This document shows, piece by piece, positions 1 through 64,000 of a stretch of DNA of 64,000 bases. Source of the stretch: an uncultured Acidobacteriota bacterium. GTDB taxonomy: Bacteria > Acidobacteriota > Terriglobia > Acidiferrales > UBA7541. The translations under genes were made by a program, and so were the position numbers. Where the stretch lies: contig CAWIAM010000015.1 of NCBI GenBank assembly GCA_963834215.1, forward strand, positions 43,881 through 107,880, written 5' to 3'. Below the pieces are notes generated by a model that was not told the origin of the DNA, searched no databases, and worked only from the letters and a program-made list of their open reading frames with translations. Within the stretch, counting starts at the first letter, position 1, and each line of letters begins with the position of its first letter.

Positions 1-338
1 CCCAATCGGCGCCTGCGCAGTTTCATCAGCGATTGGTTCACTGCGATGCGCGCGAGCCAAGTATAGAAGCGGGAGTCCCCACGAAATGTGTCTATGTGCA
101 GGAAAGACCTGACGAAGGAATCCTGAAAAACCTCCTCGGCGTCTTCATGGTTCCGCGTAATCTTTTGCGCGAGCCGGAAAATCCGCGGTCCGTATCTTGT
201 CACGAGCTCTCCGAACGCATCCGGGTCGCGTCTCCTGGCGGCATCCACGAGCGCCAATTCGTTTGTACCCTCCAGGCGACCGATTGGACCGGATACGGGT
301 TCGTCGTTACTGATCCTGTCTAGCAAACCAGATGGCAT
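1..338 (-). CDS. ECF-type sigma-70 family RNA polymerase sigma factor (N-terminal part; gene runs off the window start)
   Basis: Absent from the ORF track because it is open at the window edge. Manual reverse translation from ATG (338-336): MPSGLLDRISNDEP...RRRDPDAFGELVTRYGPRIFRLAQKITRNHEDAEEVFQDSFVRSFLHIDTFRGDSRFYTWLARIAVNQSLMKLRRRRL, a typical sigma-70 region 2 of ECF/RpoE-like factors. Confidence 0.8.
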   Translation of the reverse strand, partial: MPSGLLDRISNDEPVSGPIGRLEGTNELALVDAARRRDPDAFGELVTRYGPRIFRLAQKITRNHEDAEEVFQDSFVRSFLHIDTFRGDSRFYTWLARIAVNQSLMKLRRRRL

Positions 339-427
339 GGTCTTGATCCTCTCTCCCTGGAACGGCGAGTTGCTGAGTTCGACGCAGGTGGTGCGGCGTT
401 TCGCACGGATCTGTCCGACTTTAGAAA

Positions 428-754
428 TCATTGGCGTGAGAGCCGCAAAAATGAGGCGATCATCCTGGACAGCCCGCGCTTGCTGCGGATTTTCAGTTCC
501 TCAATCAGGTGCGTGTTGTTGAGGCCATTGGCTGTGAATTGCGCGCCATCTCTTGACATGGCGCGCAGCAGCCTTCTCCCACGTTTGTCCAGAAATGTGA
601 GTGCCTCGAGATCAACGATGCAGGTGCGTCCCTTGCGGATACGGTTTGCCGTACTCCAATTTGCCTTCACCTCGGTAACCTGGGATCCGATAAGGCGGCC
701 TTGGAAAACCCAGCGCATTTCCGTGGAGGTTTCGGTGATGATGATCCTCAGCAC
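428..754 (-). CDS. STAS-domain protein (anti-sigma-factor antagonist-like), paralog 1
   Basis: C-terminal 108 aa of ORF 428..940. VLRIIITETSTEMRWVFQGRLIGSQVTEVKANW...CIVDLEALTFLDKRGRRLLRAM... is collinear with the paralog at 1692..1970. GTG at 754 is preceded by GAGAGG (5-nt spacer). The longer ORF would overlap the upstream kinase gene. ATG at 790 is an alternative start. Confidence 0.65.
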   Translation of the reverse strand: MLRIIITETSTEMRWVFQGRLIGSQVTEVKANWSTANRIRKGRTCIVDLEALTFLDKRGRRLLRAMSRDGAQFTANGLNNTHLIEELKIRSKRGLSRMIASFLRLSRQ

Positions 755-878
755 ATTTGCCTCTCGCGCGTCCGCGTCGCACGCAAGCATGTGCCGACGT
801 CTGACGCAGGGAGCGCTAGTGGTATCAGCAAGACGGTGCCAGTCGGATTCGTCGCTCCGTCGAGGATTCCTGTTCGGG

Positions 879-1352
879 TCATTGGGTGCATCTCTTTCGC
901 ATATGGACTTCGGTGCCTTCGCATTCAAAAGAGACCTCATCCATCTGCGATCTCATCAACAAGATGCCTCGCCCGTTCTCGGCGCTGAGGTTTTCGGCAG
1001 CCAAAGGATCGGGAATCGCGTCCGGGTCAAATCCCGTCCCCTGGTCCTTGACGACCACAAACAAACCCTTGCCCAATTCGCACCGGCAATAAACGCGAAC
1101 CAGCTTGCCCGGATCCAGACGGTTGCCGTGCAGCACCGCATTATTGAGAGCCTCACGAAGGGCGATCTCAACGGAAAGCTCTTCCCCGGGGACGCAGCGC
1201 GATTTTTCGATCAAACGGGTCAACCGATCCACTAGCGGTGAGATGGCTTTGACGTCACTTGGCATCCGAGCTTCGATTTCCAGGCATGAATCAGTCCGGC
1301 GTGTTCCCACAGACTCGATTCGCAAATTCGCTGGATGGTTCACGATGAGCAC
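879..1352 (-). CDS. RsbW/SpoIIAB-like anti-sigma factor serine kinase (HATPase_c)
   Basis: 157 aa. N-box EALNNAVLHGN, G1 box VKDQGTGFD, G2-like NGRGILLM. Small single-domain GHKL kinase next to STAS genes. GTG start; the exact start is uncertain. Confidence 0.8.
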   Translation of the reverse strand: MLIVNHPANLRIESVGTRRTDSCLEIEARMPSDVKAISPLVDRLTRLIEKSRCVPGEELSVEIALREALNNAVLHGNRLDPGKLVRVYCRCELGKGLFVVVKDQGTGFDPDAIPDPLAAENLSAENGRGILLMRSQMDEVSFECEGTEVHMRKRCTQ

Positions 1353-1397
1353 CCCGCCGCATCAGACGCGTCGCTCTCTTTTCGCACCGAGAAATGT

Positions 1398-1413
1398 TGC
1401 AATGTGCCCGCCA
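1398..1413 (-). promoter_or_regulatory. Candidate sigma-54 (-24/-12) promoter for the kinase-STAS-ECF sigma operon
   Basis: The minus strand reads TGGCGG-gcaca-TTGCA, with GG-N10-GC spacing as in the consensus TGGCAC-N5-TTGCW. It lies about 45 nt upstream of the GTG at 1352. Confidence 0.45.
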
Positions 1414-1495
1414 ACAGCACGCCGGAACAGAATTTGCGGCAAATGATTGAAGACAGAAGAGCTGTGCACGGCGACAAGGCGCTTTGAAGGGAAAC

Positions 1496-1550
1496 TGTCG
1501 GCGCCTCCGACACTTTTCCCGACAAGTGTCGACGGTCTACGACACTTGAA
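1496..1550. promoter_or_regulatory. Candidate enhancer (UAS): cluster of CGACA/TGTCG half-sites
   Basis: 17-bp dyad TGTCGG-cgcct-CCGACA (1496-1512), then CCGACA-ag-TGTCGA (1519-1532) and CGACACTTGA (1540-1549). It sits 85-150 bp from both candidate sigma-54 promoters. The 10-mer CGACACTTGA recurs at 4777-4786 (minus strand), 18 nt upstream of the sigma-54 activator ATG. Confidence 0.4.
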
Positions 1551-1647
1551 TCCACCCATCGCCCGTATTTCGTCTTGGCTCTTCCTTCGAACCGTTGTTG
1601 CTTCTGCTGCTTAGGGATTCATCGCGTTTGGTGCAGATCCAGTCTTC

Positions 1648-1663
1648 TGGCCCTGCATTTGCA
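1648..1663 (+). promoter_or_regulatory. Candidate sigma-54 (-24/-12) promoter for the STAS-PP2C operon
   Basis: TGGCCC-tgcat-TTGCA with GG-N10-GC spacing and a perfect -12 TTGCA. It ends 29 nt upstream of the ATG at 1692. Confidence 0.55.
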
Positions 1664-1691
1664 GTGTCCAACACGTGCGGAGAAGCAACGG

Positions 1692-1970
1692 ATGCTGAGG
1701 ATTACGATCACCAACACGGCGAAGCAAGAACTGTGGACCCTGCAAGGCCGTCTTGTCACGCCGTGGGTCAGCGAACTGAAGGCGAATTGGAACAGGGCAC
1801 ATCGGGCAACTCAGGGCCGGAGGTGCATCGTGAATCTCCATGAAGTCACATTCATTGACAAGAGCGGGGAGCGAATGTTGCGGCGCATGTTCAACCAGGG
1901 CGCGCAACTTGTCGCCAGTGATGTGTATGTCAGGCAGGTGCTTGATCGCCTTCGGAGAAAGACGAATTAA
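1692..1970 (+). CDS. STAS-domain protein (anti-sigma-factor antagonist-like), paralog 2
   Basis: Internal ATG of ORF 1575..1970. MLRITITNTAKQELWTLQGRLVTPWVSELKANW...CIVNLHEVTFIDKSGERMLRRM..., with a STAS-like beta-alpha pattern. GGAG lies upstream of the ATG. Confidence 0.7.
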   Translation: MLRITITNTAKQELWTLQGRLVTPWVSELKANWNRAHRATQGRRCIVNLHEVTFIDKSGERMLRRMFNQGAQLVASDVYVRQVLDRLRRKTN

Positions 1971-3170
1971 TTGACGGAAATCCGGCGTCCGGGGATCAGC
2001 CAAATGAGTGATTTCGTGCAAAGTAAAACGCCGCAATCACTGCAAGAAATGGAGCCTATTCTTGAAACACTGAATGACGGCGTCGTCGTCGCAGACGATT
2101 CTGATCAGATTCTTTTTGTCAATACGGTTTTCGAGGAAATGACAGGATTCCCTCGCAGCCAAATCATCGGCCGGAACGCCCGTCAGTTGTATCACCGGGC
2201 CGATGAGCTTGCTCTCGCCCAGGCGCTTAACCAGAAAGCCCTGGAGATGGGACGGGCCCGCGAAGAGTTGTCCCTGCCCACGAAAGACGGCGGGCGACTG
2301 CCCGTGGTGGTTAGCCTGCGCGCAATGCACGGACCCGATGGAGAACATTTCTCGGTCGTTACGTTGACCGATATTTCGGAACAAAAGCGCACGGAAGAAA
2401 AGCTCCGCGATGCTATCGCGGGGCTCGAAAAGCGCCAGCGAGAAATTGACCAAGACCTGGTCCTGGCGGCTCGAGTACAGCAGAGCCTGGCACCCGAGCC
2501 CTTTCTCTGGGGAGGCATGGGTGTCGACACTTTCTACCAACCGGCGCATACAATCGGCGGCGACTTCGGCCTTGTGAGGCCGTCGGACGAGAAACATCTG
2601 AATCTACTGGTCTGCGATGTCTCGGGACACGGCATCAGTTCCGCGCTCGTCGCCAACCGAATATACTCGGAGACGGTTACGCTGCTAGGTAATCGTGCGC
2701 CGCTCGCTGATGTACTTCGCCGGCTGAACTCTCTTGTAATTCAGAATATTGGCACGTCAGGATTTTTCTTCACACTGGCGGCAGCCCGAATTGATCGCGA
2801 CGCCCGGACCATGGAGTTCGCCGGAGCCGGACACCCGCCAGCAATGATTGTTCAGCCCGGAGCCGAGCCTCGCCTGCTCCGGTCCCGAAGCGTAGTTCTA
2901 GGCATGTTGCCGGACGCGGTGAATGCCGATGCGACGCTTTACAGAGAGCTCGAGTATGGCGACCGCATCGTGTTGTACACGGACGGCCTCACCGACGTGT
3001 TCAACTCGCGTGGCGAAATGCTCAAAGTGGAAGGAGTCCAAAGCTTCGTCCGCGAAACAGCGCTTCTGCCATTTGGCGAAATGAAGCAAGGCATTCTCGA
3101 CCGCGTTGCCGCGTGGCGCGATGGGCCGCCGGGCGACGACGTGTCACTTGTGCTTGTCGAAGTGCGCTGA
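1971..3170 (+). CDS. PAS-domain PP2C (SpoIIE/RsbU-type) serine phosphatase
   Basis: 399 aa. N-terminal PAS (LNDGVVVADDSDQILFVNTVFEEMTGF), a coiled linker, and a C-terminal SpoIIE/PP2C domain (GGDFGLV, LVCDVSGHGISSAL, YTDGLTD, DDVSLVLVEV). The TTG at 1971 abuts the STAS stop; ATG at 2004 is an alternative start. Confidence 0.85.
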   Translation: MTEIRRPGISQMSDFVQSKTPQSLQEMEPILETLNDGVVVADDSDQILFVNTVFEEMTGFPRSQIIGRNARQLYHRADELALAQALNQKALEMGRAREELSLPTKDGGRLPVVVSLRAMHGPDGEHFSVVTLTDISEQKRTEEKLRDAIAGLEKRQREIDQDLVLAARVQQSLAPEPFLWGGMGVDTFYQPAHTIGGDFGLVRPSDEKHLNLLVCDVSGHGISSALVANRIYSETVTLLGNRAPLADVLRRLNSLVIQNIGTSGFFFTLAAARIDRDARTMEFAGAGHPPAMIVQPGAEPRLLRSRSVVLGMLPDAVNADATLYRELEYGDRIVLYTDGLTDVFNSRGEMLKVEGVQSFVRETALLPFGEMKQGILDRVAAWRDGPPGDDVSLVLVEVR

Positions 3171-3178
3171 AGAGCGGC

Positions 3179-4759
3179 TCACGAAATCTTTCGCGGATCA
3201 ATCCCCAACTTCTTCATCCGTGTGAGCAACGTAGTGCGCTTTAGTCCCAAGCGGGCCGCGGCGCCGTTGGGACCTCCGACGCGTCCCTTGGTTTCTCTCA
3301 GTATTCGTACAATCCTATCTCGTTCATCGAAGTTCTCGGCTCTTGCCGGAGACAACTTGGTGTCACCGCTTCCCAATTCAGGTACAGAGATCGCGAGCGT
3401 GCTGCTGCGCGTGAGGATCACTGCGCGTTCTACAAGGTTCTGAAGCTCACGAACGTTTCCGGGCCAATGCCATCGTGCCAGCTTCCGGAGCGCTGCCGCG
3501 GGGATATTTTCGATTCGCTTTTGCATGCGGCGCGCGTACTTTTGGCTGAAGTATCGCACCAACAAAGGAATGTCTTCCGGCCGGTCGCGCAAGGGAGGAA
3601 GGCGGATCGGAAAAACATCCAGGCGGTAGTAGAGATCGCTTCGAAATTGCTTTTCTTCAATCATCCGGTCCAGCTCACGATTGGTCGCAGCGATCAGCCG
3701 AATGTCGACTTTCTTCGTGCGTGTGCTTCCCAGCCGCTCGAATTCTCTGTCCTGCAAAACGCGCAGAAGCTTTGGCTGGAGTTCCAGCGGGATGTCGCCG
3801 ACTTCATCCAGAAACAACGTGCCTTGGTCAGCCAGTTCCAGTCGGCCAATCTTCTGTGTGACCGCGCCGGTGAAGGCACCGCGTTCGTGGCCAAAGAGCT
3901 CGCTTTCAAGCAAACCAGTGGGAATCGCTGCACAGTTTAGCTCGACAAATGTTCGCGCGTTGCGGCGGCTGCGCTCATGAATGGCGCGCGCGACGAGTTC
4001 CTTTCCGGTGCCTGTTTCTCCCAGCAGAAGCACGGTCGAATCACTCGTGGCAACCGTTTCGGCCAGTTGCAGAGCCTGCCGCAGCGCCGAGCTCTGCCCA
4101 ATAATCCCTTCAAAATCCGACGTGCTGCGAATCTCCTCTTCTAAATAAAGTTTTTCCTGCGCGAGTTTGTCTTTTAGCTCGGCGATCTCTCTATAGGCTA
4201 AGGCGTTCTCGATGGCGATTGCCACCTGACCTGCCACTCGCACCAAAAAGTCCACGTCCTCGAGGCTGAACGAGTTCTCGATTCGGCTGGCGATCGCTAG
4301 AACCCCGAGCGTTCGGTTTCGGCTGATCAGGGGCAGCATGCAGCCAGACTCGATGGCTTCCGCACGAGCCAAATGGGCTGAAAGCTCACTCTTGACATCG
4401 GCTTTTGTTCTTAAGAGAAGAGGTTTGGCGGTAGTAAATACACTGCCTATCTCGGACCCCTCGATCGGGCGCAGCAAACCCTCCTTCGCCACTCCCTTGC
4501 TTTCTGGAAAGTCCATCACGATGTGGCGCAATTGACGACGCTCCGAATCCGGAAGCCATACCCCGACGAGGTCGCAGTGCATGTCCTGTCGAATGCTCGC
4601 CGAGATTGTACGGAGGAGATCGCGGGGTTCCAAATTCGAGATCATCGCGTTCGTCATGTCCAGCAATAGCTTCAGTCGGTCGCTTTCGCGCCGCAGTTCC
4701 GGTGTTGCGCTGGGCGACTCTTGGGAGTTGAATGACGGGTTTGGTAACGAAGAGCGCAT
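3179..4759 (-). CDS. Sigma-54-dependent transcriptional activator with N-terminal GAF domain (Fis-type HTH)
   Basis: Walker A GETGTGKE, sigma-54 contact loop GAFTGA, Walker B LFLDEVGD, C-terminal HTH AAARLGLKRTTLLTRMKKLGI. The N-terminal ~200 aa is GAF-like. ATG at 4759 (GGGGA upstream) is preferred over the TTG at 4867 given by the ORF track. Confidence 0.9.
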   Translation of the reverse strand: MRSSLPNPSFNSQESPSATPELRRESDRLKLLLDMTNAMISNLEPRDLLRTISASIRQDMHCDLVGVWLPDSERRQLRHIVMDFPESKGVAKEGLLRPIEGSEIGSVFTTAKPLLLRTKADVKSELSAHLARAEAIESGCMLPLISRNRTLGVLAIASRIENSFSLEDVDFLVRVAGQVAIAIENALAYREIAELKDKLAQEKLYLEEEIRSTSDFEGIIGQSSALRQALQLAETVATSDSTVLLLGETGTGKELVARAIHERSRRNARTFVELNCAAIPTGLLESELFGHERGAFTGAVTQKIGRLELADQGTLFLDEVGDIPLELQPKLLRVLQDREFERLGSTRTKKVDIRLIAATNRELDRMIEEKQFRSDLYYRLDVFPIRLPPLRDRPEDIPLLVRYFSQKYARRMQKRIENIPAAALRKLARWHWPGNVRELQNLVERAVILTRSSTLAISVPELGSGDTKLSPARAENFDERDRIVRILRETKGRVGGPNGAAARLGLKRTTLLTRMKKLGIDPRKIS

Positions 4760-4952
4760 TCTTACATTCCCCTGTGTCAAGTGTCGCACAAATTTGCACG
4801 GGAATTCCGAGTCTCGTCTCCTGTTTAAGACTGTCACATGATCAGACGCTTGTGACCGGTGGCGCAATCTGACCCTCGCCGAAGGAGCTACTGGCGCGAT
4901 CGATCTTTCCGAAGAACACCATGATGTCGTTCGGATCTCCCATCTCGAGTTC

Positions 4953-5687
4953 CTAGGCGCCTGTGATGGTCCGCTCCAGCGAAGATAGACTCAACAGCAG
5001 GGCACAAGGGACCAGCAGAGTCCACACGCCCAGATGGTGCGCCACTGCCGATCCGAGCACGGCTCCAACGAGGAACGCACTCCACACGCTGGCCAACACA
5101 GCCGCTCGCCGCCAACGCGTGTCCGATGAACCCTGAGCGTCCGGTAGCGGTGTGCGCTTGATCCCCAACGCGAGGTGCTGAGCCAAACTGTTCAAGTCTC
5201 CGGTCACAAAACCCAGGCTGACGTTCTGTCCGCCGACGCGGGTGATGGATGTGTTCAAAATGCCCATCGCGGTGCTCAAAAGCGTGATACTCGACCATTC
5301 TGGCCACGCCCGGTAGGCCGCGATTGCGCTGATCAACAGCATGGTCGAGACCAGAACCGAAAGTCGAAGCAACGACCGGCGTTGATCGGCGCGCGGCATC
5401 GATGTCCCCACAAAAATACCGAGCACAAAGAATGGAATCGGGAGCAAGCTGTGCCCTGCAGCGGCCAGCTTGGCCTGCCCGGCCTGCGCACCGCCGGAAG
5501 TCGTGTTGCCGCTCATGAATGAGGCGAAAACGCCGAAGTTCAAAAGTGCGTACGAGTCCACATACCCCGAAATCAGCGCGAGGCCGGTGGCTCTGCGCCA
5601 TTCGGTGACTACGGTTTTTTGCAATGTCGGTACTGTCGCTCCGACATAGCTGAAGTCCTCGTGCTCCTGACGTTTGATCTCTGGCAT
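4953..5687 (-). CDS. YoaK/DUF1275 family membrane protein
   Basis: 244 aa, multi-pass and hydrophobic. The ALISGYVDSYALLNFGVFASFMSGNTT motif is typical of DUF1275. Confidence 0.7.
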   Translation of the reverse strand: MPEIKRQEHEDFSYVGATVPTLQKTVVTEWRRATGLALISGYVDSYALLNFGVFASFMSGNTTSGGAQAGQAKLAAAGHSLLPIPFFVLGIFVGTSMPRADQRRSLLRLSVLVSTMLLISAIAAYRAWPEWSSITLLSTAMGILNTSITRVGGQNVSLGFVTGDLNSLAQHLALGIKRTPLPDAQGSSDTRWRRAAVLASVWSAFLVGAVLGSAVAHHLGVWTLLVPCALLLSLSSLERTITGA

Positions 5688-5927
5688 CGCGGGTCCACTA
5701 GATTGATACGGTCTCTGCGTTAGCTTTCAAATTCACTTCCATCGGAATTTACGACTCTCCCGCATGCATCGCGAACTGTAGCAATCCATGTCTGCTGGTT
5801 TTTTCTCGCGTGGGTCTGACGTTTACGCGGAATCACCCTTCTCCTTGTGCGCAGCGGGAAGTTTTGCGCAAGCTAAAGTGACCCAATTCGCCACGCAATA
5901 TCCGGCGCCTGCGGCGCGGAGCCAGAT

Positions 5928-6095
5928 TCAACCGGTCGAGCCTACCTCGGCGTCCTTGCCGTCGCCATCGACGATCGCTTCATGCTTTGGGCCGAGGTTG
6001 CTGACGCCCGCCTGTTGAATGGAAGCCCGGCGATTTGCGGTATCGACCGTCGGATTGTCGAACGGCGCCGATTTTTTCGGCGTATTTTTCCCCAT
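5928..6095 (-). CDS. Small hydrophilic hypothetical protein (55 aa)
   Basis: Below the ORF-track size cutoff. ATG at 6095 is preceded by AGGAG with a 6-nt spacer. MGKNTPKKSAPFDNPTVDTANRRASIQQAGVSNLGPKHEAIVDGDGKDAEVGSTG. No recognisable domain. Confidence 0.3.
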   Translation of the reverse strand: MGKNTPKKSAPFDNPTVDTANRRASIQQAGVSNLGPKHEAIVDGDGKDAEVGSTG

Positions 6096-6201
6096 GGAAC
6101 GCTCCTCTGTTATTTAGTGAATTCCAAAATCTCGAAACGAAGCGCCAACGCGTCCATCTTGCGGCATAAAGGCAATCTATTCTGTTAAGTGTGGAAGTCG
6201 T

Positions 6202-8172
6202 TCAATACTGCGGAAGCTTCGTCTTCGTCACGTCCGGATCGACGTCAATTCCATGCCGCTGCAACGTGTCCCCAAGCGCTCGATACAATTGCACGGTAGC
6301 CTTCTTCCAAGCCAACTGAGCCGCGATCTCGGTCGTCTCAGCTTGTGTCAGATAACTCTGCTGCTCGATTACAGCAAAAGTTGTGGAGAAGACCGCACGA
6401 AACTTTTCCGCCTCGGCACTGAGAAGCTGCTCCTGTAGATTCCTGGCGGTTGCGGCTGCCTGTGCTGCCTGCTTGGCAGTGTTCAGGGCGATCACTGCAT
6501 TTCTTACCTCCGCGGCAGCCTGCGCCTCCATCTGCACCCGACGCAATCGTTCTTGCTGAAGTTGCGCACGGTCAGCACCCAGGTCGGCCTCGGCGACCTT
6601 ATTCCGTACGGGCACATTAAACTGAATACCTGCTTCCAATATTTCTGAAGCACGAAGTCCGCCAGTGGGTATCGTGTCAAGGATGGGAGCACCGGTTGTG
6701 AGATCGCCGCCCACTGGAACAAGGCTCGGGCTGATGACCCCTCGACTCTGGAATGAGCCATACAGATCGAGTTCTGGCAGCCGGGCATTGGCAGAGCCCG
6801 CGACGGCGCGTTCTCCGTTGCTCACTTGCAGCTTGGACTGTCTTATGTCAGGCCGCTGCTCCAGGGCGTGTTGGATGAGCTCGGCCATCGGAGAAAGTGG
6901 CGTATCCGGTGGTGATGAAAGTTCATCCGTCGCCACAATATCTACCAGTTTTGCATCGGGAGTCGAGAGCGATTGCGGATCAATGACACTTCGCAGGACA
7001 TTCTCCTGTTGCTCTCGGAGTGAATTTGCCTGTGTAAGGGCAAGTTGGCTCGCGGCCACTAGAGCCTCCGCACGCGCCACCTCGATCGGAGGCATACGCC
7101 CAAGATCTGACTGCTGCCGATTATCGTTCAGCAGACGATTCGCTGCATCCAGAGCCATTTGTTGCACTTTAACGGAATTCTGCAAACTCACGAGGTCCCA
7201 ATACAGACTCTCGACGCCAGAAACCGTGCTTATCATCTGTTGCTCGAGGATGTTCGCGGAGATCTTTTTATTTGTCTTAGCCATCTCTATGTAACGGGTG
7301 TTGTTCTTGCGACCAGCGCCACGAAGCAGTGGTTGGGCGATAAGGGCAGTCGCGTTGGGATGCGTGAACGGAACCGCGGAGGATCGACCGGAGTAAAACG
7401 AATCAACGAAGTCATTGATTCCAAGCTGGATCGAAGTACCGGTGGAGAAGCCTTTCACCGCAATTACGTTCCCCAGCGTGTTATTCGTAATTGTTGTATC
7501 TCCGGCAGTAGTGGAACCTGAGTTCACGAGTGCATTGCTTGGATCTCTCCGAATCCAACCGAATTGCCCCTGCAGATTAAGATCGAAAACTGGGACTGAA
7601 ACACCGGGCGAAAACGGCGACGTGGCAATCGACAGAGAGTGTTGTGCCGACAGAACATGGCTGGCATCGTAGGAAGATGGAATCGTGATTCCCGAGGGCT
7701 CGATGCCATTCGGCGACAGCGTTGACGCCGTGGAATCGAGAAGTGGGAGGGGTGCTACTAACTCCCCAGCCGGCGCTTCGGCAATGTTGTAATTAATTGA
7801 ACGGGGGACGGCACCGCCTTCCGTTCTTGTGACGCTGAAATCAGCCACCGACTGATCGATCTGCTCCAATCGGATGTCGAGGTTATTCTCAAGAGCCATG
7901 CGGATGGCCTGTTGCAACGACAGCTGCATGCTATCGGAACTGGACTCCTGGCCCGCCGCTTCCGCATGAAAGGCGAGCCGAGCAGGCGAGGATGCCTCAA
8001 TTCTGTCCTCGTTAGTTCGGAAGCTTCCCCTCGTTTCGGATGTAGATTGGCACACACCCCGCGTGCAAACGAACCCGAGCGCCAGGAGCACCACGCAGAT
8101 TCTCACGTCCCTCGTCCACGAAATCAGCGCGAACGATGAATTTTGAGATGCCCTACGGCAGATGCGAATCAT
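6202..8172 (-). CDS. TolC-family outer-membrane efflux protein (long form, 656 aa)
   Basis: Signal-like N-terminus, two OEP-type coiled repeats (LSLQQAIRMALENNLDIR...; HALEQRPDIRQSKLQV...), and an ATGA start/stop overlap with the adaptor gene at 8169-8172. Confidence 0.8.
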   Translation of the reverse strand: MIRICRRASQNSSFALISWTRDVRICVVLLALGFVCTRGVCQSTSETRGSFRTNEDRIEASSPARLAFHAEAAGQESSSDSMQLSLQQAIRMALENNLDIRLEQIDQSVADFSVTRTEGGAVPRSINYNIAEAPAGELVAPLPLLDSTASTLSPNGIEPSGITIPSSYDASHVLSAQHSLSIATSPFSPGVSVPVFDLNLQGQFGWIRRDPSNALVNSGSTTAGDTTITNNTLGNVIAVKGFSTGTSIQLGINDFVDSFYSGRSSAVPFTHPNATALIAQPLLRGAGRKNNTRYIEMAKTNKKISANILEQQMISTVSGVESLYWDLVSLQNSVKVQQMALDAANRLLNDNRQQSDLGRMPPIEVARAEALVAASQLALTQANSLREQQENVLRSVIDPQSLSTPDAKLVDIVATDELSSPPDTPLSPMAELIQHALEQRPDIRQSKLQVSNGERAVAGSANARLPELDLYGSFQSRGVISPSLVPVGGDLTTGAPILDTIPTGGLRASEILEAGIQFNVPVRNKVAEADLGADRAQLQQERLRRVQMEAQAAAEVRNAVIALNTAKQAAQAAATARNLQEQLLSAEAEKFRAVFSTTFAVIEQQSYLTQAETTEIAAQLAWKKATVQLYRALGDTLQRHGIDVDPDVTKTKLPQY

Positions 8173-9494
8173 CTTTCCTGCCCTTTGGGCGCAGTCTTGG
8201 TTTGGACGTGAACGCCTTCCTGCACGCTATCGGTGGGGTTAACCACTATTTGGTCTCCGTTCCGAAGTCCGGTAGTTACATACACCTCTGTTCCCAAATC
8301 GCGCCCCACGTGGATCTGCTGGAGGTGAACGATGTTGTTGTCAACGACGGCCACGAACTGTCCCTGCGCCCGAGGGATTACGCTGTCGCCAGATATCAGA
8401 ATGCCGGGGTTTTGCACATTGAAGTGCAGTTGCACCAAAGCGAACATTCCTGGGCGCAGCTGCCCCTTGGGGTCCTGTATCTGCACTTCGAGCAACAATG
8501 TTCGGGTCTGCTGATTGAGAGAGTCGCTGCTGCGAATGATCTTTCCGTGGAATTGTTCACCAGGCAGCTCGGAGAATGTAAGGGTGGCTTCGCGTCCGGT
8601 CTGCACGTTCTCTGCATCCCCCTCCGGCACACTGATGAATGTTCGAAGATCATGCGTGTTCGCGATCTGGAAGAGTTCGCCGCCCTGCGCGCCGCCGGTG
8701 GGTGGGCCCCCAGAGTTCGCTTGAATGGAGGTTGTGTTTACAGTGAGGCCCGCGGCCGCCCCGCTACTCGAGACGAAGCTGCCGATGTCGACGTTACGAG
8801 CAGTCACAGTTCCATCGATGGGCGAACGCACCTGCTCGTAAGAAGCGAGCACCGTCCAATGCTCAAGGGCAGAGGCCTCGGCGTTCACATTGTTCTCTGC
8901 CGACTGTACCGCGTCAGTCGCAGCTTTGACCGCGGCGAGTGCTACGTCGTCATCCTGCTGCGACAACACTCCGTGCTGGGCAAGAACGTGAACTCGGTCA
9001 TAGGTCGCCTGTTGCAAGGCCAGTTGACTGCGTGCCGTGTTCAGAGACGCTTTGCTGACCTGTAGCAAGGATTGCTGCTGCCTCACCGTGGCATCGAGGT
9101 CCGGGGACTCAATAACGGCCAGTAGTTGACCGCGACGAACGCTGTCGCCGATATCTACGTTCAGAGTCTTGAGGTACCCCGTTGCTCGGGCGTAAATGTG
9201 GGAGGTCACAACCGGCACAACGGTTCCAGGCAACGTAAGCTCCTCCGTCTTCGGGACCTCGGAAGCGGTCACCACCTCTACAATCGGAAGCGCCGCTTTC
9301 GTTTGATTCGCTCTTGCCTGAACCCGCTCGTTGAGCTGGCGTTTGGGCCACCACCCCAGCAGCAACAGTCCGGCGATGACCACCACAGCAACAAGCAAGT
9401 ACCGCCCGTAACGAGGCCGCAGACCCGAAGCCGAGCCTTTTTCTCCACTATTCGTCGATGGCGTGGAGCCCCCAAAGGGTCTGCTATTCATCAC
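8169..9494 (-). CDS. RND efflux periplasmic adaptor (MFP/HlyD family)
   Basis: 441 aa. N-terminal membrane anchor, lipoyl/barrel-sandwich motifs (GYLKTLNVDIGDSVRRGQLLAVIESPDL) and a coiled-coil hairpin. Confidence 0.85.
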   Translation of the reverse strand: MMNSRPFGGSTPSTNSGEKGSASGLRPRYGRYLLVAVVVIAGLLLLGWWPKRQLNERVQARANQTKAALPIVEVVTASEVPKTEELTLPGTVVPVVTSHIYARATGYLKTLNVDIGDSVRRGQLLAVIESPDLDATVRQQQSLLQVSKASLNTARSQLALQQATYDRVHVLAQHGVLSQQDDDVALAAVKAATDAVQSAENNVNAEASALEHWTVLASYEQVRSPIDGTVTARNVDIGSFVSSSGAAAGLTVNTTSIQANSGGPPTGGAQGGELFQIANTHDLRTFISVPEGDAENVQTGREATLTFSELPGEQFHGKIIRSSDSLNQQTRTLLLEVQIQDPKGQLRPGMFALVQLHFNVQNPGILISGDSVIPRAQGQFVAVVDNNIVHLQQIHVGRDLGTEVYVTTGLRNGDQIVVNPTDSVQEGVHVQTKTAPKGQER

Positions 9495-9576
9495 GCCGCT
9501 CCAGAAGGCATGCTTGCGGCGATGCCTGATCGAGTTCCTGCGAATTGGCTACTTGCCCTAATTCGGGGTTTCATCG

Positions 9577-12500
9577 TCATTGGGCTCCCTGCAAGTGTCC
9601 CCTTGTTTCCTCGTCAATCCGTCTGTCGAAATCTATCGGCGCTTCCTTGCGGAGCAGCGAGTAGATGATCGGCACAATGAAAAGCGTACCGACCGTGGCA
9701 AACAGAAGTCCGCCGATCACGGCGCGACCAATCGGTGCGTTTTGCTCGCCACCTTGACCGAGCGCCAACGCCATCGGGAACATGCCGAGTATCATGGCAA
9801 GCGCAGTCATGCAGACGGGGCGCAGCCGCGTGTGCCCAGCCTCAAGCGCAGCCTCGAGAGCGTTCTTGCCGTCAGCACGCGCGTCATTCGCAAACGTGAC
9901 CACCAAAATGCTGTTTGCCGTGGCCACACCCATCGTCATGATGGCTCCCATCAAAGCGGGAACGCTGAACGTCGTCTGCGTCAAAAACAGAACCCACACG
10001 ATGCCAGCGAACGCTCCCGGAAGGGCCATCAGGATGATGAAGGGGTCCGACCACGACTGGAAGTTGAGAGCCATCAGCAGGTAAACGAAAACGATGGCTG
10101 CTATGATCCCAAGGCCCAGGTGCAGAAACGATGAATTCATCGTTTGCACTTGCCCCCCGAGCTCAATCCGAGTGGCTTCTGGAAGATGCTGCGAAGCACT
10201 TTTGATAATCTTCTGTATATCGCGTGCTACTCCGCCCAGATCGCGATTCTCGGTGTTGACGTATACATCCATCACTGGCTGAGCGTTGAAGTGCGATACC
10301 GTAAGCGGCGCGAAGGCACGATGAATTGAGGAAACATTACCCAGAAGCTGATCGTTATGGGACTCCGGTGAGGTAACCGTCAAATCGGATAGCGTATTGA
10401 AACTGTCAAGACGGTATTGCGGAACTTGTACAACCAGCGGGTACTCTACGCCCGTTTTCGGGTCCATCCAGAAATTCGGGGCCGTTTGCCCGCTGCCGGA
10501 AAGTGCCAGAACCATATTGCCGGCAACATCCCGCTGCGTCAGCGAAAGTTCTTGGGCCTTCAGACGATCCACGTTGACGTCGAACTCTGGTGCATTGAAT
10601 TGCTGCTGAATAAAAACGTCAGCTGCTCCGGGCACGTTCTTGATCTGGTTCTGGAGTTCGACGGCAATCTGCTGCGTGGCCGTCGCGTCCTTTCCCAAGA
10701 CCCGGACATCGACGGGCGCCGGTAACCCGAAGTTGAGCGTCTGGCTGGTGATGTCCGCGGGTTCGAAGAAAAATGTCTCTTGCGGAAAAACTCTATTCAG
10801 ATCTTCGCGCAGAATGCTCATCCACTCCTGCGTGGGGCGGTGCTTGGGAGTAAGCTGCACTAATATATCGCCGTCTCCGTTGCTGGTAGTGTCACTCGCG
10901 GAAAACGCCAGGTTTACGCCGCCGGGTGGAAGGCCGATGTTGTCGACGACCATAGACAGTTGATCGGGCGGAATCACGCGTCGTATCTCCTTATCCACGC
11001 GCGCGAAGATCTCCGTCGCTACTTCGATCCGCGTGCCACTTGGCGGACGGACGTGAAACTGTATTTGTCCGGAATCGACATAGGGAAAGAAATTTTCGCC
11101 AATCACAAATACAAGAGTAAGCGATCCCAGTGACACCATCGCGAACACAACGATCACCAGCGCCCGATGCGCCAGCGCCCATTCGAGTAGAGAGCGATAT
11201 TTCTTTTGGAAGCTGTCGAAATGGTGCTCAAAGCGCTTGTGAAAGCGCCAGATCCAGCTCTCCGCTTGCGGTGAGTTCTCTTCATCTTGATACAACGAGA
11301 CTTCCGCCGGCATCAGGTAGTGCATCATGGCGGCGACTAGCGTTCGCGACAGCAAATACGACGCGATCATCGCAAACACCACGGCCAGCGCCAGCGGAGT
11401 GAAGATGTATTTTGCGGCTCCCGACAATAGCGTCACCGGAAGAAACACAATGCAAATGCACATCGTCGATACCAGCGCCGGAGCGGCCACCTGCTGCGCA
11501 CTGTTCAGAATGGCCGCGGCCAAGGGAATCTTGCTTACCGCGAGGTTGCGGTGCGTGTTCTCAATCTCCACGGTCGCGTCGTCGACGAGCATGCCTACCG
11601 CGAGCGCCAAGCCCCCCAGTGACATTACGTTGATCGTTTCACCGAGATGGGAAAAGGCCGCCACCGAAACGAGGATGGCGAGCGGGATCGAAGTGCATAC
11701 AATCAACGTGCTGCGCCAACTACCCAGAAAAATAAGGATCATGATCGCGGTAAGCAAGGCCGCCGTAATCGCCTCCTGCACCACATCCCGCACGGATGCT
11801 TTCACAAGCAGCGATTGATCGAAAAGCGGAGTGATGGTAAGCGCGCTGGGCAGGCCCGCTTTGATTCGGGGAAGCGCTTTCTTAACCTGGTTCACGATGG
11901 TAATGGTCGAGAAAGCACCGTTCTTGATAACGGTGAGGAGTACGGACGGTTTGCCATTTTCCTGCACAAAGCTGGTTTGCGGCTCATACCCGTTGTGAAT
12001 CCACGCCACGTCACGCATTCGGGTGATTGACCCGTTCAGCGAACGGATCGGCATATCGTTGAGCTCGGCGATGGAAGGAGGACTGCTGTTGCTGCCGACA
12101 AGATATTCCCTGTCGCCAATTTTTTCGGTTCCGGTGGGGAGGATGAGGTTTTGATTACTGAGCGCGCCTGAGATGTCGGAAACCGTGAGATGATTTGCCG
12201 CCAACTGCTCGGGTTCTGCATCCACCATGATGGCGCGTTCCTCACCACCATAGGGTAGTGGCACGGCCGCGCCCTGGATGGTGGCCAACTGCGAACGGAT
12301 GAAGTTCTGTCCCAGGTCGAAGAGTTGCTGCTGTGACAGAGTCTTTCCGCCCAAGCTCAACTGCACGATGGGCACGCTGGAAGCGTCGTATTTCAATATC
12401 TGCGGCGGGAGAATGCCTGGTGGCAACTGGCGGAGGATCGACTGAGCGAGCGCGGTTACCTGGGCGATGGCTAGATCGATTTGAACGTTGGGTTGAAACG

Positions 12501-12783
12501 AAACCTTGATGACGCCTATGCCGGTGAAGGATTGCGATTCAGTACTTTTGATATTGTTGACCGTCGTGGACAGCGCTCGCTCACAGATACCCACGATTCG
12601 CTTCGACATGTCATCTGCGTCGAGGCCGTTGTAAGTCCAGATAACGCTGACAATTGGAATGTTGATCTCCGGAAGTATGTCCGTGGGCGTAGTCACAATC
12701 GCGGAAACACCGAAGATAAAGATCAGCAAAGCAATAATGACAACGGTATAAGGCCTTCGTAGTGCTAAATTCACTAGCCACAT
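9577..12783 (-). CDS. RND efflux permease (AcrB/CzcA superfamily)
   Basis: 1068 aa. 12-TM architecture with two large periplasmic loops. Starts MWLVNLALRRPYTVVIIALLIFIFG, a typical RND N-terminus. Confidence 0.95.
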   Translation of the reverse strand: MWLVNLALRRPYTVVIIALLIFIFGVSAIVTTPTDILPEINIPIVSVIWTYNGLDADDMSKRIVGICERALSTTVNNIKSTESQSFTGIGVIKVSFQPNVQIDLAIAQVTALAQSILRQLPPGILPPQILKYDASSVPIVQLSLGGKTLSQQQLFDLGQNFIRSQLATIQGAAVPLPYGGEERAIMVDAEPEQLAANHLTVSDISGALSNQNLILPTGTEKIGDREYLVGSNSSPPSIAELNDMPIRSLNGSITRMRDVAWIHNGYEPQTSFVQENGKPSVLLTVIKNGAFSTITIVNQVKKALPRIKAGLPSALTITPLFDQSLLVKASVRDVVQEAITAALLTAIMILIFLGSWRSTLIVCTSIPLAILVSVAAFSHLGETINVMSLGGLALAVGMLVDDATVEIENTHRNLAVSKIPLAAAILNSAQQVAAPALVSTMCICIVFLPVTLLSGAAKYIFTPLALAVVFAMIASYLLSRTLVAAMMHYLMPAEVSLYQDEENSPQAESWIWRFHKRFEHHFDSFQKKYRSLLEWALAHRALVIVVFAMVSLGSLTLVFVIGENFFPYVDSGQIQFHVRPPSGTRIEVATEIFARVDKEIRRVIPPDQLSMVVDNIGLPPGGVNLAFSASDTTSNGDGDILVQLTPKHRPTQEWMSILREDLNRVFPQETFFFEPADITSQTLNFGLPAPVDVRVLGKDATATQQIAVELQNQIKNVPGAADVFIQQQFNAPEFDVNVDRLKAQELSLTQRDVAGNMVLALSGSGQTAPNFWMDPKTGVEYPLVVQVPQYRLDSFNTLSDLTVTSPESHNDQLLGNVSSIHRAFAPLTVSHFNAQPVMDVYVNTENRDLGGVARDIQKIIKSASQHLPEATRIELGGQVQTMNSSFLHLGLGIIAAIVFVYLLMALNFQSWSDPFIILMALPGAFAGIVWVLFLTQTTFSVPALMGAIMTMGVATANSILVVTFANDARADGKNALEAALEAGHTRLRPVCMTALAMILGMFPMALALGQGGEQNAPIGRAVIGGLLFATVGTLFIVPIIYSLLRKEAPIDFDRRIDEETRGHLQGAQ

Positions 12784-12813
12784 AAATCTCTGCTCTCGCG
12801 TCGGATCGTAGGT

Positions 12814-13473
12814 TCAGAGCGAATACTCAGGAATCTTGAGCTGCACGGTTCGCCTGTTTAGCGAAACGCAATCCTGTTCGCCGGGAAACCCGTCGAAGGT
12901 CGTCTCGGATAGCCCGAAATTCTTTGCCAGGAGTGCTCTTGAGGTGTGGTCCGGCCAGTCGTTGATGCTAAAGGTCCCAAATTCGAAAAAGTAACCGTTG
13001 CCGAAAGTGGGGATGAAATGGCACGCCTTTTCGCGCAGGCAGGCGAGCAAGTGTGGATTGCCGCGGGGAAAGTACCAGACGTTGCCGGGATCAGACTCAT
13101 TGATTTCCGACCCGCCGGGCGGATCGAGCACGGCTGTCCGTGAGCGGCCTTCCAGGACGAAGGCCCATTCCGCAGCCGTCACATGCCAGTGAAGTCCCTG
13201 CGCAACACACCGCTCCCGACGCGTCGACGCTGCGGCGATGCTCTTGGAGATCGGCAGTTGCTCTACAATCGCTTCCTTGCCGAAGCTGCCACCCATGATC
13301 TTGCCCTCAGATTGCTCCAGTGCGAAATTGAGTGTTCGGAGTTCCTTGGCTGGGAGTGGTGGATCGGGAACATTGTTCTTGAAGGGTAATTCGTAGAGTT
13401 GCCGGCTGTCCACATCATCACAATTCGCCTCAAGCACCTGCGGCGTGCAGTTCACGAAAGGCGCGAAATACAC
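12814..13473 (-). CDS. Monocupin resembling only the N-terminal half of bicupin oxalate decarboxylase (possible gene remnant)
   Basis: GLHWHVTAAEWAFVLEGRSRTAVLD...GNVWYFPRGNPHLL...FSINDWPDHTSRALLAKNFG is collinear with OxdC cupin domain 1, including the H-x-H-x3-E...H Mn ligands. The ORF stops at the inter-domain boundary, so the second cupin is absent. Confidence 0.55.
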   Translation of the reverse strand: MYFAPFVNCTPQVLEANCDDVDSRQLYELPFKNNVPDPPLPAKELRTLNFALEQSEGKIMGGSFGKEAIVEQLPISKSIAAASTRRERCVAQGLHWHVTAAEWAFVLEGRSRTAVLDPPGGSEINESDPGNVWYFPRGNPHLLACLREKACHFIPTFGNGYFFEFGTFSINDWPDHTSRALLAKNFGLSETTFDGFPGEQDCVSLNRRTVQLKIPEYSL

Positions 13474-13608
13474 AGGAGATAGCAGACTTCCCTACTGTTT
13501 ATTGCGTAGGAGTCGGCTGGCGGCAATACGGTTGATACTGTATTTGACGGAGGCCCGGCGATTGGCGAGGTCTATGCTTCGTTTACACGTGGCAGCGCTA
13601 ACGGACGC

Positions 13609-15228
13609 TCAGTGGGCGGATGTCCCCTTGGATATGGCGGCCTCGCGATCTCGCGCCAGTTTGCCGAAGAACTCTCCGAATGCCGGCACGGAGGATTTTA
13701 GCAATTGGAAGTCGGTTTTCGAAATCAGGAGCACATCCATAGGAGTACGGGCGAGGACCGTGGCGTTGCGCGTTGCGTCCGTGAGCACAGCCATTTCCCC
13801 GAAATAGTCGTCCGCCCGCAAGATTGCCAGGTGCTCCATCTTTCCTTCCAGCTCTCGGAAGACTTCGCACTCACCGCTTTCAATCACATAGACACAGTCG
13901 CCAAGCTCGCCCTGGAAGAAGACAACATCACCGGGCTCAAAATGCTGTCGGGCCAAGGTAGATTCATGGATGTCACGGACCTGAACCAGGTCGGGATGAA
14001 ACAGCAGCCCAATCATCCAAGCAAATCCGACGCGGACCTTGCGGTACAGACTGGGCATCTTCATCAGATAGATGGTGCGCCACAGAAACCACGCAGGAAA
14101 ACCCGACACGCGAAAGCCCAGGATGTCCGCCACCGCAGAAAAACGGCCGAGCGACCCGAGCTTGCCCAGCCCATCGAAGTCAAATTCGGTGCTCTCTCCA
14201 CCGCGAATACTCGCCACAATATTCTCCGCCACAACCCTGGCCTCACGGGTGGCATGCTGCGCCGTAGGCGGAACGGGATTTCCAGACCTCGTGACGATTG
14301 AAGCGCAATCTCCCAAAGCCCAGACCTGTCCTTCATAACCCGCCAATTCCAACTTGCTATTGACCTTTAGCCGCCCCTTCTCCTTGGCGCAATCGAGGCT
14401 TTGCAGAACGGGTGCGATCGCCATGGGAACGGTGGAGATTATGGTTTTTGTGGGAATCTCGATGGCAGATTTTAATATGGCTCGTTCGGATGTGGCGCTG
14501 ACGAGACGGTCGAGCAATCGGATCTCAAGGCCTCGCTTAGCGAGCAGTTTATGGGCAAACACCGCGAGTTGGCCGTCGATTTCCGGCAAGATACGGTCTC
14601 CTGAATGAACCAGGACGCAACGGATTTCTTCATGACGTAGCCGCGGATAGTTGTCTTTCACCAGATGAACGAAGTCGTGCAATTCGGCAATGACCTCCAC
14701 GCCCGAAAATCCGCCGCCGGCAACCACGAAGGTCAACAATTTCTTGCGGAATTGAATGTCGGACTCCAGTTCCGCTTCCTCGAGGACGTGGATCAGATGG
14801 CTGCGCAAACTCAACGCATCGGCCAGCGTGCGAAACGGTTTGGCGTGTTCGAGCAAGCCGGGCTTGCCGGAATAGTCGGTAATTCCGCCCAGGGCGATCA
14901 CCAGATAGTCATAAGGTACTTCCATGGAACGCGGCCGAAAGCCGGGGCTCACGGTCACCGTCCTGGTCTTCAGGTTGATGTCCTGGACCTCGCGGGTGAT
15001 GAGTGCCGTGCGCGGGGACAATTGACGGATGGGCGAGACAACGTCGGTCAATCCGATTGACCCGGAAATGACCTCCGGCAGCATGGGCTGATATACGGAG
15101 TAATTTTCGCGGTTTATGAGCGTTACGGAAGCTTCGTTCGGTTTCAGGAGTTTGCCCAAATGGCGTGCCGTATAAACGCCGCCGAAGCCTCCGCCGAGAA
15201 TGACGATTTTTTTCTTTTCGGCGGTCAT
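13609..15228 (-). CDS. Type II NADH dehydrogenase (NDH-2)-like flavoprotein fused to a C-terminal cyclic-nucleotide-binding domain
   Basis: 539 aa. N-terminal KKIVILGGGFGGVYTA and a second VVAGGGFSGVE Rossmann motif typical of NDH-2. C-terminal ~120 aa cNMP domain (FFQGELGDCVYVIESGECEV...FGEMAVLTDATRNATV). Confidence 0.85.
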   Translation of the reverse strand: MTAEKKKIVILGGGFGGVYTARHLGKLLKPNEASVTLINRENYSVYQPMLPEVISGSIGLTDVVSPIRQLSPRTALITREVQDINLKTRTVTVSPGFRPRSMEVPYDYLVIALGGITDYSGKPGLLEHAKPFRTLADALSLRSHLIHVLEEAELESDIQFRKKLLTFVVAGGGFSGVEVIAELHDFVHLVKDNYPRLRHEEIRCVLVHSGDRILPEIDGQLAVFAHKLLAKRGLEIRLLDRLVSATSERAILKSAIEIPTKTIISTVPMAIAPVLQSLDCAKEKGRLKVNSKLELAGYEGQVWALGDCASIVTRSGNPVPPTAQHATREARVVAENIVASIRGGESTEFDFDGLGKLGSLGRFSAVADILGFRVSGFPAWFLWRTIYLMKMPSLYRKVRVGFAWMIGLLFHPDLVQVRDIHESTLARQHFEPGDVVFFQGELGDCVYVIESGECEVFRELEGKMEHLAILRADDYFGEMAVLTDATRNATVLARTPMDVLLISKTDFQLLKSSVPAFGEFFGKLARDREAAISKGTSAH

Positions 15229-15483
15229 AGCAGGCCCATGGCAAACCTTGGTGCGACCGAATCGCTAATGCGCACCACACATGCGCGGACGCCGCATTTC
15301 ATGAATGCGGAGCTCACGAGGATTTCGACTCCGACAGCCGCCAGGGGCCACCCGACGCGTCAATGCGAGCAAGGGCGACCCAGGCGACAACAGAAACAAC
15401 TTTCGCAATCGGGAAGCGCCGGGCATAACGCACGCCACGCATTGCGGCTGCATCCCCTCACAAAAGCGGCAAAAGTACTCCGG

Positions 15484-15825
15484 CTATTTTTTCAGCGTGC
15501 GAACGAAGGCGATAACGTTGTCCTTATCCGCATCCGTCAAATCTTTCACCGGTTTCATCTTGCCCTTGCCGTCCGTGATGATCTTCTTAATGTCGTCGTC
15601 GGACATCTTCTGAACTTCGTCCGAACTCAAGGGTGTGAATGTAACACCCAGCAACTTTGCCACTCCGGGGTTGCCGTCTCCGTCCGGACCATGGCAAGTC
15701 TTGCACTTCTTGGTGAAAATATCCTTGCCCGCCGTGGCGTCGCCCTTCGGCGCGGAGTAAAGAGTGAAAGCGATGCCAAGTACCGCCAAGCCCGTCACGA
15801 AGATTCCTGCAGAATGACGTTTCAT
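15484..15825 (-). CDS. Monoheme class I c-type cytochrome, signal-anchored
   Basis: 113 aa. N-terminal hydrophobic segment, one CKTCH motif and a distal Met region (GKGKMKP). AGGAG lies 9 nt upstream of the ATG. Confidence 0.85.
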   Translation of the reverse strand: MKRHSAGIFVTGLAVLGIAFTLYSAPKGDATAGKDIFTKKCKTCHGPDGDGNPGVAKLLGVTFTPLSSDEVQKMSDDDIKKIITDGKGKMKPVKDLTDADKDNVIAFVRTLKK

Positions 15826-15859
15826 TTACCAGTTCTCCTTTCAAATGAATTCAGTTCAT

Positions 15860-16429
15860 TCACTTTCCGGCACCTCGCATCGCCCGTTCGTTCACCGTCT
15901 TCATGATGTCTTGCTGGGTCGACGGCATCAGTTTCAGCATTGCGAGGAAATTGGCTTTCCCGAGGATTGCGACGTTGGCCGGAGTTACGGCGCGAACCGT
16001 GGCGTTGCGCGGCGCGTCACTAATCAGGGCCATCTCCCCGAAGTACTGGCCGGCAGAAAGTCTGGCAATCACCTTCTCGGCTCCGTCTTCGGTCCGGACC
16101 ACGGCGAACTCCCCTTCGCGGATGAAATAGGCGCAGTCGCCTTCCTCACCCTGCTGGAAAATCACTTGTCCAGGTTCGATCTCTTCGATCTCAAACAGGC
16201 TGTGGCGCCGCAAGAAGCGATAGGTGGTTACGCCGAGCACAGCAACTGCCGCGCCCAGCGCCAGTACAGGTGCGATCGTCGAAAAAAGGAAAAGCGTTCC
16301 GCCCGTCGTGCGCCTCAGGAATTCCAGGGCCAGGACGAAAACGGCGAGCGCGAGCACCTGAGCCACGATCAGCAGCGTGCGCGTAGCGGCGGAATTCAGT
16401 TTGAACGGTTTAACGACGGCTTCGGTCAT
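15860..16429 (-). CDS. Membrane-anchored cyclic-nucleotide-binding domain protein
   Basis: 189 aa. Two predicted TM helices followed by a cNMP domain (FQQGEEGDCAYFIREGEFAV...FGEMALISDAPRNATV). ATGA start/stop overlap with the NapC-like gene at 16426-16429. Confidence 0.8.
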   Translation of the reverse strand: MTEAVVKPFKLNSAATRTLLIVAQVLALAVFVLALEFLRRTTGGTLFLFSTIAPVLALGAAVAVLGVTTYRFLRRHSLFEIEEIEPGQVIFQQGEEGDCAYFIREGEFAVVRTEDGAEKVIARLSAGQYFGEMALISDAPRNATVRAVTPANVAILGKANFLAMLKLMPSTQQDIMKTVNERAMRGAGK

Positions 16430-17169
16430 GGCGTCACATTCTGCGCGACGTTGTGTGCCGGGTTATCCTGCGCGTGGCAATCCATGCAGCTTGCCTTTCC
16501 AGAGAATAGTGCGTCCTTATAGTCTTCGTGTGAAGCAATCCATTTGGCCGATCCCGCATGGCATTTCAGGCAATCGCTGTTCGGATAGGGATGGCGGAGC
16601 TTGATCGGCAAATGGAAGGTCCGAGTGTAATACTTGTACACATCGTTCATTCCTTCTTTTTTCGCTTCCACGGTACCGAATAAGCCATACGACGTGTGGC
16701 ACGCGTAACACTGATCGTCTGGAATATATCGGTTTTTGAAATGCAACGCCGCCAGGCTATTGCTTTTCTGGTCATGCATGTCATCCACAAACGATTTCAT
16801 CGTCAGATGGCACGAGGCGCAGAACTCCACGCGTTCGGCTTTCTCGAATACCAGGATCGTACCCACGCCGCTGATCAACATCGGAAAAGCCACCGCGCCC
16901 GCGATGAGCAGGCCCCAGGACACGGGGCCCGCGGCTGCGCCCCGGTATTTCAGCAGGCTGTATAGCACGACTCCGATTCCGATGATTGCCAGAGCGACGA
17001 GCACGCGCGCGCCGACGTGCTCCACCGGATCCTGCTGGAAGCGCTCGGCCTCCTGCTGCGCCCGCGCGACAAAAGGAAAAAGGAAAATGCCAGCAGCCAG
17101 GAGAATTCGCACCGCTGCTCCCGCGAGCAGGGGCTGGTTTGTCTCTCGTTTACAGGAATCCTCGATCAT
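16426..17169 (-). CDS. NapC/NirT-family membrane tetraheme cytochrome c (quinol dehydrogenase type)
   Basis: Hydrophobic N-terminal region plus four CXXCH motifs (CASCH, CYACH, CLKCH, CMDCH). The ATG at 17169 forms an ATGA overlap with the stop of the 15-heme gene, so it is preferred over the ORF-track start at 17247. Confidence 0.85.
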   Translation of the reverse strand: MIEDSCKRETNQPLLAGAAVRILLAAGIFLFPFVARAQQEAERFQQDPVEHVGARVLVALAIIGIGVVLYSLLKYRGAAAGPVSWGLLIAGAVAFPMLISGVGTILVFEKAERVEFCASCHLTMKSFVDDMHDQKSNSLAALHFKNRYIPDDQCYACHTSYGLFGTVEAKKEGMNDVYKYYTRTFHLPIKLRHPYPNSDCLKCHAGSAKWIASHEDYKDALFSGKASCMDCHAQDNPAHNVAQNVTP

Positions 17170-18359
17170 TGGTGATTGGTTGTTCCTTTGAGGGTCTGCG
17201 AATGGCATTCCCCACAGGTATCCGCGAATGTGTGGCAAGTAAAACAACTCCGTTCGTTGAGCATGGCAAGCTGCGCGTGACCGCCAGCTTTGAATTGCGC
17301 CAGCGGCATGTGGCTGCGCGGCGTCTCATTGTGGCAGCGGCTGCAAAAATCAGTTACGTGACACACCGAGCAGTTCGTACGGTCCAGCGCCGCATATTTT
17401 CCGTGGACGTCGTCCTTCCAGCGCGCGGTGTGCGATACGGGCATCATCACCTGGTGGCAACCAATGCATTCCTGCTGGCCGACGGCTGACGGCGCGACGT
17501 TCATGTGGCAAACAAAACAGGGCGCGCCCGCCTGGGACGCTTGGTCACCGTGATGGAGTCGGAAAGCTTCCGTATGCGATGGCGGCTTGACGATGCTGGA
17601 GTGAATCTCCGGCATTGGGCCGGATTGTACATCCACATGACAAACCTGGCAATTGGACATCTGAAAGTTAGATCCCAGGGTCTTCGATATGTCATGGCAA
17701 TTCACGCAGTCCGCCATTTTCGGCAGATCGAGGTTGGCAAGATTGGTGCTTTCGGCGATACCGTAGTGGCACGTCGTGCAATCGAGATGGTATGCGTCGC
17801 GATTCTTGAAATGCTCGGCGTGCGAAAATTGAATTTGCGGATATTTCCCTGAAACTACAAAAGAGGCCAGTTGGCGGTGAACCGTCGCGACGCTGGGATT
17901 TTCGATCTCTTCCGGCCGGTGGCACCCTCGGCAGTCCGCTGTCGTTGACTTCTCGCTGAGCAGCGGTTTCATTCCAGCCTTGGAATGGCAGCCGGCGCAA
18001 ATCACGTGATTCCCGAACGACGCATACGCGCCATCGTCCTGGAAATGATGGCAGAAGGTGCAGTCCGCGCGGAATCCGGTACGCGCATCCACTCGCGTAT
18101 GCGGATCCACGTGCCGCGCGTGCGAGAAATCGAAGACGATCGGCTGCTCGCCCTTGTAGCGCGGGAACGGCAGCAGATCTTCGGAGCTGGTCGGCGGAAA
18201 CACCGAATGGCACTGCACGCAAACCTTTTTCTTGATGTCTTTATCAAAATCGTCTTGATGGCAAGGCGTACATTGATCGTGGCCGGGACGTTGCAAGACC
18301 ACCGAGCCCGCCTTCGTCGCCACATGGCAGGCGTCACAATCCAGGCCCACTTGCTTCAA
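17166..18359 (-). CDS. 15-heme c-type cytochrome (c7-like repeats), main body; the N-terminus appears displaced by a frameshift
   Basis: 397 aa with 15 CXXCH motifs (about one per 27 aa). It has no signal peptide in this frame. The signal peptide is in the overlapping ORF 18334..18537 (see findings). Confidence 0.85.
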   Translation of the reverse strand: MKQVGLDCDACHVATKAGSVVLQRPGHDQCTPCHQDDFDKDIKKKVCVQCHSVFPPTSSEDLLPFPRYKGEQPIVFDFSHARHVDPHTRVDARTGFRADCTFCHHFQDDGAYASFGNHVICAGCHSKAGMKPLLSEKSTTADCRGCHRPEEIENPSVATVHRQLASFVVSGKYPQIQFSHAEHFKNRDAYHLDCTTCHYGIAESTNLANLDLPKMADCVNCHDISKTLGSNFQMSNCQVCHVDVQSGPMPEIHSSIVKPPSHTEAFRLHHGDQASQAGAPCFVCHMNVAPSAVGQQECIGCHQVMMPVSHTARWKDDVHGKYAALDRTNCSVCHVTDFCSRCHNETPRSHMPLAQFKAGGHAQLAMLNERSCFTCHTFADTCGECHSQTLKGTTNHQ

Positions 18360-18537
18360 GTGGAAGATCGTGCAAGTAAAAAGGCGCCTCCGTGGAGGCT
18401 GCGGTTTGCGATGTGGACTGCGAAGACGATGCCGCCTGGTTTTTTGCGGACGATCGCAAACCGAGCGCGCCCATCGCGACCAACAGGCACACTGCCGCGA
18501 CGCAGAGCTTAGACAGGGAGTTGTGTCTAGGCCCCAT
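18334..18537 (-). CDS. Signal-peptide-encoding 5' fragment that most likely belongs to the 15-heme cytochrome gene
   Basis: MGPRHNSLSKLCVAAVCLLVAMGALG... is Sec-signal-like. It starts immediately after the stop of the beta-barrel gene (18538). It joins the cytochrome frame if one T of the T5 run (plus-strand AAAAA at 18377-18381) is removed. Confidence 0.55.
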   Translation of the reverse strand: MGPRHNSLSKLCVAAVCLLVAMGALGLRSSAKNQAASSSQSTSQTAASTEAPFYLHDLPLEASGPGL

Positions 18538-20199
18538 TCAGTATTTCCACATCACGCCGAAACGAAATGTCTGGCTGTTTTGTATGTCGGGCCGAAACAC
18601 CGGGAAGTCCGAATCCAACCCGTAGTCCATGAAGACTCGCGTCTTGGGGTCGAGGGTGAAGGAAGCGTTTGCCAGCACGCCCTTGTCGTGCGCATCAGTG
18701 ATGGTGGTAAACAGATCGTGGAAATTCAGTTGGCGGTAGTATCCGCCAGCTCTCAAGTGGAGACGCCCGTCCAAAAAGCTGCGCCCGATTTCCAGACTGT
18801 AATCTTGTATTTGGGTCTCCCCAGTCGTGCTGAGGTCGTCGAACTGCGTCGGCGGCACGCCAGTTCCTGAGCGGTTGTCTGCATTCCGGAGATGATATTC
18901 CGCGAATAGGTCAACTTTCTTCCATGGAAAAATCTGCGCGTTGGCGCGGAAATCTTGAAACGAAGTGTCGAACGGCCCGGTGTTCTCCGTCTTGGTCAGC
19001 TGCCGTATCCAGATGGAACCGCCCAGACGCAGCCTGGCATTCAGCGCCCGCGATCCGTCAATCACGAATTGCGTGTACGGTTGCAAAGGCCCCAGATTCA
19101 GCCGCGTGAGCGTGTTGTATGGATCGTTGTCTCGCGCCGCTTCGGTGTAGTCGAAGAAATAGTCCTTGTCGGAAAGTTTGGCGGCATACGACACTCGCAG
19201 TGACGTCTTGCCGTCGCTTGGATTCCACATCAAATCCCCGCTGACATCCGTGGGAGAACTACCTACCATCCGGTAACTCACGCCAAACAGCCACGAGCTT
19301 CCGATATTCTGCCGGTAGCGGATGGAGTTTGTTCCCTGGATGTAATACAGCGTGTCATATTCCAAGCTGACGTTTTCGTTGAATCGGAAGAGGAAGTTGC
19401 CTCCCCCGATCGCTCGCTGTTGCGGATCGGAGTAGTAGGTAAACCGGCGACCCGCATAAATCATCCAGGAAAACCGGCGCCGGTTCATCGTGAACGAAGC
19501 GCCGTCCATCTGCGCCAGTTCCGCTCCGTAAACGTACTGGCGGCCCAGTCGCAGGCTGGTCCCGGCAAAGTCGCCGTCCGTCGGCCGCCCGTTGATATCT
19601 ATATACCCGGACATTAGTTGCAGGCGGCGATTCGAGCCGAAGGTATTAAGGATGTCGAGTTGCGGCGACGCGGACGAGACATGAGTTAGATCCTGCCCGT
19701 AAGCAAACGAGAAATTGGAATTCACGCGATCGGATAGCCAGCCCTGCGTGCCCCAATTCAAGAAGCTGTACATCACATTCGTGTCGGACTGAAAAGCCGA
19801 GGGAAACGGAATTCCCGCAGGATTGAACGTGCCGGTGATCGGAGCGTCAATCACGCCCGTCGCAGTCGGAAGCCCCGTGAAATACGTCTGCGTCCGCAAG
19901 TACTCGGTGCGGGTGCTCATGAAAAAATGATTCAGAAAATCGCCCGCGGGAGAGGATTCGCGAGGAGTTTGCACAACGGTCAGCGCAGCGTCGGGAGCAC
20001 TTTGGGGAATCGCGTCTTTGAGCAAGTTATCCCAGGCCGCGCCGATGCTCGGGCTGCTTGCCGCCGGCTGATCTCCAGGGGCGGAGGCCGGTCGAGCGTT
20101 CGTTCCCGTCAAGAAGAAGAGAACGGCAACGCCGGTCGCCAACTGTCGCGAAATCACTCGAAAGCAATTCGGCACTCGGTCCCCTCGCCCAACAGCCAA
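18538..20199 (-). CDS. Outer-membrane beta-barrel protein (porin-like), unknown family
   Basis: 553 aa. Signal-like N-terminus, alternating amphipathic strand pattern rich in Y/G/N/D/R, and a C-terminal beta-signal-like ...FRFGVMWKY ending in an aromatic residue. Confidence 0.7.
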   Translation of the reverse strand: MAVGRGDRVPNCFRVISRQLATGVAVLFFLTGTNARPASAPGDQPAASSPSIGAAWDNLLKDAIPQSAPDAALTVVQTPRESSPAGDFLNHFFMSTRTEYLRTQTYFTGLPTATGVIDAPITGTFNPAGIPFPSAFQSDTNVMYSFLNWGTQGWLSDRVNSNFSFAYGQDLTHVSSASPQLDILNTFGSNRRLQLMSGYIDINGRPTDGDFAGTSLRLGRQYVYGAELAQMDGASFTMNRRRFSWMIYAGRRFTYYSDPQQRAIGGGNFLFRFNENVSLEYDTLYYIQGTNSIRYRQNIGSSWLFGVSYRMVGSSPTDVSGDLMWNPSDGKTSLRVSYAAKLSDKDYFFDYTEAARDNDPYNTLTRLNLGPLQPYTQFVIDGSRALNARLRLGGSIWIRQLTKTENTGPFDTSFQDFRANAQIFPWKKVDLFAEYHLRNADNRSGTGVPPTQFDDLSTTGETQIQDYSLEIGRSFLDGRLHLRAGGYYRQLNFHDLFTTITDAHDKGVLANASFTLDPKTRVFMDYGLDSDFPVFRPDIQNSQTFRFGVMWKY

Positions 20200-20217
20200 T
20201 CTATTTATCGAACCAAA

Positions 20218-21009
20218 CTATTTCTCCCGCGCCAGCGCCTGAATTTGGTTGTTCGCCAGCGCAATCCGCCACGGATAGACGTCGCTGTGCCACTGCGTCG
20301 CCTGTACGTACGATTGCAGCTCGCTCTTGGCCAGGCTGTTCTGTCCCGTCGCTTCGTATACCTGCGCCAGCTCCCAGTGCACCTTCGAATTGTTTGCCAT
20401 GTCGGCCGTGAGCGCGATGGATTGCGGCGTCACGGGAGAAAGCGCCAATTCCGCCTGGTATGCGGTCACGGCGTTGGCGTACGCCTGCTGCTGGGTCGTC
20501 GGATCGGTGGCTTGCTGCGCCTCGATCACGTACGTCTCGGCGATCAGCGTATTGACCCCGAGCCTTTGCGGATCGATTTGCAGCACTTCCTGGAACAGCT
20601 CAATAGCCGCGCTGGGATTGGTTTCGCGCCACAAATAGCCGAGTCGCATCCGCACCGTGAACATGCACGGAGCAGGCGTCAATTGCGATGGCACCGCTCC
20701 ATTCACCAAAGTGGCCGCTGTAACGATCTGGCAGGTTTGGCTCTGGATGCTGTTCATCGAGAGCGACGTTTGATAATCGCTAAGCGCATCGGGCACGTCA
20801 TTTAAGTCATCCTGGTAGTGCATCCCGCGTTGCAGGTAGTCCCAGGCATTCTGCGGCTGCGTGATGCCCAGCAAATTCCAATCAATCTTGCCCTCGAAAT
20901 AAAACGGATTGCGGTTTGGGATAGTTCGGATTGGTGCTCGTGGTGCCCGTCGTCTGGTAAGCGCGCGTCTTCGCGAAGACGGCGACAAGCACCACCGCAA
21001 GGGCCACAA
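20218..21009 (-). CDS. TPR-like repeat protein; the N-terminus appears displaced by a frameshift
   Basis: 263 aa. Helical repeat region (AIELFQEVLQIDPQ..., YANAVTAYQAELALSP..., HWELAQVYEATGQ...). The first ~30 aa of the listed ORF are Arg-rich and implausible. Confidence 0.65.
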   Translation of the reverse strand: MWPLRWCLSPSSRRRALTRRRAPRAPIRTIPNRNPFYFEGKIDWNLLGITQPQNAWDYLQRGMHYQDDLNDVPDALSDYQTSLSMNSIQSQTCQIVTAATLVNGAVPSQLTPAPCMFTVRMRLGYLWRETNPSAAIELFQEVLQIDPQRLGVNTLIAETYVIEAQQATDPTTQQQAYANAVTAYQAELALSPVTPQSIALTADMANNSKVHWELAQVYEATGQNSLAKSELQSYVQATQWHSDVYPWRIALANNQIQALAREK

Positions 21010-21043
21010 GGGCTAACATTGGGTACCGATAGCGGATTTTCAT
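20882..21043 (-). CDS. Signal-anchor-encoding 5' fragment that most likely belongs to the TPR gene
   Basis: 53 codons, below the ORF-track cutoff. MKIRYRYPMLALVALAVVLVAVFAKTRAYQTTGTTSTNPNYPKP... The ATG at 21043 forms an ATGA overlap with the stop of the pentaheme gene. Removing 1 nt in CCCAAA (about 20905-20912) joins it to ...NPFYFEGKIDWN of the TPR ORF. Confidence 0.45.
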   Translation of the reverse strand: MKIRYRYPMLALVALAVVLVAVFAKTRAYQTTGTTSTNPNYPKPQSVLFRGQD

Positions 21044-23211
21044 TGTGTCAAACTCACAGTCGTATCATCCGAAGCGATGCTCTTGATGTTCTTCAGGTAC
21101 GTATCAATCAGTTGTTCATTCACGAGATTCAGATTGTTCCCCGTGGGCCCGTTCGCGCCCGTTACTCCAGCCAGGAACCGCATGAAAAGTGGGGGGAAAT
21201 GCTCGAAATTCACTTGCGCATGGACGTGCAACGGCCCCTGCAGCGTCACACCGATCGCCTGCAGCTGCTGCTGAGTTGGCAATTGAATTTCGTAATTGTA
21301 AGTACGCGGCTGCAACGGCTGCAACGAGCGGAAATTATCCACGGTATTAGCCAGTGCAGCCTGGAAGGTCTCTTCGAAATGCACACCCTGCGCCGTCACC
21401 GGCAATCCCGTGGTCGCGTCAATGCGCCCGATCGCCTGGCCTGGGAGGAAAATGTGAGTCAGCTCGTTTCGGAAAAGGACCAAACCTTCCGGCGCCCCCA
21501 AAAAGACGCGCGCGTCCGGCCCGTCATCCGGGCCTGCTTCAAACACCAGATTGTTGCCGCCGTTTGTCCCGGTTCCGCTCGTGTAGGTGGCAGTATGCGA
21601 ACCCGGATCTACGACTGCATGGAGATGCTCGAGGTCTTCATCGTCCAGGTTGCCGTCCGGTGCCTGTTCTCCGGTGTTCGGATGCGGCTTGTCAACCACG
21701 TATCCGGATTGGTAAAGCAGGAATCCATTGTTGTCCGTCACCGCCAGCTGCACGTAAACGGTCCGCTCTTGCGAGAATCCCGCTGGCAGGCGATGTCCCG
21801 TCAGTGACACTGCCTCCAATCGCACCGTGAAAGCTTGGCCGACTTGGGCCGTCGTATCTGTCTTGCTCAAGCTGATACGCGCAGCCGCATGCATCAGGTC
21901 CGCGCGCCGCGTCGCCAGTCCGTTCGGCACACCGTGCGAATCCGTTCCGGTCGCGTAGGGATCAGGGTAACCCGCGCCCAGCCGTGCGCTCAGCTCAGCT
22001 ACCGACAACAGCGGGACGTCCACTCCGGTGAAATAGTGTTCCACCACCTTGCGCAGTGAAAGCGGAGCGTTCTGGTCCGTGGATACACCCGGAACTGCCG
22101 CATAGTCGGTGGCAAACACGGCCGGCGTCGGGCTCGTCACCGTCATATCGCCAACTTGGTAGGTTGACGTGCCTGCGTAGGGAAACAGCGACATATGGCA
22201 GTCCTGGCAGCGCACGATCTGGCCGAACGGATTGTTTGTGCTGTTATAGGGACCGATCATCCACTCCGTGCTCAGGTTTTCGAGCCGGAAGTAGCTCACG
22301 TTCTGTCCACCGGGGTTCAAGTTGTGCGCCTCGGCCGTCAGATTCACATTCGGCACGAATACGTTGTGGCACGTATTACAAAAGGCTCCAGAGCGCAGAA
22401 ATGCGATCTGGGTCGGATTATTGTTGGCCACATGGAAATTGTTCTTCACGGCCACTGGAAACAAGAACGGACCCGTTTTCAGATCCGTTTGATTCAGCAG
22501 CAGGCTCGTGTTCCCAATGCCATCCATTCCGAAGCTGCGGTTGATGTCCGGCCCGTTTTCGTCGTGGCAGAAATCACAGGTAATTCCCGCGGCGCCCAAG
22601 GATGGCAGCGCACCGGCGGGAGGCTCTGCTCCCGGAGTCGGCGGCAAGAGCTGGTTCCCGTTCTCGTCCACCTCGACGTAGTCTCGCAGCGGCCGGAACA
22701 GTTGCGGTTGAAAACACTGCAGACCGGCAGCGGGCGCGGGATTGCAGGTGCCCAGGCCCGCGAGCTGCGGAACTTCCCGCATCGTCGGATCGTTACCCAG
22801 AACCTCGATGTCTGCGTTGTGGCAAGTAAAGCAGAACCCGGCCTGCACCTGCCGAGTCTCCTTCAGGACCGGCGTCGTATACATATTGGTGTTCAACGGA
22901 GTTCCGTCCGGCAACACGACGGTACTGTCCGAATACACTGGCCGCAGCAAGCCGCCGTTCGCCAGATTGCCGGCGGATTCGAGGCCGTTGAACAATGGAC
23001 TCACGTTGCGATACCCCGACTTCACCGCACTATGAAGTTCGTTGTACTGACGTTGATGGCAAGGCAGGCAGTTTTCTGGCCGTTGGAAGGCCTGGGGTCT
23101 AAAGCCAACTTGCGGCGGATTGGGATTACTCTGCACCTGCGTGCCGCAGCCTAATTCGAGCAGAGCTAGGAGAGACACGCAGATCGTTGCCGCCAAAACT
23201 CGGGGTCGCAC
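21040..23211 (-). CDS. Pentaheme c-type cytochrome lipoprotein (723 aa)
   Basis: Lipoprotein signal with lipobox LLELGC, and five CXXCH motifs (CLPCH, CFTCH, CDFCH, CNTCH, CQDCH) in the first ~350 aa. The large C-terminal region has no heme motifs. GTG start with AGGA 9 nt upstream. Confidence 0.85.
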   Translation of the reverse strand: MRPRVLAATICVSLLALLELGCGTQVQSNPNPPQVGFRPQAFQRPENCLPCHQRQYNELHSAVKSGYRNVSPLFNGLESAGNLANGGLLRPVYSDSTVVLPDGTPLNTNMYTTPVLKETRQVQAGFCFTCHNADIEVLGNDPTMREVPQLAGLGTCNPAPAAGLQCFQPQLFRPLRDYVEVDENGNQLLPPTPGAEPPAGALPSLGAAGITCDFCHDENGPDINRSFGMDGIGNTSLLLNQTDLKTGPFLFPVAVKNNFHVANNNPTQIAFLRSGAFCNTCHNVFVPNVNLTAEAHNLNPGGQNVSYFRLENLSTEWMIGPYNSTNNPFGQIVRCQDCHMSLFPYAGTSTYQVGDMTVTSPTPAVFATDYAAVPGVSTDQNAPLSLRKVVEHYFTGVDVPLLSVAELSARLGAGYPDPYATGTDSHGVPNGLATRRADLMHAAARISLSKTDTTAQVGQAFTVRLEAVSLTGHRLPAGFSQERTVYVQLAVTDNNGFLLYQSGYVVDKPHPNTGEQAPDGNLDDEDLEHLHAVVDPGSHTATYTSGTGTNGGNNLVFEAGPDDGPDARVFLGAPEGLVLFRNELTHIFLPGQAIGRIDATTGLPVTAQGVHFEETFQAALANTVDNFRSLQPLQPRTYNYEIQLPTQQQLQAIGVTLQGPLHVHAQVNFEHFPPLFMRFLAGVTGANGPTGNNLNLVNEQLIDTYLKNIKSIASDDTTVSLTQ

Positions 23212-23263
23212 GTTGGTTGTCCTACAAGGAAAATATGGGCGACAGCCTATATCATAAAGAACA

Positions 23264-23584
23264 TCATTGCAATTCCTTTGGTGTCACACGCCTGAATGCT
23301 GTGAGTTCCGCTAATTCGTCCTGAACGTTCCGACCCCCGTGGAATGCGAATTGTCGTAGGGATCGGCCGCCACGCAGAGCTTCTGTTTCATCGAAGGAAC
23401 AGGCCTGCCGGTTGTTGACGGAAAGCGTTCGAACGTAATGGGACCAATGTAGCGGAAACGGGGTTGGGCGACGCGAGCCTGCGGATTTCGCAAACGTCGT
23501 CTGCGGATTCTCCTGTGGACCGCCGGAACTGCCCGCAAAGGTGCGACCAAGAATTCCCGGATCGTCCAGGGGGACGTGCTCCAC
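23264..23584 (-). pseudogene. Remnant of a DUF1016/YhcG-like (PDDEXK nuclease family) gene, N-terminal part only
   Basis: ...PFPLHWSHYVRTLSVNNRQACSFDETEALRGGRSLRQ... matches the conserved LSWSHY..LL.V.....R.FYE.EA..GGWSVRQL block of DUF1016 proteins. The remainder (about 250 aa) is missing and the downstream frame is degenerate. Confidence 0.4.
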
Positions 23585-23645
23585 AAAGACCAGCTGAATC
23601 CGGCGATGGCAGGTCAGGATATTGCTCGCCTGCCGTGCTCGCGGC

Positions 23646-24725
23646 TCAGGGTTGCGCCGGACTTGCTTGCGGCTGCGCTGCCGAAACAGTTTCCGACGAA
23701 GATCGAGAAGTTCGGAGGCGATATCCGGCGCGCGTTCGCACGTGGTACTTCTTGGATTGGCCGTTCGCGAGCTTCACGGAAATGGTACGCCAGCCGCGGT
23801 TGGGATTCGGCAACGGGTAGTAACTGAGAGAATAGAGGTGAGCCAAGTCGTCACGGATAGAAGCAAACGCGTTTTGTTCGTCTTTCCAGTTCCTGGCGAA
23901 ATAGACTTTGCCGCCGGTGGCAGCGGTCATGCGTTGAAATACGGCGTTCGAAATCGGTTCGATGTGCGCTTCTTCGGTACTAACCATGTAGATGGTTGTG
24001 CCGGTTGATTGCGCCAACTCGGCCACCTGCTCGGGCGGCACCGTGCTGGCATTGTCAGGCCCATTGGAGAAAACCACGACTACTTTTCTTCCGACGAAGT
24101 GCGCGGCATCTTGCACCGTCAACAAAAGGCAATTGTAGAGTGCGGCATCATCTCCAGCCACCGTGGTGCGCGCGACGCGCAAGACTTGTGCTCGATCCGC
24201 GGTCAGTACCGTGCCGCGGGAAAGGTCGCGGCTGTAGGAATAGAACGCCACTTTGTCCGCGCCCTCGAGGGAGCGAACGAAATCAGCAATCGCATCCTGC
24301 GCAAACACAAAACCTCGGTACATGTAGTTGCTGGTGTCGAACAGAACAAACACGTTGGCACCTGTCACCAAAGATGAAAGCTCGCTTGCAGAAACTCGCT
24401 CGCCAGGGTCCCTGTGCGGATCCTCGGGAGGATCGGGCGGCTTGGCGTCTGACGGCGACGCGTTCGGCACGGCACGGACGGTTTCGTTGCCTTCGCCGAA
24501 CCTGGCGATGCTTTCGGGGATCCCGTCCTCGGTGACGACGAAATCTTGCGGACGCAGTCCGGTAATGTACTTGCCTTTGCCGTCGGTCACGGCCACGTTC
24601 AACTGAACCAAGTCCACGGTGACGTTGATGCGCGGCGGGTTCGTTTGCTGGGCTACAGCGGGGGTTGCCAAGAAAGCAGAAAATCCGAAGCAAAAACTGA
24701 TAAAGAGGAAGAGTCGCTTGAGCAT
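23646..24725 (-). CDS. VWA-domain protein (Acidobacteria-type VWFA-related family)
   Basis: Signal peptide MLKRLFLFISFCFGFSAFLATPAVAQ, then INVTVDLVQLNVAVTDGKGKYITGLRPQDFVVTEDG, the VWA core VFVLFDTSNYM...VVVVFSNGPDN, and the C-terminal WRTISVKL...YHVRTRAGY. ATG at 24725 has GAGG upstream and is preferred over 24755. Confidence 0.85.
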   Translation of the reverse strand: MLKRLFLFISFCFGFSAFLATPAVAQQTNPPRINVTVDLVQLNVAVTDGKGKYITGLRPQDFVVTEDGIPESIARFGEGNETVRAVPNASPSDAKPPDPPEDPHRDPGERVSASELSSLVTGANVFVLFDTSNYMYRGFVFAQDAIADFVRSLEGADKVAFYSYSRDLSRGTVLTADRAQVLRVARTTVAGDDAALYNCLLLTVQDAAHFVGRKVVVVFSNGPDNASTVPPEQVAELAQSTGTTIYMVSTEEAHIEPISNAVFQRMTAATGGKVYFARNWKDEQNAFASIRDDLAHLYSLSYYPLPNPNRGWRTISVKLANGQSKKYHVRTRAGYRLRTSRSSSETVSAAQPQASPAQP

Positions 24726-24809
24726 GATGGACCTCGATGATACTGACTGCCTCATTTTCGCGGATGTTGCCGGGCAGAGTGGATTGCCCGACCTCGCTGT
24801 AGGCGCCGC

Positions 24810-27800
24810 CTAAGGCTGAGCGGTACCAGCATTCGACGGCAGCAACGCGAGCTTGCCCTGCCGAAACTCTTCTCCCGTTTCGCGCATTGCGCGAAGCAAT
24901 GCCGGCCAATCGTTCAAGTCGGTGGCGAAGATCTTGGTGACCATACGAACGGTAAGCTCGGGCGCCAGCCGATTCAGCGCCACCGGTGGATAGCCCATCT
25001 CGTCGGCCAAGCGAGCCCAATACAGATTCGTGGAATCCCAGGTTTCGGCTAGCAATCGGCTGGAGTAACCTTGGAACATGGGAAACGGAGCCACATTCAG
25101 CAGTTCGCGGCCATAAGTTCGCGCCAGTACCGGATGCGGCACGCCGAAATCCCGCGAGATCCGTTCCCAGCTTAGATCCGAAGGATGCTCGAGAGACAAT
25201 TCCTGCAATTCTCGTCCCGCCGGCCCCCATGAAGAGGTTACGTCCGGAAATCTGCGCCGAAACTCCGCGGTAAGATAAAAAGTATCGGCCGGAGTGACTC
25301 GAGAAAGCACCTCGGTCAGCCGTCCCGCTCGCAGCGCATCTTCCAACTGCGCCCACCGTTGAGGAATCATGCGGTCGGAAAAGATATTCATTACGTTGCC
25401 GCGCAGTTCTTCGTCTTGCGCCGCTGCCGCCAAGAGTTCCTCTCCCGCGCGCTGATAAAGTGCCACGGCGTGGAGCTCAATACCGCTCACGTTCCACCAA
25501 CGCGGCAAAACGGAGCCGGCCAAGACGCACGGGGTGACGTCCGGCCAGATCAGAGCCTGCACGTTTTCCGGAGAAATGAAATCCTGCTCCAGTTGCGCCA
25601 GCACGTAAGGTAAGTCGGCGAGCGATCCAACGAGATGGGCGCCGCCACCTGCCGGCGATCCTATACCGAACACACGGGGCTCCTGCCAGACCGACTCTTC
25701 AATGCCAATTACGGTTTCACCCGAGAAATCGTGGGACCGAATCAGGAGCGGATTATTGTGAAGAGCCTGAGCGCCGGGCGGTTCGTAGTAGGCGTAACTC
25801 AGGCCGACAAGCGTGTCCCTTAAGAAAGGAACAAGCTCTCCACGAGCTTGCTCCAATTCCGCGCTGGAAGCCTTCGAGCTCACCAGCTTGGCAATATCGG
25901 TTCGCATTTCCAGATCGGTGTGGCGGTTGTTGTAAGTTCCGGTCGTAAACTCGGTTCTTTCGCCCTTGGTAAAGATCGGGCGCGGCATCTGAAATTCCGT
26001 TAGCTCTTCGGCAAGCGGGAGCAGGCCGTCGTCCGGAGCATTTCCGTGCGCCGCTCCACGCAGGCCGTCGCCCAGTGCTAGTAGCGTATCGAGGGAAACC
26101 AGGCGCTGATCGTCCAGGACCACACGAATCCGATCAGCCAATTCCCTATGGACGCGCTGGCCTTCCGTGTCGGTTTGTCGGGGGCCAGCCATCAACTCCA
26201 CGATTTCATCTTGGGAGCGCCGCGATTCGCCGGTAGCCGCGCGCAGGACTTGTGCCAGCGAATTGCGTCCTGCATCGAAAAGCTGATCGGACGAAGTCAC
26301 ATGCGAGAACGGTTTCATCATTTCCTGCCACGATTCGTCCTGCTTGGACCCAGCGATCTCACCCTGGCGTGCCAGGATTTGCCAAAGTCCGACATTCGCT
26401 TCGAAAATTCCCATCGCGTTGCCGCGCAGCGTGTGGTCGGAAATCTTGCCGATAGATTGGGCTGTCGCCAGGAACGCCGCGATGGACGAATCGCCTAACT
26501 CTGGAAATTCAGAAAAAATCAAATACTGGTCGCGAAATTCGCGGAACTTGCTCGCCATCAGCCCAACCGTTGAAGGGCTCAAGCGATGCCCTGCGGGTCG
26601 CTTGGCGTCTATTTCACTGAGCACGAGAAAGGCGTCGGGTGGCCCTCCGTCTATGTACAGGCGGGAAAGCGCAAACATAACTTCCAGCAGTCCATCGGGC
26701 GTTTTCCAGCCCTTGGTTTCGACGCCCGCGCTGTGGGCGGCGTCAGCAACAGTCTTCTGCCTGAGAATGGTCCTCCACGCTTGAAGATCTCCAGGAATGT
26801 GTGGATCGCCATTGGGCTCCCACTGCAGGCGAGTAATCAACAGCAAGAGGGTGGGGTCCGGACGAAACACGGACGCTGTGGCGCTCGGAGACGCACTTTT
26901 TCCGCGCAGCGCTTCGTAATACCCCCGTAGCCGGGGAGATTCCGCAATGTGGGTTTGCTGCTCGAGAGGAACGCGCGAGAGCGAATCAAAATAGGCGGCC
27001 AACCAGCCGTCGTCCTTGGTAAGAAGCCGCTGAACGAATTCTGACGGCGAATGCGGGTTTGCGCCAACTAAGTCCTTCCACGCCGGCTCAGCTGCCTGTC
27101 CGCCGGGCACAACGACACTTCCTGAACGGATGAGGATGTAGCTGCCGTAAAAATCCAAAACGGAAGCGAGCGGGACCAACTTTTTCATTCCCGGCGATCG
27201 CTGCAGAGTCGCCTGCGTTTCGGGATCCATATGCGCCCACGCATAGTAAAGACGCGCTAGAGAAGGATCGTGCAAAAGCGCCTCAAGCAACGTGCTGCTG
27301 CTTTCGTCTTTGCCCCCATGCTTGCCTGCTACCCGCCAATCGGACTCTGTCATGAATATCGGTACGTGCGAGCTCGGATAGGAATAGGAGAAAGGCTCGC
27401 CCCCCTGCAGAGTTTTCTCCAGTTCGGGGAGCGGAAAACCGGAGTCGATGGTCAGAAACGCTCTTCGCGCATCCTCAGTCTCAACGAAAGTGCTGCTCTT
27501 TCCGCAGTCCGGACGTGCGCGGTAGCCCAGGATATCCAACAAGCCCTTCGCGTCGCTGCAATTGGTGACGCGAATCACGCCGCCGGTTCCTGCCAAGGCT
27601 GTCAGTTCCCGTGCTTGCTCCACATATCGCCGAAGCAGAATCAGGAACTCGGTTGCATGGGCGCTCGAGCCTGTTCCCTCGTAACCGACGATGAATACGT
27701 TACGAGCGAGCAAGGGCATCACTTCTTCGGGAGAAACTTTCTGACTGACTCCAGCCATGCGCAAGAAAGAACGGAGAGGACCCGGAATAGTCGCCATCGC

Positions 27801-27938
27801 CGGTTCATGCGATTGCGCTTCCTGCGGCGCAGAAGAGGAAGATTGGGAAGGACGGGCGCCGCAAACAACCGGAGTGAAGCAGGCACAAACGCAGCACGCA
27901 ACTACGAGTGGCACAGAAAGATGAAGGGGATGTTTCAT
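24810..27938 (-). CDS. Large exported hypothetical protein (about 1042 aa), no recognisable domain
   Basis: Uninterrupted 3.1-kb ORF. Signal-like MKHPLHLSVPLVVACCVCACFTPVVCGA. Predominantly helical-looking, with no motifs I can assign. Start taken at ATG 27938 (the ORF track gives 27983). Confidence 0.75.
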   Translation of the reverse strand: MKHPLHLSVPLVVACCVCACFTPVVCGARPSQSSSSAPQEAQSHEPAMATIPGPLRSFLRMAGVSQKVSPEEVMPLLARNVFIVGYEGTGSSAHATEFLILLRRYVEQARELTALAGTGGVIRVTNCSDAKGLLDILGYRARPDCGKSSTFVETEDARRAFLTIDSGFPLPELEKTLQGGEPFSYSYPSSHVPIFMTESDWRVAGKHGGKDESSSTLLEALLHDPSLARLYYAWAHMDPETQATLQRSPGMKKLVPLASVLDFYGSYILIRSGSVVVPGGQAAEPAWKDLVGANPHSPSEFVQRLLTKDDGWLAAYFDSLSRVPLEQQTHIAESPRLRGYYEALRGKSASPSATASVFRPDPTLLLLITRLQWEPNGDPHIPGDLQAWRTILRQKTVADAAHSAGVETKGWKTPDGLLEVMFALSRLYIDGGPPDAFLVLSEIDAKRPAGHRLSPSTVGLMASKFREFRDQYLIFSEFPELGDSSIAAFLATAQSIGKISDHTLRGNAMGIFEANVGLWQILARQGEIAGSKQDESWQEMMKPFSHVTSSDQLFDAGRNSLAQVLRAATGESRRSQDEIVELMAGPRQTDTEGQRVHRELADRIRVVLDDQRLVSLDTLLALGDGLRGAAHGNAPDDGLLPLAEELTEFQMPRPIFTKGERTEFTTGTYNNRHTDLEMRTDIAKLVSSKASSAELEQARGELVPFLRDTLVGLSYAYYEPPGAQALHNNPLLIRSHDFSGETVIGIEESVWQEPRVFGIGSPAGGGAHLVGSLADLPYVLAQLEQDFISPENVQALIWPDVTPCVLAGSVLPRWWNVSGIELHAVALYQRAGEELLAAAAQDEELRGNVMNIFSDRMIPQRWAQLEDALRAGRLTEVLSRVTPADTFYLTAEFRRRFPDVTSSWGPAGRELQELSLEHPSDLSWERISRDFGVPHPVLARTYGRELLNVAPFPMFQGYSSRLLAETWDSTNLYWARLADEMGYPPVALNRLAPELTVRMVTKIFATDLNDWPALLRAMRETGEEFRQGKLALLPSNAGTAQP

Positions 27939-28361
27939 CGTCGCCCCAAAATCTTCAAGAAAACCTGCTGCTACTTCCGCCAACCGTTAAGGACCGCTAG
28001 AGGAGCTTCGCTGCGGCTGAAATCCATATCGTAATCATCAAAGCCCGGACACGCACCCTAGGATGAGGATAGTACTCTTCTTCCTGCCCCGAAGACAACG
28101 AACTTATCCAACGCTGCCGCCTGCGATCAATCGCCCCCGAAGACGAGATAAGGAAACGAGTCCGCGCAGATCTGGACCTACGAAGCCGAGGATTGATGCC
28201 CGTAATCGGAAATTCTGGTGCGTCAGACGCCAAGCGCGCTAATCAAATTCAACGTACTAAAGCGCGGGTTCGATGACGTGAGGCTGTCGGCATTCGTAGA
28301 TCCGCGAAAAGAAGTAACTCTGGGAGTGATCCTGCGACTTCCGCGGCCATTGCCAGACGAT

Positions 28362-30125
28362 CTAATTGTTCACGGTGAGTGTCGCCTCGCTCATGAGTCG
28401 CACGGTGCGCGGCAAATTCACCAGGAAAGTTGTTCCCGTCGAAGAAGTGTGTTCGACCGTCGCGGAGCCGCCGTGGTCCTGAATCACTTTGTTGACGATG
28501 GCAAGTCCTAGGCCCGTTCCATTGGATTTCCCGAAGCTCACGAAGGGATCAAACAAGGTAGCGCGCACCGCCACAGGCACGCCCGTTCCGTAGTCGGTTA
28601 CGCGAATTTCAAACTGATCGGCGAACGAGCGGATATCAATCTCAATTTCGCGTTGTGTTTGCGCCGAAGCCTCACACGCATTCAATACCAAATTAAAAAA
28701 TGCCCGCTCGATCTTTTTCGGATCGAAGATTCCCGTCATGTCTCCGGACGACTGCAACGAAATTGTTCGCATCCGCAATTCCGAACGCGCGCGGACGGCA
28801 TCCACCGCGTGCCGGATAGTTTGATCAATTTCCGCAGGACGCGGCGAAATCGTACCTTCCTCACGCGACAGTTCCCTGAGCGAATCCACCAGATCGGTCA
28901 TCTGCTCCGAGGCAGTCTTGATCTCATCGTAAATCTCGTCACGATTGAGCTTCAGCTTTTCCGCTTCGTACAAAAACTCCGCATTGGCCACTATGGCAGC
29001 AAGATAATGGCGCAAATCGTGTGATATGGAACTCGCGGCTCTTCCAAACGCAGCGATCCGCTCTATGGCGAGCCGCCGCTGCTCTGAAGTAAGCAATTCG
29101 CCGCGCATCTTGGAGAACGCATCGCTCAGTTCCGCCACCTCGCTGCTGCCGCGCGGACGTATGGAGTACGCATAATCTCCCTTGGCGAGCGCTCTCACAC
29201 CCGCGACCAAATCATCCAGGGGATGTGTAATGGTCCGCGACACGAAGGTGAGCAGCAAACCCGCCAGCACGAGCGCCGAAAGACCCAAAATCAGAATTCT
29301 CCGGTTCAACCGGCTGAGGAAGGCGTTCGCGGGCTGCAAAGACATCAGGACGTAGCATTTCACGCTGGCTGGCGCGCCTTGATGGATTAGAACCGTGTCG
29401 ACCTGGAATGGCTCATCGCCCAGAACGATCTCGCGTGATTCACTGGCCCCATCCGGCTCCTGATGGATCTGGCTTTGAAACACGCGCTGTTCGGAAGGAG
29501 ACAGTGTAGACGCTATGATTTTCCCGCCCGTGGCTAGCGCAATTTGCCCGCCCGACGCCAAAGCCAATTGTTGGGCGACCGTGGAATCAATTTGATAGCC
29601 AATAGCCAGGATGCCCAGTCGCCGCTCATTGGATTCACTCCCCGCCAAAATCGTGCGCAAAAAAACACGATACAGCTGCCCATTGCCGTACCACCACGCC
29701 GCATCGTCTCCCTGCTCGATGGAACGCTTCAGATCCCGTTCGGCTAGGGCGCTATCCCAACCAGGTTTGGAAACGTGAAAAGCGAAAAAACGGCCATCAG
29801 CGCCGGAAAGCACAAAAAGCTGGCTTCCCGCAAGTTTCCATAGAGGTTCGGATGCATCTTGAATCGTGAGGGCATGCTGAGTCGCCATCATCGCCTTCAG
29901 CGTGGGCATCTCCGCGAGCATGGCTGCGGTTCGGGAAAGCTGCAGGTCGCGATCCTGTTGGACGTTTTCGAATGCGTGCAATGATGCAGCAGTGCTTTGC
30001 CGCACACCTTCCGCGATTTCCGATCGCACCGTATAGCGGACTATCAGCAGTAGCGCTCCCAGCAAGGCGCAGATAATCAAAAGCGTGGCTATGAGCAGCT
30101 GAGTACGTAGTCGCAGGCGCGCCAT
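28362..30125 (-). CDS. Sensor histidine kinase (periplasmic sensor domain, HAMP, HisKA, HATPase_c)
   Basis: 587 aa. Two TM segments flank a ~260-aa extracytoplasmic domain. H-box ISHDLRHYLAAI, N-box FNLVLNACEA, G-boxes DYGTGV and GTGLGLAIV. Confidence 0.9.
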   Translation of the reverse strand: MARLRLRTQLLIATLLIICALLGALLLIVRYTVRSEIAEGVRQSTAASLHAFENVQQDRDLQLSRTAAMLAEMPTLKAMMATQHALTIQDASEPLWKLAGSQLFVLSGADGRFFAFHVSKPGWDSALAERDLKRSIEQGDDAAWWYGNGQLYRVFLRTILAGSESNERRLGILAIGYQIDSTVAQQLALASGGQIALATGGKIIASTLSPSEQRVFQSQIHQEPDGASESREIVLGDEPFQVDTVLIHQGAPASVKCYVLMSLQPANAFLSRLNRRILILGLSALVLAGLLLTFVSRTITHPLDDLVAGVRALAKGDYAYSIRPRGSSEVAELSDAFSKMRGELLTSEQRRLAIERIAAFGRAASSISHDLRHYLAAIVANAEFLYEAEKLKLNRDEIYDEIKTASEQMTDLVDSLRELSREEGTISPRPAEIDQTIRHAVDAVRARSELRMRTISLQSSGDMTGIFDPKKIERAFFNLVLNACEASAQTQREIEIDIRSFADQFEIRVTDYGTGVPVAVRATLFDPFVSFGKSNGTGLGLAIVNKVIQDHGGSATVEHTSSTGTTFLVNLPRTVRLMSEATLTVNN

Positions 30126-30145
30126 GAACCTCCGGGCAGGCGGTG

Positions 30146-30877
30146 TTATTTCTCCGGAACGAAGCTCGAATCGCCGGGCATGAATTTGTAACCAGAGCCG
30201 TGCATGGTGTGAAAATAGCGCGGATTTCCGGGATCGGGCTCGAGCTTCTGCCGCAATCGCAGGACGTGATTATCCACGGTCCTGGTCGTCGGATAGTTTT
30301 CGTATCCCCACACTTCATTTAATAGTTCTTCTCTGGAAATCACCCGAGCGGGAGAACCGGCGAAGTACTTGAGCAGCTTGAATTCTTGCGCCGTAAAGGT
30401 AAGGGTTTTGGGGCCGCGTGTCGCCACCATGCTCGTGAAATCGATCCGGATTTCGTCGAATGCCAGGACATCGTGTGTCACGACCGGACTCGCCGGATTC
30501 GCCACGTCCGCCAATTGCCCGCGGCGCATGGCACGCCTCACTCGCGCGAGCAGCTCCTTCGGACTGAACGGCTTCGTAACGTAATCGTCGGCGCCGAGTT
30601 CGAGCAACAGCACTTTGTCTTCTACTTCATTGTTTGCGCTCAACACGACGATTGGCACGATCGGCGCGTGTGCCTTAAACGCGCGGCAAACTTCCTTGCC
30701 CGGCAACCGCGGAAGTTTCAGGTCCAAGACCACGACGCTGGGAGGTTGTTTGCGAAAACTATCGAGTCCCGCCACGCCGTCCGCGGCAATCTGCACCTGC
30801 AGCCCGTCCGCTTCGAAGAGGCGCTGCAGAGTCCGCTGCATCGGCCGGCTGTCTTCAACTACTAATACGGTGTCCAT
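30146..30877 (-). CDS. OmpR-family response regulator (REC + winged-helix)
   Basis: MDTVLVVEDS...VVVLDLKLP (phospho-acceptor Asp)...C-terminal LTFTAQEFKLLKYFA...YFHTMHGSGYKF. ATG at 30877 with AAGGA upstream is preferred over the ORF-track start at 30970. Confidence 0.9.
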   Translation of the reverse strand: MDTVLVVEDSRPMQRTLQRLFEADGLQVQIAADGVAGLDSFRKQPPSVVVLDLKLPRLPGKEVCRAFKAHAPIVPIVVLSANNEVEDKVLLLELGADDYVTKPFSPKELLARVRRAMRRGQLADVANPASPVVTHDVLAFDEIRIDFTSMVATRGPKTLTFTAQEFKLLKYFAGSPARVISREELLNEVWGYENYPTTRTVDNHVLRLRQKLEPDPGNPRYFHTMHGSGYKFMPGDSSFVPEK

Positions 30878-31038
30878 GTGATTTCCTTGGACGAACGCGG
30901 ATTTGTCCGGTCGAGCAAGGCCTCCTCGGATGATTGCGGTGTATCCATTATATAGCTTATCTAGCCGCACTGCCGCAGGAGCCCCTAGCTTCGCATGCCC
31001 CTGCGGCGCGGCGGCGGCTTTCTATGAGGCCAGAACCT

Positions 31039-31276
31039 CTAATGGAGCAGGTTCAGCGTGTTCGTAGCATCATCCACAAAGACGACACCTTGTCCCGGTT
31101 CGAAGATGAGTCCGAATAGCGGCCTGAGTCAGGTTTCCTCCCGCGGTAAGCGTAAAGCCCACTCCAGCAGACCGATCTCGTCCCATTGGATGCGGAATCA
31201 CGGTGATTCGATTATTCAGAGTGTCGGCGACGTACAGTACGGGTTCTCCCTGGTCCCCCCGGCCGCTGTCGCATCG
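31039..31276 (-). pseudogene. C-terminal remnant of an NHL/beta-propeller-repeat protein gene, with an internal frameshift
   Basis: Manual translation gives ...GDQGEPVLYVADTLNNRITVIPHP...GFTLTAGGNLTQ in one frame, continued as PLFGLIFEPGQGVVFVDDATNTLNLLH* in another. YVAD..NNRI is an NHL-repeat signature. There is no start and no upstream part. Confidence 0.3.
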
Positions 31277-31366
31277 TCAGCGTCTGAATCGCCGCAATCC
31301 GGGCTCAGCCGGCTAATGCGCGCGAAATTTTCCACATTTTAATCTCCGTAATTTTCCGCGGCCATA

Positions 31367-31399
31367 ATCGTGTCCCGGTCGGGGGGACCGAGACACGAT
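31367..31399. repeat. Strong isolated inverted repeat (13 bp of pairing, 1 mismatch, GGGGG loop)
   Basis: ATCGTGTC-C-CGGTC-ggggg-GACCG-A-GACACGAT. It is intergenic and has no U-tract on either strand. Confidence 0.5.
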
Positions 31400-31639
31400 C
31401 TTAGGCCTGTCGCGCGAGGGACAAGATCGAAAGCCCAGCCGGACTCTCTTGGAGGGGGAAGGCAGGCTGAGGTTAGCGATTCCCTACGGGAGAAAACTAA
31501 GGCAGAGCTGGGCCGGCGTTGTCAGCGAGTTGTCTAGGAATTGTCAACAGCAAGTAAAATCATCGGCTAGGCGGCACGTTTGGCTTCATGTAGGTTCGCA
31601 GCTGCACACACTTCGGCTCCGCATATGGCGGCGGAAACC

Positions 31640-32395
31640 TCAAGGGTGATCGTAGTCAGGATTCGGCGGGGGTACGTAGTCCAGGCCGTACTTGTTTTTA
31701 TGGGCGGGCGTGAAATTGGGATTCTCCAAGACACGAACCTGCCCCAGGTTGCGAGCGGAATTCGATATGGTCACGGTCCGCGTCAAGCCGCTCAGCGCTT
31801 CAGGCAAACTCCGTTCGTACCAAACATTTATTTGGTAGCGCCCGTCCGGCACATTGGGAATGATGATGTGCCCGGAACGATCTGAAAGCCCGAAATACGG
31901 TGTCTCCACCGCCACGATCACCGCGCTCATTTCCGCGTGAATATTGCAAAAAAGAAAGCTGACACCCGGCCGGTCGAATGTGACGGTACGTTTCGAACCT
32001 GATTCGTACAAGCCCAGATCGAATCGCCTGCCGTCGTACAGCGAGAAAATATTGTGGAAGAAGGGGTCCTTATTGGGGAATTCAACCACTGTGCCAACCG
32101 GCACGATCAGAACGTGAGGCTCGAATGTCTTGTTACGTTGCGCCAACTGCGGCGGCTTGCTCGCTTTTGCCCAGGCCGAGGGATTTGCTTCTGTGTGGTC
32201 GAGAGGTATGAGCCAAACTGCGACATTCGAATTGTCCGGAATTGCCCCTTTGCCGGTCTTGGTGCTTTTTATCACCGTCCGCATAATCGCAACGTCTACG
32301 GAAACGGGTCTCTCTTGGGCTTTTAGCTGCACGCAATTGGCCCATGCCATCAGCAATACAAGCCAAATCTGGATTTTGAACGGCTCCTTCATCAA
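31640..32395 (-). CDS. Cupredoxin-domain protein with amicyanin-like type-1 Cu ligand spacing plus a CarboxypepD_reg-like C-terminal domain
   Basis: 251 aa with a signal peptide. FEPHVLIVPVGTVVEFPNKDPFFHNIFS (His ligand) and FCNIHAEM (C-x2-H-x2-M). C-terminal GHIIIPNVPDGRYQINVWYE beta-sandwich motif. Confidence 0.7.
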   Translation of the reverse strand: MMKEPFKIQIWLVLLMAWANCVQLKAQERPVSVDVAIMRTVIKSTKTGKGAIPDNSNVAVWLIPLDHTEANPSAWAKASKPPQLAQRNKTFEPHVLIVPVGTVVEFPNKDPFFHNIFSLYDGRRFDLGLYESGSKRTVTFDRPGVSFLFCNIHAEMSAVIVAVETPYFGLSDRSGHIIIPNVPDGRYQINVWYERSLPEALSGLTRTVTISNSARNLGQVRVLENPNFTPAHKNKYGLDYVPPPNPDYDHP

Positions 32396-32405
32396 GTTGT
32401 CCGCA

Positions 32406-34019
32406 CTAAAAAATGTATCCGACGCTGGTCCCGATCTGGTTTGCGCTATTCGCGTTGCTGTCCAAGGTGTATGTCTGTAACCGGCGGTATTCGACCGAAA
32501 ACACCACGTCGGAGCGCACGTGGTAAATGAAATTCACGAAGGGGCTGAGGTTTCGTGAAAGGGACGAACCATAATAATACGCGGTGGCAGGGAAAGCGCG
32601 CAGTTCGCTCGCGAACGGATTATCCTGTCCGTACGCGAAATTCACTTCGAAATTAGCCCTCGGTTTGAATTTCAATTGCACCCACCCTCCCATCGAATCG
32701 AGCCCGCGAATAGTAGTTCCGGGATCGGCAATGGCCCCCGACAATAGGATCGTTTGGCCGATACCTCCTCCCATCCCCCCGGCACCGCGGCCGCGATAGA
32801 ATTCGCCGCTAAAATCAAAATAATCGCCGAGCGGAACAGTCACGTCGGTTGTGCCAACCCAACCATCCACAGTTCTGCCAAAGCCCCAATTTTGCCGCCC
32901 ATAATAACCGCCGAGCCCAACAGTCATGTCTCTACCGAACTCGCGCCTGCTCCACGCGATGCGCGCCGCGTAGGCCGGTTGCCCCGATTGTTCACCCGCT
33001 GTCGGGGAACGGTAAGTTCCGGAGGGGAGGTCGCCGGTTAGCGAGTCCAAAATGCCAGCCTGTAACAGCAGGTTCGATGTGTCGGACAGGCTGATTCGAT
33101 GCTCGATGCGGATTTGCGGCGTCCAACTCCACAAGTTGCCAGTGTAAGAAAGAGCCGGGATCGCGAGAGAAGATAGCGTGCTGGGGGTAAGAGGCGCAAA
33201 GAAGATAGAATCTTGTCCCGCGACGATCGAGGTGTGTTCCCAATCCAGGCGGATCGTCCCGGTGCGCAGCCGCACGATGCCAAACGCAGTCCCATTCGGC
33301 GTGTTCGGAAAGCCCCCCGCAAAATCGAATTTCAGGCTGGCACTGGTCCGCGCTCCGGCAATATCCGGTCCAAAAGCCTCAATACCAATCTGCGATTGGC
33401 GGAGCGACCCGGAGAACGCTCCGGACGTTCCCGTCGTTTCCGGCGTCGCAATTTGCGGAAAATCGAGATTGTCCACCGCGCCGCGGGTGACATTAGCGTT
33501 GAATAGCACGATTCCCGAGAGTCGCACGCGGTACTTCGATCCGCTCTCCACTTTCGTTTGGCTTTGTTCCACGATTTTGTCGTTCAGCAGCCGCTGGTCG
33601 TCTTCTAGCTGCGACAGCTGCGCGGCTAAGGGCGCTCCTGATTGTTGCGGCACTGCCGGGACGCGCGAGTCCGCCGATGCAGATGGCGCCGGGGCGGAAG
33701 AAACGCCGTAGCTTCCTGATCCCTCGCTCGGCCGCGACGCAAGTTGTTCTCTGGTCCGATTCAGTTCACTGCGCAGCGCCGCGGCTTCCACCAAGGCTTG
33801 TCGCTGTCCAGCTCGCAGCTCGTTCACTTGAGAATTCAGCGTCTGCACCTGCGACTGCAGTTGGCGCACAGACTCCGCAAGCGATTTCAGGTCCGGCGCC
33901 GAGTCAGTTGTAGGCGGGCTTGGCGCGTTCTGCCCTCGCGCCACGCAAGGCGCAAAAATAAGCAGAACGGCTGTCACCAGTGCCCTGTAATAAACTCGGA
34001 AGTGTGGATTCCGTTGCAT
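32406..34019 (-). CDS. Outer-membrane beta-barrel (porin-like) protein with N-terminal coiled-coil
   Basis: 537 aa. Signal peptide, then the heptad-like LKSLAESVRQLQSQVQTLNSQVNELRAG..., then a strand-rich region ending ...GTSVGYIF (aromatic C-terminus). Confidence 0.7.
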   Translation of the reverse strand: MQRNPHFRVYYRALVTAVLLIFAPCVARGQNAPSPPTTDSAPDLKSLAESVRQLQSQVQTLNSQVNELRAGQRQALVEAAALRSELNRTREQLASRPSEGSGSYGVSSAPAPSASADSRVPAVPQQSGAPLAAQLSQLEDDQRLLNDKIVEQSQTKVESGSKYRVRLSGIVLFNANVTRGAVDNLDFPQIATPETTGTSGAFSGSLRQSQIGIEAFGPDIAGARTSASLKFDFAGGFPNTPNGTAFGIVRLRTGTIRLDWEHTSIVAGQDSIFFAPLTPSTLSSLAIPALSYTGNLWSWTPQIRIEHRISLSDTSNLLLQAGILDSLTGDLPSGTYRSPTAGEQSGQPAYAARIAWSRREFGRDMTVGLGGYYGRQNWGFGRTVDGWVGTTDVTVPLGDYFDFSGEFYRGRGAGGMGGGIGQTILLSGAIADPGTTIRGLDSMGGWVQLKFKPRANFEVNFAYGQDNPFASELRAFPATAYYYGSSLSRNLSPFVNFIYHVRSDVVFSVEYRRLQTYTLDSNANSANQIGTSVGYIF

Positions 34020-34413
34020 TGCGGACCTCCTTGGAATTCCGTCTGAGTCCTCTTGGACGTTTCGTTTAGGGGGTAAGCGCTATCTGCGTCTTGAGAGAAC
34101 CAGCGACGCCGTTCGCTTGTTCTTGTCATTCCACTTCAGAATTGCGCCGCAGCCGTTGATCGTCGAACCAGACCTGAAGTTACTGCCTGAGTTAGCTGTG
34201 AGAATCTTATAACACACACCGAGTTCGAGTCGCTTCCGGGACCGCTTTCCGAAGAACGCATCTATTCGCGCGCCGTCGGCATAACCTTTGATGCTGTCCA
34301 AACTCTTACACGCACCGGACATTCATTTGACTCCCCGGTGACAAGCTCGGCTTCGACCGCCAGTACCGTCATCCCTCGGTTCATGTACCGAAATTCGAAA
34401 AGACAGGAGACTT

Positions 34414-35568
34414 ATGGACAACACCAAGAATTTGATGAAGCGCACGGTAAATCGGCGCTCCCTTTTGCAGAAGGGAGCTTTGGCGGCGGGGGCGGTTACT
34501 ATCGGCGCCGGACTTTTCGGCGCTGAAAAGGCCGCCTTCGGACAGGAAACTAGTGGGAGCTTAACGAACGGAGATATCGCCATCCTTCGCTTCCTCGCGG
34601 CGGCGGAATTGATTGAAAGCGATTTGTGGCAGCAGTATGCGGAACTGGGTGGTATCGGCGATAACCCACCGGTTGAGATCGACCCCAACGAGATGGTGAA
34701 CAATTACCAGATCGCCTTGTCAAACCTCGACGGCGATGGCCCGCAATACATCAGCAGCAACACCATTGACGAAATCAGCCACGCAGCCTTCCTCAATGGC
34801 TACCTGGAATCCAAAGGAGCAGACCCGGTCAATTTCGACGAGTTCCGCATACTCCAAGGGAGCCAGGCGACGGGCGCGCAAAACATTGGCCGCCTCACCA
34901 ACCTCATGCACCTCAACGTGGACACCAGCTGGTTCGTCCGCTACCGCAGTTCAACCAATCCAGACTTCGGCGCCACTTTCCCTCAGGCGCTCAAACTCAG
35001 CAACGTTACCGCCATTCCCCGAAACAATAACGATTTCAACGGTGCTACCAACCCCAACTTTAAGGGTAACGACCACATCCAGGCAATCGCCAACGTAGCG
35101 GCCTTTCACTTCGGATACATCGAACAAGGTGGCTCGAGCCTCTATGCGGCGCTTGGCCAGAAAGTCAGCAGCCTGGAAGTGTTGAAGATCACCTTCGGCA
35201 TTGGTGGAGACGAGGTCGCTCACTTTCTGGAATGGGTTGATTTTGCGGGCAATGCCGTGCAACAGCCTGTGGCGCCGTTCAAGGATCCCATCTCCGGACT
35301 ATCGTTTCCCGATTTTTTCAACAACCCCCCGCTGCAACCGCCCAGCCGCGTTCAGCCCAGCCTGATCTTCCCGGTTCCCTGCGAATTCATCAGCCCGGAT
35401 TTGCCCCATTGCGCGGTGATTCGACCGAGCGACGACAAATTTGCAGGCGCCGTAGCGACCATTGCATCGTTCACAGCGGACGGCCTGTTTGTGGGCCAGA
35501 CGCCGAGATTCTTGCAGGTTTTGCAGCAAATGGCCGAAGAGGCCGACGCCGCCACGCGTCAACTGTAA
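34414..35568 (+). CDS. Tat-exported ferritin-like domain protein
   Basis: Twin-arginine signal NRRSLLQKGALAAGAV. The ferritin-like helices DIAILRFLAAAELIESDLWQQY and GGDEVAHFLEWVDFAGN carry E/H metal-ligand candidates. Confidence 0.8.
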   Translation: MDNTKNLMKRTVNRRSLLQKGALAAGAVTIGAGLFGAEKAAFGQETSGSLTNGDIAILRFLAAAELIESDLWQQYAELGGIGDNPPVEIDPNEMVNNYQIALSNLDGDGPQYISSNTIDEISHAAFLNGYLESKGADPVNFDEFRILQGSQATGAQNIGRLTNLMHLNVDTSWFVRYRSSTNPDFGATFPQALKLSNVTAIPRNNNDFNGATNPNFKGNDHIQAIANVAAFHFGYIEQGGSSLYAALGQKVSSLEVLKITFGIGGDEVAHFLEWVDFAGNAVQQPVAPFKDPISGLSFPDFFNNPPLQPPSRVQPSLIFPVPCEFISPDLPHCAVIRPSDDKFAGAVATIASFTADGLFVGQTPRFLQVLQQMAEEADAATRQL

Positions 35569-35591
35569 TCGCTCGTACGCTCGTAGCGCGC

Positions 35592-35636
35592 AAAAATGGT
35601 CCCGGCCTTTCTCGCTCAACGGAGAGGCCGGGGACC
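35592..35636 (-). terminator. Rho-independent terminator (possibly bidirectional) between the ferritin-like gene and a small minus-strand ORF
   Basis: A stem of about 14 bp, GGTCCCGGCCTTTC...GAGAGGCCGGGGACC, with one bulge. On the minus strand it is followed by TTTTT (plus-strand AAAAA at 35592-35596). Confidence 0.55.
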
Positions 35637-35646
35637 ATGCGCATAT

Positions 35647-35778
35647 TTACAAGAACCGGTCTGCGACGTCAAAAATAGTCGGAGCGATCGCCGTCAGGGC
35701 CTCCCGAATGGTGCGAGGCGCTTCATAACGCTCGTATCCGAGTTTTCGGAGTGCGCGACGGACTTGCGCCTGACTCAT
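35647..35778 (-). CDS. Small ORF (43 aa), possibly a remnant; weak HicA-like N-terminus
   Basis: MSQAQVRRALRKLGYERYEAPRTIREALTAIAPTIFDVADRFL. The stop is 10 nt before the terminator hairpin. However, AAGGA sits only 1 nt from the ATG, which is poor spacing. Confidence 0.25.
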   Translation of the reverse strand: MSQAQVRRALRKLGYERYEAPRTIREALTAIAPTIFDVADRFL

Positions 35779-36084
35779 ATCCTTATCGAATCACAGATGC
35801 GACAAAAAGCTCTTAAGGCCAACACCGTGCAGCCGCGCGGCATCGCTGCTTCTAATTAAGTAGGACAGCTCCTCGTGTCTATAAACCTATTTAATACGTA
35901 AGAGACCTCTACACGTATTGCTCACCAAAACTCCGAACGAGCCAATTTTCACCAGACCCCAGTCTTCAGCCTCTCCGTCCGAAAAATCGGAGATCGCGGC
36001 AGGTGCCGAGTTGAGCCTCTGCGGCCCGCCTCCTGGATCTCGTTAACGATTTGCGCGAAAATCGCCACATAATCGAATATTGTG

Positions 36085-36114
36085 TTGACAACCCATATTC
36101 AAAATGTCTATAAG
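36085..36114 (+). promoter_or_regulatory. Near-consensus sigma-70 promoter (TTGACA-N18-TATAAG)
   Basis: TTGACA at 36085-36090 and TATAAG at 36109-36114. It lies about 320 nt upstream of the TonB-dependent receptor start codon. Confidence 0.45.
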
Positions 36115-36434
36115 ACTTATCAAGTTTTGGGAACGATACCAAGTCGTTGCCAGGGTGGGCGCGGCAAGCGTTTGTTGTGAGCGCTTGGCAAAAGAGGCTC
36201 TTAGTGCTAGAGTCCGCCCAACGGTATCGAAGATTCGCATGGGTTGTATCGAAGGCAGTGCGTGTTTATGGGTGGTGTCTGGGTGAAAACGGTGTGTCTC
36301 GGGGTGCCCAAGTCTCCTGACTGTTACGCCGCGGCTTCTTAAACCAATCCTGGTTTGAGTTCGTAGTCGTGCGCCTAATTTCGCGTTGCGGGATGGGTAG
36401 GCCTAGCACGCCTCTCTGTGGGGAGGAAAGAATC

Positions 36435-39400
36435 ATGATTAAGTCATCGGATCGTTTTCTGCGTGCGCTTGCTATTAGCCTGTTATTTTGTGTCGCTGCC
36501 ATGCTGCTGAGTTCTCCGCTCGCGGCGCAGTCCACCTTCGGTTCGATTTCCGGAACTGTGATGGACGCTTCCGGCTCGGCTGTCGCGGACGCGCAGGTCA
36601 CTCTGACCAGCGTCGCCACCAGCGCGAAGCAAACCTTCACCACCGGTCCCGACGGCCTCTATTCCTTCGTCAATTTGAATCCCGGTGAATACACCCTGGA
36701 AGCCGAGAAGACCGGCTTCAAGCACTTCAAGCGCGAGTCGGTCGTCGTGCAGGTCCAACAAGCCGTCCGCATTGACGTGCCCATGGAGCTCGGCGCAGTC
36801 AACCAGACCATTGAAGTGACCGCGGAAACCCCGCTTCTTCAGCCCACCTACACATCGCTTGGCCAGGTGATCAACGAGCGCGAGACCAACGAGATTCCTC
36901 TGAACGGTCGCAACGTTTTCACCCTCATCACTCTTTCTCCCGCGGCGATCGCGGGGGGCAGCGGCTCGGGTTCCTCAACCGGCGGGTCGCAGGTTGGCCC
37001 GAATCCGTTTAGCTGGGGCAATTACCAGGTCGGCGGCTCGTTCGGCAACGAGAGCGCCGAGTACCTTGACGGCCAGCCCGTGAACATTGGCTACATCAAC
37101 TTGCCGGTTCTGCTTCCCGACCAGGACGCGATCTCGGAATTCAAGGTGCAGTACAACAACCTCGGGACCGGAATGGGGCAAGTTCGCCGGCGGCATCGTT
37201 AACCTGAGCACGAAGGGCGGAACGAACCAGTATCACGGTGAAGCGTACGAGTATCTGCGCAATAAGGTTCTCAATGCGCGGCCGTATTTCGACACCTCGA
37301 ATCCACCGTACGTCCAGAACCAGTTCGGCGGCACCTTTGGCGGCCCGGTAATCAAGGACAAAACCTTCTTCTTCTTCGCGCTATGACGGATACCGTCAGC
37401 GCGCATCCACGGTATTTGCCACAACAGTGCCCACTGTGGCGGAGAGAGGCGGTGTGTTCCCCGCGGACGTTCCGATTTACGATCCGCTCAGCGTGAGTCC
37501 GGCTTGTCTTGCGCCGGCGGTAACACTGAAGCAAATTGCGCCCGCACGCAATTCGCCGGCAACACGATTCCCACCGCAGAACTTAATCCAGCTGCACTGG
37601 AAGAACTGAAGTTCATTGCGATGCCGACAAGCGGCGGCGAAGTCAACAACTTCACCGCGGCTGGGGCCTCCGGCGGCAATCCAATCAATATGTAGCGCGT
37701 GTGGATCAGAACATTAACTGCCCAGCAACATATTTTTGCTCGTTACAATTTTTTTAATCTGCTGGATTTGCCGCTCGATCCCTTCAAGACCGGGTTGTGC
37801 GCTGACAAGTGCGCGGAAACGTATCAGACCAACGCCCTCGCGATAGACTACAGCTACGCGATTCATCCCGAACTGATTCTGAATATCAATGCGCAGCGGC
37901 AGCCGGTTCCATTATCTGCGCTCGCCGACGAACTCGGATTTCGACTTGACGCAATTCGGCTGGCCCGCAGCTTTACAATGCCGAAATTCCCGCCGCAGGC
38001 CGGTCGCCGTTTACGCCTTGCTTCACTCCGCAGGACCCGACAATTACCTGTTCGCAGGGCCAAAGCTTCATCACCGACCACGACACCCAGGTCAATGTCT
38101 CGCCAAGCCTTACTTGGATCAAGGGGCGTCATACCTGGGTGTTTGGCGGCCAGCTAACCGAGACCTACGACAACTACGCCCAAACGAACATCGCCAGCGG
38201 CGCTTTCGCTTTCAATGGCAGCTGGACGGCTGACAACGCTGTCGTCCGACGTCGGGCACTGGTATCTCCTTCGCCGATTTCCTGCTGGGATACGGCCTGA
38301 ACCAGTGGCAGTGTGTTCAACCACAATTACGGTGAAGCGCAGATCCCGGCGCTCGTGGCGCAAAAGGAAACCTATCGGGGCTTTTACTTTGGAGATACAT
38401 GGAGAGTCACCCAGAAACTGACGATCAACTACGGCGTGCGTTACGATCTGCCGGGAAATTGGTCGGAGCGTCATGACCTTTCTAGCTATTGGGATCCGTC
38501 TGCAGTAAACCGTTCGGTTACCGGCTGCGGCGTGGCTACCTCGGGGCCGATGGCGGGCCAGGGCATTGCCGGCAGCCCGTGTCCGGGCGACATCTTCTTC
38601 GTTAAGACGGGCATTAACCCTGGGCGGACCGCGGTACCTATTTATAAGAAGGAGTTGATGCCGCGAGTTGGGGTTGCCTATAGCTGGGATCAGAAGACGG
38701 TCATTCGCGCCGGTTACGGCATCTTCTTCATCCCGAACTGGGTATATTTCAACCTGAACCCCAGCAATGACCCGCTCAACTTGTCCTCAACTCTGTGGGT
38801 CGCCACCACGAACGGCGGACTCACTCCCAATAGCTCGCTGACGCAGACGGGCTGCACTTTTGCCCGGGAGCCCGGCCCCCCTTAATTGCGCGTCCAACGG
38901 GCCATTCGGTCCGAATCTCAATCTGCCGCTTACTAGGTCGGGCAATATTTCCGCTTTTGACGCCGGTGCAAACCCATTTGAGGCGCCCTACCGAGCCTAT
39001 TCGCCGGGGTATGTGCAGCAGTTCAACTTGGATATCCAGAGAGAATTGCCAGGGGGCATCTTCGTGGATGCCGCGTACGCAGGCTCCCGCGGCGTGCATT
39101 TGGCGAGCTCAAACAACGTTTCTATCAACAATATTCCCGACTCGTTCTACGCCCAAGCACAGGCACAAGAGAACGCGGGCCTCCCGGTCACAATCACTAC
39201 GGCGATTCCGAACCCATTCCAGGGAATTACCACTGTAAGCGGGTTAAATCCAACGGGGAACCCTACGATTCTCGCGGGTCAGTTGGACCGTCCCTATCCC
39301 CAGTATACCGGCTTGTCGCTTGTCGGGGATGGCTGCTGCGGTAGCAACTACAATTCGTTCCAACTCACGGCGACCAAGCGGTTCAAGGGTGGCGGGACTT

Positions 39401-40111
39401 TCTTGGCTGCCTATACCAACGCCAAGTTGCTAAGCAACACAGATACGCTAACAACGTGGCTGGAAACTGGTGTCGGCCAACCTCAGGACTGGAACAATCT
39501 CAAGGCAGAGAAGTCGCTCTCTTCGCAGGATGTGTCCCAGCGTCTGGTGATCAGTTATGTTTATGACTTGCCATTTGGTCACGGACAAAAATACATGTCC
39601 GATGTTTCAGGCGTGACAAGTAAGATCGTCTCCGGTTGGGGTGTTGACGGCGTCACCACGTTTCAAAAGGGCTTCCCCCTGCCGATCAGTTTTGCCGGGT
39701 CCACGCCTCTTTCCAGCGCGGGATTCACTCAAAACTTTGCTCTGCGTCCGAATGTCGTAGCAGGATGCCACAAGGGCTTGCCTCATACGGTAACGCCGAA
39801 TGGAATTACCTGGATCAACCCGAGCTGCTTCACAGCTCCCGCAGACTGGGGCTTCGGCGACGAGTCACGAGTAGATCCTACACTTCGAAGCGCGGGGATC
39901 AATAACTGGGACATCGCCTTATTCAAAACGACGAACTTCGGTCCGGAGGACAAACTTGGCTTGCAGTTCCGCACGGAGTTCTTCAACACGTTTAATCGCG
40001 TCCAGTTTTCTCCACCAAACACCGGTTTCGGCAGGGCGAGCTTCGGACTTGTGAACAACCAGCTCAACAACCCGACGACTGATTCAGTTCGCTCTGAAGT
40101 TCCTGTTCTAG
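36435..40111 (+). pseudogene. TonB-dependent receptor (CarboxypepD_reg N-terminal domain + plug + barrel) disrupted by at least 10 frame changes
   Basis: Pieces in ORFs 36369..37202, 37087..37386, 37427..37609, 37504..37695, 37699..38157, 37889..38233, 38313..38885, 38860..40239 and in unlisted frames read collinearly as one receptor. Junction examples are NNLG|PEWGKFAGGIVNLSTKGGTNQYHG, TFFFFA|YDGYRQR and QYVARVDQNIN. The true C-terminus NP.RLIQFALKFLF* ends at TAG 40109-40111 in yet another frame. The start ATG at 36435 is preceded by GGGGAGGA. Confidence 0.8.
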
Positions 40112-40368
40112 CGAGCGTCACGGACGAAGGTGGATGCCGTTCGTCGGTATCCACCTTTCGTTCTAACTCCCAGGCGATCGCCCAGCGAATCTCTCGTGCG
40201 TCGGTTCCCAGCGATAGCAACCCTCTGCCTTCGCTCTAGCCTCCCCGCTCGCCAGGTAACCCCTCAATGACGGTCGAACCTCGAGTCGCGTCCGCAGCGC
40301 TCACAATGCGTCCGTGCGCCACTTCTGCTAATCTTTCGATTGCAGCACCGGAGTCCGCCCCCAATCGC

Positions 40369-42009
40369 ATGAACCGGATCACACGCCGCAATTTCCTCGA
40401 ATCGTTAGCTGTGATGGGCCTCGCACTGCCCATGCCCCAAGCACTCTTTGACGCGAAACATCCCCGCGGCCTCGATTTCGAGCACGTAAACTCACCCACG
40501 CCGCAAAAATACCTGATCGAGACAATGGGCGGCGGCGTAGCGCTCTTTGATTACAATAACGACGGCCTGCTCGACATTTTCCTGGTCAATAGCGGCCATC
40601 TCTCGAATCCCATGCACCCGCCGGAAACCTTCGACCGTCACGATCCGCGCAATTGGAATCGTCTCTATCGTCAAAACCCGGATGGGAGCTTCACGGACGT
40701 CACCAAAGAAGCGGGCCTCTCGAACGCAGGTGACGGCAACTACGGCATGGGCGTAGCGGTCGGCGATTACGATAACGACGGCTTTCCCGACCTCTACATC
40801 ACGAACTACGGAAAAAATATCCTGTACCACAATAACGGCGACGGCACCTTCACCGACGTAACCGCTAAAGCCGGCGTGGAAGCGGGAGGCTGGAGCTGCT
40901 CGGCCGGATTTTTCGATTACGATAACGACGGTCATCTCGACCTGTTCGTCACCCGCTACATGCTCTGGGACACCCAGCACAGCAAAATCTGTGGCAACGA
41001 GTGGCAGACGTACTGCCCTCCCGCCGAATTCCCGCAGACCACCAACATTCTTTACCGCAATCGCGGCGACGGCACATTCGAAGATGTCAGCCAACATTCC
41101 GGCATCGCCGCACTCAAGGGCCGCTCCCTGGGCGTCTGCTTTGCCGATTACGATGACGATGGCTTCACCGACATCTTCGTCTCGAACGACGGCATGCGGC
41201 AGTTTCTTTTCCACAATAATGGCGACGGCACCTTCACCGAACGCGCTCTGGAAGCAGGCGCCGCTCTCACCGCCGATGGCAAGCCTCTCTCAGGCATGGG
41301 CACTGTGTTTCAAGATTACGACAATGATGGCCGCCCGGACATTTTAGTCACCGTGCTGCCCCGCGAGGTTTATGCGCTATTTCACAACGACGGAAACGGG
41401 CTCTTCAGCTATCGCAGCCTGCAAGCGGGGCTGGGTGTGCTGACGGCGGCAAGTTCCGGCTGGGGCGTGGGCCTCGAGGATTTCGACAACGACGGCTGGA
41501 AAGACTTGTTCGTAGCGCAAAGCCACGTGCTCGACAACGTCGAAGAAATCGACCACATGCTGCACTACAAAGAACCGCCGTTGCTCGCTCTCAATCACGC
41601 GGGCCGATTCGAGCGCGCGGATTCGGGCGTCACTGCGGCAATCGCTGGCCGCGGCGCCGCGTTCGGCGACATAAATAATGACGGGTATCAGGACGTGGTC
41701 GTCACTTCGCTCGGCGGAGAGCCTCTCGTACTATACGGTCACCCAACTACAGGACACTGGCTCTCGATCGCCTTGCGCGGCACGCGCAGCAATCGCGACG
41801 GCCTAGGCGCGCGCGTCCAGGTCAACGGCCAGACGCGCTTCGCCACCACCTCGGGCAGCTACATTTCCGCAAGCGACAAGCGCCTCCACTTCGGTTTAGG
41901 TGACGCGGAAACAGCCAAAGTAGAAATTCGCTGGCCCTCCGGCACGCATCAAGTTCTCGAAAACGTAAAGGCCAATCAGTTTCTGGAAGTCCGCGAGCCC
42001 GAAAAATGA
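40369..42009 (+). CDS. FG-GAP repeat / ASPIC-UnbV domain protein (CRTAC1-like)
   Basis: Tat-like MNRITRRNFLESLAVMG. Repeated DYDNDG.(P/L)D(I/L)(F/Y)V FG-GAP/VCBS motifs. C-terminal UnbV_ASPIC block GLGARVQVNG...SGSYISASDKRLHFGLG...IRWPSG. Confidence 0.85.
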   Translation: MNRITRRNFLESLAVMGLALPMPQALFDAKHPRGLDFEHVNSPTPQKYLIETMGGGVALFDYNNDGLLDIFLVNSGHLSNPMHPPETFDRHDPRNWNRLYRQNPDGSFTDVTKEAGLSNAGDGNYGMGVAVGDYDNDGFPDLYITNYGKNILYHNNGDGTFTDVTAKAGVEAGGWSCSAGFFDYDNDGHLDLFVTRYMLWDTQHSKICGNEWQTYCPPAEFPQTTNILYRNRGDGTFEDVSQHSGIAALKGRSLGVCFADYDDDGFTDIFVSNDGMRQFLFHNNGDGTFTERALEAGAALTADGKPLSGMGTVFQDYDNDGRPDILVTVLPREVYALFHNDGNGLFSYRSLQAGLGVLTAASSGWGVGLEDFDNDGWKDLFVAQSHVLDNVEEIDHMLHYKEPPLLALNHAGRFERADSGVTAAIAGRGAAFGDINNDGYQDVVVTSLGGEPLVLYGHPTTGHWLSIALRGTRSNRDGLGARVQVNGQTRFATTSGSYISASDKRLHFGLGDAETAKVEIRWPSGTHQVLENVKANQFLEVREPEK

Positions 42010-43082
42010 TGACGGCCGCGTCTCTCTCGATTCTTCTCGCGCTGCAGGCGTCGTCGGCGTCGCCTGCGCTGCAGCACCTGCACGCGGGAGTCGAGGCGGA
42101 CCAGGCCGGGCAAGTGGATCAAGCGGTCGCCGAATTTCAAAAAGCCGCCGACCTCGATCCCAAGTTAGCCGCCGCATTTGTGGATCTTGGCGGAGTGCTG
42201 ATTGAAAAACACGATTACGCGGGCGCCGTTCCGCCGCTGAAGCGCGCCGTAGCGCTCAACCCGAACCTCGAAGGCGCTCACCGCTTATTGGGATACGCGC
42301 TGCTGGCGCAGGGATTTGCCGCGGAAGCAATTCCCCACCTGGAAAAAGCGCACGAAGAGGGCGCTCTCGGCGTCGCATTGCTGGAAGCGGATCGATTGCC
42401 GGAAGCGGTGGCTGTTCTGCAAAAGGCCTTGGCGAAAAGCCCCGATGATCCGGACTTGCTCTATAACTACGGCCGCGCATGCGGCCTGCTTTCCAAGCAG
42501 GTTTTTGACGAGCTCGAATCCCGCTTTCCGGATTCCGCGCGCGCACACCAAATGATGGCGCAAGATTATGCCGCTCTGCGCGACGTGCCGGGCGCCGAAC
42601 GCGAATTCCAGGAAGCGCTGAAATTGCGTCCGCAAACTCCGGGTTTGCATTTGCAGCTCGGCGAACTTTACGCGCGCGCTCAACAGTGGGACAAAGCCGA
42701 AGAGCAATTCCAACTCGAGACGCAAGTTCAGCCCGGAAGCGCCGAAGCGTTCTACCGTCTCGGCGAATCGTTGCTGCAGCTCGGCAAATTTCATGAAGCG
42801 CGCGAGGCGTTGGTCAGCTCAGATCAGTTGAAAGCGGAAATGCCCGAAACGTTGTACCTTCTCGGAAAGGCCGCGGTCCTCGATGGAGACGAAGCTCTCG
42901 CACAAAAGTCGTGGGAACACTTGCTGAAGCTGGAACAGAACACTTCTCTTGCCGCGCAGGCGCATTTCGGTTTGTCCGGCATTTATCGCAAGCAAGGAAA
43001 GACCGCGGAAGCCGACCGCGAAATGGAAGCATTTCGCAAATTGCAGGCTCCCGCGGGCCAGACGGACGATTCACAGAAATAA
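42006..43082 (+). CDS. TPR repeat protein
   Basis: 358 aa. Signal-like N-terminus followed by repeated TPR helices. ATGA overlap with the preceding gene. Confidence 0.8.
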   Translation: MMTAASLSILLALQASSASPALQHLHAGVEADQAGQVDQAVAEFQKAADLDPKLAAAFVDLGGVLIEKHDYAGAVPPLKRAVALNPNLEGAHRLLGYALLAQGFAAEAIPHLEKAHEEGALGVALLEADRLPEAVAVLQKALAKSPDDPDLLYNYGRACGLLSKQVFDELESRFPDSARAHQMMAQDYAALRDVPGAEREFQEALKLRPQTPGLHLQLGELYARAQQWDKAEEQFQLETQVQPGSAEAFYRLGESLLQLGKFHEAREALVSSDQLKAEMPETLYLLGKAAVLDGDEALAQKSWEHLLKLEQNTSLAAQAHFGLSGIYRKQGKTAEADREMEAFRKLQAPAGQTDDSQK

Positions 43083-43110
43083 TGCGGATCCATCCCAGAG
43101 AGGAGCGCTC

Positions 43111-45711
43111 ATGACGATGAGACGGGCGGCCACGGGTTCATCAGCAAGAAAGTTCAGCGCAGCGCTGGCAGTGTTGCTTCTTGCAGCGATCGTTGTGGCG
43201 GCTCCCCTCGCGCACTCCACGCCAACCGATGGCGATGTCGAGCAGCGCGTTCAAGCCATCCTCAACCGGATGACCCTCGAACAAAAAGTAGACATGATAG
43301 GCGGCTTTGAAGATTTTTACATCCGCGCCTATCCAGACCTCGGCGTGCCGCTACTCAGAATGTCCGACGGCCCGCTCGGAGTTCGCAATGCCGAGCCACC
43401 TTCCACCACAATGGCCGGCGGAATTTCCCTCGCAGCCTCTTGGGATCCCAAGCTCGCTGAACAAGAAGGTATCCAAATCGGCAGGGACGCTCGCGCGAGA
43501 GGCGTGCACTTCATGCTCGGTCCCGCCTTTAACATTTATCGCGCGCCGATGGATGGCCGCAATTTCGAATACATGGGCGAAGATCCATATCTCGCTGGAA
43601 AGATTGCGGTCGGATATATCGAGGGCATGCAAAGCCAGGGCGTAAGCGCCACGGCAAAGCATTTCGTTGCGAATAATTCTGAGTTCGACCGCCACAACAC
43701 GGATTCCATCGTTGACGAGCGCACCCTGCGCGAAATCTATCTCCCCGCCTTCGAGGCCGCGGTGAAAGAAGCACACGTGCGCGCGGTGATGGATTCTTAC
43801 AATTTGACGAACGGAAGCCACATGACGCAGAACGCTCCGCTCAATATTGACGTCCTGAAAAAGGAGTGGGGCTTCACCGGTATTCTCATGTCCGATTGGA
43901 CCTCTACCTACGACGCCGTCGCGGCTGCCAATGCAGGTCTGGACATCGAGATGCCCTCCGGAAAGCATATGAATCGCGACCAATTGCTTCCGGCGATCCA
44001 AAAGGGGTTGGTTTCCGTTGCAACGATTGACGACAAAGTGCGCCGGATTCTTCGTGTCGCGGTTGAGTTCGGCTGGCTCGACCGTGAGCAAGAAGACCTC
44101 ACCATCTCGCGCTACAACCGCGAAGGCGATCAGGTTGCTTTGCAGGTGGCGTGCGAAGGCGCCGTGCTGCTGAAAAATGATGGAAACTTGCTGCCACTCA
44201 AAAAAGACGATATCAAATCCGTTCTGGTCGTCGGTCCGGATGCGTATCCAGCGGTGCCGGTGGGCGGAGGTAGCGCTCGCGCGGTGCCGTTCCAGGCCGT
44301 CAGCTTTCTTCAGGGCATCAGCGACTATGTGGGAAACGCCGGTAACGTCTATTACAGTCCCGGCCTGCCCACTGTCGCACAACTGGCCGACAAAACATCG
44401 TTCTCTACGGCAGCGTCAGGTGGCAAGCCAGGCCTTCAGGCCCAATATTTCACGAATCCGGATTTGCAGGGTGAGCCGTACCTCTCGCGTATCGAGGAGC
44501 ACGTCAACTTCGGGGAGCCCAGCCGCACAAATTTACCGGACGAGTCGCTCTCTTCTCGATGGACCGGATATTACACGCCGCGCGCGGCCGGCAAGTTCGA
44601 TATCTTCGTCGGTTCCACGGGAGAAGACGGCGGCTACTATCGCACCTACGTGGACAACAAACTCGTCCTCGATGATTGGACGGTTTCCAAAGAACTGCTC
44701 GGCGTCGTGACGTTAACTTTCGACACGACCCCGCACAAAATCGTTCTCGAGCATCACGGCCACTCCCGCTGGCACGGTCGGCACCTTCGCATGGGGATCG
44801 TCGCCGAAGGCAGCTACGTTCTGCCGGACGCAAAGAAACTGGCGGCGACGGCGGATGTAGTTGTAGTCGCCGCCGGATTCGATCCCGACTCGGAAGCGGA
44901 AGGCGCGGATCGCACCTTCCATCTGCCGCCGGGACAGGATGAACTCATTCAGGCGATGTCCGCGGCAAACAAAAACGTGATCGTGCTGCTAACTTCGGGC
45001 GGCGGTGTCGATATGAACGCGTGGCTCGATCGCGTCCCGGCGCTTTTGCAGGTGTGGTATCCAGGCCAGGAAGGCGGCAAAGCGGCTGCTGAAATACTTT
45101 TTGGCGACGTCAATCCATCAGGTCGCCTGCCGGCAACTTTTGAACGCCGCTGGGAGGATAATCCCGTACACAATAGTTATTATCCGGCTGAGGGAACCAA
45201 TCGCGTCGTCTACAAGGAAGGAGTATTCGTTGGCTATCGCGGCTACGAGCACAACGGCAGCAAACCACTTTTTCCCTTCGGCTACGGCCTCTCCTACACC
45301 ACGTTCAAGTACGCGAATCTGACGATCAAGCCAGCGGACTCCAGCGCGAAACGCGATGGCCTGTCGGCACCGCTCCATGAAGTCTCGTTCGACGTGACCA
45401 ACACTGGCACGCGCGAGGGCGCCGACGTGGCTCAAGTGTATGTATCCGACCCGCAATCGCGAGTTCCCAGGCCCGCGAAGGAGTTGAAGGGTTTCGCCAG
45501 GATCGACTTGAAGCCGGGTGAAACGAAGACCGCGACCGTCACCCTCGATAGCCGCGCATTTGCATACTACGACACCGCGGCAAAGCAGTGGCGCACCGAT
45601 CCCACCGACTATAAAATTCTCGTGGGACGTTCCAGTCAGGATATTCAACTGCGCGGCGGTGTCACGTTGTCTGCGGCTGCGGTGGCTTCGGCCGCGCCAG
45701 GCAACAAGTAA
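43111..45711 (+). CDS. GH3 beta-glucosidase with inserted PA14 domain, exported
   Basis: ATG at 43111 (GAGAGGAG upstream) gives the signal peptide MTMRRAATGSSARKFSAALAVLLLAAIVVAAPLAHS. GH3 nucleotile-free call corrected: GH3 nucleophile region GFTGILMSDW. PA14-like GLQAQYFTNPDLQGEP...RWTGYYTP. C-terminal fibronectin-like domain. The ORF-track start at 42949 overlaps the TPR gene. Confidence 0.9.
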   Translation: MTMRRAATGSSARKFSAALAVLLLAAIVVAAPLAHSTPTDGDVEQRVQAILNRMTLEQKVDMIGGFEDFYIRAYPDLGVPLLRMSDGPLGVRNAEPPSTTMAGGISLAASWDPKLAEQEGIQIGRDARARGVHFMLGPAFNIYRAPMDGRNFEYMGEDPYLAGKIAVGYIEGMQSQGVSATAKHFVANNSEFDRHNTDSIVDERTLREIYLPAFEAAVKEAHVRAVMDSYNLTNGSHMTQNAPLNIDVLKKEWGFTGILMSDWTSTYDAVAAANAGLDIEMPSGKHMNRDQLLPAIQKGLVSVATIDDKVRRILRVAVEFGWLDREQEDLTISRYNREGDQVALQVACEGAVLLKNDGNLLPLKKDDIKSVLVVGPDAYPAVPVGGGSARAVPFQAVSFLQGISDYVGNAGNVYYSPGLPTVAQLADKTSFSTAASGGKPGLQAQYFTNPDLQGEPYLSRIEEHVNFGEPSRTNLPDESLSSRWTGYYTPRAAGKFDIFVGSTGEDGGYYRTYVDNKLVLDDWTVSKELLGVVTLTFDTTPHKIVLEHHGHSRWHGRHLRMGIVAEGSYVLPDAKKLAATADVVVVAAGFDPDSEAEGADRTFHLPPGQDELIQAMSAANKNVIVLLTSGGGVDMNAWLDRVPALLQVWYPGQEGGKAAAEILFGDVNPSGRLPATFERRWEDNPVHNSYYPAEGTNRVVYKEGVFVGYRGYEHNGSKPLFPFGYGLSYTTFKYANLTIKPADSSAKRDGLSAPLHEVSFDVTNTGTREGADVAQVYVSDPQSRVPRPAKELKGFARIDLKPGETKTATVTLDSRAFAYYDTAAKQWRTDPTDYKILVGRSSQDIQLRGGVTLSAAAVASAAPGNK

Positions 45712-45784
45712 CGAACGGCGCGATTTGTTCTGACGCCGCTCGATAAAAAACGGTTCAATTTCGCGCCCTGCGCATCGAATTCCT

Positions 45785-46291
45785 ATGACCATAGATCAAG
45801 ACCTCGAAAAGATCGCGCTGCAGGAAAAGCGGCTGCAATTTAAGCATTTTGATTCTGCCGTAGCGTGGGCGCTCGGCACCGCGCTTAAATCCGCCGCTGA
45901 AAAGCGCGGCGTGTCGGTGGCCATCGATATCCAACTCAGTGGCCAGACGATGTTTGCATATTCGATGCCCGGAATCACGCCCGACAATTGGGATTGGATT
46001 CGCCGCAAACGCAACGTCGTCCAACGCTATCATCGCAGTTCCTTCGCCATCGGCCTCACCCATCTGCGCAATCAGACCAATCTGCAAGACAAGGCGGGCC
46101 TGGACCTGAAAGACTACGCCGCGCATGGCGGATGCTTTCCGATTATTCTTGCAGGAACTGGATGCGTGGGCACGATCACCGCTTCCGGCCTGCCGCAGCG
46201 CGATGACCATAACCTGGTAGTCGGCGTGCTTCAGGAGTATCTACATCTAATGGGTGAAGATCTCGCGCTCGATTCTGCTCCAGCATCTTGA
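45785..46291 (+). CDS. UPF0303/heme-degrading-domain-like protein
   Basis: 168 aa. ...HGGCFPI...GTITASGLPQRDDHNLVV... resembles the UPF0303 (COG4702) family. Confidence 0.65.
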   Translation: MTIDQDLEKIALQEKRLQFKHFDSAVAWALGTALKSAAEKRGVSVAIDIQLSGQTMFAYSMPGITPDNWDWIRRKRNVVQRYHRSSFAIGLTHLRNQTNLQDKAGLDLKDYAAHGGCFPIILAGTGCVGTITASGLPQRDDHNLVVGVLQEYLHLMGEDLALDSAPAS

Positions 46292-46326
46292 GCGTCCCTA
46301 CCCGCCCGCGTTCTTGGAGACCATGA

Positions 46327-48530
<2,204 letters not shown>

Positions 48531-48747
48531 ATCGTGGCGTTGGACGGGCGCGAACGAGCACTTGTCCAAAATTGCAGAGCAATTTCGCGCGCAAATCACG
48601 CGAATCCGTGAGGCGATTTTCGTTTGTTACAGTTCTGTGAATACGTCCGTGCGAACATCGCCCATCAGGTTCATATCTCTTGACAAAAAAATCCGGTAAG
48701 CCTAAGTAATAGGTGTCTCTCGGCACCGGGTTCAACTGGGGGTTCTC

Positions 48748-51700
48748 GTGGCGCAGACGTCTCGCAGAGACTTCTTCAAAATAGCAGGTGTCGGCGGTGT
48801 TGCCGCCACCGTCTTCGGATTCGACCTCAAACCTGCATACGCCCAACTCAAGGAATTGAAAATCGCGCGCGCCGCGGAGACACGCTCCACCTGTCCTTAT
48901 TGCGCGGTGGGCTGCGGCGTCCTCATCTACACCATCGGTGACCGCGCGAAGAATGTCACCCCACAGGTGATCCACGTCGAAGGCGATCCCGACCATCCGA
49001 CCAATCGCGGGACGCTCTGCCCGAAGGGCTCTTCACTCGAGCAGGACATGCTCAACCCGCGCCGTCTCACGAAGCCACAAGTGCGGCGCCCCGGTGGTAC
49101 GGAGTGGCAGGACATTTCCTGGGATGACGCACTCAGTGAGATTGCGCAGTGGACTAAGAAAATGCGCGACGCTTCTTTCATCGATAAGGATGCCAATGGC
49201 CGCACTGTGAACCGTTGCGAAGGCATCTCCTTCATCGGCGGCTGCACCGACACGAACGAATTCAATTATCTGGTAGTGAAGACAATGAGGAGTTTGGGCT
49301 TGGTGTATTTAGAAAACCAAGCCCGTGTTTGACACGGCCCCACGGTCTCAAGTTTGGGACCAACATTCGGACGCGGGGCGATGACCAATGGCTGGATCGA
49401 CATCAAGAACACCGACATGATGTTGATCATGGGCGGCAATCCAGCCGAAAATCATCCCTGCGGATTCAAGTGGGCGATGGAGGCCAAGCGTAACCGCAAC
49501 GCCAAGCTGATTTCCGTAGACCCGCGATTCACCCGCACCTCATCCACCGCCGATCTCTTCGTGCAAATTCGCGCCGGCACCGACATTGCCTTCCTCGGCG
49601 GCCTGATCCGCTACGCGATTGAAAACAACCGGATCGCCAAAGATTATCTGGTCAACTACACGAATGCCGCGTTCATCGTCAAGGAAGGATTCAAATTGCC
49701 GGAAGACGGGCTGTATTCGGGTTTCAATTCAGAGGCCGGCACCTATGACAAAACCACTTGGAATTATGAGGAAGGCGGAGACTTCAGCGGAAAGACGGAA
49801 GCCGCCGACGCCGCGGGTCACGCGCCCGAAGCCGCGCCAGCCAAACCTGGCGGACCAACGCCGCCTCCAACTCTGCCGCCGAACGCAGCTTACGATTTGA
49901 CGCTGCAGCATCCGCGGTGCGTATTCCAACTGATGAAGAAGCAATACTCGCGCTACACGCCGGAAACCGTCGAACGCATCACGGGGATTCCGAAGGATCA
50001 GTACCTGAAGGCCGCGGACCTGTTCACGTCCGTCCGCAAAGACGGCGACATGAAGAAGGTGGCCACGATCATCTACGCTGTCGGCTGGACCCAGCACACT
50101 TTTGGAACCCAAATCATCCGCACCGCGGCGATGATCCAACTTCTGCTGGGCAACGTCGGAAGAGCCGGCGGTGGCGTAAACGCGCTGCGCGGCCACTCGA
50201 ATATTCAAGGCGCCACGGACATGGCTGGTTTGTTCGACAGCTTGCCTGGCTACTTAAAGATACCCCTTCCCGCTGACATCGACCTGCAGACCTACCTGAA
50301 GCGAGTTACGCCGACGGCTTCGAAACCCTCTCCCTGGGATTCGATGAACTATTACTCGAACACTCCGAAATTTTTCGTCTCGCTCATGAAGGCGATGTAC
50401 GGTGACGCGGCTACGAAGGAAAACGGATTCGCGTTCGATTACCTCCCGAAGCCTGACCGCGATTATTCCTGGACCCACATCTGGGACGACATGTACAACG
50501 GCAAAGTGAAGGGCATGTTTGCCTTCGGCATGAACGGTGTGATGATCGGCCCGGACACGAACAAGAACATCAACGCCCTGAAGAAGGCTGATTGGCTGGT
50601 AGTCGGCGAAATTTATCCCGATGAGACCAGCGAATTCTGGCGGGCCCCGGGAATCACGACCGACGAGCAAAAAACGATCAACACGACCGTATACCGCCTG
50701 CCCTGCGCGGGTTTTGCCGAAAAAGACGGAAGCATGACCAACTCCGCGCGCTGGGTCACCTGGAAATACGCCGCAGTCCCTCCTCCCGGTGAAGCGCGGC
50801 TCGACCAGGATATCGTCGCGCAGATTTTCTTGCGCGTCCGGGACCTCTACAAGAAAGAGGGCGGGAAATTTCCCGACGCCATCCTGAATCTCAATTGGGC
50901 GTACGCGGACGCGGAGCACCCGCCGCTGGCGCAAGCGGCCATGGAAATCAATGGGAAAGCGCTGGCGGACTTGAAAGACGACAAGACCGGACAAGTAGTC
51001 CTCAAAGCAGGCCAGCAGTTGCCCGGTTTTGCAATGCTGAAAGACGACGGCACCACAATGTGTGGCAATTGGATTTACTCCGGCATGTGGACCGAAGCCG
51101 GGTCGCAGACACAGCGCCGCGGCACCGAAGATCCCTCCGGTATGGGTGTCTATCAGAACTGGGCATGGTCGTGGCCTGCTAATCGCAGGGTTCTCTACAA
51201 CCGCGCTTCCTGCAACCTGGATGGCAAGCCGTGGGACCCCGAACGCAAACAGGTATGGTGGAATGAAGCGGCCGGAAAATGGGTCGGTAATGACGTGCCG
51301 GACTTCAAAGCCGACTCCCATCCGAAAGACCACTTGGGCCCATTCATCATGAACCCCGAAGGCGTGGGCCGCTTGTTTGCTCCCATTGGAGTCCTTGCGG
51401 ATGGACCATTCCCCGAACATTACGAACCGATCGAAAGCCCGACCAAGAATCTGTTTCACCCGGAGCAGTCAAGTAATCCTCTGGTGAAGAAGTTCAAGAC
51501 GCCTTACGACAAGTTCGGAACTCCCGAAGAGTTCAGCATCGTATGCACTACTTACCGGCTCACCGAGCAATATCACTACTGGACCAAGAACAATCCGATG
51601 AACGTCCAGCTGATCCCCGAGCCGTTCGTCGAAATTCCCGTCGAGCTAGCGGAAGAAAAGGGCATCCGCCCGACGGATATGATCAACGTCATCAGCGCGC

Positions 51701-51933
51701 GCGGGACCTACACCGCGAAAGCCTTCGTCACCCGCCGCCTGAAGCCGATGATGATTGACGGAAAAAAGGTCTATCAAATCGGATTGCCGATTCACCAAGG
51801 CTATCGCGGGATCGTCGAGGATGAACATAAAGACGCGCGCACTCCCGCCAACCTGCTGACGCCCGCGGTCACCGATCCGAACGCCCACACGCCCGAGTCC
51901 AAGGGCTTCCTCGTAAAAGTCGAGAAGGCGTAG
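48748..51933 (+). CDS. fdnG: Formate dehydrogenase-N-type catalytic subunit, selenocysteine-containing (TGA at 49330-49332 read as Sec)
   Basis: ORFs 48748..49332 and 49354..51933 are one reading frame joined through TGA. ...LENQARV-U-HGPTVSSLGPTFGRGAMTNGWIDIKN matches the conserved ARVUHGPTV...TFGRGAMTN block of FdnG/FdoG. Tat signal SRRDFFKIAG. 4Fe-4S motif CPYCAVGCG. Confidence 0.9.
49344..49361 (+). promoter_or_regulatory. Candidate SECIS hairpin downstream of the Sec UGA
   Basis: GGUCUC-AAGUUU-GGGACC (6-bp stem including one G-U pair) begins 12 nt after the UGA. Position and size are compatible with bacterial SECIS elements. The structure was not computed. Confidence 0.35.
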
Positions 51934-51942
51934 GGAGCAAAG

Positions 51943-52833
51943 ATGAGCCAGGCAGCAACAGAAATCATCAGAATCTCAGGCCATGCCGGCACCGTCCCGG
52001 GTGCTGGGCTGAACCGCGAATTCCAGGTCTGCAAGCTGGTGGATACGACTACCTGCATCGGCTGCAAAGCCTGCGAAGTCGCGTGCCTCGAGTGGAACGG
52101 CTACACCTTCAGCGAAACCACCTTCGACAATTCTTATCAGACCATGCCGGAAACGGCCTGGAATTATTGGAACCTCATCAAATTCAACGAGCACGAGCGC
52201 GATGACGGCACCATGATGCTGCTCATGCGTAAAGATCAGTGCATGCATTGCGAGGACCCCGGCTGCCTCGATGCGTGCCCTGCGGATGCCGCGATCGTTC
52301 AATATGCCAACGGCATTGTGGATTTTCAGGAAGCCAACTGCATCGGCTGCGGTTACTGCATCACCGGTTGCCCGTTCAATATTCCGAAATTCAGTCCGAC
52401 CGCCCACAAAGTTTTCAAATGCACGCTATGCAATGACCGCGTCTCGGTAGGACTCGAGCCGGCCTGCATCAAGACCTGCCCCACCGGCTGTCTGCATTTT
52501 GGTACGAAGTCCGAAATGAAAGAACTTGCAGAAACACGCGCGGAGCAACTTCGCTCGCAATCCGGCTTCCCCGATGCCGGCGTCTACGATCCCTCGGGCG
52601 TTGGCGGCACGCACGTCATTTACGTTCTGCACGACGCCAAGAATCCCGAGCTTTATGGCGGCCTGCCGAGAGACCCGCACGTTCCCTGGTCGGTAAAGCT
52701 GTGGAAGGGCCCGTTGAAGTGGCTGGGAAATTTGGCGATTGTCGGCGGAATAGTGGGCCTCGCGTGGCATTACATGCGTTTCGGGCCCAAGAAGGAAGAA
52801 GAAATCAAACCGGATGACAGGAGGCAGCCATGA
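51943..52833 (+). CDS. fdnH: Formate dehydrogenase iron-sulfur (beta) subunit
   Basis: Four ferredoxin-type Cys clusters (CIGCKACEVAC, CMHCEDPGC, CIGCGYCITGC, CTLCNDR...C...C) and a C-terminal TM helix. Confidence 0.9.
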   Translation: MSQAATEIIRISGHAGTVPGAGLNREFQVCKLVDTTTCIGCKACEVACLEWNGYTFSETTFDNSYQTMPETAWNYWNLIKFNEHERDDGTMMLLMRKDQCMHCEDPGCLDACPADAAIVQYANGIVDFQEANCIGCGYCITGCPFNIPKFSPTAHKVFKCTLCNDRVSVGLEPACIKTCPTGCLHFGTKSEMKELAETRAEQLRSQSGFPDAGVYDPSGVGGTHVIYVLHDAKNPELYGGLPRDPHVPWSVKLWKGPLKWLGNLAIVGGIVGLAWHYMRFGPKKEEEIKPDDRRQP

Positions 52834-53507
52834 GCACCGGCGCTGTTTCGCATCCGAATACCGCCAGCCACAACGAGGACTTAGTTCCGCGCTATTCTTT
52901 CGGCGAGCGTGCGAATCACTGGATCGGCGCGCTCGCTTATATCTATCTGCTCATCACTGGCCTCGCCTTCTGGTCACCGTATCTCTTTTGGCTCGCGGTG
53001 ATAGTCGGCGGCGGCCCCACCGCGCGGTTCTGGCATCCTTGGTTAGGGCTGGTTTTCACAGCATCGCTCTTCTGGACCTTCAAAGAATGGCGCCGCGATA
53101 TGCAGATGACGGAAGACGATCGCCGCTGGGGCAAGGCGATCCCCTACTACATCGAGAACGAAGACGATAAGCTGCCGCCGCAGGGGCGATTCAACTACGG
53201 ACAGAAGCTTTTCTTCTGGGGAATTTTCTACAGCGTAATTCTGTTGCTGCTCTCCGGAATCGTCTTGTGGGAAACCGATTTGGTTCCCTGGGACCTGCGG
53301 TTTCTGCGGTATACGGCAGTCTTGATTCACGTGAGCGTCGCGCTCATCACCATCGGCTTGTTCCTCATTCACGTGTACATGAGCGCGATCTTGGAAGAGG
53401 GCAGCTTCGGCTCCATGATTCACGGCTATGTGACACGCGCCTGGGCCTGGACATTCCATCGCACGTGGTACTACGAGGTCACCGGCAGATCCCGTCCCAA
53501 ACAATGA
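52830..53507 (+). CDS. fdnI: Formate dehydrogenase cytochrome b556 (gamma) subunit
   Basis: 225 aa with four TM helices and conserved His residues (ANHWIGA, RFWHPW, LIHVSVA, IHVYMS). ATGA overlap with fdnH. Confidence 0.85.
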   Translation: MSTGAVSHPNTASHNEDLVPRYSFGERANHWIGALAYIYLLITGLAFWSPYLFWLAVIVGGGPTARFWHPWLGLVFTASLFWTFKEWRRDMQMTEDDRRWGKAIPYYIENEDDKLPPQGRFNYGQKLFFWGIFYSVILLLLSGIVLWETDLVPWDLRFLRYTAVLIHVSVALITIGLFLIHVYMSAILEEGSFGSMIHGYVTRAWAWTFHRTWYYEVTGRSRPKQ

Positions 53508-54364
53508 TCGGTGCCAAGTGGGACCGCCGCATCCGTCGCGCCACGGAACTAACCTCGACGCATCCATTTGCCGCCGAAGGCCTGCGCTTTTACACTCGCA
53601 TTGCGACTTTTCAGCGAAGCCTCTACGCGGACATTCAAAAAGCTCTGACAGGCGCGGCGAAGGCTCCCGCCGATCGCCCCCTGCGCGACGAGATGGATCT
53701 TTTTCTTCTCCTGCCAAAATTTTCCGGATTTCTATCCATTGTTCAGCAAGCTGCGCCACCGCCCCTCGCGCGGGCCGCTTCCGCATTAGCGCAGAAGGGT
53801 CCGGCGGCGTGGCAGCGGGTCATCGAAGTTTTTTGGCACGGGGATATGGAGATTGCGCTGGTCGCCGCAGGCGCGCTAGAAGATGCTCAATCGGGCGACC
53901 CCTCGGAGCCTAGCGCCACCGACCAATTGCTAGCGTGGATTTTTCTCCAACCCTACGCCGAGTATCTCGCCGATTCACGCGAACCCGAACATCTCGATGG
54001 CACTCCATCGACTTGCCCGCTTTGCGGCGGCAAACCGATCGTCGGCGTCTTGCGGCCCGAGGGCGATGGCGCGAAGAAATCGCTCGTCTGTATGTTATGC
54101 GCGCACGAATGGGCTTTTCGCAGGATTTATTGTCCAGCTTGTGGAGAGGAAAGAGAGCCGCAGATGGCGTTTTATTCAGCCCCAGAAATCGCCCACGTCC
54201 GCGTGGACGTCTGCGACACGTGCCACACCTACCTGAAGAGCATAGACCTGACCAAGATGGGTCTGGCCGTTCCGTTAGTGGACGAACTGGCGACTATACC
54301 TCTTGACCTGTGGGCCCGCGAACACGGTTACGAAAAACTGCAAATCAATCTGCTCGGAACTTGA
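53504..54364 (+). CDS. fdhE: Formate dehydrogenase accessory protein FdhE
   Basis: The Cys pairs CPLCGG...CMLCAHEW...CPACGE...CDTCHTYLK are typical of FdhE. The ATG at 53504 overlaps the fdnI stop (ATGA). The ORF-track start at 53267 lies inside fdnI. Confidence 0.85.
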   Translation: MIGAKWDRRIRRATELTSTHPFAAEGLRFYTRIATFQRSLYADIQKALTGAAKAPADRPLRDEMDLFLLLPKFSGFLSIVQQAAPPPLARAASALAQKGPAAWQRVIEVFWHGDMEIALVAAGALEDAQSGDPSEPSATDQLLAWIFLQPYAEYLADSREPEHLDGTPSTCPLCGGKPIVGVLRPEGDGAKKSLVCMLCAHEWAFRRIYCPACGEEREPQMAFYSAPEIAHVRVDVCDTCHTYLKSIDLTKMGLAVPLVDELATIPLDLWAREHGYEKLQINLLGT

Positions 54365-54380
54365 TCAACCAAACTGGACG

Positions 54381-55784
54381 TTACTGTTCCCACCCGCCGC
54401 CCAACGCATTATATATATGAACCAAGTCGTTCAATTCATTCGATCGCGCCTGCGCCAGAGTGAGTTCTGCCGAAAAATAGTTCGTATCGTTCGTCAAAAC
54501 CTCTAGATAGCTCGCCACTCCGTTCTTGTAACGTATGTCCGCAAGCCGCGTGGCGTCTTCCGCCGAAGCCGTCAGCAATTCCTGCTGCTCGCGATACTCT
54601 CTATCTTTTTGATAAGCGATCAGCGAATCCGAAACATCTCGAAACGCCTGCTGAATCGTCTGCTGATACGTCAGCAGCGCTTGTTGTTGTCGCGCTTCGG
54701 CCAGCTTCACGTTTGAATGAATCTTCCCGGCGGTAAAAATGGGCTGCGTGAGCGCGGGTCCAAAATTCCACAGCCCAGCAGGCCCGCTAAATAGCCGCGC
54801 GAGCGCATCGCTCTGAAAGCCAGCCGTGCCCGTCAACGAAATGTCCGGAAAATAGGCCGCTTTCGCCACGCCAATTTCCGCATTCGCGGCGATCAATTGC
54901 TGTTCGGATTGCCGGATGTCCGGTCGGCGCTCCAGCAAAGCAGAAGGCAGTCCGGCCGGTACGGTAGGCGAATGAGGCTGGTCGGTCAGTTTGAGCCCGC
55001 GCGGAATCGGCCCAGGATTGTGCCCCATCAAAGTGCTGATCAAATTCTCCTGCTGCTGAATGTCGCGCTCGAGTTCCGGAATCGTCTCAGACGCTGTATA
55101 CACAAGCTGCTCGCCTTGGCGAACGTCCACGAGCGAAGCGGAGCCGTGCTCTTCGAGCGCCTGCGTCAGCTTCAATGAATCCTGGCGCGAAGCCAGCGTC
55201 CGTTGCGAAATGTCGAGTTCGAGGTCAAGCGCACGAAGCTGAAAATAGGCGCTCGCCACATTCGAAACGAGCGTGCTGATAACGGCCCGCTGGCCCCACT
55301 CGCTCGCCACCAAATTTGCGCGCGCCGCCTCGGTCGCTCTGCGATACTTGCCCCAAAAATCGAGCTCCCATGCTGCGGAAAGCGTGACCTGGCCGGTATT
55401 CAGCTCGTACGCGGGAAAAATTGTCGTCAGAGGCTCGCGCGTGGAATTGATGTCCGCTTCGGCGCCCAAAGTTGGAAATTGATCCGCGCGCGTGATTCCC
55501 AACTGCGCTTGCGCCTGCAGAACGCGCGTAGCCGCAATGCGAACGTCGTAGTTTTGCTGCAACGCCGTACGAATCAGGCCCTGCAATTCCGGGTCCTGGA
55601 AAACCGTCCACCACTTTGCATTGCCCAAGGATTCCGGCGTGGGTCCGGAAACAGCGTTGGTCGGATCCGCGCGATAAGCGCTCGGCACATCCACATTCGG
55701 CCGCCTGTAGTTGGGTCCGACGGTGCAACCCGTCAACGACAGCGCCACGATCCCCGCGAGTACGGAGCGCCCATGTCGCATCAT
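54381..55784 (-). CDS. NodT-family outer-membrane efflux lipoprotein
   Basis: Lipobox LSLTGC followed by TVGPNYRRP, the hallmark NodT/OprM N-terminus. 467 aa. ATGA overlap with the RND gene. Confidence 0.9.
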
Positions 55785-58700
55785 GCCGCTCCTCCTTCGG
55801 ATCCTGCCTCCGCGCTCGCTGCCGCCGGCGCCACCGCCGCACCCTTGCTACGCGCCGATATTCTTTCGACCACGTCAAACGTCACCGGAATCAGGAAGAT
55901 CGCGATAACGGAGGCAGCCAACATGCCCCCAATGACGGTTGTTCCAAGCTCGCGCCGCGAAACGCCTCCCGAACCGGTGGCGATCCACAGCGGAACGCAT
56001 CCCAGAATGAACGCGAATGCAGTCATCAAAATCGGCCGCAAACGGAGCCGTGCCCCGGCCAGCGCCGCGTCCGCAATACTTTTTCCTTTCTCGTATTCGT
56101 ACTTCGCAAACTCCACGATCAAAATTGCGTTCTTCGCCGACAGTCCGATCAGCATCACCAGACCAATCTGCGCGTACACATCATTGTCGAATTTCCGCAG
56201 CCATAGCGTAGCGAACGCACCAAATACCGCGATCGGTGTTCCGAGCAAGACGCTGAACGGCAAAGACCAGCTTTCGTACTGCGCCGCCAGAATCAAGAAC
56301 ACGAAGACAAGCGACAAGCCAAAAATTGCCGAAGCGGGCACGCCCTGGGACGCCCTTTGCTCTTGATAAGACATACCCAGCCAGTCATAGCCCATCTCGT
56401 GCGGCATCGTTTGCGCGAATACTTCTTCGAGCGCCTTGGTCACTTGTCCGGAACTGTATCCCGGCGCCGCGCTGGTATTGATTTGCGCCGCCTCGTACTC
56501 GTTGTAACGCATCGTGAATTCGGGCCCGGCGATCGGCTTGATCTTCGTCAGCGCACTTAAGGGCACGCTCGTGCCGCCCGCATTGCTCACGTAAAACTGC
56601 CCGACGTTCTCCGTGCGCGTTCGATAATCTCCTTCCGCCTCCACATACACCTGCCACTGGCGTCCGAACCGGTTGAAATAATTCACCAGATAGCCGCCCA
56701 TAAAAGTCTGCATCGTCTCGTACACGTCGCCGATATTCACTCCCTGGCGCATCACCTTGGCGCGGTCCACATCCACATAAACCTGCGGCACGTGCGGCGT
56801 GTAAGTTGTGATGATCCCCGCAAGTTCGGGCCGCTTGCCGGCGGCCGCCATAAACTTGTCCACGTTTTGCGCCAGGAACTCCTGACCGCTGCCGGAGCGA
56901 TCCTCCAGGACAAACGTGGCCCCTCCCGAAGCTCCTACTCCCAGAATGGCGGGCGGCGGAAAGGAAAATGCGATGCCCTGATTCAATTGTGAGAGCGCGC
57001 CCGCAAGATGCTGTTGAATCGCCGTGTACTGTTCGTCCGCCTTCTTGCGCTTGTCCCAATCCTTGAGCGTCACGAAAAAGAACGAGTTGTAGGTGTTCTG
57101 CGTGAAACTCAAGAGGCTGAATCCCACCACCGACGTGCAGCCCTGCACGCCAGGCGTTTTCAGGATAACGTCTTCCACTTTCGCCGCGCCTTCCTCTGTG
57201 CGCTGCAGTGAAGACGCGTCCGGCAGAACCATGGCCACGAACACATAACCCTGGTCTTCATCCGGCAGGAACGACGAAGGCAACCTTCCGCCGATCAAGA
57301 GCGCTGCTACGGCCATCAGCGCAAGAAACACAAGACTGATTCCCGACTTGCGTATCAGCACGGCGCAAAAGCCAATGTAGCCGTCCGTGGCCTTTCCGAA
57401 CACGCGATTGAACCCCTTGAAGAACCGAGCCAGCGGGCCGTGATTCTCTGTCTTCGGTTTCAAGAGCAAAGCGCAAAGCGCCGGGCTTAGCGACAAAGCA
57501 TTGAACGCGGAAAACAGCACAGATATAGCGATGGTCACGGCGAATTGCTGATACAACCGGCCGGTAATTCCAGGAATGAATACGGTAGGAACGAACACAG
57601 CCGTAAGAATCAAAGCGATGGCGACGACTGGCCCGGACACTTCCTCCATTGCCTTGATGGACGCGTCACGTGGCGTCATGCCTTCTTCAATGTGGTGTTC
57701 CACGGCCTCGACCACCACGATCGCGTCGTCCACCACCAATCCGATCGCCAGCACCAATCCAAACAAAGACAACGTGTTGATCGAAAAACCTAAAAGTGGA
57801 AATACGATGAACGTGCCGATCAACGACACTGGCACAGCCAGCATCGGAATCAGCGTCGCGCGCCATCCTTGCAGGAATATATAAACCACCAGAATCACCA
57901 GCACCAACGCTATGAATAGCGTTTGCACGATTTCCTTGATCCCCGCGGAAACTGCCAGCGTTGTGTCCAGGCCAACTTCCGAAGACAGGTCGGCAGGAAA
58001 TCTCTGCTTCAGTTCGCTCATGCGTTTGCGGACGCCGAGCGCGGCTTGCACAGCGTTTGCTCCGGGCAGCTGATAAACCGCGAGAATGGCGGAAGGCTTG
58101 CCATTGTAGCGGCCCTTCAGATCGTAGGTTTGAGCGCCCAATTCGACGCGCGCTACGTCCTTCAACCGCAATGTTGAACCATCGGGATTCGATCGAATGA
58201 TGATTTGGCCAAATTCTTCGGCGGAAACCAACCTGCCCTGCGCTCGCACCGTGTACGTGAACGGCTGTCCCGTAGGGACCGGCTCGCCGCCCACTTTTCC
58301 GGCCGGGTTCACCGTATTCTGCGTTTGAATTGCGCCCACGATTTGCGGAACTGTGACGCTCAACTTTGCCAATTGATCCGGCTTCACCCACACGCGCATG
58401 GCATACTGCCCGGCGCCGAAAACCTGCACGCGCGATATGCCCGGCACTCGCGTAAGCTCATCAACCAGATTGATGTAGGCATAATTCGCAAGAAAAATGC
58501 TGTCGTACGTGCTATGGGGAGAATAAAGGTCAATCAGCATCATCGGGGCGGTGAGCGATTTCTGCACCGTCACGCCAGCCGTGTTCACTTCAGGGGGAAG
58601 CTGAGATACGGCCTGAGATTCGCGCAAATCCGTCAGCACCTGGTCAATGTTGGGATCGGTCTTCACATCGAAATCAACAATGAGCGTCGTCTGTCCGTTA

Positions 58701-58951
58701 TTCGCGTTCAGCGAATACATGTAGTTCATGTTGTCCACGCCGCTCATCTGCTGCTCGATCGGCGTGGCCACCGATTCCTCTAGCGTCTTCGCGTCGGCGC
58801 CCGGGTAAGTCGCCTGTACCTGGATTTCCGGCGGGACGATATTAGGGAACTGCGCGGTCGGCAACTGCAGCATCGACACAATTCCGACAATCACCGTCAA
58901 AATGGCGATGACCATGGCCACAATCGGCCGATCGATGAAAAATTTCGACAT
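55781..58951 (-). CDS. RND multidrug efflux permease (HAE1, AcrB/MexB-like)
   Basis: [23 protein letters not shown]... is a canonical HAE1 N-terminus; about 1056 aa from ATG 58951. The ORF-track start at 59074 would overlap the adaptor gene. Confidence 0.95.
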
Positions 58952-58953
58952 GG

Positions 58954-60141
58954 TCAGTTGCCCCCGTCCTGCGTCTTGTCCGGCACTGGCTTCACTGTCG
59001 CTCCGTCGCCGACTTTCTGAATTCCTTCGGTGATCACGCGGTCGTCTAGCTTCAGTCCCTGCGCGATAATCCACATGGACCCCACTCGTTCACCCACCGT
59101 CACCGTGCGAATGGTCACCTTGTTATCTTCGCCGACGGTCGCCACCTGATAACTTCCCTGCAGTTCGGAAACCGCCTGCTGTGGAATCAACAGCGCGCCC
59201 TTTTTGAAATCCTCCACAGCGCGCACCCGCCCGAATTGGCCGGGACGCAAAATATTGCCCGGATTTGCAAACGTCCCGACCATGCGGATCGTTCCGGTCG
59301 TCGGATCCACTTGGCGATCCGCAAAAATAATTTGTCCCTTCTCGGAATAAGTGCTGCCGTTCGCGAGAATCAGGTCCAGAGGAACGCGGCTGGTGTGTGA
59401 GAAAAAATCCACTGAGCCCGCAATCTTGTCCGCGATCCGCAAGTATTCCTGCTCGCTGATCGGGAAATAAACTTTGATAGGATTCACCTTCGACACCGTC
59501 GTCAACACCGTGCTGGTTCCCACCAGATTGCCGATCTGCGTCTGCGCGATGCCGGCAATCCCGTCAATGAGTGAGTGGACTTTGGTGAATCCCAGATTCA
59601 GCTCGGCCTGTTCCACCGCCGCTTGGTCGGCTTGCACCGTCGCTTCCGCGGCGAGCTTGGCTTGCACGTCATTGTCGAGTTGGCTTTGTGGAATTGCGTG
59701 CAGCTTTGCAACCGGCGTGTCGCGGTTCACATTGATTATCGCGAGGCCCAGCTGCGCGTTCGCTTGGGCGAGTTGACCCTTGGCTTGGTCCAGGACGGCT
59801 TGAAAAGGGCGCGGGTCAATCTCAAAAAGCACATCGCCTTCGTGTACGAACGCGCCTTCCCGGTAATTTTGCTTGATAAGGTAACCGCCGACTTCCGGCT
59901 GTATCTGCGCGGTCGTAAAACCCTCAAGCGTGGCGACCCAATCGCCATAAATGGGCACGTCCTTCTGAGTAACGCTCACGACGGAAACAACCGGCGGCGC
60001 CATCGCAGCCGGAACTTTTTGCGCGCAGCCTCCTCCGATCACAGCCGATGTCATGGCGAGCGCGGCGAACGCGGCGCACTTGCGGAAACGTGTTACCGTT
60101 CGGCCGTAATCGTGGATTCCCGCTTCCTTCCCGTCTAGCAT
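58954..60141 (-). CDS. RND efflux periplasmic adaptor lipoprotein (AcrA/MexA-like)
   Basis: Signal peptide with IGGGC lipobox, [44 protein letters not shown], and a coiled-coil hairpin. The start at ATG 60141 is uncertain. Confidence 0.85.
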
Positions 60142-60356
60142 CCGGACCGAAGTGAAAATCTCGCGCGCTTGTGAAAAAGTGCTCTTCCACAACCATCGTC
60201 GCGTCGCCGCTACTGTCATCGCTTGTTTTCCCCCGAGGGTTTCCACATCGAATGCCGACATTGATTCGTGCTCGACCGAACGACAAAAGGCGCTTTGACT
60301 CGCTTAGATGCATAACCCGCCAGGCCGATTCACATATATCTGTCTCGCTTTGAAAC

Positions 60357-60376
60357 AATAGCAAGCACTTGCTATT
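60357..60376. promoter_or_regulatory. 20-bp perfect palindrome, candidate MarR operator
   Basis: AATAGCAAG-CA-CTTGCTATT ends 11 nt upstream of the marR-family ATG (60388), in the divergent intergenic region shared with the efflux operon. Confidence 0.45.
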
Positions 60377-60387
60377 ATTGTCGAGCG

Positions 60388-60909
60388 ATGAAGCCGGTAC
60401 TCGATCCGCAGAATAGCCCCAGCTGCCTGATGTCGCAGCTTACTCATACGCTGCGACAGGAAATTGCCACAGCGCTCGCGGATATGAATCTCACGGTTTT
60501 GCAGATCGAGGTTCTCGCACACCTCGCGATGGACCATTCTCTCTCCACGGCCGATCTCGCGCGGCTCACGTTCGTCACTCCTCAAAATATGAGCTTGGCG
60601 GTTTCCCGGCTTGCCGATCGCGCTTACTTGGTTCGCCGCGCACATGCCACAAATGCCCGGATCAATCGCCTTGCTCTCACCGCCAAAGGCAGGCGCGTCT
60701 TGTATAAAGCGGTGGCGCGCGCCAAGAAAATCGAAGCTGTCGTGTTCGGCGCCCTCACACCGCGCCAAGGCTCCGCCTTCTTGGGCTCTCTGCGGAAATG
60801 CCTCGGCCGATTCGAAAACACTCCGGCGCATAAACCCTTGCATCCCGCGCGGCGGCGTGCCACGAACAGCAGCAGACGCCGGGCCCCGAAATCCCACACG
60901 CCGAAATAA
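60388..60909 (+). CDS. MarR-family transcriptional regulator
   Basis: Winged-HTH region LTVLQIEVLAHLAMDHSLSTADLARLTFVTPQNMSLAVSRLADRAYLVRRAH...INRLALTAKGR. Transcribed divergently from the RND operon. Confidence 0.85.
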   Translation: MKPVLDPQNSPSCLMSQLTHTLRQEIATALADMNLTVLQIEVLAHLAMDHSLSTADLARLTFVTPQNMSLAVSRLADRAYLVRRAHATNARINRLALTAKGRRVLYKAVARAKKIEAVVFGALTPRQGSAFLGSLRKCLGRFENTPAHKPLHPARRRATNSSRRRAPKSHTPK

Positions 60910-61025
60910 TCGCGCAACAATCCACGCGGCACTTGCAACTTTTCGTTAGTCACTATAATGTAAGGGCCACTATCGCAATTATGCCGCGCGCTGCAGGCGG
61001 CGCACCAAGCGGGAGGGCCGGTATC

Positions 61026-61727
61026 ATGCGCCGCGCCAAAAATGCTCTGCGACGAGCGCCAACGTCCGAGGAAGTCGGCACCGAAACGCCTAAAACAGCA
61101 CATAGTCGTCCTTCCTTGATAAAGGGCCAGGCGACCGGGCTTCGCGAACGCAAGAAGGAACGCCTCCGCCAGCAGATCGTCGAAACTTCCCTGCATCTCT
61201 TCCGCCAGCGCGGCTATGAGAACACCCGCATAGACGACATCGTGCAAAGTCTGGAAATCAGCCAGCCGACATTTTTCCGTTATTTCCCCAGCAAGGATGC
61301 GGTGTTGCGTGAAGTCGGACGTCGCGCTTTCGCCCGCCAAGCCGAAAGCCTAAAATTAGAACTATCCTCCAAAGCCACCACCGAGCAGCGCTTGCGCCGC
61401 TTTTACGAAAGCCTGGGAAATGTCACCGAGGTAGGTCGCCCGCTTTGGCAGGCCGTCATCCTCGCGGGTGCGATGGATCCGGTTCGCTCTCCGGAATTGC
61501 GCGGAGCGGAAGCAGCCGCCGTGAGCCTCTTGCGCGAAATTATCGCTGAGGGTCAAAAGAACGGCGAGATCACCCGAGATTTTCCCGTCGTTCACCTCGC
61601 CGAATTCATGGAAGGGCTTTTCAACACGGTGGTCCGCCAATGGGCCGTGGATCTCACCGGACCTCACAAGCTCACCGAGAGAGTTCGCAACGCGGTTGAA
61701 TTTTTCCTGCGCGGCGCCCGGCCATAG
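61026..61727 (+). CDS. TetR/AcrR-family transcriptional regulator
   Basis: TetR HTH region RERKKERLRQQIVETSLHLFRQRGYENTRIDDIVQSLEISQPTFFRYFPSKDAVL. ATG at 61026 has GGGAGGG upstream; the start is uncertain (the ORF track gives 60933). Confidence 0.8.
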   Translation: MRRAKNALRRAPTSEEVGTETPKTAHSRPSLIKGQATGLRERKKERLRQQIVETSLHLFRQRGYENTRIDDIVQSLEISQPTFFRYFPSKDAVLREVGRRAFARQAESLKLELSSKATTEQRLRRFYESLGNVTEVGRPLWQAVILAGAMDPVRSPELRGAEAAAVSLLREIIAEGQKNGEITRDFPVVHLAEFMEGLFNTVVRQWAVDLTGPHKLTERVRNAVEFFLRGARP

Positions 61728-61742
61728 TCGGCAGCACCCGCG

Positions 61743-62762
61743 ATGAAAGCCGCCATCCTCCGCGAATTCAGAGAGCCGCTCAGCATCGAAGAGATCGCTC
61801 AGCCAACGCCGGGCCCGGACGAAGTCTTGATCGCGGTGGAAGCCTGCGGCGTGTGCCATTCGGATTTGCATCTCGCCGACGGCGATTGGCCCCAGCTCGT
61901 TCCCATCACCAAACGGCCCTTAATCCTCGGCCACGAAATAGCCGGTCGCGTCGTCGAGAAAGGCGCATCCGTCGACGGTCTCAACCTGGGCGATCGCGTC
62001 GGCGTTCCCTGGCTGCACTGGTCGTGCGGCGCCTGCGAATTCTGCCGCGAGGGCAATGAGAATCTCTGCGCCCAACAAAAAATTACGGGCGTAACCGTGG
62101 ATGGAGGCTATGCGGAATTCGTCACAGCTCCGGCGACTCACGCACTAAAAATTCCTGACGCGCTTTCCAGTGCGGACGCCGCTCCTCTTTTTTGCGCCGG
62201 CGTCACGGTGTACCGCGCCTTGCAACACGCGAGCATAAAACCGGGCCAGCGCTTGGCGGTCTTTGGCGTCGGTGGCCTCGGTCATCTCGCCATACAGATC
62301 GCCAAGGAAATGGGAGCAATCATCACCGCCGTGGATGTTTCCGACGAAAAGCTCGCGCATGCCGCAAGCCTCGGCGCATCGGCAACTCTGAATACGGCCA
62401 ACTTAAATGTTGTGAAGGAATTGCGCCGCGCGGGCGGCGTGCATGCCGCCCTGGTGACTTCCGCCTCCAAAGCCGCCTACGACGCAGCGTTCAAATGCGT
62501 CCGGCCCACCGGAATTCTACTCGTCGTAGGGCTTCCTTCCGAGCCCATCTGCTTCGCTCCCATCTCAATGGCGGCGTCCGAGATTCGTATCCAGGCATCT
62601 TCGGTCGGCACGCGTGAAGATCTGCGTCGGGTGCTGGCCATGGCGGCCGCTGGCAAGCTCCGCTGCCAGGTCGCATCCCGTCCCCTGGCGCAAGCGAATG
62701 AAGTGCTCGCCGAATTACGCAAAGGGACGGTTTCCGGACGCATCGTGCTCACACCTCGCTAA
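61743..62762 (+). CDS. Zinc-dependent alcohol dehydrogenase (MDR family)
   Basis: GVCHSDLH catalytic Zn motif, structural Zn Cys cluster CGACEFCREGNENLC, and NAD-binding VFGVGGLGH. Confidence 0.9.
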   Translation: MKAAILREFREPLSIEEIAQPTPGPDEVLIAVEACGVCHSDLHLADGDWPQLVPITKRPLILGHEIAGRVVEKGASVDGLNLGDRVGVPWLHWSCGACEFCREGNENLCAQQKITGVTVDGGYAEFVTAPATHALKIPDALSSADAAPLFCAGVTVYRALQHASIKPGQRLAVFGVGGLGHLAIQIAKEMGAIITAVDVSDEKLAHAASLGASATLNTANLNVVKELRRAGGVHAALVTSASKAAYDAAFKCVRPTGILLVVGLPSEPICFAPISMAASEIRIQASSVGTREDLRRVLAMAAAGKLRCQVASRPLAQANEVLAELRKGTVSGRIVLTPR

Positions 62763-63158
62763 GGCCTCGCACCACGCCGGCCTGATTTGCGCTGGTGCTA
62801 GTCTAAAACTCCCTCCGGGCAGCACCATCGATATTCCTGATGTGCCCCATCAGTTTTCGTGTTGACGTTAGTAACTCTAATGTGATACCTACACTCACAA
62901 TTCGTGTGAACGGCAGGGGTGGCCGTGCATCGCCGATACCGCGAAGAGCCGTCTCCAAAAGTGTTTCGAGTGGAACTCCGAATGGAACACGCATCTCAAG
63001 CTCGCTGCTTCGGTCCGGGAGACGAACCGACGACGCCTCTGCGCCGTCACCAAGCAGGCTCACGCCAAGTTCATAACCCGCGAGCTCCTCGACTCAGCCC
63101 GCGCCAATCGTCCCACGGCCCAATCTCAGAGGTGTCCGAAGATTCAAAAGGAGGAGCC

Positions 63159-64000
63159 ATGAGAGCAATAATCTCATTCTCAGGTGTCTTGGTGCTGGCG
63201 GTCTGTTCGCTGCTCGCGGTCCCGGCAGCGCACGCCCAGGGTGTGGGCGATTCGGGCAGCCTGAGCGGCACGATCACCGATCCGTCAGGCGCGTTGATCC
63301 CCAAGGGAAGCGTGACGGCTTTGGATGCCACTCACGGTGTGCGGCTCACGGTTGCCGTAGACGCCAATGGCCAATATCGCTTTAGCAATCTTCCTCCGGG
63401 CATCTACGACGTCACCACGCAAATCCCCGGCTTTCAATCCGTAGTGCAAAAGGGCTTCGTCATCACCGTCGGACAAGCGGCCAATCTGGATTTTCGTCTG
63501 CAGGTCGCGACAACGACTTCAGTAGTAGAAGTCTCCGCCGCGCCGCCGGTCGTGGAAACAGAACGCGGCAGCCAGGCGAACACCATCACTCAGGATTACA
63601 TCGAGGATCTCCCGATTGACCGCCGCGACTACCTCAACTTCACTTTGCTGCTCCCGGGCGTCTCCGATTCTACACGCCTTGCGGACGACCAGGACTTTCG
63701 CGTCAAGCAGACTCCGCAAAGCGGTCTTTCCTTCTACGGAAGCAATGGCCGCGGCAACAGCGTCACAGTGGACGGCGGCGAGACGCAGGACGACGCGGGC
63801 GGCGTGCGCCTCACCGTAAGCCAGGACGCCGTGCAAGAGTTCCAAGTGAATCGCAGCAACTACGCGGCAGACCTCGGCGGCGCGAGCGGCGCTTCTGTGA
63901 ACATCGTCACAAAATCAGGCAGTAACGCAGTGCACGGCAGCGCTTACAGTTATTTCCGCAATAGCGCGATGGATGCGCGCGACCCGTTCGCCTTCAACCA
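63159..64000 (+). CDS. TonB-dependent receptor with CarboxypepD_reg N-terminal domain (5' part; runs off the window end)
   Basis: Absent from the ORF track because it is open at the window edge. ATG at 63159 is preceded by AAAGGAGGAG. MRAIISFSGVLVLAVCSLLAVPAAHAQ...GSLSGTITDPSGALIPKGSVTALDATHG...GQYRFSNLPPGIYDVTTQIPGFQ...VTVDGGETQDD...ASVNIVTKSGSN (plug motifs). Confidence 0.85.
   Translation, partial: MRAIISFSGVLVLAVCSLLAVPAAHAQGVGDSGSLSGTITDPSGALIPKGSVTALDATHGVRLTVAVDANGQYRFSNLPPGIYDVTTQIPGFQSVVQKGFVITVGQAANLDFRLQVATTTSVVEVSAAPPVVETERGSQANTITQDYIEDLPIDRRDYLNFTLLLPGVSDSTRLADDQDFRVKQTPQSGLSFYGSNGRGNSVTVDGGETQDDAGGVRLTVSQDAVQEFQVNRSNYAADLGGASGASVNIVTKSGSNAVHGSAYSYFRNSAMDARDPFAFN

What the first reader, a model, noticed from the sequence alone, without database searches (positions are those of the whole stretch)
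1..4786. Sigma-54 / GAF-activator control of a partner-switching module adjacent to an ECF sigma factor
On the minus strand the gene order is RsbW-like kinase, STAS, then ECF sigma. Divergently on the plus strand it is STAS then PAS-PP2C phosphatase. A GAF-domain sigma-54 activator (GAFTGA present) converges on the phosphatase gene. Both operons are preceded by -24/-12-type promoters (see next finding). The inferred cascade is: signal sensed by GAF, then sigma-54 transcription, then partner switching (with a second input through the PAS domain), then release of an ECF sigma. Partner-switching control next to an ECF sigma is known from Bordetella BtrS/BtrU/BtrW/BtrV. Layering it under sigma-54 with duplicated STAS proteins is unusual.
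Basis: partly seen in the sequence, partly recalled or inferred. Interest (0 to 1): 0.65.

Follow-up and report, generated by a model that had tools for sequence, protein, structure and literature searches.

The report
Sigma-54-driven ECF sigma and STAS regulatory cassette
A soil acidobacterium carries a conserved gene switch in which a sigma-54 activator drives two back-to-back promoters, one for an ECF sigma factor with a kinase-like inhibitor and one for unusual STAS proteins that lack the usual phosphorylation site, so the wiring is real but is not a textbook partner-switching system.

Summary
All six genes are present in the stated order. Two matches to the sigma-54 consensus (TGGC-N7-TTGCW) face outward from the 340-bp intergenic region, with two TGTCG...CGACA palindromes between them.

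This geometry is conserved to within a few bases in about 65 of 72 related Acidobacteriota (Terriglobia) loci. Transcriptional control by the adjacent GAF-domain activator is therefore well supported.

The partner-switching step is only partly supported:
- Both small proteins have a STAS fold; the best structural match is SpoIIAA bound to SpoIIAB.
- They belong to a large unannotated subfamily in which the canonical phospho-serine is Lys, Gln, Arg or Glu.
- The kinase, STAS_A and the PAS-PP2C phosphatase are each dispensable in relatives.
- STAS_B plus the activator is the constant core.
- Where the RsbW-like kinase is present, it is almost always beside the ECF sigma (29 of 30 loci).

In relatives the leftward operon continues into an EmrAB-type efflux pump, which lies beyond the window edge.

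Sigma-54 control of an ECF sigma has a precedent in HrpL. An RsbW-like protein and a STAS protein paired with an ECF sigma is not among the described ECF control modes. I rate this a new variant of known kinds. All evidence is in silico.

The parts
1..338 (-). ECF sigma factor, N-terminal 112 aa (region 2). The gene runs off the left edge of the window.
   Evidence: Pfam Sigma70_r2 E 2.5e-17. NCBIfam sigma70-ECF 51 bits against a cutoff of 42.9. 78-79% identical to full-length ECF sigmas of about 224 aa in L005, L006 and L010.
428..790 (-). STAS_A core: a STAS-like paralog of STAS_B, 120 aa if started at the internal ATG at 790.
   Evidence: 44% identical to STAS_B over 88 aa, E 1e-26. 71-90% identical orthologs sit between the kinase and the ECF sigma gene in 24 loci. 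The motif is F-L-D-K-R-G, with no Ser or Thr at the canonical site.
791..891 (-). Conserved N-terminal extension of STAS_A (MHPMTRTGILDGATNPTGTVLLIPLA...). It is in a different frame from the core, with an apparent frameshift near 813. Its ATG at 891 overlaps the kinase stop by 13 nt.
   Evidence: Three-frame translation compared with the in-frame L010 and L061 proteins. Sister-run contigs carry a -2 or +1 indel at 813-817 that restores the frame.
879..1352 (-). RsbW/SpoIIAB-like HATPase_c_2 protein, 154-157 aa: the putative anti-sigma factor and Ser kinase.
   Evidence: Pfam HATPase_c_2 E 9e-24. PDB sequence hits to SpoIIAB (E 4e-7) and RsbW. The N-box (EALNNAVLHGN), G1 (DQGTGFDP) and G2 (GRGILLM) are conserved in 31 orthologs. 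It is adjacent to an ECF sigma gene in 29 of 30 loci and in 3 of 3 kinase-seeded contexts.
1398..1413 (-). Sigma-54 (-24/-12) promoter of the kinase-STAS_A-ECF operon: TGGCGGGCACATTGCA.
   Evidence: A TGGC-N7-xTGC element sits at the same place, about 279 nt upstream of the STAS_B ATG on the opposite strand, in most of the 72 non-redundant relatives.
1440..1468 (.). Conserved block GCGGCAAATGATTGAAGACAGAAGAGCTG between the leftward promoter and UAS1. Its role is unknown; it may be an architectural-protein site.
   Evidence: High information content in the alignment of 40 non-identical upstream regions. Also visible.
1496..1512 (.). UAS1 palindrome TGTCGGCGCCTCCGACA: a candidate binding site for the activator.
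   Evidence: the pattern TGTCG-N7/8-CGACA occurs only twice in 64 kb, against 0.18 expected. Conserved at about -197 from the STAS_B ATG in relatives.
1527..1544 (.). UAS2 palindrome TGTCGACGGTCTACGACA: a second candidate binding site for the activator.
   Evidence: Conserved at about -166 in relatives.
1648..1663 (+). Sigma-54 (-24/-12) promoter of the STAS_B-PP2C operon: TGGCCCTGCATTTGCA.
   Evidence: It starts 40-46 nt (mostly 44) before the STAS_B ATG in about 65 of 72 non-redundant relatives. The consensus TGGCCCTGCATTTGCA has near-invariant GG and GC.
1692..1970 (+). STAS_B: a 92-aa STAS-fold protein of an unannotated subfamily that lacks the phospho-Ser.
   Evidence: AF2 pLDDT 87.6. Foldseek top hits are SpoIIAA in the SpoIIAB complex (1th8_B, E 6e-6, TMq 0.75), RsbV and TM1442. 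K57 aligns with the phospho-Ser59 of TM1442. The family has 2531 clusters at 50% identity with E<=1e-3.
2004..3170 (+). PAS-coiled coil-PP2C (SpoIIE-family) phosphatase, RsbP-like in architecture.
   Evidence: Pfam SpoIIE E 2e-41 and PAS E 3e-17. The metal-site motifs GGDFG, DVSGHG, YTDGLTD and GDDVSL are present in the translation. It lies directly downstream of STAS_B in 26 of 35 loci with enough flank.
3179..4759 (-). GAF-AAA+-HTH sigma-54 enhancer-binding protein (the ORF is readable out to 4867).
   Evidence: Pfam Sigma54_activat E 1e-72, GAF E 1e-13 and AAA_lid_14. GAFTGA at 3880. FhlA-like over GAF to HTH, 575 bits but below the 830 cutoff. It is convergent downstream of STAS_B in 34 of 35 loci.

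Best explanation
This is a conserved regulatory cassette of uncultured soil and peat Acidobacteriota (Terriglobia).

Transcription step (well supported):
- The GAF-domain enhancer-binding protein (4759..3179) binds two palindromes, TGTCGG-N5-CCGACA and TGTCGA-N6-ACGACA.
- The palindromes lie between two divergent sigma-54 promoters.
- When its GAF domain senses an unknown ligand, the protein switches on both operons together.
- Leftward: kinase, STAS_A and the ECF sigma. In relatives this operon continues into a roughly 30-aa membrane micro-ORF and an EmrA/EmrB-type MFS efflux pump.
- Rightward: STAS_B and the PAS-PP2C phosphatase.

Post-translational step (inferred):
- The RsbW-like ATPase acts as the cognate anti-sigma factor of the ECF sigma.
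- The STAS-fold proteins act as its antagonists.
- They lack the canonical phospho-serine, so antagonism is probably set by STAS abundance (that is, by sigma-54 transcription), by the nucleotide state of the kinase, or by a non-canonical modification, not by the classical Ser-phosphate cycle.
- The PAS-PP2C adds an optional second input, whose substrate is not identified.

Shown: gene identities, the STAS fold, loss of the phospho-site, promoter and UAS conservation, and the gene linkage statistics.
Inferred: all binding partners, the GAF signal, and the ECF regulon.
For: Domains.

Promoters and upstream sites:
- Two consensus sigma-54 promoters lie in one 340-bp spacer; there are 4 matches in 64 kb.
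- The UAS palindromes are unique to this spacer, 2 found against 0.18 expected.
- Promoter and UAS positions are conserved to within a few nt across about 65 of 72 non-redundant loci.
- They persist in loci whose flanking genes differ, such as L002 and L003.

Gene linkage:
- The activator is convergent downstream of STAS_B in 34 of 35 loci.
- The kinase is next to an ECF sigma gene in 29 of 30 loci.
- The same holds in 3 of 3 contexts seeded independently from the kinase.
- The kinase stop overlaps the STAS_A start by 13 nt.

Proteins:
- The kinase ATP-binding boxes are conserved.
- STAS_B has a STAS fold; its best structural match is SpoIIAA bound to SpoIIAB.

Operon output and expression:
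- EmrB (85-96% identical) and EmrA lie downstream of the ECF sigma gene in about 40 loci, with no room for an internal promoter.
- Related transcripts occur in a rhizosphere metatranscriptome. This is weak evidence.
Against: - The canonical phospho-Ser is absent in both paralogs and in the whole family. The next residue is Ser in only 60 of 150 representatives.
- Even so, the kinase and PP2C look catalytically intact, and their substrate is unexplained.
- STAS_B is retained at 72-85% identity in loci that have no kinase, STAS_A or PP2C nearby. It may therefore have another partner.
- No RsbW-type anti-sigma factor is documented for any ECF sigma.
- rpoN was not seen.
- No transcription start sites and no binding data are available.
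- All loci come from metagenomes or MAGs.
Confidence: 0.55

Rival explanations
1. A canonical phosphorylation-driven partner switch. The kinase phosphorylates STAS_A and/or STAS_B, the PAS-PP2C dephosphorylates them, and the unphosphorylated STAS protein releases the ECF sigma from the kinase.
For: - All three component types are present, with catalytic motifs intact.
- STAS_B and the PP2C gene are 33 nt apart.
- The full six-gene arrangement is the commonest architecture, 12 of 26 fully covered loci.
- In loci of that arrangement, STAS_B almost always has Ser at the position after next (D-x-S-G).
Against: - The residue aligned with the phospho-Ser of TM1442, SpoIIAA and RsbV is K/Q/R/E.
- The neighbouring Ser is replaced in some loci that have both kinase and PP2C (L011 DRRG, L089 DKYG).
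- It is also replaced in PP2C-only loci (KC, RN, KG).
- STAS_A reads DKRG, DERG, DKGG or DKNA.
- Kinase and PP2C occur without each other.
Confidence: 0.2
2. STAS_B's main partner is not the kinase. As the one constant sigma-54-dependent product encoded beside the activator, it feeds back on the activator (like PspA on PspF, or HrpV on HrpS) or acts on the efflux pump (like the STAS protein MlaB on its transporter). The kinase, STAS_A and PP2C are lineage-specific add-ons that control the ECF sigma.
For: - STAS_B plus the activator is the invariant core (34 of 35 loci). It is present in loci with no kinase or PP2C (L002, L009, L031, L036-39).
- Family members were called as fusions with OEP, HlyD or Sigma70_r2 segments, which points to recurrent adjacency to pump and sigma genes.
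- MlaB is among the structural matches.
Against: - I know of no STAS-activator interaction.
- The best structural matches are antagonists bound to anti-sigma kinases.
- A kinase could be encoded elsewhere in genomes that lack it at this locus.
- The 'fusions' may be gene-calling artefacts.
Confidence: 0.2
3. The -24/-12 matches and the palindromes are chance, and the operons use ordinary sigma-70 or ECF promoters.
For: Only motif matches are available and no transcription start data exist. Two other TGGC-N7-TTGCW matches in the window lie inside ORFs.
Against: - Position and sequence are conserved across about 65 of 72 divergent loci, while the surrounding spacer varies.
- The palindromes are unique in 64 kb.
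- No sigma-70-like site is found in the spacer.
- A GAFTGA activator is linked in 34 of 35 loci.
Confidence: 0.03

Closest known systems
HrpR/HrpS - sigma-54 - HrpL (ECF32) cascade of Pseudomonas syringae and Erwinia
   Same: An ECF sigma gene is transcribed from a sigma-54 promoter that an enhancer-binding protein activates, which makes a two-tier sigma cascade (PMC8999054 and PMC5263251).
   Different: - HrpR/S have no GAF sensor and are controlled by HrpV/HrpG.
- HrpL has no RsbW-like, STAS or PP2C neighbours.
- The HrpL regulon is a type III secretion system, not an efflux pump.
- There is no shared bidirectional promoter pair.
Bacillus subtilis sigma-B and sigma-F partner switching (RsbW/RsbV/RsbU-RsbP; SpoIIAB/SpoIIAA/SpoIIE)
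   Same: - A HATPase_c_2 kinase/anti-sigma factor, a STAS antagonist and a SpoIIE-family PP2C.
- A PAS-PP2C architecture like that of RsbP.
- STAS_B's best structural matches are SpoIIAA and RsbV in complex with their kinases.
   Different: - The sigma factor here is an ECF (group 4), not group 3.
- The STAS proteins lack the phospho-Ser and fall below the Pfam STAS threshold.
- Transcription depends on sigma-54.
Mycobacterium tuberculosis UsfX - RsfA/RsfB - SigF
   Same: This is a precedent for an RsbW-type anti-sigma factor that is antagonised by a STAS protein without phosphorylation (RsfA; from my own knowledge). The UsfX-RsfB complex 8ih8 is among the structural matches.
   Different: - From my own knowledge, UsfX lacks kinase activity, whereas the ATP-binding boxes are conserved here.
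- SigF is a group 3 sigma factor.
- There is no sigma-54 layer.
Bordetella btr locus (BtrS ECF sigma, BtrU/BtrW/BtrV)
   Same: An ECF sigma gene lies in the same locus as a PP2C, an RsbW-like kinase and a STAS protein.
   Different: - BtrU/W/V control secretion through a serine phosphorylation cycle by an unknown mechanism.
- The anti-sigma factor of BtrS is the secreted BtrA (PMC7498569).
- Activation is by BvgAS, not by sigma-54.
- The genes are not co-transcribed with the sigma gene.
PhyR-NepR-EcfG (ECF15)
   Same: It is the only partner-switch mechanism listed for ECF sigma factors in reviews.
   Different: The proteins are unrelated: a sigma-mimic response regulator and the small NepR. 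There is no HATPase, STAS or PP2C.

Membership tests
Sigma-54-dependent promoter with a bEBP-controlled operon | GG at -24 and GC at -12 with the canonical spacing (TGGC-N7-TTGC), upstream of the gene and on the correct strand | tested here: met
   1413..1398 (-) and 1648..1663 (+). Conserved in relatives.
Sigma-54-dependent promoter with a bEBP-controlled operon | Upstream activator sequences (palindromes) about 80-150 bp from the promoter | tested here: met
   Two palindromes at 1496-1512 and 1527-1544. They lie about 85-130 bp from each promoter, are unique in the window and are conserved. Binding itself was not tested.
Sigma-54-dependent promoter with a bEBP-controlled operon | rpoN present in the genome | not testable with these tools
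   No RpoN box was found in the six-frame translation of the 64-kb window. The rest of the genome is not available.
Sigma-54-dependent promoter with a bEBP-controlled operon | Transcript start about 12 nt downstream of the -12 element, with rpoN-dependent expression | not tested
   Only assembled metatranscriptome contigs from relatives are available, and none gives a 5' end.
Bacterial enhancer-binding protein (sigma-54 activator) | AAA+ sigma-54 interaction domain with a GAFTGA loop, plus a sensor domain and a C-terminal HTH | tested here: met
   Sigma54_activat 243 bits and GAF 52 bits. GAFTGA at 3880. The alignment to FhlA runs to position 689 of 692, which includes the HTH. It is not an FhlA equivalog: 575 bits against a cutoff of 830.
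RsbW/SpoIIAB-type partner-switching module | Small HATPase_c_2 kinase/anti-sigma factor with N, G1 and G2 boxes | tested here: met
   Pfam E 9e-24. The boxes are conserved in 31 orthologs. It scores below the NCBIfam RsbW and SpoIIAB equivalog cutoffs.
RsbW/SpoIIAB-type partner-switching module | Antagonist with a STAS domain | tested here: inconclusive
   Fold test met: pLDDT 87.6, with Foldseek SpoIIAA E 6e-6 and TMq 0.75. Sequence test not met: Pfam STAS and STAS_2 E 0.011-0.08, below the gathering score, and profile-versus-PDB E 0.15.
RsbW/SpoIIAB-type partner-switching module | Phosphorylatable Ser or Thr immediately after the conserved Asp at the N-terminus of helix 2 (D-S-x-G) | tested here: not met
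   STAS_B reads D-K-S-G and STAS_A reads D-K-R-G. K57 aligns with Ser59 of TM1442. That position is K/Q/R/M/E/N/G in about 90 loci, with one exception, L014 DSSG. It is never Ser in 150 representatives.
RsbW/SpoIIAB-type partner-switching module | PP2C (SpoIIE-family) phosphatase with intact metal-binding motifs | tested here: met
   SpoIIE 142 bits. The motifs GGDFG, DVSGHG, YTDGLTD and GDDVSL are visible in the translation.
RsbW/SpoIIAB-type partner-switching module | The kinase binds the sigma factor and, alternatively, the STAS protein | not testable with these tools
   Only genomic linkage is available: kinase next to an ECF sigma gene in 29 of 30 loci and in 3 of 3 kinase-seeded contexts.
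ECF (group 4) sigma factor | Regions sigma-2 and sigma-4 only, with a length of about 170-250 aa | tested here: met
   The window holds sigma-2 only. The 78%-identical full-length ortholog in L010 is 224 aa and matches the TIGR02937 sigma70-ECF model at 99.6 bits against a cutoff of 42.9.
ECF (group 4) sigma factor | Assignment to a defined ECF group (ECF Hub HMMs) | not testable with these tools
   No ECF-group library is available. The best NCBIfam equivalog is PRK11922 at 159 bits against a cutoff of 204, so it is not a member.

The most novel reading that the evidence does not exclude
An RsbW-like ATPase is the dedicated anti-sigma factor of an ECF sigma factor. It is antagonised by phosphorylation-independent STAS-like proteins whose level is set by a GAF-activator/sigma-54 bidirectional promoter. 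This would be a previously undescribed mode of ECF control, widespread in Terriglobia, that gates an EmrAB-type efflux pump. The STAS-like proteins would define a large unannotated family (about 2500 clusters at 50% identity) with a new mode of action.
Probability: 0.35. Interest if true: 0.7.

Novelty: new variant of a known kind. Interest (0 to 1): 0.55.

Why it matters
ECF sigma factors are the largest family of bacterial alternative sigma factors, and their control modes have been catalogued in detail. An RsbW/STAS-type module co-transcribed with an ECF sigma is not in that catalogue. Sigma-54 control of an ECF sigma is known essentially only from HrpL.

Three things follow from this locus:
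- It offers a compact model that can be reconstituted to ask how three regulatory layers (enhancer-binding protein, partner switch, ECF sigma) are combined.
- It exposes a large STAS-like family that has lost the phospho-serine, so it must work differently from textbook anti-anti-sigma factors.
- It points to an inducible MFS efflux response in abundant but uncultured soil Acidobacteriota.

Tried and rejected
- My first sigma-54 pattern had the wrong spacer (N8) and found nothing. I corrected it to N7.
- A looser pattern, TGG-N8-TTGC, is not enriched in the window (11 found, 10.6 expected). Only the fuller consensus is informative.
- Sequence searches of STAS_B against Pfam and PDB gave only sub-threshold STAS hits. 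The predicted fold was needed to settle the assignment.
- Looking up the window's own contig returned only a 985-nt Logan contig. The left flank therefore had to be inferred from relatives.
- The supplements of the ECF classification paper are not held, so no ECF group could be assigned.
- The kinase's top PDB hit, 'SenB' (9qih), could not be traced in the literature.
- The metatranscriptome run holds only assembled contigs from 85-92% similar relatives, so it gives no transcript start.
- I looked for an ECF-type promoter between STAS_A and the ECF sigma gene, and between the ECF sigma gene and EmrA. I saw no convincing motif, and the latter gap is filled by a micro-ORF.
- I tested whether Ser at the D-x-S-G position tracks with the presence of kinase and PP2C. 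There was no clear correlation.
- Context look-ups for distant family representatives were uninformative.
- I found no convincing IHF consensus in the conserved spacer blocks. This was by eye on the alignment.

Full report
**1. What is in the sequence**

Minus strand:
- An RsbW/SpoIIAB-like HATPase_c_2 protein at 1352..879 (E 9e-24).
- A small paralog of STAS_B (STAS_A), with its core at 790..428.
- The first 112 residues of an ECF sigma factor at 338..1 (Sigma70_r2 E 2.5e-17). The gene is cut by the window edge.

Plus strand:
- STAS_B at 1692..1970, 92 aa. This is exactly the gene called on the source contig (P0001).
- A PAS-SpoIIE/PP2C phosphatase at 2004..3170.

Converging on the phosphatase, with 8 nt between the stop codons, is a GAF-AAA+-HTH sigma-54 activator at 4759..3179. 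It carries GAFTGA at 3880.

The window is from an acidobacterium. The closest loci are MAGs labelled Candidatus Acidiferrales, Candidatus Sulfotelmatobacter, Terriglobales and Terriglobia. The DNA recurs in soil and peat metagenomes.

**2. Are the small proteins STAS?**

- The two proteins are 44% identical paralogs.
- Both miss the Pfam threshold (STAS and STAS_2 E 0.011-0.08).
- A family profile hits TM1442 and SpoIIAA in the PDB only at E 0.15-0.9.
- An AlphaFold2 model built on 28 homologs is confident (pLDDT 87.6).
- Its best structural matches are SpoIIAA in complex with SpoIIAB (1th8_B, E 6e-6, TMq 0.75), then RsbV in complex with RsbW, TM1442, RsfB and RsbS.

The fold is therefore STAS.

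The defining functional residue is missing. In the profile alignment, D56-K57-S58-G59 of STAS_B aligns with D58-S59-A60-G61 of TM1442, so the phospho-Ser position is Lys.

- Across about 90 loci this position is K/Q/R/M/E/N/G in STAS_B, with a single DSSG exception. It is K/E/R in STAS_A.
- A full HMMER scan of 1.84 billion representatives finds 2531 family clusters with E<=1e-3 and 654 with E<=1e-10.
- In the best 150 of these, the position is never Ser and is Thr once. The next residue is Ser in only 60 of 150.

This is a large, unannotated STAS-like subfamily without the canonical phospho-acceptor.

**3. The promoters and the enhancer**

- TGGC-N7-TTGCW occurs 4 times in 64 kb, against 1.5 expected.
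- Two of the four lie in the 340-bp spacer, each pointing at its operon.
- Between them are two palindromes, TGTCGGCGCCTCCGACA and TGTCGACGGTCTACGACA. These are the only two matches to TGTCG-N7/8-CGACA in the window, against 0.18 expected.
- No sigma-70-like site is found in the spacer.

I collected 12 genome loci and 80 metagenome loci that encode STAS_B relatives, plus a few from exact look-ups. In about 65 of 72 non-redundant upstream regions the geometry is fixed:
- The rightward 16-mer starts 40-46 nt (mostly 44) before the ATG. Its consensus is TGGCCCTGCATTTGCA.
- UAS2 is at about -166.
- UAS1 is at about -197.
- The leftward TGGC-N7-xTGCA is at about -279.

The same cassette is present where the flanking genes differ. 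In L003 it drives the ECF sigma gene directly. In L002 it precedes a DUF3300/DUF2950 operon that ends in an ECF sigma gene.

The GAF activator lies convergent downstream of STAS_B in 34 of 35 loci with enough flank.

Together this is strong comparative evidence for a bidirectional, activator-dependent sigma-54 control region. rpoN itself is not in the window and could not be looked up.

**4. How constant is the partner-switching module?**

Among 26 dereplicated loci covered on both sides, 12 have the window's full arrangement. The rest lack one or more of kinase, STAS_A, PP2C or the ECF sigma gene.

Recurrent variants:
- DUF2934 <- kinase <- ECF | STAS_B <- activator, with no STAS_A and no PP2C.
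- ECF | STAS_B <- activator only.
- ECF | STAS_B -> PP2C <- activator, without the kinase.

The constant core is STAS_B plus the activator plus the promoter cassette.

The kinase is almost always beside an ECF sigma gene. This holds in 29 of 30 loci; the exception, L061, has lost the ECF sigma gene and EmrA. It also holds in 3 of 3 contexts seeded independently from kinase homologs.

The kinase keeps its N, G1 and G2 ATP-binding boxes in every variant. The PP2C keeps its metal-site motifs. Two ECF clades, only 36-40% identical to each other, occupy the same slot.

**5. Output of the leftward operon**

In relatives the ECF sigma gene is followed, within about 13 nt, by three elements:
- a conserved micro-ORF of about 30 aa that is hydrophobic;
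- EmrA, a HlyD-type membrane fusion protein;
- EmrB, an MFS transporter.

In L098 an outer-membrane factor is present as well. EmrB is the most conserved gene of the locus, at 85-96% identity. The window begins inside the ECF sigma gene, so these genes presumably lie just beyond its left edge.

**6. Mechanism**

Shown: the transcriptional architecture.

Inferred:
- The RsbW-like ATPase is the anti-sigma factor of the co-transcribed ECF sigma factor.
- The STAS-fold proteins antagonise it.
- The phospho-site is absent family-wide, and kinase and PP2C are separable. The classical Ser-phosphate cycle is therefore unlikely to be the core mechanism.
- I favour antagonism set by abundance or by the kinase's nucleotide state. 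A precedent is RsfA acting on UsfX in M. tuberculosis (my own knowledge). The PAS-PP2C would be an accessory input of unknown substrate.

A serious alternative is that STAS_B acts on the activator or on the pump. This rests on STAS_B being retained in loci that have no kinase, and on family members that are called fused to OEP, HlyD or sigma segments.

**7. Comparison with known systems**

- Sigma-54 control of an ECF sigma factor is established for HrpL (ECF32) through HrpR/S (PMC8999054; PMC5263251).
- Reviews and the ECF reclassification list only PhyR-NepR-EcfG as an ECF partner switch. They do not mention RsbW or STAS contexts.
BtrU/W/V regulate secretion by an unknown mechanism, and BtrA is the anti-sigma factor of BtrS (PMC7498569).
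- Full-text searches found no paper that describes this combination.

**8. Verdict**

I rate this a new variant of known kinds and of moderate interest. It is conserved, widespread in abundant soil bacteria and mechanistically non-canonical, but it is known only from sequence and from uncultured organisms.

Noticed in passing
window 791-891 (-), break near 813: STAS_A is split by a frameshift. Its conserved N-terminal extension (ATG at 891, overlapping the kinase stop by 13 nt) is in a different frame from the STAS core. Contigs from sister soil runs carry a -2 or +1 indel at 813-817 that restores the frame, as does a metatranscriptome. This is either strain variation or an assembly error.
   Followed up: partly
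L010 3950-4070 (-), L031 about 1990-2200 (-); beyond the left edge of the window: A conserved micro-ORF of about 30 aa, hydrophobic, lies directly after the ECF sigma gene and before EmrA/EmrB. In L010 it reads VIAWALVAALAILAFLMVSGWFSEFGRGRPR; in L031 it reads MMTILLGAALTILVWLSLGGPGGGNGSNRLE. It occurs with both ECF clades. Its function is unknown; it could be a pump accessory or a minimal membrane regulator.
   Followed up: no
L010 1039-3947 (-) and about 40 other loci: An EmrA (HlyD-type) and EmrB (MFS) efflux pump lies downstream of the ECF sigma gene in the same orientation. EmrB is 85-96% identical across loci and is the most conserved gene of the locus. L098 adds an outer-membrane factor.
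   Followed up: partly
L002 7340-8000; also L005, L006, L008, L010 and L017-L028: Many relatives carry an insertion of about 385 nt between the UAS and STAS_B. It holds a first promoter copy, a 5' remnant of STAS_B, a DUF2934 gene and a second promoter copy, which is sometimes degraded to TTTACA. The window lacks this insertion. DUF2934 genes recur around these loci.
   Followed up: partly
window 1440-1468 and 1590-1647: Two further conserved non-coding blocks lie in the spacer: GCGGCAAATGATTGAAGACAGAAGAG, and TTGTTGCTTC..CTTAGGGATTCATCGCGTTTGGTGCAGATCCAGTCTTC. They have no assigned function, and I saw no convincing IHF consensus in them.
   Followed up: no
window 2004-3170 (+), PAS domain: The PAS domain scores sub-threshold against the YtvA (LOV) family (E 8e-10). 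It carries GRNARQL where LOV domains have GRNCRFLQ, so it looks LOV-like without the photoactive Cys.
   Followed up: no
window 4953-12783 (-): Next to the activator lie a DUF1275 membrane protein (4953-5687) and what looks like a second efflux system: a TolC-like outer-membrane protein (6202-8172), a probable HlyD-type adaptor (8169-9494) and a 1068-aa ORF the size of an RND transporter (9577-12783). I judged these three from ORF size and translation and did not run a family scan on them. More pump genes lie at 54381-60261 (OEP and HlyD confirmed by Pfam).
   Followed up: no
window 18280-18295 (+) and 34999-35014 (-): These are the two other exact TGGC-N7-TTGCW matches. Both lie inside long ORFs, and neither has a TGTCG...CGACA palindrome nearby. 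They are probably chance, although the first is 75 nt upstream of a possible ORF at 18370.
   Followed up: no
window 879-1352 (-): The kinase's best PDB sequence match is the C-terminal part of a 304-aa protein deposited as 'SenB' (9qih, E 3.5e-11). This is better than the match to SpoIIAB. I found no paper that explains what SenB is.
   Followed up: partly

What the first reader, a model, noticed from the sequence alone, without database searches (positions are those of the whole stretch)
1398..1663. Divergent sigma-54-type promoters sharing a repeat-rich enhancer; the same 10-mer sits in front of the activator gene
On the plus strand, TGGCCC-N5-TTGCA (1648-1663) lies 29 nt before the STAS2 ATG. 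On the minus strand, TGGCGG-N5-TTGCA (1413-1398) lies about 45 nt before the kinase start. Both have the invariant GG-N10-GC spacing and a perfect TTGCA. Between them are five CGACA/TGTCG half-sites within 55 bp, including the 17-bp dyad TGTCGG-N5-CCGACA. That is the same 6-N5-6 geometry as NtrC-type enhancer sites, at 85-150 bp from each promoter. The 10-mer CGACACTTGA (1540-1549) recurs on the minus strand at 4777-4786, 18 nt upstream of the sigma-54 activator ATG. This suggests that this activator binds both places (autoregulation). It ties the regulator to the module without any database evidence.
Basis: seen in the sequence. Interest (0 to 1): 0.65.

Follow-up and report, generated by a model that had tools for sequence, protein, structure and literature searches.

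The report
Shared enhancer driving two sigma-54 promoters
A 270-base gap between two back-to-back operons of an uncultured soil Acidobacterium holds two sigma-54 promoters facing outwards and a shared cluster of activator-binding repeats; the same unit recurs in over 100 related soil sequences, so it is a real but textbook-style genetic switch that defines a new regulon.

Summary
In the window alone the evidence is only moderate. The two -24/-12 matches score 10.8 and 9.1 bits on a sigma-54 matrix, ranks 7 and 14 of 128,000 positions, below the 10th percentile of known promoters.

Comparative data settle it. In 8 orthologous Acidobacteriota loci the invariant columns fall on the GG/GC promoter cores and the five TGTCG/CGACAC half-sites. 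A metagenome scan for part of the repeat array returned at least 120 stretches. Of 110 distinct, sufficiently flanked instances, 95 have TGG-N9-TGC on the correct strand 94-112 nt to the left. 59 have one 96-136 nt to the right, and only 9 have neither. These promoters have 64 and 35 distinct sequences and precede at least 15 gene families.

An ortholog of the adjacent GAF/AAA+/HTH activator lies beside the array in 27 of 34 instances with at least 4.5 kb of sequence to the right.

The 10-mer before the activator gene is real and conserved in 10 of 11 close relatives. It may instead belong to that gene's own promoter, so autoregulation is unproven.

Verdict: a genuine bidirectional sigma-54 enhancer-promoter unit, and a new member of a known kind. 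No transcription start data exist.

The parts
1398..1413 (-). P(-): sigma-54-type promoter TGGCGGGCACATTGCA. GG is at 1412/1411 and GC at 1400/1399. The predicted start is near 1387. It drives kinase -> STAS-like 1 -> ECF sigma.
   Evidence: The matrix score is 9.1 bits, rank 14 of 127,968 positions. GCA..GCCAA is invariant in 8 orthologous regions although the other letters differ, e.g. TGGCAAGCGCAGTGCA in L004. The same element lies 94-112 nt from the array in 95 of 110 instances, with 64 distinct 20-mers.
1440..1459 (.). Conserved block CAAATGATTGAAGACAGAAG between P(-) and the repeat array. On the minus strand it reads TCAA-N4-TTG, which matches 7 of 9 specified positions of the E. coli IHF consensus WATCAANNNNTTR. 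This is a candidate DNA-bending site.
   Evidence: The block is conserved in alignment A1. It is present in about 40% of the diverse representatives by a strict pattern, and the more distant variants keep CAAnnnnTTGA. The IHF assignment is inference only.
1493..1515 (.). Enhancer dyad A: AACTGTCGG-CGCCT-CCGACACTT (core TGTCG-N7-CGACA, 1496-1512).
   Evidence: The half-sites are invariant in A1 while the spacer varies. It was not part of the metagenome search pattern, yet it is present in 51 of 83 diverse representatives. The spacer is 7 nt in 46 of them.
1520..1524 (+). Extra half-site CGACA. With 1527-1531 it forms the tight inverted repeat CGACA-AG-TGTCG.
   Evidence: It is kept intact in 6 of the 8 protein-anchored orthologous regions; L006 reads CGACACGTGTCGA and L008 CGACAAGTGTCAA.
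1523..1548 (.). Enhancer dyad C: CAAGTGTCG-N8-CGACACTTG, with perfect 9-bp arms. Its centre is 31.5 bp, about three helical turns, from the centre of dyad A.
   Evidence: It is conserved in orthologs. The spacer is 8 nt in 69 and 7 nt in 14 of 83 representatives.
1610..1642 (.). Conserved block CTTAGGGATTCATCGCGTTTGGTGCAGATCCAG between the array and P(+). Its role is unknown.
   Evidence: It is conserved in the 8 orthologous regions of alignment A1. No IHF-like or sigma-70-like match was found.
1648..1663 (+). P(+): sigma-54-type promoter TGGCCCTGCATTTGCA. The predicted start is near 1674, 18 nt before the ATG. It drives STAS-like 2 -> PAS-PP2C phosphatase.
   Evidence: The matrix score is 10.8 bits, rank 7. 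It is conserved in all 8 orthologs; L004's first copy is degenerate, but a second, perfect copy sits before the STAS gene. It is present 96-136 nt from the array in 59 of 110 instances.
879..1352 (-). RsbW/SpoIIAB-like serine kinase (anti-sigma type), the first gene of the leftward operon.
   Evidence: Pfam HATPase_c_2, E = 9e-24.
428..754 (-). STAS-like small protein 1, a paralog of 1692-1970.
   Evidence: Pfam STAS_2 is below threshold, E = 0.075. A profile of the family finds SpoIIAA as the best solved structure, E = 0.037.
1..338 (-). ECF sigma factor. Only the N-terminal part is present; the gene runs off the window.
   Evidence: Translation. A full-length ortholog from a related locus hits Sigma70_r2 and Sigma70_r4_2.
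1692..1970 (+). STAS-like small protein 2.
   Evidence: Pfam STAS and STAS_2 are below threshold, E = 0.011-0.014. Profile hit to SpoIIAA.
2004..3170 (+). PAS-PP2C (SpoIIE/RsbU-type) phosphatase.
   Evidence: Pfam SpoIIE E = 2e-41 and PAS E = 3e-17.
3179..4759 (-). Sigma-54 activator with GAF, AAA+ (GAFTGA loop present) and a C-terminal Fis-type HTH. It is the presumed binder of the array.
   Evidence: Pfam Sigma54_activat E = 1e-72 and GAF E = 1e-13. GAFTGA is at 3880. The ortholog is linked to the array in 27 of 34 instances with at least 4.5 kb to the right. The HTH is almost invariant.
4777..4786 (-). CGACACTTGA, 17 nt upstream of the activator ATG. It is a single half-site copy: either an autoregulatory site or part of the gene's own promoter or leader.
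   Evidence: It is conserved in 10 of 11 close relatives, and different clades read differently at this position. No sigma-54 or sigma-70 consensus is found nearby.

Best explanation
Region 1398-1663 is a bidirectional sigma-54 control region.

Proposed mechanism:
1. The GAF/AAA+/HTH activator encoded at 3179-4759 binds as dimers to two in-phase dyads, TGTCG-N7-CGACA and TGTCG-N8-CGACA. Their centres are about 31.5 bp apart. An extra half-site lies between them.
2. When a signal sensed by the GAF domain releases its ATPase, the activator assembles into the active oligomer.
3. It then loops to sigma-54 RNA polymerase waiting in closed complex at two outward-facing promoters. On the leftward side the loop is probably helped by an IHF-like bend site.
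4. P(-) (start near 1387) transcribes an RsbW-like kinase, a STAS-like protein and an ECF sigma factor.
5. P(+) (start near 1674) transcribes a second STAS-like protein and a PAS-PP2C phosphatase.

The unit therefore puts a partner-switching module and an ECF sigma factor under one sigma-54 activator. In related Acidobacteriota the same array plus promoter also precedes DUF2934, radical-SAM/SPASM, outer-membrane beta-barrel, LolA-like lipoprotein, efflux and other genes. Together these form a clade-specific regulon.

Shown by sequence and comparison: the elements, their conservation, their fixed spacing and strand, and the synteny with the activator.

Inferred: binding, looping, the transcription start sites, sigma-54 dependence and the role of IHF.
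For: 1. Both sites have exact GG-N10-GC spacing and TTGCA. They rank 7th and 14th of 127,968 window positions on a matrix built from 155 published sigma-54 sites. No sigma-70-like promoter is found in the gap.

2. In 8 orthologous regions the invariant columns coincide with the -24 and -12 cores and the five half-sites. P(-) changes its other letters (TGGCGGGCACATTGCA against TGGCA[AG]GCGCAGTGCA) but keeps GG-N10-GC.

3. Of 110 distinct array instances, 95 have TGG-N9-TGC on the outward strand 94-112 nt to the left (mode 106). 59 have one 96-136 nt to the right (mode 129-130). 53 have both and 9 have neither. Wrong-strand hits number 8 and 5 and are scattered.

4. Positions not used for that selection match the sigma-54 consensus in the 64 distinct P(-) sequences: T before TGG in 61, C after GG in 62, then A in 55.

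5. The promoters precede at least 15 unrelated gene families. Paralogous copies within one contig share only the array core, so the conservation reflects function and not recent copying.

6. The activator has GAFTGA. Its ortholog lies in the locus in 27 of 34 instances with at least 4.5 kb of sequence to the right, in at least five arrangements. Its HTH is nearly invariant down to 63% overall identity.

7. None of the 20 PP2C-paralog loci that lack the activator has an array.
Against: - There is no experimental evidence. Public metatranscriptome data exist only as assembled contigs of 85-95% relatives and give no start sites.
- In one run, contigs even cover the array region. This could be DNA carry-over or read-through.
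- In isolation the two window promoters are moderate matches, below the 10th percentile (12.9 bits) of the training set. They have CC or GG where the consensus has AC.
- rpoN and IHF genes could not be looked for outside the 64-kb window, and there is none in it.
- Many of the 110 instances are homologous, so the counts are not independent events.
- The dyad spacers vary by one base (6-8 nt), which is unusual for a rigid dimer site.
Confidence: 0.8

Rival explanations
1. The promoters are real sigma-54 promoters, but the repeat array is bound by another regulator. This could be a different activator, or a repressor or co-regulator. On this view the adjacent GAF activator is linked only by operon neighbourhood.
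For: Binding has not been tested. 7 of 34 instances with at least 4.5 kb to the right have no activator ortholog in the fetched DNA. Five half-sites with mixed spacings are not a classical two- or three-dyad layout.
Against: Sigma-54 promoters need an enhancer-binding protein, and the array sits at the canonical distance from them. The activator gene stays beside the array through at least five rearrangements, including loci that have lost STAS2 or PP2C. Its HTH is nearly invariant wherever the array is found.
Confidence: 0.12
2. The 10-mer before the activator gene is not an activator-binding site. It is part of that gene's own sigma-70-type promoter or 5' leader, and its match to the array is a by-product of CGACA resembling TTGACA/GATACT-like promoter hexamers.
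For: In a third clade the homologous position reads CGATACT. There it is the -10 of a good TTGAAT-N17-GATACT promoter. In clade II, TCGACA-N18-GACACT can be read as a -35/-10 pair. Only one half-site is present in the window, and L003 has lost it.
Against: An exact CGACACTT in a 130-bp region has a chance probability of about 0.004 (arithmetic on the sequence). It is kept in 10 of 11 close relatives, and clade II carries 3-4 half-sites there. Binding sites that overlap an activator's own promoter are a common route to negative autoregulation (general knowledge, not checked in a paper here). The two readings are not mutually exclusive.
Confidence: 0.5
3. The motifs are chance matches or a dispersed repeat, such as a miniature mobile element whose inverted ends mimic -24/-12 boxes. 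On this view there is no regulatory role.
For: Window-wide the -24/-12 pattern is at background frequency. The two promoters are inverted with respect to each other. The unit occurs several times per contig.
Against: The position and strand coupling in 95 and 59 of 110 instances cannot be chance. Copies within one contig share only the array core and the promoter consensus, not their flanks. Many instances have only one of the two promoters. The element always sits upstream of genes in the matching orientation.
Confidence: 0.02
4. Transcription here depends on the ECF sigma factor or on sigma-70, and the conserved boxes are sites for other proteins.
For: The leftward operon encodes an ECF sigma factor, and many ECF sigma factors autoregulate (general knowledge).
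Against: No sigma-70-like promoter is found in 1300-1750. No conserved GGAAC..CGT-type ECF motif is present: the GGAAC at 1434 is on the wrong strand and is not conserved in L004, L005, L008 or L011. The conserved letters are exactly TTGGCA..TGCA with 10-nt spacing.
Confidence: 0.05

Closest known systems
E. coli NorR and the norR-norVW control region
   Same: The activator has the same domain order: GAF sensor, AAA+ with a sigma-54 contact loop, and a C-terminal HTH. Several adjacent dyad enhancer sites lie upstream of a sigma-54 promoter. An IHF site lies between enhancer and promoter. All sites are needed to build the active hexamer (PMC2831303).
   Different: The NorR sites are GT-N7-AC; here they are TGTCG-N7/8-CGACA. 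NorR has three clean dyads, whereas this region has two dyads plus an extra half-site. In NorR the divergent gene is the activator itself. Here both divergent operons are sigma-54 targets and the activator gene lies 1.5 kb away. The signal sensed here is unknown.
Enterobacterial zraP/zraSR (hydH) and hycA/hypA divergent sigma-54 promoter pairs
   Same: These are two outward-facing sigma-54 promoters 110-170 bp apart in one intergenic region. The Salmonella ChIP table lists hycA and hypA sites at 2999639-2999622 and 2999753-2999770, and zraP and hydH sites at 4388217 and 4388385 (PMC3844500). That each pair is served by a single activator (ZraR, FhlA) is my own recollection and was not checked in a paper here.
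   Different: The activators, binding motifs and target genes differ. ZraR is a response regulator. The promoter separation here is larger, at about 235 bp between the -24 boxes.
Desulfovibrio vulgaris OrpR and the orp operons
   Same: Two divergent operons are co-activated by sigma-54 polymerase, IHF and one cognate activator encoded in the locus. The binding site is a 17-bp imperfect palindrome. Activator genes are usually co-localised with their promoters (PMC8359166).
   Different: orpR lies between the two operons, and each operon has its own binding region. The sensor is a PAS domain with an iron-sulfur cluster. The motif is GGGCGYRTTTTGCGCCC.
Pseudomonas syringae HrpR/S -> hrpL cascade
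   Same: An ECF sigma factor is transcribed from a sigma-54 promoter under an enhancer-binding protein, giving a sigma-54 -> ECF cascade (PMC8999054).
   Different: Here the ECF sigma gene is co-transcribed with an RsbW-like kinase and a STAS-like protein, and a PP2C phosphatase is on the divergent arm. The targets are not type III secretion genes.

Membership tests
sigma-54 (RpoN)-dependent promoter | GG at -24 and GC at -12, separated by exactly 10 nt | tested here: met
   Both sites meet this. The feature is invariant in 8 orthologs. It is present at a fixed distance in 95 (left) and 59 (right) of 110 instances.
sigma-54 (RpoN)-dependent promoter | Good match to the extended consensus TGGCAC-N5-TTGCW | tested here: inconclusive
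   The scores are 10.8 and 9.1 bits. The training-set 10th percentile is 12.9 and the median is 16.7. The clade consensus TTTGGCA..GTGCA fits well at positions that were not used for selection.
sigma-54 (RpoN)-dependent promoter | Correct orientation and a short distance upstream of a gene | tested here: met
   There are 28 nt to the ATG at 1692 and 46 nt to the GTG at 1352. Downstream ORFs are found in most instances.
sigma-54 (RpoN)-dependent promoter | An enhancer-binding protein with a GAFTGA loop is encoded in the genome | tested here: met
   Pfam Sigma54_activat E = 1e-72. GAFTGA is at 3880.
sigma-54 (RpoN)-dependent promoter | rpoN is present, and transcription starts about 12 nt after the GC and depends on rpoN | not testable with these tools
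   No rpoN is present in the 64-kb window. RNA data are contigs only and show no starts.
Upstream activating sequence (enhancer) of a bacterial enhancer-binding protein | Repeated dyad-symmetric sites about 80-150 bp upstream of the -24 box | tested here: met
   The dyads are at 1496-1512 and 1523-1548. They lie 83-135 bp from P(-) and 100-152 bp from P(+). The distance is fixed across instances.
Upstream activating sequence (enhancer) of a bacterial enhancer-binding protein | Half-sites conserved while spacers and flanks diverge | tested here: met
Upstream activating sequence (enhancer) of a bacterial enhancer-binding protein | Specific binding by the cognate activator | not testable with these tools
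   Only synteny (27 of 34) and HTH conservation are available.
Upstream activating sequence (enhancer) of a bacterial enhancer-binding protein | An IHF or other bending site between enhancer and promoter (frequent, not obligatory) | tested here: inconclusive
   TCAA-N4-TTG at 1440-1452 (minus strand) matches 7 of 9 positions of WATCAANNNNTTR. The block is conserved. No such site was found on the P(+) side.
NtrC-type enhancer (TGCACC-N5-GGTGCA bound by a receiver-domain activator) | 17-bp dyad with NtrC-like half-sites, and an activator with an N-terminal receiver domain | tested here: not met
   The half-sites are TGTCG/CGACA. The second dyad is 18 bp. The activator has GAF, not Response_reg. 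It shares only the general geometry, including the roughly 32-bp spacing between dyad centres.
RsbV/RsbW/RsbU-type partner-switching module (the regulated genes) | HATPase_c_2 serine kinase plus PP2C phosphatase | tested here: met
RsbV/RsbW/RsbU-type partner-switching module (the regulated genes) | A STAS-domain antagonist with a phosphorylatable Ser after the conserved Asp | tested here: inconclusive
   The STAS hits are below threshold (E = 0.01-0.07). The best solved-structure hit is SpoIIAA at E = 0.037. In that alignment the Ser of SpoIIAA's DSSG lies opposite Lys (FIDKSG in protein 2, FLDKRG in protein 1).

The most novel reading that the evidence does not exclude
One GAF-sensing activator and one composite enhancer motif control a previously undescribed regulon in Acidiferrales/Sulfotelmatobacter-like soil Acidobacteriota. 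The regulon is envelope- and stress-oriented and has at least 15 gene families. At its core is a sigma-54 -> ECF sigma cascade. That cascade is gated by an atypical partner-switching set whose STAS-like proteins lack the canonical phosphorylatable serine.
Probability: 0.45. Interest if true: 0.55.

Novelty: new member of a known kind. Interest (0 to 1): 0.45.

Why it matters
The result gives a precise, testable regulatory map for uncultured soil Acidobacteriota, where almost no transcription control is known:
- a defined activator,
- its probable binding motif,
- a clade-specific sigma-54 promoter consensus,
- a list of target gene families.

It shows a sigma-54 activator sitting above an ECF sigma factor and a partner-switching module. 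The target list (outer-membrane barrel, LolA-like lipoprotein, efflux and radical-SAM genes) fits the proposal that sigma-54 governs the cell exterior; that paper (PMC3162934) was seen only as a title and abstract. The architecture itself is textbook, so the value lies in annotation and regulon discovery and not in a new principle.

Tried and rejected
1. Transcription starts from public RNA. Only assembled metatranscriptome contigs of 85-95% relatives were available (X21, X22). They cover the coding regions. In X21 the gap has about zero depth. In X22, contigs span the array of L034. No 5' ends could be called.

2. The Barrios 1999 sigma-54 matrix. The paper is not held. The file held as S3 Table of PMC12316311 contained protein (EBP) motifs, not the promoter matrix its caption describes. 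I built a matrix instead from 126 Desulfovibrio and 29 Salmonella published sites.

3. Matrix score alone. It is only moderate and would not have settled the question.

4. Mobile-cassette or miniature-transposon idea. Rejected, because within-contig copies share only the array core.

5. ECF-type or sigma-70-type promoters in the gap. None was found.

6. A known RNA family in 1250-1800. None was found.

7. The terminator-like hit at 1512..1496. This is simply dyad A followed by a weak T run. It lies upstream of both operons, and its arms are sequence-invariant rather than covarying.

8. A sigma-54 promoter for the activator gene. None exists; the best score is -1.1 bits.

9. Literature search for a known activator with a TGTCG/CGACA motif. 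Nothing was found.

10. The other window hit, TGGCCGGGACGTTGCA at 18280. It appears to lie inside a long minus-strand ORF, so it is probably a chance match.
Full report
**Observation.**
- TGGCGGGCACATTGCA lies on the minus strand at 1413..1398, 46 nt before the GTG (1352) of an ORF.
- TGGCCCTGCATTTGCA lies on the plus strand at 1648..1663, with 28 nt between it and the ATG at 1692.
- Five TGTCG/CGACA half-sites lie between 1496 and 1544, including the dyad TGTCGG-N5-CCGACA (1496-1512).
- CGACACTTGA occurs at 1540-1549 (+) and at 4786..4777 (-), 17 nt before the ATG (4759) of the activator gene.
Its centre is 31.5 bp, about three helical turns, from the centre of the first.

**Genes.** Pfam gives the following layout.

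| Coordinates | Strand | Product | Evidence |
|---|---|---|---|
| 879-1352 | - | RsbW-like kinase | HATPase_c_2, E = 9e-24 |
| 428-754 | - | small STAS-like protein 1 | STAS hit below threshold |
| 1-338 | - | N-terminal part of an ECF sigma factor | translation; ortholog hits Sigma70_r2/r4_2 |
| 1692-1970 | + | small STAS-like protein 2 (paralog of 428-754) | STAS hits below threshold |
| 2004-3170 | + | PAS-PP2C phosphatase | SpoIIE, E = 2e-41 |
| 3179-4759 | - | GAF/AAA+/HTH sigma-54 activator | Sigma54_activat, E = 1e-72; GAFTGA present |

**Chance, within the window alone.** The evidence is suggestive and no more.
- TGG-N8-TTGCW occurs 5 times against 4.4 expected. Two of the five hits fall in this one 339-bp gap, both pointing outwards.
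- CGACA is at background frequency (163 against 169). Five copies in 49 bp has P = 2e-7, or about 0.015 after scanning 64 kb.
- CGACACTT occurs 7 times against 2.0 expected, and four of the seven lie in the two intergenic regions.
- I built a matrix from 126 Desulfovibrio and 29 Salmonella published sigma-54 sites. The two sites score 10.8 and 9.1 bits, ranks 7 and 14 of 127,968 positions. Both are below the 10th percentile (12.9 bits) of the training set.
- No sigma-70-like promoter and no Rfam family is found in the gap.

**Orthologous loci.** A protein-anchored scan of one genome per species found 28 loci, nearly all labelled Acidobacteriota (Acidiferrales, Sulfotelmatobacter, Terriglobia); two MAGs are labelled Verrucomicrobiia.
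- Seven loci keep the divergent layout or part of it. An eighth, L002, begins inside the STAS2 gene, so its gap is not covered. The other twenty hold PP2C paralogs with neither the activator nor the repeat array.
- In the alignment of the eight gaps (A1, 76% mean identity) the invariant columns fall on three kinds of element:
  - the GCA..GCCAA of P(-) and the TGG..TTGCA of P(+);
  - all five half-sites;
  - a block GATTGAAGACAGAAG.
- In the more distant loci P(-) reads TGGCA[AG]GCGCAGTGCA, TGGCAGGTGTAGTGCC or TGGCAGGAACGGTGCA. The letters differ but the GG-N10-GC spacing is the same.
- Extra copies of array plus promoter occur elsewhere in L005, L008 and L011, in front of other genes.

**Metagenome scan.** 110 distinct instances had enough flanking sequence.
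- 95 have TGG-N9-TGC on the leftward strand 94-112 nt to the left (mode 106).
- 59 have one on the rightward strand 96-136 nt to the right (mode 129-130).
- 53 have both and 9 have neither. Some of these 9 are plainly unrelated chance hits, such as the tandem repeat in L086.
- Hits on the wrong strand number 8 and 5 and are scattered.
- The promoters are diverse, with 64 and 35 distinct 20-mers. At positions not used for selection, the 64 distinct P(-) sequences match the sigma-54 consensus: T before TGG in 61, C after GG in 62, then A in 55.
- Dyad A was not part of the search pattern but is present in 51 of 83 representatives (under 85% identity to one another), with a 7-nt spacer in 46.
- Paralogous copies on one contig share only the array core. 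The fixed spacing therefore reflects selection and not recent copying.

**Regulated genes.** The first genes downstream are:
- STAS-like proteins (27)
- RsbW-like kinases (24)
- DUF2934 proteins (23)
- ECF sigma factors (11)
- radical-SAM/SPASM proteins (9)
- outer-membrane beta-barrels (7)
- PAS-PP2C (6)
- LolA-like/DUF4292 lipoproteins (5)
- PQQ-propeller-like, HlyD-like, MFS, response-regulator and dehydrogenase-like proteins (named from sequence appearance only, not scanned)

**Link to the activator.**
- An ortholog (63-90% identity) lies in the locus in 27 of 34 instances with at least 4.5 kb of sequence to the right.
- It occurs in at least five arrangements: beyond STAS2-PP2C; directly convergent after STAS2; after a deleted STAS2-PP2C; divergent from the array; and with its 3' end abutting the array.
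- Its HTH, GAAARLGLKRTTLLTRMKKLGI, is almost invariant, even in the 63-67% orthologs.
- This is strong guilt by association but is not proof of binding.

**The 10-mer before the activator gene.**
- The block AATTTGTGCGACACT is kept in 10 of 11 close relatives, and L003 has lost it.
- A second clade has three or four half-sites there.
- In a third clade the homologous position reads CGATACT, where it serves as the -10 of a sigma-70-like TTGAAT-N17-GATACT promoter with a GTGTCG about 70 nt upstream.
- In the window, neither a sigma-54 site (best -1.1 bits) nor a sigma-70 consensus lies upstream of the activator gene.
- The element may be an operator overlapping the gene's own promoter, which would give negative autoregulation, or simply part of that promoter. 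I put autoregulation at roughly 0.3-0.5.

**Mechanism (inferred).**
1. Activator dimers occupy the two in-phase dyads and the extra half-site.
2. A signal at the GAF domain releases the ATPase.
3. The oligomer loops to closed sigma-54 complexes at P(-) (start near 1387) and P(+) (start near 1674). On the leftward side the loop may be helped by the IHF-like block at 1440-1459, which matches 7 of 9 consensus positions.
4. The output is co-induction of a partner-switching set and an ECF sigma factor, that is, a sigma-54 -> ECF cascade.

**Comparison with known systems.** The architecture is textbook.
- NorR has GAF/AAA+/HTH, several dyads and an IHF site.
- The enterobacterial zraP/zraSR and hycA/hypA pairs are divergent sigma-54 promoters in one gap.
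- OrpR controls two divergent operons with IHF.
- HrpR/S activates the ECF gene hrpL.
- This is not an NtrC-type enhancer. The half-sites differ, one dyad is 18 bp, and the activator has no receiver domain.
- I found no paper describing this motif, activator or regulon.

**What is missing.** There are no start sites, because the RNA data are contigs only. There are no binding data. There is no check for rpoN or IHF genes outside the window.

**Verdict.** The core interpretation is well supported by comparative genomics, and autoregulation is unresolved. This is a new member of a known kind, of moderate interest.

Noticed in passing
L001:5263-5688, L004:5190-5687, L006:5283-5688: In three relatives P(+) is duplicated. 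The first copy is followed by a remnant of the STAS2 N-terminus (MLRITA...) fused or adjacent to a DUF2934 gene. A second promoter copy (e.g. TGGCCCTGATTTTGCG) then sits before the intact STAS2. In L004 the first copy has decayed to CGGCCATTCATTTGCA.
   Followed up: partly
L031:400-1000 (also L052 and L074): STAS2 and PP2C have been deleted. P(+) is intact and is followed only by a 9-codon remnant (MLPVKVINN). It now points at the 3' end of the convergent activator gene about 180 nt away, so it may produce antisense transcription into the activator gene.
   Followed up: partly
window 1692-1970 and 428-754: The two STAS-like proteins miss Pfam thresholds. In the profile alignment to SpoIIAA, a Lys lies opposite the first Ser of SpoIIAA's DSSG motif, which I take from memory to be the phosphorylated serine (FIDKSG and FLDKRG). 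Protein 1 has no Ser nearby at all. The kinase may therefore act as a binding partner and not through canonical Ser phosphorylation.
   Followed up: partly
window 1610-1642: The block CTTAGGGATTCATCGCGTTTGGTGCAGATCCAG between the array and P(+) is conserved across orthologs. It matches no IHF-like or promoter consensus, and its function is unknown.
   Followed up: no
window 2521-2530: The perfect palindrome GTGTCGACAC (two abutting half-sites) lies inside the PP2C coding region, in the conserved peptide MGVDTFYQ. It is probably constrained by coding, but it is one of the seven CGACACTT hits in the window.
   Followed up: no
L034:5671-5966: Contigs of a run labelled as a metatranscriptome (X22) cover the repeat array and P(+) region at depth 20-30. 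The stretch just left of it (5436-5569) has none. This could be DNA carry-over, read-through, or pile-up from many related copies.
   Followed up: no
L011:8750-8830 and the homologous regions of L030, L039, L057, L068, L091 and L117: In this clade the activator gene is divergent from a second array about 390 nt away. It has a sigma-70-like TTGAAT-N17-GATACT promoter with a GTGTCG half-site just upstream of the -35.
   Followed up: partly
window 18280-18295: Another TGG-N8-TTGCA match (TGGCCGGGACGTTGCA, 8.9 bits). It appears to lie inside a long minus-strand ORF (17166..18359), so it is probably a chance match.
   Followed up: partly

Follow-up and report, generated by a model that had tools for sequence, protein, structure and literature searches.

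PCC4 was described by He et al. 2017 (PMC5566968) and the ptdABCDEFG operon in a preprint (bioRxiv 10.1101/2023.11.21.568154); judged from their described parts, the two appear to be the same cluster. This little-studied cluster type comprises a pentaheme cytochrome, an adjacent porin, a tetraheme and/or decaheme cytochrome, an NAD(P)H-linked flavoprotein and a cNMP-binding protein, and it is found in marine or freshwater Proteobacteria, Nitrospirales and Planctomycetes. When compared by described parts, the same components recur in an eight-gene block (g1 to g8) in a 64,000-nucleotide stretch of Acidobacteriota DNA (the window) and in related clusters of soil and peat Acidobacteriota, which have a 15-heme wire and a TPR protein in addition. 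The architecture, proposed in an earlier note on this DNA as possibly undescribed, is therefore not wholly so. In the window, a tetraheme (g5), a two-TM cNMP protein (g6), a monoheme (g7) and an NDH-2-cNMP fusion (g8) replace the di-heme-b protein, the FeS-cNMP protein and the decaheme. Relatives of the window block resemble PCC4 further in a ~300-aa 5-TM protein (two WX3HX13H, SGXXG), an FeS protein and a decaheme.

MtrCAB of Shewanella and MtoAB/PioAB also place a gene for a heme-dense periplasmic wire beside a large barrel gene and use a NapC/NirT quinol dehydrogenase. The mto cluster of Sideroxydans consists of a porin, a multiheme, a class-I monoheme and a NapC/NirT tetraheme, and thus shares the monoheme as well. 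However, family searches found no MtrB_PioB, DmsE/MtrA or MtrC/OmcA member in the block, the barrel is modelled with 22 strands rather than 26, the wire is a 15-heme protein rather than a decaheme, and the outer cytochrome of MtrCAB-type systems belongs to another superfamily than g1. The flavin-based extracellular electron transfer locus of Gram-positive Listeria, which has no cytochromes or barrel, likewise contains a dedicated NDH-2 within an electron-export locus, although without the cNMP domain of the window enzyme. Two systems of peat Acidobacteriota, EET1 (porin-NHL-cytochrome) and EET2 (MtrC/DmsE/porin/cytochrome; bioRxiv 10.64898/2026.05.27.727921), match the block in phylum, habitats and the concept of porin and multiheme genes kept together in synteny, but their descriptions name no TPR, 5-heme c552/MccSep-type, 15-heme or cNMP/NDH-2 genes. 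Finally, MccSep/ExtKL (GSU2937-2936, PDB 9WT8), from the Geobacter extHIJKL cluster, is a periplasmic polysulfide reductase (bioRxiv 10.1101/2025.11.18.688581).

Gene content and conservation of the block

An ORF check of the window recovered the eight genes read earlier, in series on the minus strand from 23211 down to 13609, with 25 CXXCH motifs distributed 5, 15, 4 and 1 among g1, g4, g5 and g7:

21040..23211, minus strand: g1, 723-aa pentaheme protein with a lipoprotein-like signal (…LELGC/G; 5 CXXCH)
20218..21043, minus strand: g2, signal-anchored TPR protein, ~274 aa if intact (TPR_19 33 bits, TPR_2)
18538..20199, minus strand: g3, outer-membrane beta-barrel, C-terminus …FGVMWKY (AF2 model, 22 strands)
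17166..18537, minus strand: g4, 15-heme periplasmic cytochrome, ~450 aa if intact (15 CXXCH)
16426..17169, minus strand: g5, NapC/NirT-family tetraheme with three N-terminal hydrophobic helices (PF03264, 4 CXXCH)
15860..16429, minus strand: g6, 189 aa, two TM helices and a cytoplasmic cyclic-nucleotide-binding domain (FGEMALISDAPRNATVRA; PF00027 88 bits, TM scan)
15484..15825, minus strand: g7, 113-aa class-I monoheme cytochrome c with a signal peptide (Cytochrome_CBB3 52 bits, Cytochrom_C 45 bits, 1 CXXCH)
15229..15483, minus strand: g7-g8 gap, 255 nt, the sole long intergenic space of the block
13609..15228, minus strand: g8, type-II NADH dehydrogenase (NDH-2) with a C-terminal cyclic-nucleotide-binding domain, 539 aa (Pyr_redox_2 118, NDH2_C 31.5, cNMP_binding 74 bits)

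Apart from the g7-g8 gap, adjacent genes lie close together or overlap. The expected ATGA overlaps flank g5 on both sides (17166-17169 and 16426-16429), with g6 translationally coupled to g5; the g2 start (ATG at 21043) and the g1 stop share the ATGA of 21040-21043; and the g3 stop abuts the g4 ATG (TGAATG), indicating translational coupling. A sequence scan of the g7-g8 gap found no consensus promoter, terminator or Rfam match, and g8 may have its own promoter there.

Across 66 evaluable species-level Acidobacteriota genome loci, g2, g3 and g4 adjoin g1 in 60 and are collinear in 54, so the grouping is not due to chance. These loci span Acidiferrales, Terriglobales and Bryobacterales and have unrelated flanks; the cluster is kept in dozens of soil Acidobacteriota, all of them uncultured MAGs. 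The co-occurrence supports the earlier note's view of the block as a conserved multi-gene electron-transfer module of Acidobacteriota built on a large barrel and a heme-dense wire, with the TPR and cNMP components as conserved parts. Within this core, two pairs travel together: g3 with g4 (TGAATG-coupled) and g1 with g2 (ATGA overlap). The TPR gene g2 always accompanies g1, and three loci (L034, L047 and L086) carry g1 and g2 without the barrel; the genetic partner of g3 is g4, not g1.

Barrel, heme wire and input modules

The call of g3 as a 553-aa barrel ending in MWKY holds for the maximal ORF; the database copy is 545 aa and starts at GTG 20175. Its AF2 model has 22 strands and short periplasmic turns (pLDDT 73.4), which makes it larger than typical diffusion porins. 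As had been suspected, the barrel is not of the MtrB type: a search with 40 members matched no Pfam or NCBIfam family, MtrB_PioB included. No PDB sequence matched g3, and Foldseek with the model returned only generic barrels. Its more than 292 homologs are found exclusively in Acidobacteriota.

The partner gene g4 appears to encode a pure electron wire. In 49 orthologs, 15 CXXCH and 15 further conserved His are packed into a mature chain of ~390 residues that leaves no site open, so that every heme has a conserved second histidine and all are predicted to be bis-His. Domain matches are to Cytochrome_C7 (56 bits) and also to c3 and MtrC-II/IV.

The four remaining genes form an inner-membrane input module (module A), and their earlier assignments as a NapC/NirT-type tetraheme, a membrane cNMP-binding protein, a monoheme cytochrome c and an NDH-2/cNMP fusion agree with the domain matches. 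The tetraheme g5 scores 40.5 bits against PF03264 (cutoff 24.1) and far under the NrfH, NapC and TorC equivalog cutoffs, and is a candidate quinol dehydrogenase. Among 49 long loci, g5, g6 and g7 occur together in 29, and a full-length g8 ortholog is present in 21. Relatives lacking g5 to g8 carry an alternative module B beside the same core, made up of a fused NuoE/F protein, an FeS-cNMP protein, a 5-TM di-heme-b protein and a decaheme; this set corresponds to the inner-membrane signature of PCC4 and of Ptd (2024). Common to both modules are an NADH-oxidising flavoprotein in first position and cNMP-binding domains. All eight copies of the ~300-aa membrane protein in module B carry two WX3HX13H and an SGXXG, the ferric-reductase/NOX-like signature given for PCC3 and PCC4 inner-membrane proteins (PMC5566968).

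The pentaheme protein g1

The protein g1 had been taken for a surface-type lipoprotein cytochrome. By profile and Foldseek comparison it is not an MtrC/OmcA-like protein but a member of the pentaheme plus Ig-like superfamily of Thermochromatium tepidum c552 (5ZE8) and MccSep/ExtKL. Its best profile match (profile A3) is 5ZE8 (E 5e-13), followed by MccSep 9WT8 (E 3e-10); with a poor model (pLDDT 59), 5ZE8 is the only significant Foldseek match (E 1.3e-4, 13% identity). A heme cap (~residues 40-345) is followed by an Ig-like stem with the motif GHRLPAGFSQER and by a C-terminal extension. The heme-free C-terminal half noted earlier is thus the stem of the c552/MccSep fold plus the extension, and it does supply the invariant His473. 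With c552, a low-potential, soluble periplasmic protein of 435 aa, g1 shares the pentaheme and Ig-like domains; with MccSep, which it exceeds by ~270 aa, it shares five CXXCH in the same order, the cap and stem, and a GHxxPxG motif. All of its more than 530 homologs are annotated as hypothetical.

The five heme motifs of the predicted lipoprotein are present, but its lipobox is non-canonical (Glu at -3) and the anchor is not universal: the Cys is kept in Acidiferrales and Terriglobales orthologs, whereas those of Bryobacterales lack it and show a signal of the signal-peptidase-I type (AxA/QTP). Moreover, no protein of the block is more conserved than g1, which exceeds g4 and g3 in this respect; such conservation is unusual for a surface cytochrome. 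For the location of g1, we slightly prefer the periplasmic face over the cell surface.

These features raise the possibility, in our estimate a rather doubtful one, that g1 is a periplasmic enzyme fed by a periplasm-spanning g4, with the barrel, alone or together with the TPR protein, passing its substrate or product across the outer membrane. Such a role is consistent with the remote homology to MccSep and LPC, with the conservation and Bryobacterales signal of g1, with distant g1 relatives that stand alone, and with the Geotalea MccSep gene, which adjoins a barrel gene as in the window and offers a precedent for pairing an enzyme with a porin. For its five hemes, the g1 superfamily retains as invariant candidate distal ligands only three non-motif His and one Met, which leaves one heme that could be catalytic; in addition, the conserved motifs RLENLxTEW and GFSQER sit where MccSep has C239 and U325. 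However, seven non-motif His are conserved in the narrower g1 family, and all five hemes could therefore be six-coordinate. The earlier note had counted homology to periplasmic enzymes against a conduit; that homology exists for g1, but it is remote, and the catalytic residues of MccSep are missing. In the alignment, the heme-ligating Cys239 corresponds to ~Arg309 and Sec325 to Phe479. Family searches gave no CXXCK, NrfA, HAO or MccA match. The Geotalea barrel, a 401-aa ExtI-like Porin_O_P protein, is unrelated to g3 (hhalign probability 0.2%), its ext-like operon has no 15-heme or TPR gene, and the window block has no rhodanese gene. The barrel also pairs genetically with g4 rather than g1, and 22 strands are oversized for a small-solute channel.

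Direction of electron flow

The same carriers could run inward, with Fe(II), Mn(II) or reduced humics oxidised and electrons passed from g3/g4 through g7 to a terminal oxidase and through g5 to the quinone pool. An uptake model has been proposed for MtoAB-MtoD-CymA and for PCC4; in the latter, as modelled in the paper that discusses mto, PCC3 and PCC4 (He et al., PMC5566968), an extracellular donor supplies electrons to the quinone pool. The parallel with the Sideroxydans mto parts, the resemblance of g7 to c551/c6/cbb3-type donors, and COX3/COX4 genes adjoining the block in one relative (L003) are in keeping with it. We nevertheless consider uptake unlikely. Both input modules start from an NADH-oxidising flavoprotein; NDH-2 is not proton-coupled, so reverse electron flow cannot be driven; and the NOX/FRE-like di-heme-b protein of module B points to an outward-directed design, since proteins of this kind pass electrons outward. 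In addition, no MtrB_PioB barrel, Cyc2 or MtoA/DmsE family match was found.

Two genes are frameshifted in the window. The ORF from the 21043 ATG begins MKIRYRYPMLALVALAVVLVAVFA, and the TPR body (20218-21009) lies in another frame; for g4, translation of the signal peptide would begin at ATG 18537, out of frame with the body ORF (17166-18359). The overlap at 21040-21043 and the TPR matches therefore stand, but not an intact g2 reading frame, and the reported 15-CXXCH protein of about 450 aa is in the window a 397-aa body without a signal peptide. Compared with locus L001 (84-93% identical), g2 has one A too many, in the AAA run of 20915-20917, and g4 an additional C, at position 18366, which separates the signal peptide and its Ser-Thr-Gln linker from the heme body. 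Assembly error is likely, because both genes are intact in relatives (272-274 aa and 450-456 aa) and other genes in the window are broken. Decay of the module, with neither protein exported and the system non-functional, is the least probable reading: both uncompensated 1-nt insertions fall precisely between signal peptide and body, and another outer-membrane protein gene (36369-40239) is broken into at least 4 ORFs, but an indel-prone assembly fits better, given that the rest of the block is ~86% identical to L001 at the nucleotide level with all other gaps compensated and other ORFs intact, that one insertion lies in a homopolymer, and that g1, g2 or g4 is also split in long-contig MAG loci L043, L071 and L075.

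We tentatively favour export of electrons from NADH. The cNMP-domain NDH-2 g8 would oxidise NADH and reduce the quinone pool, and the three-helix tetraheme g5, paired with the cNMP-binding membrane protein g6, would oxidise quinol. Electrons would then pass to the periplasmic monoheme g7 and the 15-heme wire g4, which may lie in or under the 22-strand barrel g3 and work with it as the outer-membrane unit, and would end at the pentaheme g1, a putative terminal oxidoreductase, with its TPR partner g2. Counted against this route are the periplasmic location of the characterised g1 relatives (MccSep enzyme, LPC soluble cytochrome), g1 proteins without a lipid anchor, barrel-less or stand-alone, the higher conservation and possible catalytic heme of g1, the equal fit of g7 and the PCC4 literature model to uptake, the two frameshifts, and the uncultured hosts. 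Counted in its favour are the synteny and pairing of the core, a wire without an open site, the size of the barrel, the flavoprotein and cNMP domains common to modules A and B, the NOX-like signature, the irreversibility of NDH-2 and the matching PCC4/Ptd parts list. The block would thus be an Acidobacterial variant of the PCC4/Ptd-type putative porin-cytochrome system, and its likeliest function is that of a cNMP-gated route for electrons from NADH in the cytoplasm to the outer membrane.

The eight-gene block and its reading frames

The eight ORFs held by the minus strand between 13609 and 23211 are listed here in gene order.

Predicted products of the block at 13609-23211 (-)
g1: pentaheme cytochrome, 5 CXXCH
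g2: TPR protein (TPR_19, 33 bits)
g3: outer-membrane barrel
g4: 15-heme cytochrome, 15 CXXCH
g5: NapC/NirT tetraheme (PF03264, 40.5 bits against a cutoff of 24.1), 4 CXXCH, three N-terminal hydrophobic helices
g6: membrane cNMP-binding protein, two TM helices (cNMP_binding, 88 bits)
g7: class-I monoheme cytochrome c (Cytochrome_CBB3 and Cytochrom_C matches), 1 CXXCH
g8: NDH-2 fused to a cNMP domain (Pyr_redox_2, 117.9 bits, and NDH2_C, 31.5 bits, both above cutoff; cNMP_binding)

The 25 heme motifs counted in the earlier note are all present (CXXCH, 5+15+4+1), and neither CXXCK nor CX3-4CH variants occur in the eight-gene block. Family scans agree with its labels for the TPR protein g2, the membrane cNMP protein g6 and the monoheme g7, and its NapC/NirT assignment of g5 holds, as the protein passes the PF03264 gathering score, has four CXXCH motifs and carries a membrane anchor at its N-terminus. 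The NDH-2/cNMP fusion is likewise confirmed by all three expected domains; judged by its two-dinucleotide fold and membrane-binding NDH2_C region, g8 belongs to the type-II NADH dehydrogenases, with a predicted quinone reductase activity. In an NCBIfam scan g5 is a member of none of the NrfH, NapC, TorC and CymA equivalogs, and it scores 24 bits against TIGR03508 (cutoff 192). In each of the two cNMP domains the sequence shows the canonical phosphate-binding cassette, FGE(M)A…R(N)AT. No account of an NDH-2 with a fused cNMP-binding domain was found in the searchable literature, and a literature search for TPR proteins in porin-cytochrome clusters returned nothing relevant.

The ATGA overlaps at 17166-17169 and 16426-16429 are both present, and the stop codon of g3 runs directly into an ATG (TGAATG at 18540-18535). 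Two other features of the proposed gene structure stand only in part. An ATG at 21043 does overlap the g1 stop, but the signal-anchor ORF that it opens (MKIRYRYPMLALVALAVVLVAVFA…) is out of frame with the TPR body of g2. Similarly, the cytochrome of about 450 aa has its 15 CXXCH motifs, but its signal peptide (ATG 18537) lies in a different frame from the 397-aa heme body. When the block was aligned to L001, a locus from another genome whose proteins are 85-93% identical to those of the window, one surplus A was seen in the run at 20915-20917 and one surplus C at 18366, while the remaining gaps across 9.6 kb were all compensated. Both genes are intact in L001-L004, at 272-274 aa for g2 and 450-456 aa for g4. 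Programmed frameshifting was rejected, since relatives encode both proteins in plain uninterrupted ORFs and the sites themselves show no conservation.

Elsewhere in the window, a TonB-like OMP gene at 36369-40239 (+), with CarboxypepD_reg and OMP_b-brl_4 domains, is broken into at least four ORFs, two of which match consecutive stretches (353-500 and 512-833) of one Pfam model. Besides those in g2 and g4, the window thus holds several more frameshifts, which suggests either an indel-prone assembly or decaying genes. Because this gene is split, and because split copies of g1, g2 or g4 are also seen in several other long-contig MAG loci, the g2 and g4 frameshifts are likelier to be assembly indels than true mutations. 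That they are genuine, and the module pseudogenised in the source genome, is improbable.

Promoter/terminator and Rfam scans of the block gave nothing above background. Several neighbouring genes were recorded:
12814-13473 (-), directly downstream of g8: cupin ORF of 219 aa (Cupin_1, 42 bits)
23646-27983 (-), upstream of g1: secreted VWA-domain protein (369 aa) and a 1057-aa protein without a Pfam match
28362-30970 (-), upstream of the block: HAMP/HisKA histidine kinase and OmpR-type response regulator

The cupin ORF resembles part of a longer bicupin; this gene, too, may be damaged. Neither the VWA-domain protein nor the 1057-aa protein is kept beside the cluster in relatives. In four other loci (L037, L052, L067 and L079) homologs of the kinase are found close to the cluster; the kinase may regulate the module or be a coincidental neighbor.

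Conservation, barrel and 15-heme cytochrome

With one genome scanned per species, 76 loci were obtained, from Acidiferrales, Terriglobales/Terriglobia, Bryobacterales and one bin labelled Binatia; none comes from a cultured strain. Homologs number more than 292 for g3 and more than 530 for g1, and those that are named are all from Acidobacteriota MAGs and all annotated as hypothetical. Next to g1, the genes g2, g3 and g4 are present in 60 of the 66 loci that have enough downstream sequence and are collinear in 54 of the 66, indicating that the block is real and far beyond chance. Among the 49 loci of at least 20 kb, g5, g6 and g7 occur in 29 and a full-length g8-like gene in 21. An alternative input module (module B) takes the place of g5-g8 (module A) in five of these loci, both are found in none, and neither lies within 10 kb in 15. 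The position and orientation of module A vary relative to the g1-g4 core, g1 and g2 occur without g3 and g4 nearby in L034, L047 and L086, and L087 carries the same genes rearranged. Together, these locus counts and arrangements show that the block is composed of sub-units, namely (g1, g2), (g3, g4) and an exchangeable inner-membrane input module.

Some loci show further variation. Tandem g1 paralogs of 784 and 722 aa, with five hemes each, lie at about 8-12 kb in L065, extra g1 fragments are found in L043, and g1-g2 and g3-g4 are on opposite strands in L073 and L062. In two Bryobacterales loci the core is flanked by a transposase-like ORF of 443-449 aa, present as three copies in L046 (1111-2442, 6171-7502 and 16093-17424) and two in L066, which hints that the core may be mobilisable.

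The barrel family appears distinct from those described. No Pfam or NCBIfam family matched g3 or 40 of its relatives, 0 of 40 family members matched PF11854 (MtrB_PioB) at E<=1, and g3 matched no PDB sequence. An AF2 model built with 40 homologs (pLDDT 73.4) has 22 strands with short periplasmic turns, in contrast to about 26 strands in MtrB (6R2Q). The earlier statement that the barrel has no MtrB-type features is therefore upheld, and the modelled strand number lies above the 16 below which the conduit idea was to be abandoned. From standard barrel geometry, a Cα diameter of ~40 Å is estimated. Foldseek searches with the model returned generic barrels only (AlgE, the ushers FimD/PapC, and porins; TM <=0.47), and MtrB was absent from the best 50 matches. 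Residues 108-136, the first predicted extracellular loop, are modelled with pLDDT <50 and yet are among the most conserved stretches of the family (consensus FTGxPTxTGVIDAPPGxxFNPNGIPYPxAFQ); this loop may fold into the lumen or contact a partner.

In g4, all 15 CXXCH motifs and 15 further His residues are conserved across 49 orthologs, as expected if each heme is bis-His ligated and none offers an open catalytic site. The heme density is high, at ~26 residues per heme, and Pfam matches are to c7 and c3-type units. The best PDB sequence match is a c7-like chain, 8K9E_A (a pentaheme subunit of an alternative complex III), and is confined to the N-terminus. The MtrA/DmsE decaheme model TIGR03508 gave no match, and g4 has 15 hemes rather than 10. 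On these features g4 is predicted to be an electron wire. The genetic partner of g3 is g4 rather than g1, which favours a porin-plus-wire unit like those of MtoAB/PioAB over a mere substrate channel.

Membership of MtrCAB was rejected, as there is no MtrB_PioB, DmsE or MtrC family match and the barrel is 22-stranded. Identity with EET1 or EET2 of peat Acidobacteriota was also rejected; the components differ, EET1 being a porin-NHL-cytochrome cluster and EET2 an MtrC/DmsE/porin/cytochrome cluster (bioRxiv 10.64898/2026.05.27.727921).

The pentaheme cytochrome and its superfamily

A narrow profile of g1 (A2) found no match in the PDB. The AF2 model of g1 is poor (pLDDT 58.9), and the sole significant Foldseek match obtained with it was 5ZE8 (E 1.3e-4, TM 0.42 by target), the pentaheme c552 (LPC) of Thermochromatium tepidum. 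An exhaustive profile search returned 603 relatives, including proteins of 550-950 aa at 28-46% identity to g1. A profile built to include these broader relatives (A3) matched both 5ZE8 (E 5e-13) and MccSep (9WT8, E 3e-10), with an alignment that takes in the heme region as well as the GHxxPxG motif of the Ig-like domain. The heme motifs of g1 align one to one with the five of MccSep and with four in the 5ZE8 fragment. By these alignments, g1 can be assigned to a c552(LPC)/MccSep superfamily of pentaheme plus Ig-like proteins.

MccSep (GSU2937-2936, ExtKL), a selenoenzyme of the periplasm, reduces polysulfide at its heme 2 via Cys239 and Sec325 (bioRxiv 10.1101/2025.11.18.688581). The position of U325 corresponds in g1 to Phe479, within GHRLPAGFSQER, and that of the heme-2-ligating Cys239 to Arg309, in a conserved RLENLSTEW where the alignment is approximate. 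Because these residues occupy the Cys and Sec positions, g1 was rejected as a true MccSep (sensu Mihara et al.) and is not an MccSep-type enzyme. Outside the heme motifs, only His260, His392, His473 and Met340 are invariant across the superfamily, whereas seven non-motif His are conserved in the g1 family proper; with so few superfamily-wide ligand candidates, a catalytic heme in g1 is possible. An enzyme of the NrfA, HAO, MccA or OTR type was rejected, as there is no family match and no CXXCK.

The ExtI-type (Porin_O_P) barrel and the rhodanese lipoprotein that accompany the pentaheme in ExtHIJKL-type clusters are also lacking, as a Pfam scan of the eight block proteins gave no Rhodanese or Porin_O_P match. 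A Geotalea locus (L085:3117-9543) encodes an MccSep homolog, two rhodanese proteins, a 401-aa Porin_O_P barrel and two small ORFs; its MccSep gene is split at a UGA codon into 324 aa and 98 aa. Two multiheme cytochrome genes follow a short way downstream, as does a Rieske/cytochrome b pair. The Geotalea barrel, an ExtI-like porin, is unrelated to g3 (hhalign of the g3 profile A1, probability 0.2%), and g3 was accordingly rejected as an ExtI-type porin.

The earlier note had described g1 as a surface-type lipoprotein cytochrome. Against heme families including MtrC/OmcA (TIGR03507, PF22113), 42 g1 orthologs gave sub-threshold generic matches only, and g1 itself scores 17.8 bits against PF22113 (cutoff 30). 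It is the most conserved protein of the block, with a median identity to the window of 84%, compared with 81% for g4 and 70% for the barrel. The Cys following the signal peptide is conserved in Acidiferrales and Terriglobales, while Bryobacterales orthologs have an AxA|QTP signal without Cys. Distant relatives on Myxococcota-like contigs (L081-L084) stand alone, with no barrel or multiheme neighbors. Taken together, the superfamily, conservation, signal-type and stand-alone evidence argues that an MtrC-like surface role is not the default for g1, and the surface-type label is weakened. Within the c552/MccSep superfamily the L081-L084 proteins form an uncharacterised branch; a lipoprotein-like signal peptide is present in several, several lie beside a small ORF of 120-145 aa, and some are fused to PKD/RCC1 repeats or a Cys-rich C-terminal tail.

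Input modules and direction of electron flow

All or part of module B lies beside the same core in eight related loci, and tblastn found none of its genes in the window.

Module B, loci and parts
Loci: L032, L036, L038, L052, L053, L062, L070, L076, L079 (e.g. L070:357-4637, L079:4832-9610; some partial)
Part 1: NuoE/NuoF fusion
Part 2: 720-aa protein with 2Fe-2S and 4Fe-4S domains and two or three cNMP-binding domains
Part 3: polytopic (5-TM) membrane protein, ~300 aa
Part 4: TM-anchored decaheme

In a motif search, 8 of 8 copies of the membrane protein had two WX3HX13H motifs and one SGXXG, the signature of the ferric-reductase-like inner-membrane protein of PCC3/PCC4 (He et al. 2017, PMC5566968). 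PCC4 comprises that membrane protein, a porin and three periplasmic cytochromes (4, 5 and 10 hemes), in some cases with an FeS protein as well (PMC5566968). The parts of ptdABCDEFG, an operon whose function is stated to be completely unknown, include a porin, an FAD/NAD(P) oxidoreductase, a tetraheme, a ferric-reductase-like membrane protein and a decaheme (bioRxiv 10.1101/2023.11.21.568154). Judged by their descriptions, PCC4 and Ptd appear to be the same cluster type, although no citation of one paper by the other was seen. The window likewise has a c552-related pentaheme near a porin (g1, related to 5ZE8, with g3 two genes downstream), and it also has a tetraheme (g5), an NDH-2 (g8) and two cNMP domains, which are candidate counterparts of PtdD, PtdC and PtdE. 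Given the module B signature and the shared parts list, the Acidobacterial cluster is best regarded as a PCC4/Ptd variant. It differs in adding the TPR protein and the 15-heme wire, and in the lineage of the window the inner-membrane module is swapped for NapC/NirT, cNMP-TM, monoheme and NDH-2-cNMP proteins. The proposal of an undescribed module thus survives in part: the architecture is not categorically new, but no description of the barrel family, the TPR partner, the 15-heme wire or the cNMP-fused NDH-2 was found in the literature searched.

An NADH-oxidising flavoprotein opens both input modules, and cNMP-binding domains occur in both. NDH-2 works without energy coupling, and the direction of conduction in NOX/FRE-like di-heme-b proteins is outward. 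These three considerations (NADH flavoproteins in both modules, uncoupled NDH-2 and outward conduction) favour the export of NADH electrons, and a conduit interpretation of the genes is plausible. In the proposed path, g8 would oxidise NADH and pass electrons to quinone, from which they would reach g5, with g6, then g7/g4, then the g3-associated outer-membrane unit and finally g1, with g2. This picture of NADH electron export under cyclic-nucleotide control is offered tentatively, as one with a reasonable but less than even chance of being correct. Within it, g1 is slightly more likely to be on the periplasmic face than at the cell surface.

Two other readings were weighed. A purely periplasmic enzyme system, with the barrel serving as its channel, is rather unlikely; the barrel is genetically paired with the wire g4 and not with the pentaheme g1. 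Electron uptake, as modelled for PCC4 and Mto, is improbable, the NADH flavoproteins of both modules favouring the opposite direction.

The export picture can be extended to a cNMP-gated "electron valve" in abundant soil and peat Acidobacteriota. On a cAMP/cGMP reductive-stress signal, a dedicated NDH-2 (in other lineages a NOX-like NuoEF/FeS/di-heme-b unit) would divert NADH electrons via the 15-heme wire and a new 22-strand barrel family to a new catalytic branch of c552/MccSep pentahemes, reducing an extracellular or outer-membrane-proximal acceptor (such as humic/particulate organic matter, Fe(III) or sulfur species). In this full form the idea is speculative and unlikely.

The most abundant bacteria of soil and peat include Terriglobia and Bryobacterales, whose anoxic respiration is poorly known. 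The module is conserved in about 60 species-level genomes and would give its hosts an outlet for NADH electrons at the outer membrane or beyond it, which would bear on iron/humic reduction, carbon turnover and methane suppression in peat. One pentaheme superfamily, whose member g1 travels with a TPR partner, joins three separately reported and uncharacterised systems, PCC4, Ptd and ExtKL/MccSep, and the cNMP-binding components point to cyclic-nucleotide control of respiratory electron export.
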